NCBI GenBank assembly: GCA_004347965.1
Contig: QNVF01000004.1
Span: 1-41,433 of the forward strand
Direction of reading: 5' to 3'
Source of the DNA: Candidatus Nezhaarchaeota archaeon WYZ-LMO8
GTDB lineage: Archaea > Thermoproteota > Methanomethylicia > Nezhaarchaeales > WYZ-LMO8
DNA: 41,433 bases
Shown piece after piece: positions 1 through 41,433 of this stretch (the stretch's first letter is position 1; every line of letters begins with the position of its first letter). The translations under genes were made by a program, and so were the position numbers. The notes below the pieces were generated by a model. The model had not been told where the DNA came from, did no database searches, and saw nothing but the letters and a program-made list of their open reading frames with translations.

Positions 1-299
1 ATAAGAGAGTGAAATTGTATTAGTAACCTTCTTGCTAATAATGGCTGTAGATTCGATGTTTTTGCATAGAGACTTACCGAGCAACATAACACCAAGTGTA
101 AATGATTCAAGAAGCATTTAAAGCGGATAGGGCACTGAAGCATTAGTTTAAAGTACTCTACCATCATTTTCGGCAGCTTCAACACTAATGAGCAAAAATG
201 TTGTGACAAGTACGTAGCCACTTAATTTCGTATGAGTATCGACAGCCATACCTAGAAGATACATGAAAAAGTAGAAGATGCTGAGATGTCGACTCACAC

Positions 300-1079
300 T
301 TACTCTTCAATTATTGCAACGGCTCTACACCATGCCGCAGATGCACGAGCTATCTTTATTGGAAAGCAAGCTACCTTGAATCCGTGGGGTCTTGGAACCT
401 TATCCAGGTTCGCTAGCTTCTCAATGTGACAGTACTCCTTCGTTATGGCTGCAAAGTGCGCTGGCCATATTACCCTGCCGTCTCTAGTTCGCTTGTAATC
501 ATCCGCCATGTACTTAAATGGCCTATCGAATGTGTAGGCATCAATGCCCATGACCTTGACGCCCTGCTCGACCAACCATAAGGTAGCTTCCATTGACATC
601 CCAGGCTGCTCGAAGTACTCCGGTGTCCCAGCATATTTATCACGGCCAGTCATTATGAGGACTATGTCATATGGCTTTATTGTGTACCCAATCTTGTCCA
701 GTACTCCCTTTAAGTCATCAACAGTGATGTACTCTCCAGGCTTCTTATGCCTAAGGTCCAAGATTACTCCATCAGAGTAGCACCATTCCAACGGCACCTG
801 ATCTATGGTCCTAGCGAGCTTACCCTCCGATATGGGGTGAAAATGCCACGGAGCGTCTAAGTGTGTACCCGTATGCGTTATGGCACTTACCTCCTCGATG
901 GACCATCCAAGTCCTCCAGAGTACACTAGGTCTCGTGGGTCCACTCCAAGCAGTCTTTGCATATCGATTGCCCCTTCTCTATGATCTACATACCTGATTT
1001 TTGGCCTATACAGCTCTGGCTCTAATGGAGAATTATGCTCAATCGGCAAACTTAAATCGATTATCTTGACCCTCCCCAT
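300..1079 (-). CDS. Cyclase family metal-dependent hydrolase (kynurenine formamidase-like)
   Basis: 259 aa ORF with family signature HTGTHLDAPWHF, N-terminal IIDLS, and C-terminal IEKLANL / FPIKI...RAVA. Confidence 0.88.
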   Translation of the reverse strand: MGRVKIIDLSLPIEHNSPLEPELYRPKIRYVDHREGAIDMQRLLGVDPRDLVYSGGLGWSIEEVSAITHTGTHLDAPWHFHPISEGKLARTIDQVPLEWCYSDGVILDLRHKKPGEYITVDDLKGVLDKIGYTIKPYDIVLIMTGRDKYAGTPEYFEQPGMSMEATLWLVEQGVKVMGIDAYTFDRPFKYMADDYKRTRDGRVIWPAHFAAITKEYCHIEKLANLDKVPRPHGFKVACFPIKIARASAAWCRAVAIIEE

Positions 1080-1488
1080 TACCCCAACACCAATTAGTTG
1101 TTATGCGTAGTGTAATGGTATAACAATTGCGCAAGCTCGATGAGAACCGGCACCATGCTCTGCAAAGCCTATTGATGGCGTGAGTAATTGGCTATAAAGC
1201 TCGGCTATTTGCTGTAGGCTAGACCTTAACCTGTCTCTAAGTGGGATTATGATGTGATTGCGAGTTAATTGCATGCTTGTATAGTGCAAGGGGTTAAAGC
1301 TAATCAATGCGCTATGGTCTTCCTTAAATGTAGAAGCCTTAGAACTTCGAAGATTCACCACGATGTATTATCACAAAATGCCGCTTCCAACGATTAAACA
1401 CCCCGACGATTAAACAAAGACACTGGCTTCGTATAACGACGATACTGTGATTAACTTAATAATACCTCTCAACTAAGATATTGAGGGG

Positions 1489-2676
1489 ATGTCCACGTCC
1501 TCTCTTAGGAGTTTTGAGCTAGTAAAGGATGTTTACTGGGTTGGAGCTAGAGATGTTAGTAGGAGACTGTTCGACTCACTGATTCCGTTGCCTCTCGGCA
1601 CTTCCTACAACTCGTACCTTATCGTTGATGAGTCCATAGCGCTAATCGACACCGTTAACCCCGGTTTTGAGGATGAGTTAATTGGTAGAATTCGAAGCGT
1701 AACTGATCCAAGCAGAATAGACTACGTAATCATGAACCATGCAGAACCAGATCACGCTGGTGCTATTCCAGCAGTATTAAGTATAGCTCCTAGAGCTAAG
1801 TTAGTTACAACGTCGACTGGAGCTAGGATGGCTAAGCTCTTCTATAAAGTACCAGAAAATAGAGTACAGGTGGTTAAGGATGGAGACTCAATAACTTTGG
1901 GTAAGAGGGTTTTGAAGTTCATCGAGGCCCCTATGTTGCACTGGCCTGAAACCATGTTCACTTACCTGCTTGAGGATAAGATACTCTTCACATGCGACTT
2001 CTTCGGTGCTCACGTAGCTCAGGGATTGTGGAGCGAGGATGTTGATGGTATAGCAACGCATGCGCAAAGGTATTTTGGGGAAATAATGATGCCCTTTAGA
2101 GCCAACGCGCTAAGCGCTTTGAAGAAGATCTCCGAGCTAGAGGTAAACATGATAGCACCATCGCATGGCCCAATATACAGGGAACCTAAAGAGATCATTG
2201 ATAGGTACTGGAAGTGGGCGCGTGGCGAAGTAGAGAAGAAGGTTGTTATAGCGTACGTATCTATGTGGGGCTACACTAGAAATATCGTTAAATTGTTCTC
2301 AGACGAGTTAGCTTCGGAAGGTATCAACGTGGTCCTCCATGACTTAGTCGTAGCGGACTTAGGTGATCTAGCAAAGGATTTAGTGGATTCAAGCGCTGTG
2401 GTCATAGCGACCCCTACAGTCATCACGCAGGCTCATCCATTAGCACTTCAGTTCGCTTACTTAGCTAAGCTACTTAGAGCTCCTACGAAGTACGCAGTCG
2501 TAATAGTCCTATACGCTTGGGGGAGCAATGCAGATAAGCAACTCGAAGAAGTGCTCAAAGACGCTAAGATCGAGTTAGTGGGGTCCATAAAGATCAACGT
2601 TGTACCTGACGTACAAGCCGCAAATAACCTGAAGGTGCTCGCTAAAGAGCTCGCTAAGAGAGTAATGTCGGGTTAA
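1489..2676 (+). CDS. fprA: Flavodiiron protein (type A flavoprotein; O2/NO reductase)
   Basis: GTSYNSYLI, diiron ligand motifs NHAEPDH, LHWPET, CDFFGAH and APSHG, followed by a flavodoxin domain (YVSMWGYT); GAGGGG RBS directly upstream. Confidence 0.92.
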   Translation: MSTSSLRSFELVKDVYWVGARDVSRRLFDSLIPLPLGTSYNSYLIVDESIALIDTVNPGFEDELIGRIRSVTDPSRIDYVIMNHAEPDHAGAIPAVLSIAPRAKLVTTSTGARMAKLFYKVPENRVQVVKDGDSITLGKRVLKFIEAPMLHWPETMFTYLLEDKILFTCDFFGAHVAQGLWSEDVDGIATHAQRYFGEIMMPFRANALSALKKISELEVNMIAPSHGPIYREPKEIIDRYWKWARGEVEKKVVIAYVSMWGYTRNIVKLFSDELASEGINVVLHDLVVADLGDLAKDLVDSSAVVIATPTVITQAHPLALQFAYLAKLLRAPTKYAVVIVLYAWGSNADKQLEEVLKDAKIELVGSIKINVVPDVQAANNLKVLAKELAKRVMSG

Positions 2677-2953
2677 GCGGTTATAGTCACTTAAGAGAGT
2701 CTAACGTAATTTCATCAATAATAAATAGGGTCTTAGTCGAGTCCCCCAACCGTGCATCGCTCTCAATACCTCTAAAGTTCAGCGTCTCACACAGCATCTA
2801 CATCTTCTTATCACCCTTGCTTAACTTATTTTATGTAACGCTGTTGATGCTCCGTGGCTCATTCGATTAGGGAGTCCTTGAGTCCCTCTTAGAAAGGAGG
2901 GTAATGTCGTTAACCCTCAAATCCCTTACGGTTTTGTTTAACAAAAGGGCAGA

Positions 2954-2961
2954 TTTAAATA
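2954..2961 (+). promoter_or_regulatory. Putative TATA box of the metalloprotease gene
   Basis: TTTAAATA ending 35 nt before the TTG start at 2996; flanked by the inverted repeat AGGGCAG/CTGCCCT. Confidence 0.45.
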
Positions 2962-2995
2962 GCAAGTGCTGCCCTCTACTTGCGAGGCTAAAAAA

Positions 2996-3784
2996 TTGAG
3001 GAAGCTAGTCCTAACGCTATTGATAGCGCTTTTGATTCTGTCTTCTACGCTTCACATAGCCTCAGCGATGGCTATGAGTAACGAGGATGATATGCCGAAG
3101 GAGTGGCTTGGGAGGAGGAAGGTCGTCGATAGGCTTGGAAGGTACACGAGGATTGCAATTATACACTACGTGGTGGACATAGGAGACCCAGATAGAGACG
3201 GTGCTGCTGACGGCTATGAGTTAATAGGAGTGCGTTGGAATCTTAGCAAGTATCTTAACGGCGTCCCCTACACAATAAATCCAAGCGGTGGAGTTAAGCT
3301 GGGGTTGAAGGAGACCTTAGTAGTGAATGAGATAAGACAAGCTGTGGAAGCTTGGGATCAAGTGGTCTCTGCTGAGCTATTCAACGACAATCCGCGAATC
3401 GATTATAAAGCTAAGGCTAGTATAGGAGCTCCTGATTTTAAGAACGTTATCACGTGGGGGCGTAGTCAGCCAGGTATTGTGGCGTACACGGTAATATGGT
3501 ACGACTCTTCCACTAGGGAGATAGTTGATGCGGACATAGTGCTTAACTCCTACTACAAGTGGGGGATAGCGGATGGAAATGAAACGACGATAGACTTCAC
3601 CAATAAATTCGATATTAGAAACGTAATGACGCACGAAGCTGGCCACTTCATTGGGCTAGACGACCTCTACGATCCGGAGTACTGGGCAATGACCATGTAC
3701 GGCTACACAAGCTACGGTGAAGAGATAAAACGTTCACTAGAGCCTGGGGACATAGCAGGAGCTCGAGCTATCTACGGTGAATAA
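2996..3784 (+). CDS. Secreted matrixin/M10-like zinc metalloprotease (metzincin)
   Basis: TTG at 2996 gives signal peptide MRKLVLTLLIALLILSSTLHIASA (ORF track starts at 2966); DADIVLN, zinc motif HEAGHFIGLDD, Met-turn TMYGY, C-terminal GDIAGARAIYG. Confidence 0.85.
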   Translation: MRKLVLTLLIALLILSSTLHIASAMAMSNEDDMPKEWLGRRKVVDRLGRYTRIAIIHYVVDIGDPDRDGAADGYELIGVRWNLSKYLNGVPYTINPSGGVKLGLKETLVVNEIRQAVEAWDQVVSAELFNDNPRIDYKAKASIGAPDFKNVITWGRSQPGIVAYTVIWYDSSTREIVDADIVLNSYYKWGIADGNETTIDFTNKFDIRNVMTHEAGHFIGLDDLYDPEYWAMTMYGYTSYGEEIKRSLEPGDIAGARAIYGE

Positions 3785-3838
3785 AAAACTACTAACATAC
3801 CTCCATGCTTTATGGAGGTATGTTAGTAGTTTTTTATT
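3780..3838. terminator. Perfect 27-bp inverted repeat (5-nt loop), probable bidirectional terminator hairpin
   Basis: AATAAAAAACTACTAACATACCTCCAT (3780-3806) - GCTTT - ATGGAGGTATGTTAGTAGTTTTTTATT (3812-3838); overlaps the protease stop codon; T6 tract on each strand. Confidence 0.6.
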
Positions 3839-4210
3839 ATTGAAATTACAGAACGCTAAATAGCATGTAAGGAAACTCTTTAATATCGCAGTTTTCGAAG
3901 GCTGCCTCATCGAGAGACACGCCAAGCTTCGAGTGAGACTAGGATCTCTATCGACGAGACACGTGGAAGAGAAGATATGCTTGGAAATACAACCGTGTTG
4001 TACGATCTCGAAAGCTTAAAAGCGCGAAGCCAATGCATGACGAAAGATTTGATGAAGCTTTAACCCCCTTTACTCTTCTTTCGTAAAGAATATAAATGTG
4101 GAGGTCGCCATGACGCTTTGGTGCACAGTCGTTGCCTGAAGATAGGATTAAAGTCGGGCGAATAGTCTCCAAACGTATTGGACGAGTTGGTAGAATTAAG
4201 GTGCGAGCTA

Positions 4211-4654
4211 ATGGCGGTGAGACTAAGGCTTAAAATCGTAGTAGATGAGAAAGCAACTGAGACTGTAGCCCTGCTAAACAGCGGTTATGAGGCCCCAACC
4301 CCTCAACTGCTCATCCCAATAAGCTTGGCTGCCAAGCTTAAGCTTTGGCCGCCAATTGAAGCTTCAGAGGTTATTCTCGACACTGCGGGTGGTCCGTTAA
4401 GAGCTTGGTTTTACCCCATGAAGGCTAAGGTTAGCATGATCGCTGAAGACGTGCATGGGAGGGGGGCGACTGCTGACGTAGTAGTCTCTTCTCTAGCTGA
4501 CGAACCTCTCATCAACGACAAGCTTGCAGATGAACTTGAGATAGCAGTAGGATCGTTTGGAAGAGGTCGATGGAGGTTTACGCGGGAGCCTAAGGAGAAG
4601 CTTAGAAGAAGTGAGAGAATAATCCAAATGCCTATTTCCAATGAAGGGTCTTGA
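4211..4654 (+). CDS. Retropepsin-like (clan AA) archaeal aspartyl protease family protein, NSG variant
   Basis: MAVRLRLKI...VALLNSGYE matches the ALxD[T/S]G motif with Asn for Asp; flap DTAGG; EPLIND..AD.L.I at the position of the LLG motif. ATG 4211 preferred over TTG 4178. Confidence 0.6.
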   Translation: MAVRLRLKIVVDEKATETVALLNSGYEAPTPQLLIPISLAAKLKLWPPIEASEVILDTAGGPLRAWFYPMKAKVSMIAEDVHGRGATADVVVSSLADEPLINDKLADELEIAVGSFGRGRWRFTREPKEKLRRSERIIQMPISNEGS

Positions 4655-4868
4655 TAGCACGTCAATGGTTTAAAGTTAAAATTAAAAACAAAAGCGTAGC
4701 TAGTGTTTTCATGAACGTGCCCATCATTTTAAGTAACATGCTAGCTACATACCCTAGCTACACTAGAGCGGAATTAGAGGAACGTATAAGAATATGGAGA
4801 TTGAGACCTCATAGCCCTTTTCATACTAAGTGAATGTAGCCCTAAGCCTTTCTATGCGCAACCTAATG

Positions 4869-5810
4869 TCAAGGTCCTAAAATCACCATTAAGATGTATG
4901 ATAAAGCCACGAGTATGGCTGTATACAACATTATCGCACCAATCACATCCCTCATACTCTTTGGATGACCTCCCACGATCTTCATAGGTAACATTATGAG
5001 CTTAGTTAGCGGTCTTGGTAGTGGTATCATAAATGGAGTTCTTTTGCGATATTCCTCATACCTTTCTCCATGCTTTTTAACTATCTCGATTTCTTCGAAG
5101 AGGGCTATCCCTATCACAATCATCGTCGATACGAGCCAGATAAGTGCTGGAGGGGTTGCAAGCGCTCCTTTTACGTAGGTCTTGTAGCTCACGAATATCA
5201 AGAGCCCATAACTCCAGAGAATGAAGCCGAGATACTGAGGATGTCTACTGTACTTGTAAATCCAGAAGTCTATCAGCTCATAACCCTTAAACCTTCCATA
5301 AAGCCACGTGGTTGCAGCTAATGAGAAGACTAGTAGCCCGATGAACGTGATTACCATCCCTATAAGGGGTGCGTATGGGATGACCGAGATCGGTATGTAC
5401 ACTATACACCCCAACTTTAAGATTGAAGGAGAGAATTCAAGTATTGGTAGCCAGAGAGCCCTTAAAGCTCCTAAACCAGTAAGAAAGAACATTGCAAACG
5501 CGAAGTAACCGAAGGTTGGAAGATATAGGGCTAGAGATCCTAAGAAGGTTAAGGCACTCTTTTTATTTATGAAGCCCAAGACTATTATAGTGATGGTTAC
5601 CGTTAGTGATGCATACCCAATAGGTCTTAGCGTGCTAAGCATCTTCTCTATTGCTTCAACATCGAAGAAGACTTCGGGGAAGTATTGGTGAAGCACCTTG
5701 TCTAAGAAGTTTGGTACCTCAAAGGTCAAGTAAAAAAGAGTAATCGTGAGCAAAACTGATAACACAATAGCACTCGCAAACCCCTTTCCATACATCTTAT
5801 TTAAAGCCAC
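4869..5810 (-). CDS. Isoprenylcysteine carboxyl methyltransferase/PEMT-like (DUF1295-type) multi-pass membrane protein
   Basis: Several hydrophobic helices; IYKYSRHPQYLG, FEEIEI..KHGERYEEYRKRTPFMIP. Confidence 0.75.
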   Translation of the reverse strand: MALNKMYGKGFASAIVLSVLLTITLFYLTFEVPNFLDKVLHQYFPEVFFDVEAIEKMLSTLRPIGYASLTVTITIIVLGFINKKSALTFLGSLALYLPTFGYFAFAMFFLTGLGALRALWLPILEFSPSILKLGCIVYIPISVIPYAPLIGMVITFIGLLVFSLAATTWLYGRFKGYELIDFWIYKYSRHPQYLGFILWSYGLLIFVSYKTYVKGALATPPALIWLVSTMIVIGIALFEEIEIVKKHGERYEEYRKRTPFMIPLPRPLTKLIMLPMKIVGGHPKSMRDVIGAIMLYTAILVALSYILMVILGP

Positions 5811-6318
5811 ATGTCATACACTATTCTAGAACGCTTAAAGCTTACGAAAAGCTTCATCGAGACCTAGAAGTTCATAAGGAGAGGATATCAATTTGATATC
5901 TTCACAGGAAAATAGGGGTCCTTCTACGTTAACAGTTTAAACGTCATGTGTACTGTCTCAACTATTATCTCTCAGTCGTTTTTGTGTGCGACTCTAAAGA
6001 TGGTGTTTCCCTACTTATAACCCTTCTTCGTTAAACCACTACGCACCCCAAAGTCCTAAAAAATGGCTCATGGAGACTACTCGCTATCATTAATGGTCTT
6101 CTGCATACCTATTATCTAAACCATACTAACGCTTATCTGACGAACTGACCTACAGCGTTTTTCATTTAGAGCGAGATTTAGAAGCGGAACCCTGGGTGTC
6201 ACGCTCTTTAGTGAGCTTTAGCATCTTATATACGGTACGTAGAGCTTAGTTCGCTCATGGATTCTAGCTGAAGCTCAAGCTAATGATTTACGTGGCTTGC
6301 AACATGTAAAAAAGAGGT

Positions 6319-7788
6319 TTATGGTAAAGTGCATTTACTGAGGTATGGCCACAAGCAGTCGCTCCACGCTTCTACATGGTATGTTACCCAACCAACACTG
6401 CTTGGAAGAGAGTACTGCATTCCACCAGGCCAGCAGTGCCCTCCACCGATAATCTCGAAGTACACCACCTGTACACCACCAACTCCCCCACTATAGACGT
6501 AACGGACAACAGCTGTGCGCTCACCTGTTGGTGGCCAGTAAACTCCCTTAGCTTTTGGATCCGGCCAGAAGGTTACTTCTGGTGTACGACTACAATTGAA
6601 TTGCTCTACTAAGTAGGTGACGGCCTTGCGGGCACGGAGGTGTTCATCGAATGGAGCGCCAAATAGCAATTCGTACGTGCCAGCAGTTATAACGAAAGTC
6701 ATGGGTCTCGGGAACTTCACTCCTGCATCAGCTAATGCAGCGAGAGATAGAGCTCCACTTATTATCCCCACGGCGGCAATTTTATGAGGTAAGTAGAGAG
6801 CGAGGTAAGTCGCCATCATTCCGCCAGCTGAAATCCCTACAACGTAAACGCGCTTAGTGTCTATGTTGTACTTCTCGCTCATCACATCGATCAGCTTAGA
6901 GATGAAGTTGACGTCTATGGTCACGTTAGCGCCAGCAACAACTCCTGGTATGTTCCATATGTAGCCGTAGCTGTCTGGGCATACTAGGATGAAGCCGAAC
7001 TTCTCAGCATAATCGTCAGCGCCCAATAAGTTAGCTAAGCCGCACGACCACGCTCCGTGAAGCGAGATTACGAGCGGCATGCGTTGAGTTCCATTGTAGT
7101 ATGAGGGTACGTAGTAGTGGTATGTCCTATTTAATCCATCAACAACTATTCGCTCGGACTTGTACGTACCAGGCTGATTGAATAGGTCTTTGTAGCGTGG
7201 ATCAGTTAGGGGGGTAGCGTTAGGATATAGGTATGGGAGTAGTGGGGTCATCACGGTCACATTCGTGGTCACTATCAATAGCTTAGGATCTGTACAGTAC
7301 ACCCCATAGGGAAGGCTGACAGTCGCCGTCGCTCTATATACTCCAGCTGTGTAAGGAGAGTACTTGTACTCTGGGAAGAGAGGGTCAGTTATAGAGGTCC
7401 AGTTTAGTGTTGACACAACCTTCGAGCCATTGCTCAATATCACGTTAGCGGTTTTAGGTAGCTTCGCCAACACCCCCTCAAGTGGAGTGAGCCATTCGAC
7501 TGTGACGTTTGCTACAGGTTCAACCCCAACAACGTAGACAGGAGCCTTAGCTGCCTTAACCGCCTCATCAATGGCTTTGGCAATCTCATCTTTAAGTGCC
7601 TTTATAGCACTAATGGCTTCTTTCTTAATTTCCTCGATAGCTTTAGATGCTTCTTCTCTTAGTGCTTCTTCAACAACCATCCTCTCTGCGGTTGCAGTCG
7701 TGTAGCCATAATAATAGCTTAGGTATGAAGCTAAGGCTAAGCATAGAACAACTACAATAAGAAGTAGCAATATCCTAGTCCTCTTCAT
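6319..7788 (-). CDS. Membrane-anchored esterase: N-terminal TM/signal, helical stalk, Ig-like (Big_4-type) domain, LpqC/PHB-depolymerase-family alpha/beta hydrolase
   Basis: MKRTRILLLLIVVVLCLALASY; LPKTANVILSNGSKVVSTLNWT Ig-like segment; RTYHYYVP, PLVISLHG, DVNFISKLID, nucleophile GISAGG, catalytic His in GGGHCWPGG. ATG 7788 preferred to TTG 7794. Confidence 0.8.
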   Translation of the reverse strand: MKRTRILLLLIVVVLCLALASYLSYYYGYTTATAERMVVEEALREEASKAIEEIKKEAISAIKALKDEIAKAIDEAVKAAKAPVYVVGVEPVANVTVEWLTPLEGVLAKLPKTANVILSNGSKVVSTLNWTSITDPLFPEYKYSPYTAGVYRATATVSLPYGVYCTDPKLLIVTTNVTVMTPLLPYLYPNATPLTDPRYKDLFNQPGTYKSERIVVDGLNRTYHYYVPSYYNGTQRMPLVISLHGAWSCGLANLLGADDYAEKFGFILVCPDSYGYIWNIPGVVAGANVTIDVNFISKLIDVMSEKYNIDTKRVYVVGISAGGMMATYLALYLPHKIAAVGIISGALSLAALADAGVKFPRPMTFVITAGTYELLFGAPFDEHLRARKAVTYLVEQFNCSRTPEVTFWPDPKAKGVYWPPTGERTAVVRYVYSGGVGGVQVVYFEIIGGGHCWPGGMQYSLPSSVGWVTYHVEAWSDCLWPYLSKCTLP

Positions 7789-8152
7789 ATCCAAATCCTC
7801 GCATCTACGTCTATTGCCTAGACTATTTTTAGTATCATTCCTGATAATTTAGGTTTTACGCTTATAGATGTATCAATCGAGGTCGTAGTTGCACCATGAT
7901 GAATGTCGTCCATATCCCTGCTATATCGTAAAGTTGCACGTAGATGTCGTAGTAGTGGTATTAATAGTACTAGCCAAGTCTACGTCCCATTATGAGGACA
8001 TCGAGTTGTCCTACCGATATTCGTCTTCAGAGACCTTTTACAGTGAAAGGTTAAGCCTTTGAAGGCCAGAATAACTTATGTTGTCCCTCATGGAGAAGGC
8101 ACAAAAAATTTTAAAATTCAAACAAAGTAAGCGATGTTAGGGTGGCAACTAT

Positions 8153-9358
8153 ATGTTTTCAGGCTTTGAGTTGACTGAAGAACAAAAATTGCTTCAAGAA
8201 GCAGTTCGCGAGTTCGCTAAAAAAGAGTTCACACCTGAAAGGTCGAGAGAGTACGAAGAGAAAGAGGAGTTTCCATGGGAGCTCTACAGGAAGATGTGCC
8301 AACATGGCTTTTTAGGTTTGAGAATACCTGAAGAGTATGGTGGGCAAGGCTATGGTCTAATAGAGGAACTAATAGTCACCTACGAAACTGCTAAGGCTGA
8401 TCCAGCACTTGCTAATGCTGTACACGCTGGACATTTTGGTACAAGCTTCCTCATCCACTTTGGAACGCATGAACAGAAGGCTAAGTGGCTGCCGAAGCTG
8501 GCTAAAGGTGAGATAACGAGTGCTGGAATGTTCACGGAACCAGCTGGTGGTAGCGATATAGCTCGGGTACTTGATACTAAGGCTGTAAAAGTCGGGGATA
8601 AGGTGTGGAGGATAAATGGAACGAAAACCTTCATAACAAACGCCACAACATTTAGTGTAGCGTGTGTTTTAGTGCAAACAGATCCCAACGCGAACCCTCC
8701 ATATAGGGGTCAGACGATATTTGTGGTTGAGAGAAAACCTGGAATTGATGCAACCCTTATAAAAGGTAAGATGGGTTGGCGTGCATCACCTACAGGCGAA
8801 GTCTCGTTTAGTGATGTGGAGGTAACAGACGACGATATCCTAGGTGGACCTCAGAATTTAAATAAGGGGTTCTATCAAGCAATAATGTTCTTGGATGAAG
8901 CTAGAGTTGGAATTGGATGTCTAGGTATAGCCACGGCCGAGGCAGCTCTTGAAAGAGCAGTGCAATACGCCAAGGAGAGGAAGGCTTTTGGAAGGAAGAT
9001 TGCTGGCTTTCAGGGTCTTGCGCATAGAATAGTGGAGATGGCAACCAGAATAGAGCTTGGAAAGTCAATGATATTTAGAGTTGCTAAAGTAGTTGAAAAA
9101 GCTCGAGAAGACAGGTCCCTCCTCGATGAAGCCATAAAGTTGGCATGCATGATTAAGTGGTATGGAGCTAGACTGGCTGTTGAAGCATGCGACTTAGCCA
9201 TCGATGTTCTTGGAGGGTATGGCTACATAGCTGAGTACGATGTTGAACGATGGTTCAGATTTGCAAAGCAACTTGAAATAGTAGAGGGTACAAAAGAGAT
9301 TCAGAAGAATGCTATAGCAAGGTATGTACTTGGAAGAGAAGCAGCACAATACTTCTAA
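8153..9358 (+). CDS. Acyl-CoA dehydrogenase family protein
   Basis: IPEEYGGQG, FTEPAGGSD, NGTKTFITN, KMGWRASPT, RKAFGRKI, LGGYGY, catalytic Glu in IVEGTKEIQK. Confidence 0.93.
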   Translation: MFSGFELTEEQKLLQEAVREFAKKEFTPERSREYEEKEEFPWELYRKMCQHGFLGLRIPEEYGGQGYGLIEELIVTYETAKADPALANAVHAGHFGTSFLIHFGTHEQKAKWLPKLAKGEITSAGMFTEPAGGSDIARVLDTKAVKVGDKVWRINGTKTFITNATTFSVACVLVQTDPNANPPYRGQTIFVVERKPGIDATLIKGKMGWRASPTGEVSFSDVEVTDDDILGGPQNLNKGFYQAIMFLDEARVGIGCLGIATAEAALERAVQYAKERKAFGRKIAGFQGLAHRIVEMATRIELGKSMIFRVAKVVEKAREDRSLLDEAIKLACMIKWYGARLAVEACDLAIDVLGGYGYIAEYDVERWFRFAKQLEIVEGTKEIQKNAIARYVLGREAAQYF

Positions 9359-9517
9359 AGCGCTTTTTTACACATCCCCTACATTGTTTTAGATCATCGA
9401 AAACGTATGCCGTCATGACCCATACATTTTCTCTTATGATTCACGACCATAGCAATGGCATGCAATCTACATATTGGACTCTTAAGAGCTTAAAGAAAAA
9501 GGAGGTTGTTGAATTTT

Positions 9518-9706
9518 TTAAATTTTGGGTTTATAGGTCTTTCTACAACCTTTAACCTCTACAACGACTTCACCAGAGGTCTCTAATTCCTTCAATGCTT
9601 TGGCTAGCTTGCCTTTGCTTAAACCTGTTAACTCAGCTATCTTAGTTGCAGGGAGACCTTGAGGGTTCTGCTTTAAGATCTCCTTTATTTTCTCAACTTC
9701 AGACAT
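9518..9706 (-). CDS. Small basic winged-helix DNA-binding protein (62 aa)
   Basis: ATG 9706 preceded by GAGGG; IKEILKQNPQGLPATKIAELTGLSKGKLAKALKELETSGEV is a typical wHTH pattern. Confidence 0.75.
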   Translation of the reverse strand: MSEVEKIKEILKQNPQGLPATKIAELTGLSKGKLAKALKELETSGEVVVEVKGCRKTYKPKI

Positions 9707-10059
9707 AAGAAAACCCTCAGAACTTTCTTTCACTTGTAAGGCGTTTAAAGCTTAATTATGCAGGCTAAGCGCCATTTATGGTGGGCAAATTAAAGTTCAA
9801 CGATTAAGTGGTGTGTAACGGTCATTGAGCACGGGGTAAGTAAGTGAGTGATGGCGTGAGGACGTAAGGCTTGAAGCTAGATTAAGACCTAGTATTTAAA
9901 GTCAAATTTGTGATGTGATCATTGCTCGTGATTACTTAAAATATCAAGCATCTCAATTTAAGTATTACTTAAGCCAAGTCGGCAAAATAAGAAGTAGTAG
10001 AAATAGTTATGTGATTATTGAGATATATTGAATCTTTTTTGTGATGGTGAGTGAGAGTC

Positions 10060-11337
10060 TTAATAGGCACCATGCTTCAACCCAGCGTTGATGTACGCCC
10101 TTACATTAGCTACGGGTGTGCCCTTAGGCAGTTCATTCACACCAGGTGATAATATGAAGCCTCCTTCAGGCTTCACTTTACTTAGAAGATCTTTTAAGTA
10201 CTCGTCAATTTTTTCAGGTGTCCCCCCAACGATCAATGATGGTGGTACACCGCCCATCACTGTTGTATGTCCTTTAAGCGTCTCCCAAGCCTTTATGAAG
10301 TCCCTCGGCCTTTCAAACCAAGCTACACCCCAACCTTTAGGGAGTTCCAGTATTGTTTCTACATGCGGTAGGTGATCCCCTTCAAAGAACACGAACCCTT
10401 TATAGCCTTTCTCAACGAGAGTCTCAATTACCTTCTTCAGATATGGCCAGTAGAACTCGTTGTAAAGTTTTGGTGGAAGCATCTCGTTTAAGTGTAGGGG
10501 TATGAAGAAGAACGTGAGCGGCGGTATTGGAGGTATAGCCGTAGCAACCTTGAGTATGGGTTCGACAAGCGCTTCACATGCAGCTTTAAAGTCGTCCGGA
10601 TACCTCCTCATATCAAGCATAGCTCCTGTTGGATACCTTAGGAAGTCACCTATAACGTCTGCCGATGTGTATGCATTTGTAATTGGGAATGCTGGGTAAC
10701 CTCTCTTACCAATTTCCACGAAGAGTTGTAGTTGGAATGACAATATTCTTTGCATAACCATGCCAACCCTTACCCACGCTCCATTCCATTGTGGAGACCC
10801 TGGAGCTCCTAGGCCGGGGCACGCTCTCGGTAGTATGACGCAATGCAAGAACTCCACAGGATTCTCAATGAGTTTCTTGTACTCTTTAGGCTCCATAAAC
10901 TCTCCTCCCCTAAACTGAGGATGTACATCCTCTCTGAGCTCCCTACCAGGCCATTGGCTCCATTTGTCCTTCAATATGTCGTGTACAGGCCCCGTCAAGA
11001 ATCTGATAGTGTTTGAGAAGTCGGGGAAGTCGGGAAAAGCAAGGGCAAGTACGAAGCCTTCAAGCATCATTGGCGCGAATATTATGCCCCAATCGTGTGG
11101 AAAGTCGTGCACGAACTTGAGGACTGCTGGAGGTATCTTTTCTAGGTTGTATGATAGATCGTACCACGAAATCCCAGTATACTGACATAGAAAGTCTCCA
11201 GCAACACCAGCTATCGGGACTCTATCAGGAACACCCAATTCAACAGCCTTCAGGAACCTCTCAGCCTTCTCCTTAGCAACTACATCAGGCTCTCTCTCAT
11301 GTCTCTCAATCCATAGATCTATTGGCTCCTTAACCAT
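10060..11337 (-). CDS. UroD/MtaA-fold methyltransferase, probably substrate:corrinoid MT1 (MtoB/MtvB-like O-demethylase)
   Basis: PDRVPI at N-terminus, YNEFYWPYLKKVI, TTVMGGVPPS, GGFILSPG; FFEGD in place of the HxC zinc motif of CoM methylases; 1 nt from the corrinoid protein gene. Confidence 0.75.
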   Translation of the reverse strand: MVKEPIDLWIERHEREPDVVAKEKAERFLKAVELGVPDRVPIAGVAGDFLCQYTGISWYDLSYNLEKIPPAVLKFVHDFPHDWGIIFAPMMLEGFVLALAFPDFPDFSNTIRFLTGPVHDILKDKWSQWPGRELREDVHPQFRGGEFMEPKEYKKLIENPVEFLHCVILPRACPGLGAPGSPQWNGAWVRVGMVMQRILSFQLQLFVEIGKRGYPAFPITNAYTSADVIGDFLRYPTGAMLDMRRYPDDFKAACEALVEPILKVATAIPPIPPLTFFFIPLHLNEMLPPKLYNEFYWPYLKKVIETLVEKGYKGFVFFEGDHLPHVETILELPKGWGVAWFERPRDFIKAWETLKGHTTVMGGVPPSLIVGGTPEKIDEYLKDLLSKVKPEGGFILSPGVNELPKGTPVANVRAYINAGLKHGAY

Positions 11338-11338
11338 T

Positions 11339-12007
11339 TCAGCCGCCCCCCTCCTTCTCTCTCACCCATTTTAGCATTATCCTCACTCCCGTTGCAGCAT
11401 CATTAGTCCACGCGTCGGCCCCTACGTATTCGCAGGCGTATTGATCTACTCTACCACCACCTATAATGATCTTTACCTTCTCTCTCAGCCCCGTCTCTCT
11501 TATTGCGTCAACAGTCTTCTTCATTGAATCTATTGCTAATGTCAGTAGCCCAGATAACCCAACTATGTTCGGATTATGTTGCTTTATTGCTTCAACAAAT
11601 TTTTTCGGCGGTACATCTACTCCGAGGTCTACTACCTCAAATCCTACCGCCTCCGCCATGGTGACGACGATGTTCTTGCCTATATCATGTATGTCCCCCT
11701 CAACAGTCCCTATGAGGAGCTTGCCTACAGTTTCTCTAGACCTTCCTACCTCCCTAAGCTTTGGCATGACTTTTTCACTTATGCCCTTCAGTATTTCTCC
11801 GGCCATCACTAAATCTGCTACGAAGTACTCTCCTCTTTCGAACCTTCCTCCTATTTCCTCGGCTGCTTTTTTTATTACCTCAAGTATTTTTAAAGGATCA
11901 ACATTAGATGTCAGTAGGTTCTCGGTTATTTCAAGGGCTTTCTCCTCGTTTAAGTCTAAGATGGATTTCAGTAACCTCTCAAGCTCGACTTCAAGGCTTG
12001 AAGACAA
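11339..12007 (-). CDS. Methyltransferase cognate corrinoid protein (MtoC/MtaC-like)
   Basis: B12-binding GTVEGDIHDIGKNIV, DLGVDVP, GLSGLLT, IIIGGG; GAGGTG RBS 6 nt before TTG 12007 (ORF track start 12016). Confidence 0.93.
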   Translation of the reverse strand: MSSSLEVELERLLKSILDLNEEKALEITENLLTSNVDPLKILEVIKKAAEEIGGRFERGEYFVADLVMAGEILKGISEKVMPKLREVGRSRETVGKLLIGTVEGDIHDIGKNIVVTMAEAVGFEVVDLGVDVPPKKFVEAIKQHNPNIVGLSGLLTLAIDSMKKTVDAIRETGLREKVKIIIGGGRVDQYACEYVGADAWTNDAATGVRIMLKWVREKEGGG

Positions 12008-12160
12008 AAAAGGCACCTCAAGATATCTAGTATCATCCCTTACAAATATTTTTGGTGTTGAAAATTCAGATAAGATAGAAGATGTGGAGGATAGCTCTAA
12101 GAGATGAACTTCTACGTAGTCGAGTTCTAAAAGACTTATTGATCACTAAGTCGTGAACTG

Positions 12161-14071
12161 TTATTCATTGAGTCGTCTACTTTCCTTTAAGTACTTCATC
12201 ACAGTCGGGTACTTGCTTAGGTCTCTATGAGGAATAATAAGTGCATCGATGAACTCCTTGTGAAACATTGGGTGCACTGTTAGCTCGGCGTAGCGGATTG
12301 TCCTTGAAATGTTGTCAGCCACACTCCTCATTTTCCTTGATAGCAGACACATCTTTGCTCCAGCTATCGCCGTGTTACCGACGAACCTTACTCTGTCTAG
12401 AGGTATGTCTGGAATAAGCCCCACGAATAGTGCACTTTCAGTGTTTAAGTAGTTTCCAAAAGCTCCTGCTATGTATACACGATCTATGCCTTCTTCTCTT
12501 ACCCCTTTTTCCTTCATCAGGACAGCAATTCCTGAGCGTATTGCTGCCTTTGCAAGGATTATTTCTTGAATGTCTCTTTCACTAATGGTTATGTCGCGAC
12601 CAGCCCCTGATTCCTCTCTCCAGGCTATCACGAATTTATGCACACCATTTTCTTGTCGCAAGCGCTTAGAAGAGATGTTCTTGTTAAAGTGCCCGCGATG
12701 ATCTATTATCCCGCACTTGAACATCTCAGCTATAGCATCCACCATGGCTGAGCCACATATGCCTATAGGCTTAGCATCATTTATCGTTTTATACTCGACC
12801 TCGTAGTCTCTGGGGTCAATCTTAATCTTCTCGATGGCCCCGGTCACAGCCTTCACACCATGCTCTATATGCATTCCCTCAAAAGCTGAACCTGCAGCAC
12901 AAGAGCAAGACATTATATCCTCCTTATTTCCTACGAATACCTCACTGTTGGTCCCAATGTCCACGAGTAAGCTAACCTCATCCGCTTCGTGTATTCCTGA
13001 AGCTAGAACGTCAGCTACCGCATCGGCTCCAACGAAACCTGCAATTATTGGAAGAACGTAGACGTTGGCAAAGGGGTTCACTTTAAGGCCTAAGTGCTTA
13101 GCTTTAACGTTTATTGATTGCTTGACAACTGGGACGTAGGGCGCGATTGCAAGCTGCTTAGGATTGTACCCCAGCAGTATGTGGTGCATTGCCGTGTTAC
13201 CCACAACAGTAACCTCATATACACAATCCTTCTTCACGCCTGCTTCTCGGCATGCCTCGTCGATTAGTGTGTTTATGGCTTCTAGCACTAGCTCCTGCAG
13301 TCTCCTTAGCCCATCTTCTCTGAGAACAGCATAGTTTATCCTCGAGATTATATCCTCTCCATAAGTAATTTGTGGATTCTCCATCGATTTGATGGAGACT
13401 GTTTCACCAGAAGTGAGATTGACTAGATGTATAACTATCTTTGAAGTTCCTACGTCAATAGAGACTCCAAAAGCTCTCTCTGCCCCGTCTTCTTCCAACG
13501 ATATTACCTCCCTCTCCATCCACAATGTAACGGTTATTTTCCAATCAGCTCGTCTCAGGATTATTGGTAATTTTTGCATAAGCTCGTGATCCATTTCGAT
13601 TCTCGTGAAACCCATATCTCTCAGTACGCTGCAAAGTCTCTCAAAATCTGGAGTTATATCATGCAAGTTTGGCCTAGGTATATTCACTTGCATTTTCCTT
13701 ATTGCTGGATCAAGCTCAAAATGCCTTCCAACCCCTTCACTTAAGATTTTTCTAGTCTCCAGCCTGCTTTCATGTGGCACAAAAATTCTTACATTGCCTT
13801 TAATGATGCTTTGGCATGCCAGCCTAAACCCCTTCCTTAGCTTGTCTACAGGTATGTGCTGAAGTTCAACATTAGATGTTGAGCTCAGGTTTAGTTGATC
13901 CTCAACTATTACTAAACACTTTCCACATAGACCTAAACCTCCACAATCAGACCTTATTCCGATACCAGCAACTCGTGCAGCATCAAGTATGGTCATCCCC
14001 TTCTTTACCTCTACCTTCCTCCCTTGAGGTTCAAAGACTACAGCTATCTTCTCAAGATCCTCGTTTACCAA
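12161..14071 (-). CDS. Corrinoid reductive activator (RACE/ASKHA ATPase with N-terminal [2Fe-2S]; MtoD/RamA-like function)
   Basis: CGGLGLCGKC...RLACQ 2Fe-2S domain; IDVGTS, YGEDIISRI, GNTAMHH, GFVGAD, DIGTNSE, GICGS, AGAFG. Confidence 0.92.
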   Translation of the reverse strand: MVNEDLEKIAVVFEPQGRKVEVKKGMTILDAARVAGIGIRSDCGGLGLCGKCLVIVEDQLNLSSTSNVELQHIPVDKLRKGFRLACQSIIKGNVRIFVPHESRLETRKILSEGVGRHFELDPAIRKMQVNIPRPNLHDITPDFERLCSVLRDMGFTRIEMDHELMQKLPIILRRADWKITVTLWMEREVISLEEDGAERAFGVSIDVGTSKIVIHLVNLTSGETVSIKSMENPQITYGEDIISRINYAVLREDGLRRLQELVLEAINTLIDEACREAGVKKDCVYEVTVVGNTAMHHILLGYNPKQLAIAPYVPVVKQSINVKAKHLGLKVNPFANVYVLPIIAGFVGADAVADVLASGIHEADEVSLLVDIGTNSEVFVGNKEDIMSCSCAAGSAFEGMHIEHGVKAVTGAIEKIKIDPRDYEVEYKTINDAKPIGICGSAMVDAIAEMFKCGIIDHRGHFNKNISSKRLRQENGVHKFVIAWREESGAGRDITISERDIQEIILAKAAIRSGIAVLMKEKGVREEGIDRVYIAGAFGNYLNTESALFVGLIPDIPLDRVRFVGNTAIAGAKMCLLSRKMRSVADNISRTIRYAELTVHPMFHKEFIDALIIPHRDLSKYPTVMKYLKESRRLNE

Positions 14072-14196
14072 GGTTATCTAGAAGAGTTTAGGATATCTCA
14101 GCTTTTAATATGCTTAGCTCGGACCTTGCAACCATTTAGGGTAAGACTTTAGAGCTTGTTGGATGATATAATCTCAATCGATTTCGGGAGGTTAAA

Positions 14197-15102
14197 ATGT
14201 TGTTTAAGTTTGAGAGAGAGCAACTAGTTTTCGACATAGCTGGAGTTAAGATCGGGGGTCAACCTGGTGAGAATCCAACAGTAGTCATAGGAAGCATATT
14301 CTATAGAGGGGACAAGTTAGTTGATGAACGTGGTGGGATCAATAAGGAGGAGGCTGAGAAGCTCATTGTCAAGTACGAGGAGATATGTGACAAGGTTGGG
14401 CTTTCATGCATGCTCGACGTGGTTTGTACAAACACTGAAAATGCGAGAGAGCGCTTAGAGTTTGCTGCTGACGCTACAAAGATACCCATACTAATAGACT
14501 ACGTAACTGAGGAGGCAGCAATTAGCGGCTTAGAAGCAGCAAAGGAGCTAAACATACTGGATAGAGTGTTATTAAATTCCTTAAACCCTGAAACTAAGAG
14601 CCAAGTGTACCAGAAAGCTAAGGAAGTTGGGCTTAAAGCGGCAATAGCGTTGACGTACAGCTCGAAGGCCATAATATCCTATAGAGAGAGACTTAGGCTC
14701 TTAGACTTGTTAATTCCAAAGATGAAGGATTTCGGTATAGAGAAGATCCTGATAGACACCGTGGTAATGGATCTTGTGACGTTAGGGTTGGCGTGTAGAG
14801 CAATCTATGAAATAAAGAATCGCTATGGGTATCCGTGCGGCTGTGGAGCTCACAACGCCGTTGCTCTATGGAAATCTCTGAAGCAAAAGAAGAATAAAGT
14901 GTTAACCGCTGCTTGCTCAACCATAGCTAACGGGCTTCCAATAGCTATTGGAGGAGACTTTATACTTTTTGGACCGGTAAGTGATGCAGAGTTTATAGTC
15001 CCAGCCATAGCAATCATAAATGCGGCATATGGTCAAGTCTTGATGGAAGATGGAAAGCGTCCATCATCTATCCACCCTAGATTCAAGATAACGCGGTTCT
15101 AA
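14197..15102 (+). CDS. mtrH: MtrH-family methyltransferase (methylcorrinoid:H4MPT MT; MtoA/MtgA-like), standalone
   Basis: MLFKFEREQLVFDIAGVKIGGQPGENPTVVIGSIFY, GYPCGCGAHNA, GGDFILFGP; GGGAGG RBS; no other mtr subunits in the window. Confidence 0.88.
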   Translation: MLFKFEREQLVFDIAGVKIGGQPGENPTVVIGSIFYRGDKLVDERGGINKEEAEKLIVKYEEICDKVGLSCMLDVVCTNTENARERLEFAADATKIPILIDYVTEEAAISGLEAAKELNILDRVLLNSLNPETKSQVYQKAKEVGLKAAIALTYSSKAIISYRERLRLLDLLIPKMKDFGIEKILIDTVVMDLVTLGLACRAIYEIKNRYGYPCGCGAHNAVALWKSLKQKKNKVLTAACSTIANGLPIAIGGDFILFGPVSDAEFIVPAIAIINAAYGQVLMEDGKRPSSIHPRFKITRF

Positions 15103-15189
15103 ACATCATGTTCTTAGTCTATCGAGAAATTGTGAGGAACCTGAAAATAATTATTGCAAGATTTCATAATGTTGACCCCGCTCATGAAG

Positions 15190-15197
15190 TTTAAAGG
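15190..15197 (+). promoter_or_regulatory. Putative TATA box
   Basis: GAAG-TTTAAAGG ending about 29 nt upstream of GTG 15226. Confidence 0.4.
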
Positions 15198-15225
15198 ACT
15201 GTGCTTTACAGAACGTTTGTGGTAG

Positions 15226-15669
15226 GTGAGGAGGTTGATCCGACTATTCATCTCTGGACCAATACAAGGCATGGAGGACAAGCAAGACTACAGAAAAGAG
15301 ATGAGGAGGATATTAGAGACTGAAGGATATGAAGTCGTAGATCCGTGGGAGAGGGAGAAAGTAATTTACAGAGCGACCGAAAAAGAATGGTGGAGAAACG
15401 TTCCCCCCAGAGACTTCATAGAGAGGGACTTGAGAGATATCGAAAGATGTGATGTATTGATTGCTTATTTGCCCACGCTTTCAGCTGGAACCTGTATGGA
15501 GCTGTTTTATGCCAAGCTTAAGGGCAAGAAAGTTGTCTCGATAATAGAGTTCAACAATCCTAGCCCTTGGATAACGCTGCACTCAGATGTTGTGCTAAGG
15601 AGCTTAAAGGAATTCGAGAGCTACGTGAAGAAGGGGGAATTAAAAGAGTTACTGAAAAAGGGCGACTAA
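15226..15669 (+). CDS. Nucleoside 2-deoxyribosyltransferase-like / N-glycosidase family protein
   Basis: FISGPI, VVDPW, RDLRDIERCDVLIAYL, SAGTCMELFYA. Confidence 0.8.
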   Translation: MRRLIRLFISGPIQGMEDKQDYRKEMRRILETEGYEVVDPWEREKVIYRATEKEWWRNVPPRDFIERDLRDIERCDVLIAYLPTLSAGTCMELFYAKLKGKKVVSIIEFNNPSPWITLHSDVVLRSLKEFESYVKKGELKELLKKGD

Positions 15670-15753
15670 AATCATACCTAATACGTATCTAAGCCAAACC
15701 CATTACGTACTACCGTTAACTTTAAATTACTCTGACAATAGAAAGTAAGGTGT

Positions 15754-16461
15754 ATGTATAGGACGGATTATCCAACCATATCTCGCATAAACAGAGCCTT
15801 GGTAAAGTTGTTGTTTAGAGACGAGGGCAGAGTTAGAAAGTTCATGGCTGTCATACTTGTAATCTTAGGCATCACTGGAAGGATCCTTCTCTTCGACCTT
15901 CCGAACATTGAGACAGTCGCCGTCGTATCTATGCTTGCTGGTTGCATACTTGGTGGTATTTACGCGTTCCTCATACCTCTTAGCGTCATGCTTACTACAG
16001 ATATTTGCTACATATATCTTCGAGGTCAAGGTCTAAACCTACCTGGCTGGCAAAACATCTTCATATTTACTTGGTCTGGCTTCATCATGGTGGCACTTAT
16101 TGGGCGTTTACTTAAGAATGAGAAGCACAAGGTCTCTTTGAAATTCTTCGGCTTATTTACTGGGTTCGGATTGTTAGGTACCTTATTATACGACATTTGG
16201 ACAGCTTTTGGATGCTGGTGGTTATTTCATCCTCACACCTTAAGTAGTCTTTCCCTCGTTTACGTGCTTCAGATACCTTTTACCATTTATCACCTTCTCT
16301 CAACCCTCATCTTCTCAGCTTCCATAGGCTTTCCGCTAATATACTTGTATGAGAAGTTGGTGGCCATGACCCCCGTGAAGGTTAAGATGGCAATTCCTAG
16401 TATTGCTCGCATACCCAAGAAGGTTAGGTCAAGAAGGTATGGAGGTGGTGTTTATGGCTAG
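15754..16461 (+). CDS. ECF-transporter S component, probably cobalamin-specific (CbrT-like)
   Basis: About 6 TM helices; PNIETVAVVSMLAG resembles the PNxxP/T motif of cobalamin S components; overlaps the DUF4430 gene. Confidence 0.6.
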   Translation: MYRTDYPTISRINRALVKLLFRDEGRVRKFMAVILVILGITGRILLFDLPNIETVAVVSMLAGCILGGIYAFLIPLSVMLTTDICYIYLRGQGLNLPGWQNIFIFTWSGFIMVALIGRLLKNEKHKVSLKFFGLFTGFGLLGTLLYDIWTAFGCWWLFHPHTLSSLSLVYVLQIPFTIYHLLSTLIFSASIGFPLIYLYEKLVAMTPVKVKMAIPSIARIPKKVRSRRYGGGVYG

Positions 16462-16909
16462 TAGAGCTGTAACCATAGTGGCCATAGTAGCAATAGTGAT
16501 AGCTGCATGTTCAATAGCGTTAGCAGCTCAAACGTACTACGAAGTCTTCATGCTATCAGCGAAGCTTGAGAACTTAAAGGAAAGCTTAAGAACTATAACA
16601 AGTGAGGTATCCATAACCATTGACTATGGGAACGGCACAACGAGAACCCATAAGCTCTTAGTTCCTATAGGCTACACAGCTCTAGATGCTTTGAGGTGCA
16701 TAGCAAAGGTTGGAACCAAGCTCTACAGCTGGGGAGAGTACATAGTCGCTATAGACGACGTCTACGAGAGCTTTGAGAAGAACCTTTACTGGCTATGGTA
16801 CATTATGGGAGATAAAGGTAACTGGGAACTGGCGCCGGTAGGGGCTGGAGCATACGTCCTGAAAAGCGGCGACCATATAAAGTTCAGCTACGAGAGACCT
16901 CCATGGTGA
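16454..16909 (+). CDS. Membrane-anchored DUF4430 (transcobalamin C-terminal-like beta-grasp) protein, probable B12 binding
   Basis: GGAGGTGGTG RBS then ATG 16454; N-terminal TM; IDYGNGT, TALDAL, GEYIVAIDDV, YWLWY, APVGAGAYVLKSGDHIKFSY. Confidence 0.8.
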   Translation: MASRAVTIVAIVAIVIAACSIALAAQTYYEVFMLSAKLENLKESLRTITSEVSITIDYGNGTTRTHKLLVPIGYTALDALRCIAKVGTKLYSWGEYIVAIDDVYESFEKNLYWLWYIMGDKGNWELAPVGAGAYVLKSGDHIKFSYERPPW

Positions 16910-16943
16910 GTTAGTGGAGGGCTGTGCATACAAAGTTATGCTG

Positions 16944-18014
16944 CTACTCTTCAACGACGTGAACGTAGAGTCCGTACGTCTCTCCCTTCTTTACTAAGTA
17001 TCGCCTACCAACTATTGATGAAAGCAACTTAGCTCCTTCAGGTAGTTTTAGATCCGTAAAGCTCATGACCATGTCCTTCTCAGCTACGAGCTTTTCAATA
17101 ACTGCTCTACCCTTTAACTTAATGGGTCTTAAAAGTTGCCTGCCGAAGTAAGCATTGGCAAGCATTTCAAGCACGTTCTCTTCAGATATTTCCCTTAACG
17201 CCAAATAGCTTGTAGTAAGTCTTGGATTAACCTCAATGACGTAAGGCTCATCATCCTTTAGCACCACGTCGATTCCAAAGAAGCCCTTCACATCGCCAAG
17301 CGACCTTATGGTTTTCACCGCTACTTTAAGCACCTTCTCATTCTCTTCGTAGGGTACCATACTCCCAATATAGATTGAGGATTCCCTAGGTCCTTTTACA
17401 TGAACTTTCTGCATGTTAATTGATAACGGTAAGACGTCGCCATCGAGTGCAAGTAGGCAGACGCTTAGATTTAATCCCTCAACGTACTCTTGGATCAAGA
17501 AGTATGGAAGCTTTGTACACTGCCTTAGAATATCCAGAGCTAAAGGAGCTTCATCTAAATTTGTTACGAGAGAGAGACCTGCGCAACCATCTCCATCAGC
17601 TGGTTTAACTACTACTTTCTCGTAAGTATATAGGGCTTGCTCAATGTTTCTTAATCCATCCTCAAGTCTTGAGACAATGGTTTTAGCTGTTCTTATTCCA
17701 TGAAGCTCTAGGTTTCTTGCCATTAAAGCTTTGTCTGTAGCAAGAAAAACTGCAGTTGATGGAGAATCCATAACGTCTAAGCCTTCATCTTCACATGCTT
17801 TAACGAGATTGTAAAGTGTTCTACCAGCTGATGGAGCGATTATGAAAATTAAGTCTACAGGCTTCTTAGGCGGTATGGAGGTGGTCGCGTGTACCTCATA
17901 CCCAGCTCTACTTAGATCTTCGACTACAGCTTTCAACATGGAGTCACCTTCAATCCATATAGAAGTATGATGTGCTTGAGTAGCCGTAAAATGTTCGTAG
18001 ACAGCTATCTTCAC
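16944..18014 (-). CDS. mfnD: ATP-grasp ligase, tyramine--L-glutamate ligase family (methanofuran biosynthesis)
   Basis: MKIAVYEH, EGDSMLKAVVEDL, IIAPS, KPADGDGCAG, IQEYVEG, PLSINMQ, GFFGIDVV, IEVNPRLTTSY; near mfnA. Confidence 0.75.
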   Translation of the reverse strand: MKIAVYEHFTATQAHHTSIWIEGDSMLKAVVEDLSRAGYEVHATTSIPPKKPVDLIFIIAPSAGRTLYNLVKACEDEGLDVMDSPSTAVFLATDKALMARNLELHGIRTAKTIVSRLEDGLRNIEQALYTYEKVVVKPADGDGCAGLSLVTNLDEAPLALDILRQCTKLPYFLIQEYVEGLNLSVCLLALDGDVLPLSINMQKVHVKGPRESSIYIGSMVPYEENEKVLKVAVKTIRSLGDVKGFFGIDVVLKDDEPYVIEVNPRLTTSYLALREISEENVLEMLANAYFGRQLLRPIKLKGRAVIEKLVAEKDMVMSFTDLKLPEGAKLLSSIVGRRYLVKKGETYGLYVHVVEE

Positions 18015-18026
18015 GTTTAAAAAACC

Positions 18027-18890
18027 TCATCTCCTAACTATTCCTGCTATACCTTTAGTTATGTCAGACTTAGTTATTATGCCAATAAGCTTATCATGGT
18101 GTACAACTGGGAGACCGCTTATCCCATGCTTAAGCATCATCGTAGCTGCTTTCGACGCATCTTCGTCCACTTCTATGACGTAGGGATTCGGAGTCATGAC
18201 GTCTTCAGCTATCGGAACCATGTAGGCTCTAACAACAGCTCCTCTACCTCTAAAGTCTCTGACCCTTTGCTTAATGAACTTGTCTTTAGCTAGGAACGGT
18301 TTAACTGATCTAGCAAAAACTACATCGGTCTCAGTTATTATGCCTACTGGCGTCTCGTCCTCAACGACTATAACTCTTGAAATGTTATACTTAGCTAGAA
18401 GCTCTTGAACTCTGAATATTGTGTGAGTTCTCCTAACAGTTATCGGGTGCTTGGTCATTAAGTCACCGACCTTATACGCTCCACTGTAGCCATCTACGAA
18501 TGCTCTTAGGAGATCCGTCTTGGTTATTATCCCAACTAAGTTGCTAGAGACCTGCGAGACAACAGGAAGACCGCTTATCAGGTTCTTCAACATTATTTGA
18601 GCTGCTTTCTTGACTGTCATTCGTGGTGTTACAAGCTTTAATTCCGTTGGCTCCTTAACATCGTTAACGCAAATTAATTCTAAAGGTTTATCCCTCCACT
18701 CCTTAGAGATCATAGCTCTAATTATGTCCCCCTTAGTGATTATGTTTATGGGCTTCAACGCTTCGTCAACTATGACTACCCTGCTTATCCCATGTTTTAA
18801 CATGAGGTTCCTTATGTAAGCTAAGTTGTCAGTTAACTTAGCAGTTATCACCGGAGAGCTCATGTATCTAGAGACACGCAAATAAAACAC
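18027..18890 (-). CDS. CBS-domain protein (four CBS repeats)
   Basis: Repeated ISRVVIV/ISGLPVV...GIITKTD motifs. Confidence 0.9.
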   Translation of the reverse strand: MFYLRVSRYMSSPVITAKLTDNLAYIRNLMLKHGISRVVIVDEALKPINIITKGDIIRAMISKEWRDKPLELICVNDVKEPTELKLVTPRMTVKKAAQIMLKNLISGLPVVSQVSSNLVGIITKTDLLRAFVDGYSGAYKVGDLMTKHPITVRRTHTIFRVQELLAKYNISRVIVVEDETPVGIITETDVVFARSVKPFLAKDKFIKQRVRDFRGRGAVVRAYMVPIAEDVMTPNPYVIEVDEDASKAATMMLKHGISGLPVVHHDKLIGIITKSDITKGIAGIVRR

Positions 18891-18984
18891 CTGCTGAACT
18901 TCTGTCTCTCACTGATCAAATTTAATTGCTTTACGCCAATCTCTCAGCAGCTTGAAGAACGAACTTTTAATGACGACATGAAGG

Positions 18985-20343
18985 TTAGTCTTTAAGGTTT
19001 ATTATCGAGCCATTTTCAGGGACTACTATCTCCTTTGCGTAGCTACTAACAGAGTTTATGAGTTTCTCTATGTTGCCGCTCTCGTCATGAACTAGGATTA
19101 ACGTTTCGGGCTTGATTGTGGCTATGAACTTGCAAAGCTCTGAGTGCATTGCGTGTCTCGATATCTCTACGTGGTAGATCTTACAATTCACTTGAACCTT
19201 AACTCTTTCTTGAGCTATGAAATCCATAACTTCCACTTCTCTAACACCTGAAATTAGTTCGTTTGCTGGCGTTTGAGGGTCCACGTAGCCACATATTATA
19301 ACTGCATTTTCTGGGTTAGGTGTGAGCTTTGCTAAATACCACTGGCTCCACCCACCCTTAAGCATCCCTGAAGGTACCAGGAAGATACAAGGATCCTTGC
19401 TTTCAATAAGTTTACGTCTATTCTTTAAGGTCTTTGGTTGGACGATCCTATCCCAATTGAATGGATCCTCACCGTTGATTATGAAGGCCCGCTTTATGCT
19501 ATCACTCATGTACATTATGAATTGCGAATATATCCTCGTCGCCTTGTAAGCCATGCCATCGAGAACCACTAAAGGATCGGGTAATTTAGCTTCATGCCTC
19601 TTAAGAGCCAACAGTATCTCCTGGGCTTTACCAACAGACATAGCGGGTATGAGGACCTTACCCCCACCATCAAGCGTTGACTTAACAGCTTCTACAAGCT
19701 CCCTCTCCAAGGTCTCTCTTCCTTTCCTTTCAACTCCTCCATAAGTCGATTCGCAGATGAGCACATCAACTCCTTTGAGAGGTGAAGTATCCCAGTACTG
19801 TAGGTGATTTGAGGAGCTACCTAAATCGCCGGAGTAGCCTATCCTTAAACCATCGATTTCAAGCTCAACAAATGAAGAGCCTAGTATGTGCCCAGCATCA
19901 TGTAAGATCATCTTTGTATCATCTGGGAGCTTCACCTCTTCCCTATAAGTCACGTACTGTATGTAGTCTACAAGCATCTTATTCATCTCTTTCACATCCC
20001 ATAGTCTCGATTCTTCAGACCCCTCCCTCTTCATTATACTTAGCTGATCCCTCCACATCATCCCTACAAGAGCTGCTGTCGGCAATGTAGCTACGACCTT
20101 TCCCTTAAAGCCCAGCCTCAATAGTCTCGGAAGGGCACCACTATGATCTAAGTGCGCGTGAGTTAAGACTACGTTGGCTACAGACCCAGAATCAAGTAAT
20201 TCTAGCTTCGGAGTAGCTTCAAGACCAACTGCTGTCGGATAAATACCGCAATCCAGCATTATTGACCCATAATTCCATTTAATTACTATGCAAGTTCTTC
20301 CAACTTCCCTACCTGACCCTAGTATTACTGCCTTGATCGTCAT
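18985..20343 (-). CDS. MBL-fold beta-CASP ribonuclease (archaeal CPSF-like, no KH domains)
   Basis: LGSGREVGRTC, LDCG, THAHLDHSG, AGHILGS, SGDLG, ESTYGG, GGKVLIP, SGMLKGG, SRHA, LVHDE. Confidence 0.88.
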   Translation of the reverse strand: MTIKAVILGSGREVGRTCIVIKWNYGSIMLDCGIYPTAVGLEATPKLELLDSGSVANVVLTHAHLDHSGALPRLLRLGFKGKVVATLPTAALVGMMWRDQLSIMKREGSEESRLWDVKEMNKMLVDYIQYVTYREEVKLPDDTKMILHDAGHILGSSFVELEIDGLRIGYSGDLGSSSNHLQYWDTSPLKGVDVLICESTYGGVERKGRETLERELVEAVKSTLDGGGKVLIPAMSVGKAQEILLALKRHEAKLPDPLVVLDGMAYKATRIYSQFIMYMSDSIKRAFIINGEDPFNWDRIVQPKTLKNRRKLIESKDPCIFLVPSGMLKGGWSQWYLAKLTPNPENAVIICGYVDPQTPANELISGVREVEVMDFIAQERVKVQVNCKIYHVEISRHAMHSELCKFIATIKPETLILVHDESGNIEKLINSVSSYAKEIVVPENGSIINLKD

Positions 20344-20488
20344 GACGCATCAAAGAGAAGTCTAAGAAGTTCTTAATTAAAAGCTTACAATATAGCTTTA
20401 AAATATAATCATATATGAATATTTACGATGAAAATTTGTAAAGTATGAACCAATTTATAGACCACTATATAAAAGGAATTTACATCTA

Positions 20489-20502
20489 CGAAAGCTTTTA
20501 AA
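20489..20502 (+). promoter_or_regulatory. Putative BRE/TATA promoter of the mfnA-mptD-rgy-dmrX operon
   Basis: CGAAAGCTTTTAAA in the AT-rich divergent intergenic region 20344-20549. Confidence 0.45.
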
Positions 20503-20549
20503 CATTCAATGGTTTCTATGCGTACAGTAAGTTTGTCCCATTCTACTGG

Positions 20550-21740
20550 ATGATGAGTATGAACGAGAAAGGGGAGAGACCAAGTAAGGTTCTGGAGGAG
20601 CTTGCAAGAATTATTGAGGAAGATGTAAAGAGATTTAGCTTTAGAGCTCTTGGTTCTATGTGTTGTAGGCCTCTCCCAATATCTAAAATAGCTTACCTCA
20701 TGGGTATTGAAGGTAATGTTGGAGATCCAGGGGTATGGAGGGGAATAGCTAGGCTAGAGAAGGAGGTCATTAGGTGTCTTGGAGGTCTCCTTTCAAATCC
20801 GAAGGCTGTGGGTGTCATAGTCTCTGGTGGAACTGAAGCGAACATCGTGGCCTTGTGGGCGGCTAGAAATAAGTCAAAGAAGCGAGAGGTTATAGTCCCA
20901 GCTTCATGTCACATTTCTTTCTACAAAGCTGCTGACCTTCTAGGTTTAAAGATCGTGAGAGCTCCGTTGAAGGGAGACTTTACAGTTGACGTAGACTACG
21001 TTAGACGTAGCATTACAAGAAATACTGCTGCAATAATTGGCGTAGCCGGTACAACCGCTTTAGGGGCTGTAGACCCCATAGAGGAGCTCAGCGAATTAGC
21101 GCTAGAAAAGGACGTTTATTTACATGTTGATGCTGCTTTTGGAGGAATGGTCCTACCATTCCTGAGAGAATTGGGTTATAAGGTACCTGAATTCGACTTT
21201 AAGCTTGAAGGAGTTTGCTCCATAACCGTCGATCCGCATAAAATGGGTCTAGCTCCGATACCAGCTGGAGGCATATTATTTAGAGAACATGATATAGTCG
21301 AGTCGATAGCTTTCAGAACCCCATACTTGGCTGGAGGAGGAGTTAAGAGCTTCACCATAACCGGCACGAGACCTGGAGGGCCAATAACAGCTGTATGGAC
21401 GCTCATGAGGGTCCTAGGTAAGGAGGGTTATAGAGAGATAGTGAGAGAATGCATGGAGCTAACGGAGCTATTAGTCGAAGGAATTGAACAAGACGATCAC
21501 CTAGAACTTTTAATGAGGCCAGTAATGAACATCGTCGGTGTCAAAGCGAGAAGGCTGAGCGTTAGAGAGTTTTCGAAGAGAATGAGGAGACTTGGATGGT
21601 TACTGTCAGATTTTCCAACGCACTTAAGAATCGTCCTAATGCCTCACCACACTGAGGATCTTATAAACGAGCTTTTAAGAGACTTGAAGGTAGCTGCTAC
21701 GAAGGAGTTCGTAAAGCCAAGAGTAACCTTAAATGTTTAA
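20550..21740 (+). CDS. mfnA: L-tyrosine/L-aspartate decarboxylase (PLP, group II)
   Basis: LGSMC, NVGDPG, SGGTEANI, AGTTALG, HVDAAFGG, PLP lysine DPHKMG, GTRPG, RIVLMPH. Confidence 0.9.
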   Translation: MMSMNEKGERPSKVLEELARIIEEDVKRFSFRALGSMCCRPLPISKIAYLMGIEGNVGDPGVWRGIARLEKEVIRCLGGLLSNPKAVGVIVSGGTEANIVALWAARNKSKKREVIVPASCHISFYKAADLLGLKIVRAPLKGDFTVDVDYVRRSITRNTAAIIGVAGTTALGAVDPIEELSELALEKDVYLHVDAAFGGMVLPFLRELGYKVPEFDFKLEGVCSITVDPHKMGLAPIPAGGILFREHDIVESIAFRTPYLAGGGVKSFTITGTRPGGPITAVWTLMRVLGKEGYREIVRECMELTELLVEGIEQDDHLELLMRPVMNIVGVKARRLSVREFSKRMRRLGWLLSDFPTHLRIVLMPHHTEDLINELLRDLKVAATKEFVKPRVTLNV

Positions 21741-21758
21741 AGCTTGGATTTAAAATAT

Positions 21759-22169
21759 ATGGTTTTCAAAGATCCTGCAAAGAGGTTTTTTCATCCGTCA
21801 ATAACCGATAGAGAAAGAGCTATCTTCGAGGCTGGGATAGCGCTTGGAGCATTGTACCATCAATTCATAGGCATTCCCATAGCTAGGAGGAAGGAAGTTC
21901 TTCAAGCAGTCAAAGACGCGATAGAAAAGACAATGATGCTGCAACCTTTCAGAGAAAAGGTAGAGGTGAGCTTTAACTTAGATGCCATCGGAGGTAAGAC
22001 CTCCAATCCCTACGATTACTCTTTGCTTAAAGGAGAAGCTATGGACGTAAGGGTTGTGGTAAGGTATGGCTCCGCAAGAGTTAAGGCTAGGATGCTATTC
22101 GTGGAAGACCTAAACTTTAACTTAATGTACATAGAGGATGTGGAAGATCTTGGCGCTGAGCAAGGTTAA
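21759..22169 (+). CDS. mptD: Archaeal dihydroneopterin aldolase (DUF372/381)
   Basis: ITDRERAIFEAGIALGALYHQFIG...QPF...YDYS.L...LMYI; start ATG 21759 or TTG 21744. Confidence 0.88.
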   Translation: MVFKDPAKRFFHPSITDRERAIFEAGIALGALYHQFIGIPIARRKEVLQAVKDAIEKTMMLQPFREKVEVSFNLDAIGGKTSNPYDYSLLKGEAMDVRVVVRYGSARVKARMLFVEDLNFNLMYIEDVEDLGAEQG

Positions 22170-22200
22170 ATAACTCCTAGTTCCTGTGTTTTTGAGTGGG

Positions 22201-25200
22201 ATGATACACGCCAAATTCAGAGGATTGTGTCCTAATTGCGACGGAGAAATAACAGATGACAGGCTATTGTATGGTCTACCGTGCACTAATTGTTTGCCTG
22301 ATAGTGATATCAGAGAAGCAAGTGAGTTCATCGACCTCTATAAGTCTTCACCCCTCGACTTCAGGCTGAAGCTCGGAGAACTTTTAGAAGCTCGCGGAAA
22401 GCTTATGGGACTTAAGGACTATGTTGCTTTGGCTAGTAAGCTAAAAGATTTCGAAGATTTCTTCAGCAAAGTCACGGGAAAGAAAATGTGGAGCGCTCAA
22501 AGGACATGGGCTAAAAGAGCTCTATCAGGTCTTAGCTTTGCCATAATAGCTCCAACAGGTGTTGGAAAGACGCTTTTTGCAGTAGCCTTAACACTATACT
22601 ATGCCAAACAGGGAAAGAAGACACTGTTCATACTACCCACGATAGTGCTTGCAAATCAAGTCTATGAGTGGCTTAGGAAATATGCTGAGAATGTAATGCT
22701 TGGTATAAGGGTCATTCCATTATTTGGTGGGCATGTTAAGGACAAAGAGGGTGCGTTTGACGCTATAAGGGAGGGTCAGGTTGACGTCGTCATAACAACG
22801 CCTATGTCTCTTGCGAAAAACTTTAATAAAATGGTAGGGGCGAAGTTCGACCTTGTTGCTGTTGATGATGTCGACGCTCTTCTGAGGAAGTCTAAGAACA
22901 TCGATAGAGTTCTAAACCTAATGGGTTTCCCACAGGAAGTTATTGACTTAGCCATGAGATTAGTTAAAGAGAAAGCTAAATTACTTGGCCTATTAAAGGC
23001 TGGACGTAAAGAAAAAGTCGAAGAAATAGGAATTGAGCTTGGCGAGATAAATGCTAAGCTGAAGAACTCATTAGCTAACAATAACTACGGTCAGCTCATA
23101 GTTTTAAGTGCAACGGGTCGAGCTAGGGGTCTAAGAGTTAAATTGTTTCGTGAGCTGTTGGGCTTCGAAGCTGGAACGATGGTAGAGTACATGAGAAACA
23201 TTCAAGACTGCCATCTATTAGTGGAGGGAGGTGGTCCAGAGGACTTAATGAGGCCAGTGCTTGACCTCGTAAGAAGACTTGGTAGTGGAGGATTGATATA
23301 CGTCTCTCATGATCTAGGGGCAGACTACGCTCAAGCCCTTACGGACTACTTGGTTTCAAATGGCGTTAAGGCAGCATTAGCTAAAGCTAGTATGAGGGGT
23401 ATAAGGAAGCTTATAGAGGACTTTGCTAGAGGAGAGCTTGAAGTCTTAGTTGGAGTTGCAAGTTACTATGGTGTAATAGTTAGAGGACTGGATCTTCCTG
23501 AAAGAGTTAGGTACGCACTCTTCGTCGCGGTGCCGAAGTTTAAGTTCACATTAGACTCAAAAGAGAGTCACCCCATAAGGCTTCTTCAGATAATGTCCGT
23601 GCTACAGACGATAGTTGAAGGAGATGAGACGCTTCGTCTAGCAAGAATAGTAGCTGACATGAGACGTCATGCTTCAAGACTTGGATATGAAGAAGCAAGG
23701 CTTGTAACCGATGCTCTCCGTAAGGGAGTGGAACTTGAAGGCTATCTCGAAGAAGTGCGACAGCTATTCGCTAACGCGAGAGAGCTAATGAATGAGTTGT
23801 TAAAGCGGGAAGAGGTGAAGAAAAAGTTTCTTGAAAGCCCCGTGATAGACGTTAGAGAGATAGATGGAAAGCTATTCATGTTCATACCCGATGTCATGAC
23901 ATACATACAAGCCAGTGGAAGAACATCAAGAATGTATACTGGTGGTTTAACAAAGGGGCTCAGCATAGTAGTTTACCTTCCTCAAGATAGTAACGCTCTC
24001 AATAATTTGATTAAACAAACGAAGATATACATAGATGACATACAGTGGAAGTCTCTTTCAGATGTCGATCTTGAGAAGTTGTTGAAGGAGATAGATGAAG
24101 ACAGGGTTAGAGTCAAGAAGACCCTAGCAGGTGAAGTTGAAGAGATTAAAGAGCCTGTTAAAAGCGCTCTAATGATTGTTGAAAGCCCTACGAAAGCACG
24201 AGCGATAGCCAGCTTCTTTGGAAGACCGTCGCGAAGGATCATAGGGCCATTGAAGGTTTTCGAGGTATTTGCTGGAAACTTCCTATTAAGCATAATTGCA
24301 ACTAGAGGGCACATATATGACCTAGTAATGGAAGATGTAGGTAAGTATGGTGTGGAATTACACGGTGATCGCTTTATCCCGATATATAGCACGTTAAAAA
24401 GATGTAGGAAGTGTGGATACCAATTCACATTAGATAGTGACTTCTGTCTCAGATGCGGATCAAGTTCGATCGTTAAGTCGGATGACGTGGTGAGGGCTCT
24501 TAGGAGGATAGCAAACGAGGTCGATTCAGCTTTCATAGCTACTGACCCCGACGTTGAAGGCGAAAAGATAGGGTGGGATGTTGCTTGCACCATTACCCCC
24601 TATCTGAGTGAAGTAAAGAGGAGCGTGTTTCATGAAGTTACAAGAAGGGCAATCTACAAAGCCTTGAGCGATCCTCGAGACATAAGCATACCAATGGTTG
24701 AAGCTCAGCTAGTTCGAAGAATAGAAGACAGATGGATAGGGTTTAGCTTAAGTGAGAAGCTTTGGGATGTTTTTGGCAAGAAATGGCTTGCAGCCGGTAG
24801 AGTTCAAACACCGGTCTTGGGATGGATAATTGAAAGATGCGAGGAGTGGAGGAGAAACATAACTAACTACGTGGTAGTCGACATCGAGGGAGGCTTTAGA
24901 CTCTACTTCGATGTTCCTTTGCCCTTTAAAGAAGTTAGAGAGCTGCAACCGAAGATCAAGGAATCCGAAGTTGTAGTTGAAGACGTTGTTCTTGAAGAGG
25001 TCGAGGTCAATCCACCTCCTCCCTTCACTACTGATGAGCTCCTATACGTTGCTTCAATGAGGGGCTTCACTTCAGCTGAAACAATGAGGATAGCACAAGA
25101 ACTATTTGAAATGGGCTTTATAACTTACCACAGAACTGATAGCACAGCAGTTTCGGATGTTGGCAAGGCAATAGCTAGAGACTACCTTCAAGAGAAGTAT

Positions 25201-25947
25201 GGTGATGAGTATAAAAATTGGTTTGTACCGAGAGACTGGTTTAAGGAGGGTGCACATGAGTGCATAAGGCCCACAAGGCCTATAGATGCGCTGACACTTC
25301 AACGATTAATCATGGATGGATCCATAACCACCATAATCCCTCTAACCATGAGACACTACAGGCTCTATGACTTAATATTTAGGAGGTTCATAGCTAGTCA
25401 GATGAAGAGAGCATTAATCGTGAAAGCAAGGTATAAGTTTAGCCTTGAGATAAATGGTGTAAAATATTTTGCTGAACAAGAGGGGATAGTCAAGCTAAAG
25501 GATCCAGGATTCTACGATGTCCTAGGTTACAAGCTTCTCAATGAGCTCCATAAGGGCGATAAATGCAAGATAGAAAACGTCGAAATCAGAAGAACCTCAA
25601 GAGTACCGTTGTACAAGGAGGGAGACGTCGTGAGACTTATGAAAGAGAGGGGTATAGGTAGACCTTCAACATACCCCAAGATCATTGAGGGTCTCATAAG
25701 GCATGGTTATGTCGTCAAGAATAAGTGGGGAAGTTTAATAGCAACAGCTCAAGGTAAGGAAGTCTATAAGTACCTTGTAAGGAACTTTGAAGAGCTAGTG
25801 TCTGAAGAGACTACGAAGGATCTCGAAGAGAAGATGGCTTTGATAGAGGTGGGAGAGTTAGATTATCAGCGCGTCCTTAAGGACTTAGTTGTTCAGATGG
25901 ATAAGCTGCTTAAGGGTGTAGAGAGAATTGAGCAAATTTCGAAATAG
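22201..25947 (+). CDS. rgy: Reverse gyrase
   Basis: Zn finger CPNC..CTNC, APTGVGKT, DDVD, SATG, RGLDLP, YIQASGRTSR, ESPTKA, second Zn finger CRKC..CLRC, active site ITYHRTD, GIGRPST. Confidence 0.97.
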   Translation: MIHAKFRGLCPNCDGEITDDRLLYGLPCTNCLPDSDIREASEFIDLYKSSPLDFRLKLGELLEARGKLMGLKDYVALASKLKDFEDFFSKVTGKKMWSAQRTWAKRALSGLSFAIIAPTGVGKTLFAVALTLYYAKQGKKTLFILPTIVLANQVYEWLRKYAENVMLGIRVIPLFGGHVKDKEGAFDAIREGQVDVVITTPMSLAKNFNKMVGAKFDLVAVDDVDALLRKSKNIDRVLNLMGFPQEVIDLAMRLVKEKAKLLGLLKAGRKEKVEEIGIELGEINAKLKNSLANNNYGQLIVLSATGRARGLRVKLFRELLGFEAGTMVEYMRNIQDCHLLVEGGGPEDLMRPVLDLVRRLGSGGLIYVSHDLGADYAQALTDYLVSNGVKAALAKASMRGIRKLIEDFARGELEVLVGVASYYGVIVRGLDLPERVRYALFVAVPKFKFTLDSKESHPIRLLQIMSVLQTIVEGDETLRLARIVADMRRHASRLGYEEARLVTDALRKGVELEGYLEEVRQLFANARELMNELLKREEVKKKFLESPVIDVREIDGKLFMFIPDVMTYIQASGRTSRMYTGGLTKGLSIVVYLPQDSNALNNLIKQTKIYIDDIQWKSLSDVDLEKLLKEIDEDRVRVKKTLAGEVEEIKEPVKSALMIVESPTKARAIASFFGRPSRRIIGPLKVFEVFAGNFLLSIIATRGHIYDLVMEDVGKYGVELHGDRFIPIYSTLKRCRKCGYQFTLDSDFCLRCGSSSIVKSDDVVRALRRIANEVDSAFIATDPDVEGEKIGWDVACTITPYLSEVKRSVFHEVTRRAIYKALSDPRDISIPMVEAQLVRRIEDRWIGFSLSEKLWDVFGKKWLAAGRVQTPVLGWIIERCEEWRRNITNYVVVDIEGGFRLYFDVPLPFKEVRELQPKIKESEVVVEDVVLEEVEVNPPPPFTTDELLYVASMRGFTSAETMRIAQELFEMGFITYHRTDSTAVSDVGKAIARDYLQEKYGDEYKNWFVPRDWFKEGAHECIRPTRPIDALTLQRLIMDGSITTIIPLTMRHYRLYDLIFRRFIASQMKRALIVKARYKFSLEINGVKYFAEQEGIVKLKDPGFYDVLGYKLLNELHKGDKCKIENVEIRRTSRVPLYKEGDVVRLMKERGIGRPSTYPKIIEGLIRHGYVVKNKWGSLIATAQGKEVYKYLVRNFEELVSEETTKDLEEKMALIEVGELDYQRVLKDLVVQMDKLLKGVERIEQISK

Positions 25948-26671
25948 GCTGGCATGGTGCCTAACAGGAGCTGGTCATCATCTCTTTGAGAGCGTAGAGG
26001 TTATGGAGGAGCTTGCATCTCGAGATTTCGAAATAACTATTTTCATATCTCAAGCAGGCCTTGAAGTCGCCAGAATGTATGGTCTTGAAAAGAGGTTGAG
26101 GTCCATAGCTGATGGCAGCTACTACAGGGAGTTTGTAACGCCAAGCGATGGAGCTAGCTGTAGCAAAGCTGGTAGGCTCTTAATGAGAATGTATCAAGCG
26201 CTAATAGCGTCGCCAGCTTCTGCAAACACTGTTGCAAAAGTTGTAAGGGGGATAGCGGATACGCCACCAACCATAGCCATAGCCCAAGCACTTAAGGGTG
26301 GTGTTAGAGTGTTCATGGTCCCAACCGATGGTGAAACTGAATATGAAACTGAGACCCCACACATGGTTGATAGACTTGTGTGTGAGGCGCATACGTGTAA
26401 AGAGTGCGAACCGTTGACTTCGTGCCCCACAGGTGCTTTCGAACTCGTAGAAGGCATGGGACACATAGACCTCAGTAAATGCATTGGATGCTCAAGCTGT
26501 CTTCGTTCATGCCCATTTGGGGCTATCAAATTTAGGGTTAAGGTCAAGGCTAGAAGTAGCCCTATAGACTTGGAGAATGTGAAGAGACTATCCTTAATCA
26601 GGGGGGTTGTCGTATTAAAGAGGCCTAAGGACTTATTACAAAAGATTGAAGAGCTCACTAGCTCACGCTAA
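25928..26671 (+). CDS. dmrX: Dihydromethanopterin reductase (acceptor); AfpA-type flavoprotein with ferredoxin insert
   Basis: AWCLTGAGH, ASANTVAKVVRGIADT, VPTD, two Fe-S motifs (CKEC...CP; CIGCSSCLRSCP), IDLENV. Confidence 0.8.
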   Translation: MSKFRNRLAWCLTGAGHHLFESVEVMEELASRDFEITIFISQAGLEVARMYGLEKRLRSIADGSYYREFVTPSDGASCSKAGRLLMRMYQALIASPASANTVAKVVRGIADTPPTIAIAQALKGGVRVFMVPTDGETEYETETPHMVDRLVCEAHTCKECEPLTSCPTGAFELVEGMGHIDLSKCIGCSSCLRSCPFGAIKFRVKVKARSSPIDLENVKRLSLIRGVVVLKRPKDLLQKIEELTSSR

Positions 26672-26764
26672 GATACTCGTAAGTGAGGACGATGGTAATA
26701 AAGCAAAGGGTTATCGAACATCATGTGATGAAGAGCTAGGATCTAAAATTTTCGAAGAAAAACT

Positions 26765-26779
26765 GAGAAAGTTTAAAAA
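26765..26779 (+). promoter_or_regulatory. Putative BRE/TATA promoter of the hdr/hydrogenase operon
   Basis: GAGAAAG-TTTAAAAA about 75 nt upstream of the hdrC ATG in the 181-nt gap after dmrX. Confidence 0.5.
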
Positions 26780-26852
26780 AGAACTAAATAGAAATTATGA
26801 GAGTCTGATAAGAACCCAAATACCTTACGAGAGCCTTGAGGAGCCGATCACG

Positions 26853-27380
26853 ATGGCGGATACCAAGCCATTAATTGCAAGCTACCCCATAACTTTAGAG
26901 CAACTTAACAAGAAAATTCCCGAAGTACTTAAGGAGACGGGGATTGAGAAGTGCATTCAATGCGGCACTTGCACAGGATCTTGTCCTTCAGGCAGGAGGA
27001 CAGCTTTTAGGACTAGAGTCGTCATAAGGAAAGCCCTGCTTGGATTGAGGGAGGACTTACTAAAAAGCAATGATATATGGCTTTGCACTACGTGTTATAC
27101 ATGCTATGAGCGATGTCCTCGGAAGATAAGCATTATCGAAGCCATTATAGCTTTAAGGAACATGGCTGCAGCTCAAGGGTTCATGCTGCCTAGACATAAA
27201 GAGATATCGAAGTACTTGGTGAGCTATGGGCACTTAGTACCTATAAATGAACCTAACAAAAAGCGCAGAACTGAATTAGGCTTATCAGAAGTTCCTCCAA
27301 CTGTGCACTCTCATCCCGAGGCTCTTGAAGAAGTTAAGAAGCTCCTTGAAGTCACCGGGTTTACTAAACTCGTGGGGTGA
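26853..27380 (+). CDS. hdrC: Heterodisulfide reductase subunit C
   Basis: GAGGAG RBS + ATG 26853; CIQCGTCTGSCPSGRRT, WLCTTCYTCYERCPR, GHLVPI, PPTVH. Confidence 0.93.
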   Translation: MADTKPLIASYPITLEQLNKKIPEVLKETGIEKCIQCGTCTGSCPSGRRTAFRTRVVIRKALLGLREDLLKSNDIWLCTTCYTCYERCPRKISIIEAIIALRNMAAAQGFMLPRHKEISKYLVSYGHLVPINEPNKKRRTELGLSEVPPTVHSHPEALEEVKKLLEVTGFTKLVG

Positions 27381-28285
27381 AGGTCTTGGGTGAGCTAAGA
27401 TTTGCGTTCTTCTTAGGTTGCATTATGCCTAACAGGTATCCTGGACTAGAAGCCTCCGTTAGGAGGGTCTTTGAAAAACTGGGCATAGAGCTTGTAGACA
27501 TGAAGGGTGCTTCATGTTGCCCTGCCCCCGGGGTCGTGAGGTCCTTCAAGTTTGATACATGGGTGGCATTGGGGGCTAGGAATTTATCAATAGCTGAAGA
27601 GATGGGCCTTGACATAGTCACAGGATGTAGTGGCTGCTATGGAACACTCAGAGATATATGGTATGAACATCGTGAAAAGAAGGAGATTAGAGATAAAGTT
27701 GACTACTACTTATCTCAAATAGGTAAATCGTTTAAAGGTAAGATCAAGGTAAAACATGTTCTTGAGGTCCTCCACTTTGATGTAGGCGTTGAAAAGCTTA
27801 AAGAATTCATCAAAAAACCTTTAAGCAACATTAAGGCTGCTGTCCACTACGGATGCCATATCCTAAAGCCGAGTGATAAGAGACCTTGGAAAGAGGGAAC
27901 TGAGAAACCAAGATTCTTTGATGAGCTTGTAGAGGTTACTGGAGCAAAAAGCATTGATTGGAAAGACAAGTTCATGTGCTGTGGCGCTGGTGGTGGGGTC
28001 AGATCTGGAGCTTTGGACGTAGCTCTGCACATGACAAAAGAAAAGATCGAGAATGCTTATGCAAGCGGAGCTGATTGCATAGTTAACGCGTGCTCATTTT
28101 GCCATCTTCAATTTGATACAGGTCAAATAGAGATAAACAAAAGTTACGGTACTTCATTTAACATGCCAATAATTTATTACACACAACTTTTAGGTTTAGC
28201 AATGGGTCTAAGCCCTGAAGAGCTCGGTTTACATCAAAACAATGTTAGTGTTGAACCTTTATTAAGGAAGTTGGGGGTGAACTAG
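27377..28285 (+). CDS. hdrB: Heterodisulfide reductase subunit B
   Basis: Two intact CCG domains: LGCIMPNRYPG, SCCPAPG, CSGCYGTL, HYGCH, CCGAGGGVRS, CSFCHLQFD. Confidence 0.95.
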   Translation: MKVLGELRFAFFLGCIMPNRYPGLEASVRRVFEKLGIELVDMKGASCCPAPGVVRSFKFDTWVALGARNLSIAEEMGLDIVTGCSGCYGTLRDIWYEHREKKEIRDKVDYYLSQIGKSFKGKIKVKHVLEVLHFDVGVEKLKEFIKKPLSNIKAAVHYGCHILKPSDKRPWKEGTEKPRFFDELVEVTGAKSIDWKDKFMCCGAGGGVRSGALDVALHMTKEKIENAYASGADCIVNACSFCHLQFDTGQIEINKSYGTSFNMPIIYYTQLLGLAMGLSPEELGLHQNNVSVEPLLRKLGVN

Positions 28286-28286
28286 C

Positions 28287-28814
28287 TTGGCGACCGGGGA
28301 GGTTAAGGGAGAAACACAACATAAAACGTTCGCGTCTTATAGGACTTCGTTAAGGAAGGTCTTTTACATAGACCTTGAGAAGTGCATAGGATGCAAGTCG
28401 TGTGAAGCTGCATGCGCTAGAGTGCATGATGGTAGCCCGAGGATGTATATCCAGACGATATCTGAATTCAATGTTCCAATGCACTGTCAACATTGTGAAG
28501 TCCCTGCTTGCGTTGAAGCATGTCCTGAAAAGGCGATAGACGTCTCGCCTGAGGGCTTCACAGTATTGAACGAAGCAAAGTGCGTTGCATGTAGGGCATG
28601 CATAGTGGCATGTCCTTTTGGCATGCCCAGGCTTGAGGAGGAGAAGAGGGTCGTTGTTAAATGCGATATGTGTATTGAGAGGATAAGGCAAGGGCTAGAA
28701 CCAGCTTGTGTGGCTACATGCACATCAGGGGCCTTAATGTTTATAACGTGCATAGGTTGTAATATATGCGTTGTTTCGTGCCCATTTGTTAAGAAAGTAA
28801 GCATTAAGGGCTGA
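28287..28814 (+). CDS. HycB/HydN/CooF-like 4x[4Fe-4S] electron-transfer subunit
   Basis: CIGCKSCEAAC, CQHCEVPACVEACP, CVACRACIVACPFG, KCDMC...PACVATC; extra C-terminal CIGCNICVVSCP. Confidence 0.88.
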   Translation: MATGEVKGETQHKTFASYRTSLRKVFYIDLEKCIGCKSCEAACARVHDGSPRMYIQTISEFNVPMHCQHCEVPACVEACPEKAIDVSPEGFTVLNEAKCVACRACIVACPFGMPRLEEEKRVVVKCDMCIERIRQGLEPACVATCTSGALMFITCIGCNICVVSCPFVKKVSIKG

Positions 28815-28821
28815 AGCTGTA

Positions 28822-29367
28822 ATGGCTATTTCGCATAAAATCGAAGAGTTTAGAAAAGCTCTCTTAGAGTTTGCTAAGAGGGGTACCATAACATCTAAGG
28901 TAGTTATAGAAGTACCTGAGCTACTATACGGCTTTGGCAAGCCCATTTACGACTCGGAGAAGTGCTATGGGTGTGCAGCTTGTACGATTCAATGTCTAGG
29001 TGGGGCTTTGAGACTTATTGAAACTCAGGATAGAAGGAGGATATACATGGATTACTGGAGGTGTATAGCTTGCGAGGAGTGCGCCATCAAGTGTCCCAAG
29101 GAAGCTATAAAAGTTGAGAGAGTTTTCGATTTATCGAGTTTTTTAAGTGATGAACCTCTCCTCTTAATTGATGTTGAGCTCAAGAGGTGCATGATGTGTG
29201 GAAGATCTATTTCCTCAATTAAGCAAATAGATGAGGTGCATGGTTTGATTAAGCACTTACCCTTACCTAAGACCCACATCGACAGGATTGGTCTTCTTTG
29301 TGAAGACTGTAGAAAGGTTGTTGCAGCTAAATCATTACTGAGAAGTAGGGGGGCTAAGGTTGGATAG
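28822..29367 (+). CDS. HycF/NuoI-like 2x[4Fe-4S] subunit with C-terminal four-Cys site
   Basis: GKPIYDSEKCYGCAACTIQC, CIACEECAIKCP, RCMMCG...LCEDCRK. Confidence 0.8.
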   Translation: MAISHKIEEFRKALLEFAKRGTITSKVVIEVPELLYGFGKPIYDSEKCYGCAACTIQCLGGALRLIETQDRRRIYMDYWRCIACEECAIKCPKEAIKVERVFDLSSFLSDEPLLLIDVELKRCMMCGRSISSIKQIDEVHGLIKHLPLPKTHIDRIGLLCEDCRKVVAAKSLLRSRGAKVG

Positions 29368-31270
29368 TGTGAGGTCCATCTGCCCATTTTGTTGTCTTGG
29401 ATGCAACTTGCAGCTAATAGTAGATAAAGGAGCGATAGTAGGTATAGAGTACTTGAGCGAGGGGCCAAATGAGGGAGCTCTTTGTACGAGAGGAAACACC
29501 AGTTACGAAATTGCTCAACATCCTGATAGGCTTGCAACCCCACTCATTAGGAGCGATGGTGGATTTAAGGAAGTCTCTTGGAGTGATGCCTTGAAGTTCC
29601 TATCAGAAAAGCTGTTAAAAATAAAGTCAGAACATGGTCCAAGATCCATCGGCGTCATAGCTTCGGCGAGAACGTCAAATGAAGATTGCTATGTAACGCA
29701 GAAGTTTGCTAGAACAGTTTTAGAGACTCCAAACATAGACAACCCAGCTAGACTTACGCATGCAGCTACATTGAGCTCCTTAGCCAAGAACCTTAAGTAT
29801 CCATGGGCGACGTGCACGTTAGATTTGATTGAGGAAACAGACTTCATTCTAATAGCTGGTGCTAATCCCTTCGAGGTAAACCCTGTTTTAACGAGAAGGA
29901 TTCTGAGAGCTAGGGATGGCGGGGCCATAATTGTGGTCGTGGATCCAAGGCGTACCAAGACGACGTGGAAGTCAGACCTACATCTCCAAGTTAAGCCGGA
30001 AAGCGATCCTGAGTTATTCCTGTCGATGCTTAACGTTATAAGTTCATCAAAGCTAATTAAGGACGAAGCCTGGAAAGTTGAAGGCTTCCAGGAAACAGTT
30101 AAACTGGCAGAGGAGTACATCCCTGAGAACGTAGAAGCGAAGGTGGGTATTAGTTCGAAGCTTATAAGGGAGACTGCTCTTAGGCTCGCACTTTCTAAGA
30201 GGCCAATAATAATATTTTCTCATGGACTGACTCAGCAGAGGAGAGCTTTAGCTGCCCTCAGGGCTCTTGTGGTACTCAGTAGGGCTGTAGGGGTCTTCTC
30301 TAATGGTGGTCTAATACCATTAACCGATCAAAACAATATGCAAGGATCATGCGACATGGGTTGTTTAGCTGAGTACGGTCCAGGCTATACGTTAGTCGAG
30401 AAAGGTCTCACTATAACTGAGATGATTGAGACCGCAGCTAAAGGAGACTTAAAGGCCCTCATAGTCATAGGCTTCAACTTAGTTGCGTCATTACCTGACC
30501 GAAGGTTCATTGAAGATGCTCTAAGAAGACTTGACTTACTCGTGGTGATGGACCTCTTCCCTACAGATACTACAAAGCTTGCTCACGTGGTATTACCGAT
30601 ATGTTCATGGGCTGAGTACGACGGAACCTATACGAACATTGAGGGAAGAGTTCAAAGAAGCTTTAAGGCTATCGAACCATTAAATGAAGCCAAACCTTTA
30701 TGGTTAATTCTATCAGAGCTTGCGAGGATCATGGGTGCGAAGGGCTTCAATTACTCTAGCTGGATTGATGTTTTTAAAGAGATAACGCTCACCGTAGACC
30801 AATATTCAAAGTTAACCATAGAAGGAGTATCAGTGATTGGCGGTCAGCTAGTCAAGAAGGAGATCAAAGGGATTACCAGCTTGAAGGAATTAAAGTCTGA
30901 GCCTGAATCACCTGAAGAAGCTTCAAATAAGTTTGTCCTCATAGCCGGGAGGGGGATACACCACCTAGATACCGGTGACTTAACTCGAAGGTTGAGCTTC
31001 GCTTCAAAGGAAGTACCTGAACCATACCTTGAAATCTCTCAAGAAGATGCGCTTGAACTTAACTTAAAGGATGGAGATGTCGTTGAAGTCAAGGGGCCAA
31101 AGGGAAGCTTAAGGGTTAAGGTTAAGGTGGCGCCTAAGGGCCTGAGAGGCGTAGTGTTCATGCCGATACACTTCCCAAGCTGTAGCCCATTATCGATAGC
31201 GAACTTTAAAGTACATGAAGAAACAAAGGCCCCATTAATTAAGCACTTCATGGTGGAGATAACTAGGTGA
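29360..31270 (+). CDS. FdhF/FdhA-like molybdopterin oxidoreductase with substituted active site
   Basis: CPFCCLGC...ALCTRG Fe-S domain, RLATPLIR, SARTSNE, QKFAR, NIDNPARLTH, VDPRRT, QNNMQGSCDMG, GTYTNIEGRVQR, C-terminal cap domain VFMPIHF. Confidence 0.85.
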   Translation: MDSVRSICPFCCLGCNLQLIVDKGAIVGIEYLSEGPNEGALCTRGNTSYEIAQHPDRLATPLIRSDGGFKEVSWSDALKFLSEKLLKIKSEHGPRSIGVIASARTSNEDCYVTQKFARTVLETPNIDNPARLTHAATLSSLAKNLKYPWATCTLDLIEETDFILIAGANPFEVNPVLTRRILRARDGGAIIVVVDPRRTKTTWKSDLHLQVKPESDPELFLSMLNVISSSKLIKDEAWKVEGFQETVKLAEEYIPENVEAKVGISSKLIRETALRLALSKRPIIIFSHGLTQQRRALAALRALVVLSRAVGVFSNGGLIPLTDQNNMQGSCDMGCLAEYGPGYTLVEKGLTITEMIETAAKGDLKALIVIGFNLVASLPDRRFIEDALRRLDLLVVMDLFPTDTTKLAHVVLPICSWAEYDGTYTNIEGRVQRSFKAIEPLNEAKPLWLILSELARIMGAKGFNYSSWIDVFKEITLTVDQYSKLTIEGVSVIGGQLVKKEIKGITSLKELKSEPESPEEASNKFVLIAGRGIHHLDTGDLTRRLSFASKEVPEPYLEISQEDALELNLKDGDVVEVKGPKGSLRVKVKVAPKGLRGVVFMPIHFPSCSPLSIANFKVHEETKAPLIKHFMVEITR

Positions 31271-31277
31271 GGGTTCG

Positions 31278-34200
31278 ATGTCTAAGAACGTAAGAATCGG
31301 AGTATTTATATGTCATTGCGGTAAGAACATAGCTGGGACCGTCAACGTCGAAGATGTTAGAAAGTACGCTGAAAAGTTACCGAACGTCATAGTGGCTAGG
31401 GATTACATGTTCATGTGCTCTGAAGCAGGTCAGCAATTGATTAAAGACGCCATAAAGGAATTTAATCTAAATAGGATCGTTGTTGCTGCTTGCTCTCCTA
31501 AGCTTCACGAAATCACCTTCCGTCGATGCTTAGAGGAAGCAGGTCTGAATAAGTTCTTCTTAGAAATGGCGAATATAAGGGAGCAATGCTCATGGGTTCA
31601 CATCAATGAACCTCATAAGGCAACAGAGAAAGCCAAGGCTCTCATAAGGGCTGCAGTTATGAGAATACATGAACACGAAGAAATTGGAACTATTAGAGAG
31701 GATGTAGTAAGGAAGGTGTTAGTCATAGGTGGAGGAATAGCAGGAATACAAGCATCACTAAATCTTGCGAGGCCCCGCAAAGGTAGGTTAAGGTCAGTCC
31801 TAGTCATAGGTGGAGGAATAGCAGGAATACAAGCATCATTGGACTTAGCTGACATGGGGTACAAGGTTTACCTTGTTGAGAGGAGATCAGTTATAGGAGG
31901 TAACATGGCAAAGACCTACAAGACATTCCCAACAGATGATTGCGCAATGTGCATACTTTCACCAAAGATGAATGACGTCGCCGCTCACAAAAATATAGAA
32001 CTCATAACTAACGCGGAAGTAGTATCGATTGATGGGGAAGCAGGTCACTTTAAGGTCAAGATAAGGAAACATCCAAAGTACGTAAACCCAGCAAAATGCA
32101 CTGCATGTGGGACTTGTGCTGAAAAGTGCCCCGGCAGAGCTCCTGACGACTGGAACTTATTCGGTACGCGAAAAGCCATATACTTACCGTATCCACAAGG
32201 AGTTCCTAGGAAGTACGTCATAGACCCAAAAGCCTGCTTGTATCTAACTAAGGGGATATGCAGAGTATGTGAGAAGATATGTCCAGCTGGAGCGATAAAC
32301 TTCGAAGATAAAGGCGAAGAAGTGGAAGTAGAGGTTGGAGCAATAATAGTTGCAACTGGGTGGGAAGAGTTCAATCCAGAGCCCTTAACTCAATATGGTT
32401 ATGGCAAGTACAAGAACGTGATCACGTTAATTCAATTCACAAGGATGTTTGACGTCGCGGGTCCAACTGGAGGTAAGGTCGTAAGGTTGAGTGACGGTAA
32501 GCCAGCCAACAGGATCCTGATAGTTAATTGTGTTGGTTCTAGAGATGACAGGTACATACCTTATTGCTCAACAGTCTGCTGCATGGCAGCCATTAGAAAT
32601 GCTAGGCTCGTTAAGTTTGAACAGAATCCTAACGCTGAGGTCTACATATGCTACATAGACATAAGGGCTTCTGGGAAAGGGTATGAAGAGTACTATAAGA
32701 GCTCACAAGGCATGGGTATTAACTTCATTAGAGGTAGGGTAGCAGAGGTATACGAAGATGAGAAGACGGGTGATGTGATAGCTAGGGTCGAGGACACTAC
32801 AACTAGGACTATACTGGAGCTACGAGTTGACCTCTTAGTACTAGCATGCCCGATGGTTCCATCTAAGGGTACTAGAGAGATTGCAGATCTACTAAAGCTT
32901 GAGACAGACGAATTCGGCTTCATAAAACCAAGACACCACAAACTTGCTCCAGTAGACACCTCGAGACCTGGGATCTTTGCTTGCGGATGTGCCACAGGTC
33001 CAAGAGACATCCCAGATACGGTAGCGTCTGCAAGTGCCGCAGCTTTGAGGGCCGCTATGTTTCTGGAAGGCGAGCCATTTGAGGTTTACCTCGTCGAGAA
33101 AAGCCCATACCTCGGTGGGGTGACGTTTAAGCTTGCAAGAACATTCTTCACCGATGAGCCTCTACCGGATATCCTCACCCCACTATTTAAGGAGCTTTCT
33201 GGAAGCACAAACATTCACTTGCTATTAAACTCTGAGGTCAAAGAGGTGAAGGGGCACATAGGAAACTTCACTGTCAAGATATTGCAAAGGCCTCGATACG
33301 TTGACGTAACAAAGTGTAATGGTTGTGGTTTATGCAAGGACGTCTGTCCAGTTAAGGTGGATGATGAGTGGAATCTTGGGTTGACTAAGAGGTCAGCGAT
33401 ATTCAAACCTCATCCAGATGCCTACCCAATAGCGTACGCTATAGACCCTCATAACTGTAAGTTTGCTTCGTGTGCCAAATGCGTTGAGGTGTGTCCAACT
33501 AAGGCCATAGTGCTTAGCGAAGAACCAAGAGAGATAGAGCTGAAAGTGGGAGCAATAATCGTCGCTACGGGTCTAGACGAGTTTAAGCCCTTAGAGATTA
33601 AGCAGTATGGATACGGAGTTTACAAGGACGTCATCACTCAGCTTCAATTAGCAAGAATGTTAGATCCTAAAGGCCCTACGGGAGGTAAGTTGGTTAGACC
33701 GTCGACAGGCGAAGTGCCAAGAAGTGTTGTCATGATTCAATGTGCTGGCTCTAGGGATGAGAAGACGAATCCTTATTGTTCAAGAATATGTTGTGCAGTT
33801 GCCTTAAAGGCCACCAAGATGATCAAGGAGCAGATACCAGGCTGCGACATTTACATATGCTATGTAGATATGAGCGCATTCGGTTTCTTAGAGCTTTACT
33901 ATAAGAACGTACAATCCATGGGTGTGAACTTCATAAGAGGTAAAGTCGCTGAGGTGTTGAGTGAAGGAGACAGGTTAAAGGTTAGGGTTGAGGATACATT
34001 ACTTGGAGAACTTATTGATGTACCAGCTGACTTGGTTGTCTTGTCCTCTGCCCTCATTCCAGCTGAGGGTACATCAGATTTCGCTAAGGTGCTTGGTATA
34101 GATGTTGGTCCTGATGGCTTCTTAAAAGAGCTGCATCTTAAGCTAAGGCCTGTGGACTCCAAGGTAGCTGGTATATTTATTGCTGGCGGATCGCAGGGAC

Positions 34201-34535
34201 CTAAGGACATAGCCGATACAGTGGCTCAAGCATTAGCAGCTTCATCTAAAGCTACCATTCCCATAGCTCGCGGATTCATAGAGGTCGAATTAGTTAAAGC
34301 ACAGGTTGACGAAGACCTTTGCGTTGGCTGCGGACATTGCGAGAAAGTATGTCCGTACAAGGCCATAGAGATAGTTAACATATCACGTGGCCGGAAGATT
34401 GCTAAGGTTCATGAAATAGAGTGTGAAGGATGTGGTGCCTGCGCTGCTACTTGTAGGCTAGGGGCCATTCAACTGAGGGGCTTTAAAGACAATCAAATAT
34501 CGGCTCAACTAGTTGGCTTGCTAGGTGGTGGTTAA
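31278..34535 (+). CDS. hdrA: Heterodisulfide reductase subunit A, 1085 aa, containing two FAD/Fe-S cores (nested)
   Basis: IGVFICHCG, FMCS, AACSP, NIREQCSWVH; two GGGIAG motifs; two ferredoxin inserts; two C.GSRD...YCS..CC motifs; two GP.DI.D motifs; one C-terminal ferredoxin. Confidence 0.93.
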   Translation: MSKNVRIGVFICHCGKNIAGTVNVEDVRKYAEKLPNVIVARDYMFMCSEAGQQLIKDAIKEFNLNRIVVAACSPKLHEITFRRCLEEAGLNKFFLEMANIREQCSWVHINEPHKATEKAKALIRAAVMRIHEHEEIGTIREDVVRKVLVIGGGIAGIQASLNLARPRKGRLRSVLVIGGGIAGIQASLDLADMGYKVYLVERRSVIGGNMAKTYKTFPTDDCAMCILSPKMNDVAAHKNIELITNAEVVSIDGEAGHFKVKIRKHPKYVNPAKCTACGTCAEKCPGRAPDDWNLFGTRKAIYLPYPQGVPRKYVIDPKACLYLTKGICRVCEKICPAGAINFEDKGEEVEVEVGAIIVATGWEEFNPEPLTQYGYGKYKNVITLIQFTRMFDVAGPTGGKVVRLSDGKPANRILIVNCVGSRDDRYIPYCSTVCCMAAIRNARLVKFEQNPNAEVYICYIDIRASGKGYEEYYKSSQGMGINFIRGRVAEVYEDEKTGDVIARVEDTTTRTILELRVDLLVLACPMVPSKGTREIADLLKLETDEFGFIKPRHHKLAPVDTSRPGIFACGCATGPRDIPDTVASASAAALRAAMFLEGEPFEVYLVEKSPYLGGVTFKLARTFFTDEPLPDILTPLFKELSGSTNIHLLLNSEVKEVKGHIGNFTVKILQRPRYVDVTKCNGCGLCKDVCPVKVDDEWNLGLTKRSAIFKPHPDAYPIAYAIDPHNCKFASCAKCVEVCPTKAIVLSEEPREIELKVGAIIVATGLDEFKPLEIKQYGYGVYKDVITQLQLARMLDPKGPTGGKLVRPSTGEVPRSVVMIQCAGSRDEKTNPYCSRICCAVALKATKMIKEQIPGCDIYICYVDMSAFGFLELYYKNVQSMGVNFIRGKVAEVLSEGDRLKVRVEDTLLGELIDVPADLVVLSSALIPAEGTSDFAKVLGIDVGPDGFLKELHLKLRPVDSKVAGIFIAGGSQGPKDIADTVAQALAASSKATIPIARGFIEVELVKAQVDEDLCVGCGHCEKVCPYKAIEIVNISRGRKIAKVHEIECEGCGACAATCRLGAIQLRGFKDNQISAQLVGLLGGG
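31720..31838 (+). repeat. Exact 38-bp direct repeat (81-bp period) inside hdrA
   Basis: TAGTCATAGGTGGAGGAATAGCAGGAATACAAGCATCA at 31720-31757 and 31801-31838. Confidence 0.95.
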
Positions 34536-34537
34536 GT

Positions 34538-34978
34538 ATCGAGAAAGCCAGCGAATTCGATCCGGTGATAGTAGCATTTTGCTGTGAGCATTGTGCTTAC
34601 GCTGCTGCCGATCTTGCAGGAACATCAAGGATGCAGTACCCACCTAACGTCAGGATAGTGAGGGTGCCATGCACCGGTAAGGTTGACATGCTCTACATAC
34701 TAAGGGCGTTTATGCTTGGAGCTGACGGAGTCTTCGTCGCTGGCTGTCTTAAGGGTGGCTGCCACTTCGTGGACGGTAACTTAAAGGCTAACGCAAGAGT
34801 TCAATTCTTGAAAAAGATACTTGAGTTATTAGGCTTTGGTGGAGATAGGCTTGATATGTTCTTTATGTCCTCAGCCATGACGTGGGAGTTTGTGAGAATA
34901 GCAAGAGAGTTTACGGAGAGAATCAAGAAGCTAGGACCTAACCCATTCTTTAAGAGAAACGGGGTTGATGGTAAATGA
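34538..34978 (+). CDS. mvhD: [2Fe-2S] MvhD/FlpD subunit
   Basis: (EFDP)VIVAFCCEHCAYAAADLAG..RMQYPPNVRIVRVPCTGKV, GADGVFVAGC..GGCHF, LGPNP; start is GTG 34565 or non-canonical ATC 34538. Confidence 0.92.
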   Translation: MEKASEFDPVIVAFCCEHCAYAAADLAGTSRMQYPPNVRIVRVPCTGKVDMLYILRAFMLGADGVFVAGCLKGGCHFVDGNLKANARVQFLKKILELLGFGGDRLDMFFMSSAMTWEFVRIAREFTERIKKLGPNPFFKRNGVDGK

Positions 34979-35430
34979 GCTTTAAGGTTCCTTCAAATTT
35001 CAATGAGCTCTTGAAGCTTATTGAGGGCGAGCTAAGCCCCATTAGTGTTGATGTTAGGAGTAGTAAGAGGATTTATGTAGATATAAAGAAAGAGGATATT
35101 AGGAGGGCGGCTAAGCTCTTCCTAGATCTCTTTGAGCCTCTTAGGGGTAGGTTCTCAACCGCTACCGCCATGGATTGCAGAGATCATTTTGAAATCCTAT
35201 ACCACTTCTCATTTAGTGAGCTTGGACTTGTACTAACCGTGAGATGCAAGGTGCCTAGATACAAGCCAGAGATAGACTCGATAGCCGACTTGATATATGG
35301 AGCAAGCTTCATCGAAAGGGAGATCCACGACCTCATGGGCATAAAGTTCATGGGTCACCCGAATCTAAGAAGGTTAGTATTACCCGATGATTGGCCAGAA
35401 GGTGTATACCCACTTAGGAGGTATGGATGA
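34975..35430 (+). CDS. Group 4 hydrogenase NuoC/EchD/MbhK-like subunit
   Basis: FEILYHFS, IDSIADLIYGASFIEREIHDLMGIKFMGHPNLRRLVLPDDWPEGVYPLR. Confidence 0.9.
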   Translation: MSFKVPSNFNELLKLIEGELSPISVDVRSSKRIYVDIKKEDIRRAAKLFLDLFEPLRGRFSTATAMDCRDHFEILYHFSFSELGLVLTVRCKVPRYKPEIDSIADLIYGASFIEREIHDLMGIKFMGHPNLRRLVLPDDWPEGVYPLRRYG

Positions 35431-36617
35431 TGTCGGGAGGAGAGCTCGTAATACCGTTAGGACCCTATCACCCAGCATTTAAAGAGCCTGAACTCTTCAA
35501 GCTCTACGTTGATGGAGAATCCATAGTGAATATAGACATTAGGCTCGGATTTCAACATAGAGGTATCGAGTACCTGGCTCAGAAGTTGACGGTCCAACAA
35601 GTAGTTTTCTTGGTGGAGAGAATATGTGGGATATGCTCTACCTCACATCCAACATGTTTTTGTCAAGCTGTAGAAGAGGCAATGGGGCTTGAGGTCCCGG
35701 ATAGAGCTAGGTACATCAGGACTCTGATAGCAGAACTTGAAAGAATTCATAGCCACTTGCTCTGGGCTGGGGTAGCGCTACACCTCATAGGCTACGATAC
35801 GTTATTCATGTACTTCTGGAGATATCGAGAGCCAGTATGTGAGCTCTTTGAGGAGCTGACAGGTAATAGACAACATTACGCTATGCTATGTCCTGGTGGA
35901 GTGAGAAGAGACATAGACTTGAAGAAAATGAGGCCTAAGATCCTTAAAGTGATGAAAGAGATAAAGGAAGCAATTACCAAGTTAGCTGATGCTGTAGCCC
36001 GCGATAGACTCGTGAGGGCAAGAATGGAGGGAATAGGTGTTCTAACAAAGCAAGATGCCATTAGGTACTGTGTGGTTGGTCCAACAGCTCGAGGATCAGG
36101 GCTTAAGATTGATGTGAGGGCTGATGAGCCCTATGCAGCCTACAAGGAGTTGGGAGTCGACGTCAAGGTTATGACTGAAGGCGATGTACTGGCTAGGACT
36201 CTCGTCAGAGTCTTAGAGACATTGGAATCCGTAGAGATAATAGAGAGGTGCATCGACTCCATGCCCAATGGCCCCATAACAGCGGAGTTTAATGAGTACC
36301 CCGTAGCTGACGGTATAGGAAAGCACGAGGCTCCTAGAGGCGAGGACATACACTACGTCAAGCTCAATGGTACACCAGTACCTGAGAGAGTCAAAATTAG
36401 AGCTCCTACTTACGCTAACCTTCCATCACTGGTCCCCCAGCTTATAGGGTACTCAATAGCCGACGCCCCGATAATATTGGGCTCAATAGACCCTTGCTTT
36501 AGCTGCACAGAGAGGGTCTCGATAGTCGATGTTAGAAATGGGAGGACCATAACCCTATCGATGGACGAGTTCAACGAGTTTTGTCGTAAGAGGAAGAATC
36601 CGTTAAAGGTGAGGTGA
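35427..36617 (+). CDS. Group 4 membrane-bound [NiFe]-hydrogenase large subunit
   Basis: GPYHPAFKEP, HRGIE, L1 ERICGICSTSH, ELERIHSHL, EAPRGE, L2 DPCFSCTER followed by a 33-aa C-terminal extension. Confidence 0.93.
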   Translation: MMSGGELVIPLGPYHPAFKEPELFKLYVDGESIVNIDIRLGFQHRGIEYLAQKLTVQQVVFLVERICGICSTSHPTCFCQAVEEAMGLEVPDRARYIRTLIAELERIHSHLLWAGVALHLIGYDTLFMYFWRYREPVCELFEELTGNRQHYAMLCPGGVRRDIDLKKMRPKILKVMKEIKEAITKLADAVARDRLVRARMEGIGVLTKQDAIRYCVVGPTARGSGLKIDVRADEPYAAYKELGVDVKVMTEGDVLARTLVRVLETLESVEIIERCIDSMPNGPITAEFNEYPVADGIGKHEAPRGEDIHYVKLNGTPVPERVKIRAPTYANLPSLVPQLIGYSIADAPIILGSIDPCFSCTERVSIVDVRNGRTITLSMDEFNEFCRKRKNPLKVR

Positions 36618-37589
36618 ATGATTGACCTTTGGGTTGTGGGGCTCTCAATAGCATACATAGTGCTTATAGGGCTACTGATAGCGCCGAACATAGGCCTATT
36701 CTTGACGTGGATTCATAGAAAGCTTGGAGCACGAATGCAGTGGCGTATAGGGCCTCCAATATATCAGCCGTGGGCCGATGTCATCAAGCTACTATCTAAA
36801 GAGCTAATAGTTCCAGAGACAGCGCATAGAGCAACGTTCCTCTTAGCGCCTCTATTAGCCCTCGCAACGGTGATACTAGCGTTCTTAATAATGCCATTTG
36901 TGGGAAGGACGCCCTTAGCCTTTGTAGGCGACGTTATAGTGGTCATTTACTTGATGTCAATGCCAGCCTTAGCAGCAATGATTGGAGGATCGGCCTCGGG
37001 AAACCCTTACGCCGCAGTTGGAGTTCAGAGAGAAATGACACTAATATTCTCTTACGAGCTTCCATTCATCATGGCTGCCTTGGTGCCAATACTTAAGGCT
37101 CGGAGCTTGAAATTCATCGATATAATTAATTATCAATTAGGTAACGGTCCACTCGTCTTCACGATTTCGGGTTTCTTAGCATTTGTTGTCATGGTGATGG
37201 TGATGCAGGCTAAGCTTGCTCTTCCACCATTTGACATACCTGAAGCGAAAACAGAGATAATCGCTGGTCCCTACGTGGAGTACTCCGGACCTCTGCTTGC
37301 ACTATTTAAGCTTGCTCATGCAGTTATGCTGTTGGTAGTAGCTTGCTTCGTATCCAACATGTTGCTCGGTGGCCTAATCGTTAGTGATTGGAGTAGCTAT
37401 GTCGTGATTTTAACGGACTTGCTGCTCATAGCGGTTAAGATACTAGTAGTCATAATAATAGCTGCCTTCATAAGATTCTACAATCCCAGATTAAGACCAG
37501 ACCAAGCTTTTGGCATGTTCTGGAAGACCATAACGTTCATAGCTGCCTTGGCTCTAATCCTAAGTTTCGTTCCCATACCATACTTTTAA
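36618..37589 (+). CDS. NuoH/HycD/EchB-like membrane subunit
   Basis: RKLGARMQWRIGPPIYQPWADVIKLLSKE, SGNPYA, PFDIPEAKTEIIAGPYVEYSG, PRLRPDQ. Confidence 0.92.
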   Translation: MIDLWVVGLSIAYIVLIGLLIAPNIGLFLTWIHRKLGARMQWRIGPPIYQPWADVIKLLSKELIVPETAHRATFLLAPLLALATVILAFLIMPFVGRTPLAFVGDVIVVIYLMSMPALAAMIGGSASGNPYAAVGVQREMTLIFSYELPFIMAALVPILKARSLKFIDIINYQLGNGPLVFTISGFLAFVVMVMVMQAKLALPPFDIPEAKTEIIAGPYVEYSGPLLALFKLAHAVMLLVVACFVSNMLLGGLIVSDWSSYVVILTDLLLIAVKILVVIIIAAFIRFYNPRLRPDQAFGMFWKTITFIAALALILSFVPIPYF

Positions 37590-37601
37590 GTGGTGTTAGG
37601 C

Positions 37602-38042
37602 ATGTCTGGCTTAATCACATGGGCTCGAATAAAGAGTCCTTGGCTATTTCACTTCAACTCTGGATCATGTAATAATTGTGACATAGAGTTATTAGATGCT
37701 TTAACTCCGAGGTTCGATGTCGAAAGGTTTGGGATACTTCTAGAGGGAAGTCCAAGGCACGCCGATGTGCTCGTCGTGACTGGGATCGTTAACAGGCAAA
37801 CTCTACCAAGGCTTAAGAGAATCTACGATCAAATGCCGAACCCGAAGATCGTCGTGGCCCTAGGTACTTGTGCAACATCTGGGGGGATATTCTCTGAGGG
37901 ATACAACATAGCTGGGCCAGTAGACAAAGTCATACCGGTTGACGTCTACATACCCGGCTGTCCTCCCAGACCTCAAGCGATCATAGATGGCATAGTGAAG
38001 GCATTAGCCAAGATTCAAGCTCTTAGAGGTGGTAAGAGGTGA
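37602..38042 (+). CDS. Group 4 hydrogenase small subunit (NuoB/HycG-like)
   Basis: SPWLFHFNSGSCNNCDIE, SPRHADVL, GTCATSGG, PVDVYIPGCPPRP. Confidence 0.93.
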   Translation: MSGLITWARIKSPWLFHFNSGSCNNCDIELLDALTPRFDVERFGILLEGSPRHADVLVVTGIVNRQTLPRLKRIYDQMPNPKIVVALGTCATSGGIFSEGYNIAGPVDKVIPVDVYIPGCPPRPQAIIDGIVKALAKIQALRGGKR

Positions 38043-39925
38043 TCGCTATGAGCCTTTCAGAGATAATGCTGATCATGGTGCTAGTGCCTGGTGTAGCTGG
38101 CTTCATAACTCTTGGTTTAAGTAAGGTTAGAGCTACTAGTGGAGCCATCGCCTCCATTGCCTGCTTGATCGCACTAATCATGAGCGGGGCCCTACTGTAT
38201 AAGCTAAATGTGGAGAACATAGTTCAACAGGTGATCTTGTGCCTAAGCGTTATCGGAATGAAATGGGAGCTCGAAGTTACAAGGCTCAATGCCCTTACTA
38301 CGTTCTTCATCGCATTGATTGGTTTTCTAATAGCACTATATTCCACTAGATACATTACTAGGTACGATGGTAAGGGCTACTACTTCACGCTAATACTTTG
38401 GAGCTTAAGTGCATCGATAATCGCCATGATGTCAATGAACTGGATATCGTTCTTAGTATTTTGGGAAGTCTGCACGTTAGCCTTATTCTTCTTAGTTAGA
38501 GCCGGGGGTAGTGAGGCTAAAGCACCTGCATATAGGGCGCTCCTCCTTCTGGCTTCATGCGACCTCTTAATGACTGTCGGGGTTGCCTTGGCCGTAGTTA
38601 AGACGCAAAGTCTTGAAATCTCAAGGCTCGCAGGCTTAGACCCACTTAGCGTGGGTTTGATATTCACGTTAATGATTCTAAGCGCCTTAGCTAAGGCAGG
38701 AGGTGTACCGGTTCATACATGGATCCCAGATATTGCTTCAAACTCTCCGGCGACCACACTAGCTCTATATCCAGCTGCCTACGATAAGCTGCTTGGGATA
38801 TTCAAGCTCTCAGTGATCTGCCACTACATTATAGCATTTACCCCTTCAATTAGCACGGTAGTCACCATTATAGGAATGATGACCATGCTCTTGGCTGTCC
38901 TCATGGCCATGGTTCAGCACGACATAAAGAAGCTGCTTAGCTTTCACGCTATTAGCCAAGTGGGCTACATGATAACCGGTATAGGCATCGGAACCTCACT
39001 AGCCATAGCCGGTGGTCTCTTCCACATGGTCAACAACGTGCTTTTTAAGAGCTGCCTATTCTTAACAGCTGGAGCAGTCTTCTACGTTACTGGTGCCAAA
39101 GAGGTTGAGAGGCTAGGTGGGCTGGCTAAGAAGATGCCCATCACCTTCGCGTGTGCTCTGATAGCGGCTCTCGCAATATCAGGAGTTCCACCGTTGAATG
39201 GCTTTGCTAGCAAGTGGATGATATACCAAGCTGCCTTTGAAGCAACGGAGATAAGTCCTGTCAACGCAGTCGCTGGTATAATCGCAGTTTTAACCAGCGC
39301 CCTAACCTTAGCTTCATTCATAAAGTATCTTCACAGCGTATTTCTAGGCCCCCTACCAAGAGGGTACGAAAACGTCGAGGAAGTACCATTAAGTATGAGA
39401 GTTCCGATGATTGTGTTGGCGGCTTTATGCATAGTCTTTGGGCTACTCCCACAAGTCCCCCTCACCTACATGATCATACCTGCTTTAAGTAACATACACG
39501 TTACGTACGGCTTGCCTACATCACTACCGCTAGAGTGGGTGTACTTAGCTCCATCAGCTTGGGCTACTTGGAGCCCAATAGTAGTCACGTTGATAGCCCT
39601 CTTAGCGCTAGCGCTTGGGTGGATTATCTACGTAACTGGTAAGAGGGTGCAGCCGTTTGTCTATAGGATTGAAGCCGTTAAGCCATTTGTCTCCGGTGAA
39701 GACCTAATTATCTATTATCATGGCGGGCACTTCTATGGACCAGTTAAGTTATCCTTAAAGAGGTTCTACTCAATAGCAGATAAGGGAGGATTCTCGATAG
39801 CGTGGAGATCTATTGCTAACATCTTTAAACCAGTCTTAAAGAGTCCTAGAAACGGGGTTTTCTTTATTTATGCCTTGTGGATCATCATGATAATTTTGGT
39901 GGCGATTATTGGTGGTGGTACATGA
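38039..39925 (+). CDS. Antiporter-like ion-translocating subunit (NuoL/HyfB/HycC/EchA family)
   Basis: FLVFWE, KAGGVPVHTWIPD, DIKKLLSFHAISQVGY, FKSCLFL.AG, GGLAKKMP, GVPPLNGFASKW. Confidence 0.92.
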   Translation: MIAMSLSEIMLIMVLVPGVAGFITLGLSKVRATSGAIASIACLIALIMSGALLYKLNVENIVQQVILCLSVIGMKWELEVTRLNALTTFFIALIGFLIALYSTRYITRYDGKGYYFTLILWSLSASIIAMMSMNWISFLVFWEVCTLALFFLVRAGGSEAKAPAYRALLLLASCDLLMTVGVALAVVKTQSLEISRLAGLDPLSVGLIFTLMILSALAKAGGVPVHTWIPDIASNSPATTLALYPAAYDKLLGIFKLSVICHYIIAFTPSISTVVTIIGMMTMLLAVLMAMVQHDIKKLLSFHAISQVGYMITGIGIGTSLAIAGGLFHMVNNVLFKSCLFLTAGAVFYVTGAKEVERLGGLAKKMPITFACALIAALAISGVPPLNGFASKWMIYQAAFEATEISPVNAVAGIIAVLTSALTLASFIKYLHSVFLGPLPRGYENVEEVPLSMRVPMIVLAALCIVFGLLPQVPLTYMIIPALSNIHVTYGLPTSLPLEWVYLAPSAWATWSPIVVTLIALLALALGWIIYVTGKRVQPFVYRIEAVKPFVSGEDLIIYYHGGHFYGPVKLSLKRFYSIADKGGFSIAWRSIANIFKPVLKSPRNGVFFIYALWIIMIILVAIIGGGT

Positions 39926-40491
39926 CCAAGCTGAAGGCTGTACTTGAAGGTTTTAGAGCCTTGATTAAGGGTCCCTTCACGGTAAGGTATCCCTTCGAGC
40001 CCTCTCCTCCGCCTGAAACTTTTAGAGGAGCTCCTAAACGAGATATCGAGAAGTGTACTGCATGCGGTGCATGCTACCAGAATTGCCCAACTAAAGCCAT
40101 TTCGATCCTCGACCTAGGCAAGGAGGTTGCTGTCGACGTTTGGTACGGTAAGTGCATCTTCTGTGCGAGGTGTACTGAGGTGTGCCCTGAAGAAGCAGTT
40201 AAGATGAGCTTGACCTATGACCTCAGCACCTACAACAAGGAGGAGGTTAGAGAAAGCGTCTCCATGCCCGCTCAAAGATGTCAAATATGTGGAAAGTTGA
40301 TAACAAGCGATAGGCAGGTAGACAAGGTTATTGATAGGGTTAAGATACTTCCGCTACCATTAAATTACCATATGATGGTGTCTCTATGCCCAGAATGCAA
40401 GAGGAAGCAGCAAGCTACACTTTTATTGGGATTAAGAGTGGAGAGAGTACCAGCAATAACCATTCCGGTGGCTGTCAGCGAAAAGAAGTAG
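39922..40491 (+). CDS. HycF/NuoI-like 2x[4Fe-4S] subunit of the hydrogenase
   Basis: GGTGGTGG RBS + ATG 39922; GPFTVRYPF...FRGAP, CTACGACYQNCP, CIFCARCTEVCP, RCQICG...LCPECKR. Confidence 0.9.
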   Translation: MTKLKAVLEGFRALIKGPFTVRYPFEPSPPPETFRGAPKRDIEKCTACGACYQNCPTKAISILDLGKEVAVDVWYGKCIFCARCTEVCPEEAVKMSLTYDLSTYNKEEVRESVSMPAQRCQICGKLITSDRQVDKVIDRVKILPLPLNYHMMVSLCPECKRKQQATLLLGLRVERVPAITIPVAVSEKK

Positions 40492-40653
40492 AAAGCTTTG
40501 AATTCATATGTTTTTAAACTAGCACCTTCCTCTTTGAGGAGAGTTAACGATTTAGCTTAGCTTCTTCCAAACTTTAACGTATTGACGTTTAAAATATAAG
40601 ACTACGACACGAAATGTAAAGAGGACAGGCTGATACTCGAAGGGCTATTCTCC

Positions 40654-41433
40654 ATGCGTGTTGGAAGGATTATCGATCTATGCATTAATAGAGGAGTTGA
40701 GTACGCTGATTGTACAAGCATTACTTACAAGAGACTGAAGGTTGATTACATTAATGGTCAGTCCGTAGTTAGTCAAAATTCAGGAGACATCTACATACTT
40801 AAAGTATTGTCGAGAGGTAGTTGGAGTGTGGGTGCGTTTACGAAGCTAAGCGATGAAGCTATCACATATGTACTGAAGAAAGCCGCTGCAAACACCGTTA
40901 AGAACATTAAACTAGCTCAGAGAAGACCTGCTCAAGGAGGTTACGTCATAGGGCAGAAGAAAGAGATATGTGAGGGTTGTGTACCTGACGTAGTTGATTT
41001 CTTGAAAAGCGTGGAGACAAGCCTTAGAGAGCAGTGTGAGAATTTGCAAAGCTTCGAAGGAGTTGTTGAAGGATTAGTTAAGACGAGAGCTATGATCTCA
41101 AGCGATGGAGTGAATGCTTACGAAGTCAAACCTTTAGTTGTTGGTTGTTTTATAGCTCGTGCGAAGAGTAGTGAGGTAGCAACAACCGAGGTCTTTGGAT
41201 CTGGTGGACTAGAAGTCCTTGAGAAAGTAAGCCCTCAAGAGCTTATTGAGGAGTTAGCGTATAAGCTAGATGCTACGTTGAAGTCTAAGGCGTTAAACCC
41301 ATACTATAGAGGATCGAGGTTCGAAGTGGTTCTATCACCGAAGGCGGCTTCTCACGTCATGCAAGTGATCGTTGAAGAGTTTTTAAATGCAAGAAGCTGG
41401 AGGTGGCATTTAAAGGATGGCTACAGTAACCTA
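40654..41433 (+). CDS. TldD/PmbA family protein, partial (runs off the window end; not in ORF track)
   Basis: Open frame from ATG 40654 to the end: RGVEYAD, KVLSRGSWS, ISSDG, GSGGLEVL, FEVVLSPKAAS. Confidence 0.7.
   Translation, partial: MRVGRIIDLCINRGVEYADCTSITYKRLKVDYINGQSVVSQNSGDIYILKVLSRGSWSVGAFTKLSDEAITYVLKKAAANTVKNIKLAQRRPAQGGYVIGQKKEICEGCVPDVVDFLKSVETSLREQCENLQSFEGVVEGLVKTRAMISSDGVNAYEVKPLVVGCFIARAKSSEVATTEVFGSGGLEVLEKVSPQELIEELAYKLDATLKSKALNPYYRGSRFEVVLSPKAASHVMQVIVEEFLNARSWRWHLKDGYSNL

Follow-up and report, generated by a model that had tools for sequence, protein, structure and literature searches.

The 13 genes at positions 26853..40491 of the window (the whole 41,433-nt stretch analyzed, contig QNVF01000004.1 of Candidatus Nezhaarchaeota archaeon WYZ-LMO8) make up the cluster known as Ehg in Nezhaarchaeia (Methanonezhaarchaeia), matched gene for gene. 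The explanation we prefer, with moderate confidence, is that Ehg is a membrane-anchored H2:heterodisulfide oxidoreductase replacing MvhAG, in which an Hdr half and a hydrogenase half are assembled and for which formate is probably not a substrate. The complex was proposed for Nezhaarchaeia by Kohtz et al. (2022, ISME Commun, Fig. 4D/H; PMC9723716), and a later paper (Sci Adv 2025; PMC12700198) reported its expression in culture YNP3N of Ca. Methanonezhaarchaeum fastidiosum. In the text passages of these two papers used here, the set comprises a group 4 hydrogenase, HdrB, FdhF, HdrA, MvhD, and an antiporter subunit, and the proposed role is heterodisulfide reduction with H2 that is coupled to ion translocation and may involve bifurcation. 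The operon shares lineage, gene set, and proposed role with the published Ehg, and nothing in it is different in kind. A preliminary description of the window had suggested a membrane-attached Hdr-hydrogenase supercomplex by which an archaeon without cytochromes could link H2, ferredoxin, and heterodisulfide chemistry to ion translocation. This agrees with the Ehg proposal and is still unproven; as composition and inference were already contained in those passages, the suggestion was reasonable but not new. Four features go beyond the published account as given there: the loss of the catalytic residues of FdhA, the pseudo-dimeric architecture of HdrA, a predicted docking of MvhD on one of the HycF-like proteins, and the occurrence of Ehg-like clusters in rearranged forms and, in one case, in a genome in which McrA was not found.

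Operon layout and conservation

Genes were assigned by Pfam and NCBIfam profile matches, and coordinates of the ORFs were read from the window. The 13 ORFs are all encoded on the + strand, to which all coordinates below refer, in the order hdrC, hdrB, hycB-like, hycF-like 1, fdhA-like, tandem hdrA, mvhD, nuoC-like, [NiFe] large subunit, nuoH-like, nuoB-like, nuoL-like, and hycF-like 2. The junctions measure -4, +1, +7, -8, +7, +29, -4, -4, 0, 0, -4, and -49 nt (negative values denote overlaps). With a widest gap of 29 nt, the tight packing noted in the preliminary description was confirmed. A TATA-like element (TTTAAAAA, 26772..26779) was read in the AT-rich 181-nt spacer upstream of hdrC, and GAGGAG, likewise a putative signal, stands 9 nt ahead of the hdrC ATG at 26853. 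A T5 run (40511..40515), 20 nt past the last stop codon, may act as an archaeal terminator. RNA-library contigs with 90–99% identity covered 29 of 30 bins of the operon and spanned the hdrA/mvhD, mvhD/nuoC, and large-subunit/nuoH junctions, a coverage that cannot prove a single transcript.

The host is a hot-spring methanogen, represented by a 1.35-Mb Nezhaarchaeales assembly (93.4% complete, McrA present). Homologues of the FdhA-like protein and HdrA with 93–98% identity are labelled 'Candidatus Nezhaarchaeales archaeon' at NCBI. The search for the operon in other genomes that had been suggested earlier returned the full 13-gene order in G006 (92–98% identity), G009 (68–88%), and JAPDIZ010000001 (41–81%), and the same order up to the contig ends at two further loci (L077 and L078). 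Within family f1, an FdhA-like orthologue was present in 5 of 10 genomes and was not found in G004 (93% complete, 9 contigs), which indicates that the complex is not indispensable in the lineage.

Loss of catalytic residues in the FdhA-like subunit

The FdhA/FdhF-like subunit (636 aa, 29360..31270) was assigned by Pfam to the MopB family, nearest to Fdh-alpha, and its match to TIGR01591 (503 bits) lies below the cut-off of 666. Alignment to four structure chains (9t1s_L, 7bkb_D, 1aa6_A, and 7qv7_S) placed Thr133-His134 at the positions of SeCys140-His141 of E. coli FdhH, and Thr322-Asp323 at those of Arg333-Gly334. In 13 of 13 members of the FdhA-like clade, the Sec/Cys position is occupied by Thr and the Arg position by either Thr or Ser, whereas Cys-His and Arg-Gly were retained in all 10 canonical FdhA sequences of the same alignment. 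None of 11 Hdr-linked homologues retained the Arg333 equivalent, in contrast to the single FHL-cluster control aligned with them. The replacements (T, S, M, L, and P) vary, which looks like relaxed constraint.

As no Hdr-linked homologue examined has the Arg, formate is unlikely as a substrate and is probably not used by Ehg. Conservation of the Thr133/Thr322 pattern across the clade likewise makes formate-hydrogenlyase activity of the operon product unlikely. The protein is probably a non-catalytic, [4Fe-4S]-bearing scaffold, although a Thr or Ser in place of the Mo/W ligand may still be compatible with some other molybdoenzyme activity. In the text passages of the two Ehg papers (PMC9723716, PMC12700198) the loss of these residues is not mentioned; the terms 'selenocysteine' and 'catalytic residue' do not appear, and 'active site' is used for Cox only.

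Taken literally, the published model would require an active formate dehydrogenase: Ehg would oxidize formate or H2 for heterodisulfide reduction, or would work as a formate hydrogenlyase to which an Hdr branch is attached. We regard this as very unlikely given the residues described above, the sub-threshold profile score, the formate transporter PF01226 not being found, and the YNP3N culture, in which formate addition gave no growth (PMC12700198). Formate is nevertheless proposed as a substrate in both papers, and further points are in line with them. The closest solved structures are true FdhA/FdhF chains (9t1s_L at E 5.5e-112, then 7qv7_S, 7bkb_D, and 1aa6_A), the N-terminal 4-Cys motif and His134 are retained, HycB-like and HycF-like subunits are present as in E. 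coli FHL, and a published MopB tree groups the Nezhaarchaeales sequences with true FdhA (PMC12054007). The statement in the preliminary description that all component types of E. coli FHL-1 are present holds at the protein-family level only, its FdhF-like member having Thr for both SeCys140 and Arg333.

The Hdr side, the hydrogenase module, and their proposed link

The operon opens with hdrC (175 aa, 26853..27380), which carries two CxxCxxCxxxC motifs (TIGR03290, 213.8 bits, cut-off 160) and whose start agrees with orthologues, followed by hdrB (302 aa, 27377..28285) with two CCG domains (CCPAPG and CCGAGG; TIGR03288, 432 bits, cut-off 345; PF02754 twice). According to NCBIfam, alignments, and an AF2 model (pLDDT 87.1, pTM 0.87), the tandem HdrA (1085 aa, 31278..34535) is a pseudo-dimer fused into one chain, in which an additional GxGxxG is conserved. 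It consists of an N-terminal domain, the extra GxGxxG beta-alpha unit (147–164), a TrxR-like module with an inserted ferredoxin domain from 173 to about 598, a second such module from 601 to about 1000 without a GxGxxG of its own, and one C-terminal ferredoxin domain. Superposition by VIA-align gave Z 53.0 with 5odc_A (646 residues at 1.7 Å, model 3..1085) and Z 55.6 with 8rvu_a (422 residues at 1.2 Å, model 170..598). The hdrA described earlier as "double" is therefore double in its TrxR-like modules; with one N-terminal domain and one C-terminal ferredoxin domain it does not amount to two full copies. Glu356 of solved HdrA is replaced by Thr388 in module 1 and Ala792 in module 2, and Lys409 corresponds to Arg440 and Lys844, respectively, so that competence for bifurcation is not assured. 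The text passages of PMC9723716 and PMC12700198 do not mention the tandem architecture.

Two iron-sulfur proteins lie between hdrB and the fdhA-like gene: a HycB/FdhB-beta-type polyferredoxin (175 aa, 28287..28814; PF13247 Fer4_11, E 1.8e-21, and alignment), in which 20 Cys form five 4-Cys motifs, and HycF/NuoI-like protein 1 (181 aa, 12 Cys, 28822..29367; NF009053, E 5.4e-21, below cut-off). These two would be the connectors between the halves. MvhD (137 aa, 34565..34978) was identified by MvhD/FlpD PF02662 (E 1.9e-50), NF045873 (190 bits), and alignment. Complex prediction with MvhD as partner of the HycB-like protein and HycF-like 1 reached a median score of 0.74, against 0.01 for the best of three controls, and predicted docking on HycF-like 1 via residues 6–35 and 102/104 of the latter. 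The runs shared at least 91% of contacts, with a partner pLDDT of at least 81. Among calibration cases, 116 of 157 solved complexes attain this mark, as do 2 of 215 mismatched pairs; the calibration is valid only roughly here, since custom alignments of 4–5 rows were used.

The hydrogenase part of Ehg is made up of the last six genes. They encode a NuoC/HycE-N-terminal-like subunit (151 aa, 34975..35430; PF00329, E 1.4e-25), the group 4 [NiFe]-hydrogenase large subunit (396 aa, 35427..36617), a NuoH/HycD-like membrane subunit (323 aa, 36618..37589; PF00146, E 8e-72; about 8–9 hydrophobic segments by hydropathy), a NuoB/HycG-like small subunit (150 aa, 37590..38042; PF01058, E 6.2e-35; Cys 27, 30, 94, and 124), a NuoL/HycC/MrpD-like antiporter-type membrane subunit (628 aa, 38039..39925; PF00361, E 1.4e-44, NCBIfam, and hydropathy), and HycF/NuoI-like protein 2 (204 aa, 12 Cys, 39877..40491; NF009053, E 3e-37), which shares 32% identity with HycF-like 1. 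The metal-binding Cys of the large subunit are intact (RICGIC and DPCFSC), as the preliminary description had read them. Its closest solved chains are MbhL (6cfw_L, E 5.9e-90) and HycE (7z0s_E, E 1.3e-88).

In the metagenomic variants L080–L086 the genes are split into two divergently transcribed blocks, one on the Hdr side (HycB-like, HycF-like 1, FdhA-like, HdrC, HdrB, HdrA, and MvhD) and one with the hydrogenase (NuoC, large subunit, HycF-like 2, and NuoB). This arrangement would suit two enzymes on one transcript, namely a soluble HdrABC-MvhD-polyferredoxin-MopB complex and a separate Ech-type ferredoxin:H+ oxidoreductase, linked only by soluble ferredoxin; both would be co-transcribed because they act in the same redox loop. 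The six hydrogenase genes are by themselves a complete Ech-type set (Pfam, NCBIfam), and the multimer modeling proposed earlier, while it yielded an MvhD contact, predicted an interface that stays within the Hdr-side block. We nevertheless consider two separate enzymes unlikely. As the MopB subunit lacks catalytic residues, the Hdr-side block would be left without an electron-input enzyme. The blocks adjoin in every arrangement examined, and the large subunits adjoining tandem HdrA, rearranged orders included, form one clade (support 100/99). In E. coli FHL (7Z0S), moreover, the hydrogenase carries a HycF-type protein to which a HycB-type protein is bound, which by homology may speak for contact between the halves.

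Proposed electron path and related systems

The 93.4%-complete genome contains four PF00374 large subunits: that of Ehg, two of further group 4 hydrogenases (one associated with FrhB), and one resembling group 3b, in a four-gene cluster with a Fer4_22 protein, an FAD/NAD protein, and a small subunit. None of the four is MvhA-like, so the mvhAG asked about earlier was not found elsewhere in this assembly, and no group 1 uptake hydrogenase was seen among them. Pfam and NCBIfam also bore out that the 13-gene operon contains neither mvhA/G nor FrhB/FdhB-type genes.

How the two halves join, how electrons flow and bifurcate, and in which direction and stoichiometry ions are moved can be proposed as follows. 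The Ni-Fe site would split H2, and electrons would pass through the NuoB-like subunit, HycF-like 2, the HycB-like protein, HycF-like 1, and MvhD's [2Fe-2S] cluster before reaching the HdrA flavin. From there, one branch would lead via HdrC and HdrB to CoM-S-S-CoB, the second via the single C-terminal ferredoxin domain to ferredoxin (flavin-based bifurcation), and the NuoH/NuoL-like arm would couple the H2/H+ step to ion movement. With the tandem HdrA, each membrane arm would have a single MvhD site, a single HdrBC, and a single exit for ferredoxin. By this path, Ehg would do the work of MvhAGD-HdrABC where no MvhAG was found. In complex-I-like hydrogenases (Eha/Ehb), H2 oxidation is expected to consume and not to build an ion gradient, so it is not self-evident that the complex would conserve energy when taking up H2.

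The same supercomplex might instead run in reverse at the Ni-Fe site, where low-potential electrons would form H2 from protons and thereby power the export of ions, with heterodisulfide reduction as the pull. These electrons would be supplied either by ferredoxin, via the polyferredoxin, or by the HdrA flavin through its low-potential branch. For group 4 hydrogenases of the Mbh/Ech/FHL type, to which the nearest solved relatives of the large subunit belong, it is H2 evolution that conserves energy. Two further group 4 hydrogenases and no group 1 enzyme seen make internal H2 turnover plausible, and internal H2 cycling is also part of the published model (PMC12700198). That model and the absence of MvhAG, however, both require that heterodisulfide be reduced at the expense of H2, and the catalytically dead MopB leaves no obvious mid-potential donor except H2. 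Operation in reverse appears doubtful to us, and we prefer H2 uptake.

Ehg has HdrA, HdrB, HdrC, and MvhD in common with the MvhAGD-HdrABC complex of methanogens without cytochromes (PDB 5ODC and related structures). It differs in having a membrane-bound group 4 hydrogenase in place of group 3c MvhA/MvhG, a fused HdrA pseudo-dimer where 5ODC has a homodimer, and additional HycB/HycF-type iron-sulfur and MopB subunits. Homologues of FdhF, HycB, HycF, HycG, HycE, HycC, and HycD link it to E. coli FHL-1 (7Z0S/7Z0T) and to archaeal FHL clusters (G177 and G088). The Sec/Cys ligand and Arg333, both retained in the FdhA of the G177 cluster, are missing from its FdhF-like subunit, and it additionally comprises HdrABC, MvhD, and a second HycF-like protein. 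The Type II HdrA-Molybdop-FdhB-MvhD-HdrBC clusters of ANME and Methanosarcinales (PMC12054007) likewise combine an HdrA with two TrxR modules, a MopB without catalytic residues, MvhD, and HdrBC. Ehg has the membrane hydrogenase and HycB/HycF-type subunits in place of FdhB, and neither module of its HdrA keeps Glu356.

With Ehd/Ehe/Drh of Methanomethylicia, Culexarchaeia, and Methanocellales, as described in PMC9723716, Ehg shares the linkage of a CCG-domain HdrB gene to a group 4 hydrogenase. Clusters of this kind were found in seven related genomes (G011–G015, G025, and G031). Unlike in Ehg, the HdrB-like gene is embedded among the hydrogenase genes; the FdhA-like gene was absent at all seven loci, and HdrA and MvhD were unseen at five. 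The other two, G031 and G015, have an HdrA-MvhD-HdrC-HdrB set next to the cluster. In the tree, the large subunits of these clusters form a clade separate from that of Ehg.

The 13-gene operon and its published counterpart

The window corresponds to the complete contig C34 (41,433 bp), and on its + strand thirteen ORFs (26853–40491) follow one another with junctions of -4, +1, +7, -8, +7, +29, -4, -4, 0, 0, -4, and -49 nt in gene order. HdrC and HdrB, which both exceed their NCBIfam equivalog cut-offs, are followed by a HycB/FdhB-beta-type polyferredoxin (Fer4_11), the first of two HycF/NuoI-type proteins (HycF-like 1), a MopB protein nearest to Fdh-alpha (the FdhA-like subunit; 503 bits in NCBIfam, below the cut-off of 666), an HdrA of 1085 aa, MvhD, a NuoC-like protein, a NuoD-type [NiFe] large subunit, NuoH-like, NuoB-like, and NuoL-like proteins, and HycF-like 2, as assigned by Pfam and NCBIfam. 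The large subunit carries the motifs RICGIC and DPCFSC, that is, the N- and C-terminal CxxC pairs of group 4 [NiFe] hydrogenases, and its nearest solved chains are MbhL and HycE. The NuoB-like small subunit has four cysteines. Hydropathy profiles indicate polytopic NuoH-like (~9 hydrophobic segments) and NuoL-like (~15) proteins.

An AT-rich spacer of 181 nt 5' of hdrC contains TTTAAAAA at 26772–26779, GAGGAG lies 9 nt ahead of the hdrC ATG, and a T5 run is found 20 nt past the last stop codon of the operon. ORF positions, junctions, Pfam/NCBIfam content, and flanks thus bear out the 13-gene operon reported in the preliminary description. Scans for sigma-70 promoters (13 sites vs 23.8 in shuffled sequence) and intrinsic terminators (3 vs 10.4) returned fewer sites than shuffled sequence; both were set aside because these bacterial-type models are inapplicable to archaea.

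Metatranscriptome contigs of one library, 90–99% identical to the window, fall on 29 of the 30 bins of 25800–41400, and single contigs span the hdrA/mvhD, mvhD/nuoC, and large-subunit/nuoH junctions. Such coverage would fit co-transcription in a relative, without proving it. In this run (X13), no contig lies on the bin 26321–26841 just 5' of hdrC and few lie on the last genes; uncovered bins count as no evidence, and no transcript boundary was drawn from them. DNA contigs of two further runs (X10 and X12) contain joints skipping 994 nt inside hdrA (31336 to 32331) and 996 nt across nuoC and the large subunit (35330 to 36327). With merely 20–23 letters on the short side, these joints are probably cross-matches from other organisms or repeats.

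The system has already been described and named. Kohtz et al. (2022) report "modular HdrB-interacting [NiFe] hydrogenases", and the passages of that paper on Nezhaarchaeia name a cluster of a group 4 hydrogenase with FdhF, HdrA, MvhD, and an antiporter subunit Ehg, its large subunit falling in an Ehg clade near group 4g of the tree given there (PMC9723716). According to the relevant passages of a 2025 cultivation paper, Ehg is expressed by strain YNP3N, which is without FdhAB and MvhABG, has no formate transporter, and did not grow with added formate; Ehg is proposed there to recapture H2 and possibly to bifurcate (PMC12700198). The window operon has the Ehg gene set (HdrB, FdhF-like, HdrA, MvhD, and an ion-antiporter-type subunit), and its host is a member of Nezhaarchaeia with Mcr: McrA lies on contig C18 of the genome (1.35 Mb, 78 contigs, 93.4% complete). 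FdhA-like and HdrA homologues at 93–98% identity carry the NCBI name "Candidatus Nezhaarchaeales archaeon".

The membrane-attached Hdr-hydrogenase supercomplex of the preliminary description therefore stands as an idea, equal to the Ehg hypothesis in the passages of these two papers, and falls as a novelty. As the cluster is in print, the window contributes no new kind of system; it holds a real and biologically attractive instance of a proposed one. Newly cultured Thermoproteota methanogens have to reduce heterodisulfide and conserve energy without cytochromes or MvhAG, and Ehg is the leading candidate for this in Methanonezhaarchaeia. The remaining value lies in refinements of the Ehg hypothesis, all of them amenable to direct tests in the enrichment culture that already exists.

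The FdhA-like subunit, the tandem HdrA, and predicted MvhD docking

Homologues of HycB, HycF, HycG, HycE, HycC, and HycD of E. coli FHL-1 are all present in the operon, but two of the catalytic FdhF residues are missing from the FdhA-like subunit, which, judged by alignment, looks CATALYTICALLY dead. Thr133-His134 stands opposite the selenocysteine "X"-His of the solved chains 9t1s_L and 1aa6_A (SeCys140-His141 of E. coli FdhH, residue numbers obtained by counting along the alignment); its counterpart in 7qv7_S and 7bkb_D is Cys-His. Similarly, Thr322-Asp323 stands opposite Arg333-Gly334. Where a catalytic FdhF of the FHL-1 type has SeCys/Cys140, His141, and Arg333, residues with functional roles described in the FdhH literature, the protein thus has Thr133, His134, and Thr322. 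Selenocysteine recoding was ruled out, the codon of residue 133 being ACG (Thr). The N-terminal four-Cys motif is kept.

The replacements recur in relatives. In an alignment of 26 sequences, the Nezha clade (13 members, at least 67% identity) invariably shows Thr in place of the ligand and Thr/Ser in place of the Arg, whereas Cys-His and Arg-Gly are found in all ten canonical FdhA. The remaining three are the protein of L012 (JAPDIZ010000001), whose catalytic positions are occupied by Cys-Leu and Pro-Asp, and the divergent MopB proteins P0062 and P0068, which are also without the Arg-Gly pair. None of the 11 Hdr-linked variants retains the Arg; it is replaced by Thr/Ser in the window and the metagenome loci L075, L077, and L078, by Met in L079, by Leu in L080, L082, L083, L085, and L086, and by Pro in L012. 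The Cys-His pair is retained among them only in the L080–L086 group. The FdhA of the ordinary FHL-type cluster in genome G177 retains both motifs; this motif comparison leaves aside genome G088 and the fragments L061 and L066, which are short.

A formate-using Ehg would suit the FHL-like gene content and the published model, which includes a formate branch. Formate is, on sequence grounds, an unlikely substrate of the FdhA-like subunit, because ligand and Arg are replaced across the clade, the Arg is absent from the Hdr-linked variants, and no formate/nitrite transporter (PF01226) was found in the genome. We consider this model very improbable and the formate branch probably non-existent. The passages on Ehg in PMC9723716 and PMC12700198 do not mention the loss of FdhA catalytic residues. 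By analogy with the MopB proteins in clusters of type II HdrA, for which this has been argued (PMC12054007), the subunit probably serves as a cluster-bearing scaffold.

HdrA has a single N-terminal domain (residues 5–145; phmmer against 5odc_A and 9sfi_A), a 27-residue insert with a second GxGxxG beta-alpha unit (147–164) and a basic linker, two successive modules, and a single C-terminal ferredoxin domain. Module 1 (173 to ~598) is a complete TrxR-like domain with an inserted ferredoxin domain. Module 2 (601 to ~1000) has the same two parts, but its first element is the second Rossmann strand (F601 EVYLVE), and it is without a GxGxxG of its own. The cluster cysteines are retained in both modules. 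Both GxGxxG units are kept in all ten full-length homologues (56–98% identity), in which V149, I150, G151–G153, A155, and G156 are invariant.

The AF2 model of HdrA (pLDDT 87.1, pTM 0.87) places a strand at 146–150 and a helix at 154–164, with a block pLDDT of 92–93. VIA-align superimposed 646 residues across 3..1085 on 5odc_A (1.7 Å, Z 53.0) and 422 residues on 170..598 on 8rvu_a (1.2 Å, Z 55.6). Module 2 is therefore inserted into a native-like protomer made up of the N-terminal domain, module 1, and the C-terminal domain. We infer that the extra GxGxxG unit completes module 2, the packing of 147–164 against it being deduced from sequence, secondary structure, and pLDDT, and that module 2 may replace the flavin domain of the partner protomer. 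A tandem HdrA of this kind would predict an asymmetric 1:1 Hdr:hydrogenase assembly. The HdrA of the window resembles type II HdrA (PMC12054007) in its two thioredoxin-reductase-like modules per chain, but differs in that Glu356 and Lys409 are not kept in both. Module 1 has Thr388 and Arg440 in their places and module 2 has Ala792 and Lys844, as assigned by hand from alignments, so the protein departs from the type II description, in which both residues are kept.

For the attachment of Hdr to the hydrogenase, MvhD was scored as partner of HycB-like plus HycF-like 1 with predict_complex, using custom alignments of 4–5 rows. The three runs gave 0.73, 0.74, and 0.74, the best of three controls 0.01; 116 of 157 solved complexes attain this mark, as do 2 of 215 mismatched pairs, a calibration that is only rough for this job. 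At least 91% of the contacts agree between runs, partner pLDDT is at least 81, and the predicted interface comprises residues 6–35, 102, and 104 of HycF-like 1 and 41–50, 70–91, and 127–129 of MvhD. The model thus supports, as a prediction, binding of MvhD to HycF-like 1, which becomes a concrete candidate adaptor receiving MvhD. Of the multimer predictions envisaged in the preliminary description, the MvhD run (median 0.74) places an interface on HycF-like 1, and its scope is the MvhD side of the link.

Conserved and rearranged relatives

The identical 13-gene order was recovered in G006, a genome of the same genus (92–98% identity), in G009 from another genus of the same family (68–88%), and in JAPDIZ010000001, labelled "Candidatus Bathyarchaeota archaeon S4B2_HD70" (41–81%). 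A survey of 401 genomes across the phylum found FdhA-like orthologues (at least 66% identity) in family f1 only; they are complete in the window genome, G006, and G009, occur as contig-end fragments in G001 and G007, and were not found in G002–G005 and G008 (completeness 69, 85, 93, 75, and 67%). Other Thermoproteota (G177 and G088) have ordinary FHL-type clusters without Hdr. In seven genomes from other families of the class, an HdrB-like gene is embedded in a group 4 cluster, as in the published Ehd type.

These seven clusters (L050–L053 and L055–L057, in G011–G015, G025, and G031) correspond to the Ehd/Ehd-like type. Their large subunits, the nearest there, are 46–52% identical; the HdrB-like CCG gene lies directly 5' of the large subunit in five, and a HycB-like gene at one end. 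G031 and G015 additionally have an HdrA-MvhD-HdrC-HdrB set near the cluster.

Eleven of 80 metagenome loci were examined (L075 and L077–L086). L074 (100% identical, same organism) and L076 (which shares its contig with L011) were set aside, and the remaining 67 mostly have a single-length HdrA with at most 54% identity. The Ehg order is maintained up to the contig ends in L077 and L078, and occurs without adjacent hdrCB in L079. L080–L086 are rearranged: HycB-like, HycF-like 1, FdhA-like, HdrC, HdrB, tandem HdrA, and MvhD genes share one strand, a divergent four-gene block encodes NuoC, the large subunit, HycF-like 2, and NuoB without membrane subunits, and a separate Mbh-like cluster lies downstream. 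In L082, L083, and L086, the Hdr-side operon runs into a complete Mbh-like cluster, while L085 stops inside hdrA; in all four, the large subunit of the Ehg clade is located in the membrane-subunit-free block.

Maximum-likelihood analysis of 26 large subunits, without HydDB reference sequences and with a midpoint root for drawing only, joined all ten that adjoin a tandem HdrA in one clade (100/99), distinct from those of the HdrB-embedded, Mbh-like, FrhB-associated, and FHL clusters. The split arrangement of L080–L086 would agree with two separate enzymes rather than one complex. As the clade persists despite the reordered genes, the two gene blocks are inherited together. We regard separate enzymes as an unlikely reading. 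The Ehg module is thus also known without membrane subunits and from a genome without a McrA match: PF02249 gave none in the 1.7-Mb G403, the genome of L012, for which completeness is not given. Should this absence be real, HdrB of L012 may have a substrate other than CoM-S-S-CoB.

Proposed electron path and other redox loci of the host

HdrA, HdrB, HdrC, and MvhD are shared with MvhAGD-HdrABC, but group 3c MvhA and MvhG are absent from the operon (Pfam, NCBIfam). The preliminary description had left room for mvhAG elsewhere in the genome; none of the four PF00374 matches in the 93.4%-complete assembly, the Ehg subunit included, is an MvhA-type large subunit. Six core homologues of Ech/Mbh-type enzymes (NuoB, NuoC, NuoD (NiFe), NuoH, NuoI, and NuoL) are encoded in the operon. 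The best-supported reading is a membrane-anchored functional replacement of MvhAG.

In such a complex, H2 would be split at the group 4 Ni-Fe site, and electrons would pass through HycF-like 2, HycB-like, HycF-like 1, and MvhD to the flavin of the asymmetric HdrA. From there, they would reach the heterodisulfide through HdrCB, and probably ferredoxin as well. The NuoH/NuoL arm may either consume or build an ion gradient. H2 recapture is what has been proposed for Ehg, and we regard operation towards H2 evolution as improbable.

A bolder form of the MvhAG replacement, which we hold to be doubtful, is a hard-wired bifurcation-to-ion-pump, with the asymmetric tandem HdrA on a complex-I-like arm and the former formate dehydrogenase as a NuoG-like scaffold. 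If true, heterodisulfide reduction and the ion gradient would exchange energy directly, with no soluble ferredoxin between them. At very low H2, the gradient might help H2 oxidation to feed bifurcation; alternatively, low-potential flavin electrons might drive proton reduction and ion export. The scaffold would parallel the recruitment of a dead MopB domain by complex I, and the assembly would bridge soluble Hdr complexes and respiratory complex I as an extant intermediate.

Two of the other large subunits in the genome are also of group 4. One lies in L008 (contig C23, 36000–49261), where NuoB, NuoC, a large subunit with intact CxxC, and a 2x4Fe-4S protein precede an FrhB/FdhB-type gene, and divergent Mrp-type genes (MnhB, NuoK-like, MnhE, NuoL-like, and NuoH-like) face the hydrogenase genes; it looks like the FrhB-associated "Ehi" complex in the passages of PMC12700198. 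The fourth locus (Fer4_22 protein, FAD/NAD protein, small subunit, and large subunit, then a maturation protease) looks like group 3b.

Two additional HdrA genes are each fused to MvhD. One lies in L154 (contig C4, 21000–33353) between a small FeS protein with a 411-aa protein (no Pfam match at 1e-8) and a 437-aa polyferredoxin, HdrC, and HdrB. The other, in L155 (contig C1, 31000–44000), is divergent from an HdrD-like gene and adjoins EtfAB.

Upstream of the operon, cofactor-related genes (20550–26671) surround reverse gyrase (22186–25947): an MfnA-type PLP decarboxylase (20550–21740), a DHNA/MptD-type aldolase (21744–22169), and, immediately 5' of hdrC, an MJ0208/DmrX-like flavoprotein with two 4Fe-4S motifs (25928–26671). 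The DmrX-like gene adjoins the operon in G006 and G009 too, and has no match in L012. Furthermore, the window encodes a URO-D/MtaA-like protein (10060–11337, -), a corrinoid B12-binding protein (11339–12016, -), a RACo-type reductive activase (12161–14071, -), and an MtrH-like protein (14197–15102, +), a methyltransferase set in keeping with the growth by methylotrophy that has been reported for the cultured relative.

Follow-up and report, generated by a model that had tools for sequence, protein, structure and literature searches.

The DNA analysed here (the window) is a 41,433-nt stretch of contig QNVF01000004.1 from Candidatus Nezhaarchaeota archaeon WYZ-LMO8 (assembly GCA_004347965.1). 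Its plus strand, on which all features described below lie, carries at 31278 to 34535 a gene for a nested double-core HdrA of 1085 amino acids. Upstream are genes for HdrC-like (Fer4_8) and HdrB-like (two CCG domains) proteins (26646 to 28285), and for a Fer4_11 protein, a Fer4 protein and an FdhA-like molybdopterin oxidoreductase (28287 to 31270). Downstream are MvhD (FlpD; 34565 to 34978) and a membrane module (34975 to 40491) that incorporates a NuoC-like protein, a group 4 [NiFe]-hydrogenase large subunit with the motifs RICGICSTSH and DPCFSC, NuoH, NuoB, a NuoL-type antiporter subunit and a NuoI-like ferredoxin. The same partner genes were present in all four contexts examined (the window, G055, G057 and the Bathyarchaeia locus L013). 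The gene set, specifically HdrB/C, FdhA-like protein, HdrA, MvhD, group 4 [NiFe]-hydrogenase and antiporter subunit, is that of the Ehg cluster of Nezhaarchaeia and Methanonezhaarchaeia, which is reported to be expressed in the first cultured Methanonezhaarchaeia strain (PMC9723716; PMC12700198). In the accessible text of these two papers HdrA is treated as an ordinary subunit, with no mention of a doubled or nested build.

From the N- to C-terminus the protein begins with an Fe-S domain (residues 1–140; 31278 to 31697) that belongs to the outer unit; residues 5–159 align with 4–158 of 5odc_A, and C12, C14, C47, C72 and C104 are invariant in an alignment of ten proteins. It is followed by a first β1-αA with the motif GGGIAG (residues 146–164; 31713 to 31769), which we propose to be the first Rossmann element of core 2, and by a poorly conserved linker of 8 residues (165–172; 31770 to 31793; pLDDT 68). 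The inner unit (residues 173–598; 31794 to 33071) consists of a second β1-αA and the complete core 1, with an inserted ferredoxin domain and the TrxR-domain cluster cysteines C418, C430, C434 and C435. Alignment and a motif scan place in it C222-x-x-C225 (31941 to 31952), the counterpart of Cys194/Cys197 in 5odc_A. The outer unit continues with core 2 (residues 601–1000; 33078 to 34277), which begins at strand β2, with F601 (nt 33078) in FEVYLVEKSPYLGG; it contains an inserted ferredoxin domain (8 Cys), C822, C834, C838, C839, K844 and D977, and has neither a GxGxxG nor a CxxC. A 2x[4Fe-4S] ferredoxin domain in single copy closes the chain (residues 1001–1085; 34278 to 34532), matching Pfam Fer4 families and 5odc_A 469–649.

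The protein belongs to the HdrA family. The TrxR-like FAD domain with its [4Fe-4S] CxGSRD...YCSxxCC cysteines is present twice, phmmer matches the chain to 5odc_A with an E value of 4.8e-214, and the NCBIfam HdrA models each find three stretches on it. The HdrA domain set is complete, with one N-terminal domain, two inserted ferredoxin domains (CxxCxxCxxxCP at 274 and 680) and one C-terminal ferredoxin domain (at 1015), and two TrxR-like domains in one polypeptide make it a type II, or fused double, HdrA. A core HMM matches the chain twice (695 and 669 bits), and the two halves, aligned by BLASTP, are 44% identical across 402 columns (E 5e-119). This alignment opens exactly at Y195, in strand β2 of core 1, against F601, which bears out the claim of the initial annotation that the outer copy is interrupted at about residue 165 and resumes at 601. 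As it had also claimed, the second half has no GxGxxG of its own: the motif scan finds only two in the chain, at residues 151 and 178. Canonical 650-aa HdrAs align in two pieces, one covering query residues 3–603 and the other pairing 582–1084 with subject residues ~147–651.

The layout, whose double GGGIAG signature was proposed at the outset as something to look for in other genomes, is conserved: nine further protein clusters with 56–98% identity have it, as do 4 of 62 genomes of the class plus one Bathyarchaeia MAG. Down to 56% identity, two GGGxAG motifs and a core 2 that lacks GxGxxG are invariant in 10/10 aligned proteins, as are, in the first motif, V149, I150, G151, G152, G153, A155 and G156 and, in core 2, F601, L605, E607, G613 and G614. 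Mean column identity is 0.81 in the first β1-αA, 0.45 in the linker and 0.94 in the second β-α. Among the 270 HdrA-like proteins collected, only these ten have two GxGxxG within 60 residues (order N-G-G-c-T-T); the usual tandem order, G-c-T-N-G-T, is seen in 67. In the set of 90 two-core proteins, it is again these 10 alone that show both motifs ahead of unit 1 and no motif ahead of unit 2; a regular expression picked out three further two-core proteins whose second unit has no GxGxxG, none of them with two adjacent motifs. The nested chain thus departs from the head-to-tail order in which each core has its own GxGxxG.

Fused HdrAs with two TrxR domains are known as type II and include HdrA3/HdrA4 of ANME and the HdrA of Moorella MetFV-HdrABC-MvhD (PMC9012536; PMC12054007), while BamE of class II benzoyl-CoA reductase is a fused double HdrA with an asymmetry between B-FAD and NB-FAD, described in a cryo-EM preprint (10.64898/2026.04.10.717634). 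The nested chain shares with these its two cores, one N-terminal cluster domain, one CxxC, one C-terminal ferredoxin domain and the build of a covalent asymmetric pseudo-dimer. However, the usual type II order is core (CxxC+), N-terminal domain, GxGxxG, core (no CxxC), C-terminal ferredoxin domain, whereas here the CxxC+ core lies inside the Rossmann β-α-β of the other unit, with two adjacent GxGxxG and none in core 2. The inserted ferredoxin domain is kept in 10/10 nested core 2 sequences and lacking in most tandem second cores (75/80 'split' matches). Canonical HdrA (PDB 5ODC, 8RVU, 7BKB; MvhAGD-HdrABC, Fdh-Hdr) has the same four domain types at 40–50% identity with Cys ligands that align, but is a homodimer of 650-aa chains with everything present twice, whereas the nested chain combines two cores with only one each of the N-terminal domain, the CxxC and the C-terminal domain. 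The asymmetric pairs HdrA5/6 and HdrA12/13 of ANME (PMC9012536) are encoded by separate genes, in contrast to the in-frame insertion of the second unit seen here. Table S2 of PMC12054007 contains a Nezhaarchaeales protein, assigned to type II/A3, whose first ~400 residues, as printed, are those of the window protein, and the 'domain insertion' discussed in the accessible part of another preprint (10.1101/2024.09.26.615249) concerns terminal domains only. We found no description of nested HdrA connectivity. Doubled HdrAs are known and the nested wiring is a rare variant; what is new is the connectivity, not the concept of an asymmetric fused HdrA.

In split and fused HdrAs, Cys197 and the N-terminal domain are reported to be complementary between units (PMC9012536). 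The CxxC equivalent to Cys194/Cys197 is found in the inner core only, core 2 having no Cys at the matching positions, and the complementarity holds here only on a nested reading of the units, with an outer unit that has the N-terminal domain and no CxxC and an inner unit that has the CxxC and no N-terminal domain. At the level of sequence, this cysteine pattern fits the single N-terminal cluster domain belonging to the outer unit. The initial annotation had suggested a single-chain asymmetric mimic of the HdrA homodimer, and this agrees with the published complementarity (PMC9012536), although the idea of asymmetry was already known. Both cores keep the TrxR-domain cluster cysteines and an eight-Cys inserted ferredoxin domain. 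Lys409 and Glu356 (5odc_A numbering) are described as important residues next to the flavin, E356 for bifurcation (PMC12054007). The Lys409 equivalent of core 2, K844, is K in 10/10 proteins; that of core 1 is K in 7/10 and R in 3/10, including R441 of the window protein. Core 1 lacks the E356 equivalent (T in 5, A in 5), and core 2 mostly does too (A in 7, E in 3). D977 of the GD motif is found in 10/10 nested core 2 sequences compared with 3/40 tandem second cores.

In the full-length AF2 model (pLDDT 75, pTM 0.75) strand 146–150 and helix 154–164 fall in blocks of pLDDT 87–89, and the disorder of residues 145–171 that the initial annotation had named as a refuting outcome was not seen. Core 1, which dominates the Foldseek and VIA listings for this model, superposes alone on 8rvu_a with a VIA Z of 47.7 and an rmsd of 1.8 Å over 420 residues; superposition of the whole chain on 5odc_A over 3..600 gives about 22 Å. 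By this comparison, the N-terminal domain of the model lies outside its canonical place relative to core 1. A predicted complex of residues 136–172 with 601–1000 and FAD had an ipSAE of 0.94, compared to 0.00 for the best control, with runs agreeing in at least 94% of contacts and a partner pLDDT of at least 74. Among solved complexes, 116 of 157 scored at or above the mark used, compared with 2 of 215 mismatched pairs; the calibration behind these figures differs from our job, which had its own alignment and FAD riding along. In the prediction the first β-α docks between 603–607 and 757–763, both of which are touched by 147–150, and 159/160 touch 605 and 985, which would put the first β1 in the middle of the core 2 Rossmann sheet, in the canonical position. 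This pass may reflect likeness to solved HdrA, and any HdrA β1-αA would probably fit; the packing of 146–164 on core 2 in the intact chain is what the two-fragment prediction suggests. The FAD hallmarks of core 2, E607, G613, G614, K844 and D977, are each present in 10/10 proteins. The conservation of the first β1-αA, its well-ordered state in the AF2 model, the docking and these hallmarks all favour a domain insertion over a simple tandem.

We propose that the product of this gene is an asymmetric HdrA pseudo-dimer made of one chain, with its two units connected in nested fashion, a reading we consider likely; its most probable function is to serve as such a pseudo-dimer within the Ehg cluster. 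The analysis establishes the order of elements, their conservation and the reality of the DNA, and, in a model, the docking of the first β-α into the vacant core 2 slot. The inner unit (173–598) would be inserted between αA and β2 of the outer Rossmann fold and form a complete TrxR-like core with its own β1-αA, FAD site, CxxC, inserted ferredoxin domain and TrxR-domain cluster. By comparison with solved HdrA and BamE, the two cores would pack like two (HdrA)2 protomers, both would bind FAD, and the single N-terminal cluster would be completed by C225 of the inner core. Electrons could enter through MvhD and the single C-terminal ferredoxin domain, reach the FAD beside the CxxC of the inner core and bifurcate there. 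The high-potential electron would pass through the inner core [4Fe-4S] cluster to HdrCB and the heterodisulfide, and the low-potential electron would travel by way of the N-terminal cluster plus an inserted ferredoxin domain, with ferredoxin or the membrane-bound group 4 hydrogenase module of Ehg as its acceptor. The FAD and clusters of core 2, which are far less degenerate than in usual tandem fusions, would then act as a structural or wiring half. Since core 2 keeps the Lys and the Asp in 10/10 proteins, it is the CxxC and the analogy with BamE that point to core 1 as the probable site of the bifurcating flavin. The lack of an E356 equivalent in core 1, and the Arg (R441) at its Lys409 position in the window protein, count against the proposal.

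The energy metabolism of methanogens centres on HdrA and its flavin-based electron bifurcation, and the wiring of the obligate HdrA dimer is still debated. A single nested chain probably stands in for an unequal pair, and it would fix which N-terminal cluster, CxxC and input domain go together, making it a clean object for cryo-EM and for mutation of a single flavin site. It would also be a rare case of a domain inserted into its own homologue, giving a discontinuous Rossmann fold whose first β-α is 430 residues away from the rest. Finally, the nested HdrA marks an Ehg-type Fdh-Hdr-hydrogenase cluster that is also found in a Bathyarchaeia MAG.

Another possibility, which we regard as rather unlikely, is that both flavins are catalytically active and that bifurcation or confurcation takes place at two coupled sites of the chain, such as one serving formate or H2 to heterodisulfide plus ferredoxin and another that links to the membrane hydrogenase. 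The TrxR-domain cysteines, eight-Cys ferredoxin insert and Lys409 equivalent kept in both cores (K in 7 and R in 3 for core 1), and the retention of D977 in nested but seldom in tandem second cores, would be in keeping with this, and two bifurcation reactions have been put forward for type II HdrA generally (PMC12054007). However, the N-terminal cluster domain, the CxxC and the C-terminal input domain are all single, which leaves parts for just one complete canonical circuit; in BamE, the one solved fused HdrA, the second FAD is reported to lie off the branch point. We give a similarly small chance to an independent, convergent covalent linking of an asymmetric HdrA pair, in which a whole flavoprotein core entered the first β-α-β of its own homologue and in which, in contrast to the usual tandem fusions, both flavins are still redox-active. 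If true, two bifurcation or confurcation events would be coupled in one polypeptide, involving formate, H2, heterodisulfide, ferredoxin and an ion-translocating group 4 hydrogenase.

It is also conceivable, but in our judgement quite unlikely, that the protein is a simple head-to-tail fusion with a leftover 27-codon duplication. The N-terminal domain, second β-α and core 1 would then be an ordinary HdrA and the first β-α a vestigial tandem copy. Such a duplication would look small and recent in this genus, where the motif is encoded by two copies of a 50-nt direct repeat, spaced 81 nt apart and identical over a run of 39 nt: copy 1 (31708 to 31757) encodes the first VIGGGIAGIQAS, and copy 2 (31789 to 31838) is 90% identical to it over 50 nt. 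The second flavin domain of BamE is, moreover, described as non-bifurcating and mainly structural (10.64898/2026.04.10.717634), and an AU test does not reject sister cores, as expected of internal duplication (p 0.365). Against this, the duplication is old, both copies being present in 10/10 proteins down to 56% identity. In two other genera the copies have diverged at the DNA level, to 36/60 and 35/60 identical bases, with 2/12 and 5/12 same-residue codons identical. The first copy is under constraint (0.81 against 0.45 for the linker), all other FAD-binding hallmarks of core 2 are kept in 10/10, and core 2 is where the modelled complex places the first copy. On this reading it would also fall to core 2 to supply the N-terminal cluster with a Cys that core 2 lacks.

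That assembly fused two hdrA paralogues into a chimera at the GGGIAG-coding repeat they share has a negligible chance of being correct, even though the 39-nt exact repeat exceeds common k-mer sizes and the genome has two other hdrA genes. Nine other protein clusters, drawn from several sources, show this architecture, one of them on a contig of 1.32 Mb, and it recurs in a Bathyarchaeia MAG as well as in four of the class's genomes; both junctions are bridged in independent contigs with repeat depth about doubled. Specifically, a 103-nt contig (31728–31830) bridges both repeat copies in three metagenome runs, two of which may be the source sample and one of which (X10) belongs to another study, and 38-mer depth in the repeat is ~2x that of the flanks (115.6 vs 55; 14 vs 7–8). 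The core 1/core 2 junction is bridged without differences by contigs of 986 to 2727 nt, and also by a 657-nt contig from an RNA library. The misassembly that the initial annotation had listed as a danger was thus not seen, and the nested layout is not an artefact. Contigs of the RNA library (X13) cover much of the gene at 90–99% identity; contigs of this kind cannot demonstrate transcription.

To consider how the architecture arose, trees were built with FastTree and, for 54 of the 142 core units (every third protein and three named singles), with IQ-TREE in quick mode. In both, four core groups are each monophyletic and the order among them is open. AU tests favour neither internal duplication nor insertion of a foreign core: nested cores 1 and 2 as one clade give the p value stated above, and nested core 2 with tandem core 2 already forms one side of a branch (support 46.7). 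A clade of nested core 1 with tandem core 1, a grouping named after the tree had been seen, gives p 0.0275, and a common clade of the nested inner core and tandem first cores is thus weakly disfavoured.

The open reading frame at 31278..34535 (+), which lies 8 nt downstream of an FdhA-like gene and 30 nt upstream of an MvhD gene, encodes a protein of 1085 residues (nested HdrA) with an inner flavin core (core 1, residues 173-598) and an outer one (core 2, residues 601-1000). A motif scan showed that GxGxxG occurs just twice, at residues 151 and 178, each time ahead of beta2 of core 1, so that core 2 indeed has none of its own, as the initial annotation had held. The same scan gave single CxCGxN (N-terminal, residue 12) and FPTxDCxxC (residue 217) motifs, two sets of CxGSRD...YCSxxCC cluster motifs (418/429 and 822/833), and CxxCxxCxxxCP motifs at residues 274, 680 and 1015. 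Half against half, BLASTP aligned core 1 and core 2 with 44% identity over 402 columns (E 5e-119), and the alignment opens exactly at Y195-KVYLVE in core 1 and F601-EVYLVE in core 2; core 2 thus begins at Rossmann strand 2 and lacks its own first strand and glycine-rich helix. Canonical HdrAs of 650 aa match the chain in two pieces, specifically residues 3-603, with 27 extra residues inside, and residues 582-1084, which correspond to about 147-651 of the canonical protein. Against the solved canonical chain PDB 5odc_A the pieces are 5-159/4-158, 169-534/141-503 and 900-1081/469-649. The coordinates originally assigned to this gene are all correct and the observation of one HdrA within another is confirmed, while its interpretation as a domain insertion is supported at the level of models.

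A search of 5.8 billion proteins, in which 8000 candidates were scored and 120 listed, gave nine homologues among those 120 matches that span 99-100% of the query (56-98% identity, 1085-1095 aa); they derive from several sources, and one lies on a contig of 1.32 Mb. When these are aligned with the window protein (10 sequences), the two GGGxAG motifs and the short linker are retained and core 2 starts without a GxGxxG throughout; V149, I150, G151, G152, G153, A155, G156, F601, L605, E607, G613 and G614 are among the invariant residues. Mean column identity is 0.81 in the first beta-alpha unit (residues 146-164), 0.45 in the linker (165-172), 0.94 in the second beta-alpha unit, which opens core 1, 0.78 in core 1 and 0.73 in core 2. 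Two GxGxxG motifs at most 60 residues apart occur only in these 10 among the 270 HdrA-like proteins collected, and in an exhaustive library of 50% representatives only 1 of the best 150 matched nested HdrA collinearly in a single stretch. Of 62 species genomes of the class, 4 carry the full nested region: that of the window, a congener and two members of other genera in the family. The same query did not find nested HdrA in another genome of the genus, G059 (93% complete, 9 contigs), and since close relatives carry one, the cluster is patchy within the genus. With a divergent member as query, 1/80 loci fetched was nested, in a MAG titled Bathyarchaeia. The window's genome has two more hdrA genes, of ordinary length.

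In a full-length AF2 model based on the 10-row alignment (mean pLDDT 75, pTM 0.75), residues 146-150 form a strand and 154-164 a helix, in blocks of pLDDT 87-89, with the linker block at 68. The model of core 1 (170-598) superimposes on the HdrA core of the solved chain 8rvu_a with Z 47.7 and an rmsd of 1.8 Å over 420 residues; forcing the N-terminal domain together with core 1 onto a whole HdrA chain (5odc_A) gave an rmsd of about 22 Å, so that in the model the N-terminal domain is not positioned as core 1's own. Moreover, a fragment test, consisting of one predicted complex of residues 136-172 with 601-1000 and FAD, gave an ipSAE of 0.94 (runs 0.93, 0.94 and 0.94) compared with 0.00 for the best of three controls, with at least 94% contact agreement across runs and partner pLDDT of at least 74. 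The tool's mark was reached by 116/157 solved complexes and 2/215 mismatched pairs, a calibration only roughly applicable here, and the result may stem in large part from resemblance to solved HdrA. In the contacts of least error, 147-150 are flanked by 603-607 and 757-763, and 159/160 touch 605 and 985; beta1 and alphaA thus take up their canonical places in the model. As modelled, core 2 shows a vacancy that the first beta-alpha unit is fit to fill. Independent support for this completion comes from the other FAD hallmarks of core 2, all kept in 10/10 sequences (E607, which closes beta2, G613/G614, K844 and the GD-motif residue D977), and from the second beta-alpha unit, which is joined to beta2 of core 1 via the canonical three-residue turn and so leaves only the first unit free.

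In solved HdrA, the N-terminal cluster of one protomer is described as ligated by Cys197 of the partner flavin domain (PMC9012536). Nested HdrA has one N-terminal domain and one CxxC (C222/C225), in core 1, with C225 aligning with Cys197. On a plain tandem reading the Cys would have to come from core 2, which lacks one; on a nested reading, the N-terminal domain would belong to the outer unit and the Cys would come from its partner, core 1, reproducing the N-terminal-domain/Cys complementarity outlined for split and fused HdrAs (PMC9012536). By a count of the invariant Cys motifs in the 10-protein alignment, the nested chain should carry nine [4Fe-4S] clusters (one N-terminal, two in each inserted ferredoxin domain, one in each flavin domain and two C-terminal), and it should also bind two FAD. 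In BamE, a fused HdrA dimer studied by cryo-EM, the flavin adjacent to the Cys pair is reported to bifurcate and the other to be structural (preprint 10.64898/2026.04.10.717634). The equivalents of Glu356 of 5odc_A, described as positioning a flavin-contacting Lys, are residues 388 and 792 (window about 32439-32441 and 33651-33653). This position is Thr/Ala in 10/10 nested inner cores, unlike in 40/40 tandem first cores and 34/42 single HdrAs, where it is Glu, and is Ala in 7/10 outer cores.

Doubled HdrAs are already on record as HdrA3/4 and the Moorella enzyme (PMC9012536) and as 176 'type II' sequences (PMC12054007), and Table S2 of the latter places in type II/A3 a Nezhaarchaeales protein whose printed start equals that of nested HdrA. 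The usual tandem order, found in 67/270 proteins, is core with CxxC, N-terminal domain, GxGxxG, core without CxxC, and C-terminal ferredoxin; most second cores are missing the inserted ferredoxin domain (split matches in 75/80 non-nested two-core proteins), and the GD-motif Asp is present in 3/40 only. Nested and tandem HdrA have an identical parts list but differ in connectivity, and the nested second core is far less degenerate. The available portions of PMC9012536, PMC12054007, PMC9723716, PMC12700198 and the BamE preprint do not describe the inserted arrangement, and a full-text literature search, covering text rather than figures or bioRxiv supplements, found no nested HdrA, although the domain cartoons of PMC12054007 might show one. 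The nested connectivity thus appears new, no mention having been found. In an IQ-TREE analysis of 54 core units, each group was monophyletic (SH-aLRT 95-99) and the nested inner core grouped with single HdrAs, not with tandem first cores; constraining it with the latter cost 41 log-likelihood units (p-AU 0.0275). Internal duplication as the origin would be compatible with the tree test, which did not reject it (p 0.365). The inner core is 55-59% identical to HdrAs of about 800 aa from other families of the class.

The two glycine motifs are encoded by a direct repeat of 50 nt (window 31708-31757 and 31789-31838), the copies lying 81 nt apart with 90% identity and 39 nt identical. Between them 12/17 same-residue codons are identical, compared with 70/173 (0.40) elsewhere between the two cores. 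The window was compared with loci L002, L003 and L004 of genomes G057, G054 and G055. Within the window's genus the identical run is 39-41 nt; the same-genus genome, which shares this long run, has GGG in each copy at the codon that is GGA in the window. The copies of two other genera are no longer alike (36/60 and 35/60 bases, 2/12 and 5/12 codons identical), and the duplication is therefore old. Within this genus the copies appear, from these comparisons, to have been homogenised by intragenic gene conversion between halves of a discontinuous domain pair. Misassembly is very unlikely given the layout conserved in relatives and the contigs across both junctions: contigs of three hot-spring metagenome runs, one of which (X10) belongs to a study that carries no flag as a possible source, match the window at nested HdrA, one contig of 103 nt (31728-31830) spans the two repeat copies, a 38-nt repeat contig has about twice the depth of its flanks, and the core 1/core 2 junction is bridged by contigs of 986-2727 nt with 0 differences and by a 657-nt RNA-library contig with 32 differences from the window.

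The gene belongs to a co-directional cluster of 14 genes, namely a flavoprotein-Fer4 gene, HdrC, HdrB, Fer4_11, Fer4, FdhA-like (TIGR01591 503 bits, below the cut-off of 666), nested HdrA, MvhD, NuoC-like, a group 4 [NiFe]-hydrogenase large subunit with both Ni-binding motifs, NuoH, NuoB, an antiporter subunit and a NuoI-like ferredoxin, with 14/14 genes syntenic in two relatives. The set corresponds to the 'Ehg' cluster put forward for Nezhaarchaeia (PMC9723716), whose expression in a cultured Methanonezhaarchaeia strain has been reported (PMC12700198). The Bathyarchaeia locus (L013:4520-15298) is Ehg-like, comprising Fer4_11, Fer4, FdhA-like, HdrC, HdrB, nested HdrA, MvhD, NuoA, NuoB, NuoC and a [NiFe] large subunit with both Ni motifs; HdrC, HdrB, Fer4_11, Fer4, FdhA, MvhD, NuoB, NuoC and the large subunit stand in another order than in the window, and Ehg-like clusters thus extend beyond Nezhaarchaeia. 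To our knowledge, this Bathyarchaeia lineage is not known as methanogenic. The first gene of the window cluster (25928-26671 (+)), upstream of HdrC with a 26-nt overlap, encodes a flavoprotein of 247 aa (PF02441) with a fused 4Fe-4S ferredoxin motif; it is kept in G055 and G057 and absent at the Bathyarchaeia locus. The window also encodes, at 22186-25947 (+), a 1253-aa reverse gyrase (helicase, Toprim, topoisomerase IA and reverse gyrase zinc finger), a hyperthermophile marker that agrees with the hot-spring origin of the runs holding the window.
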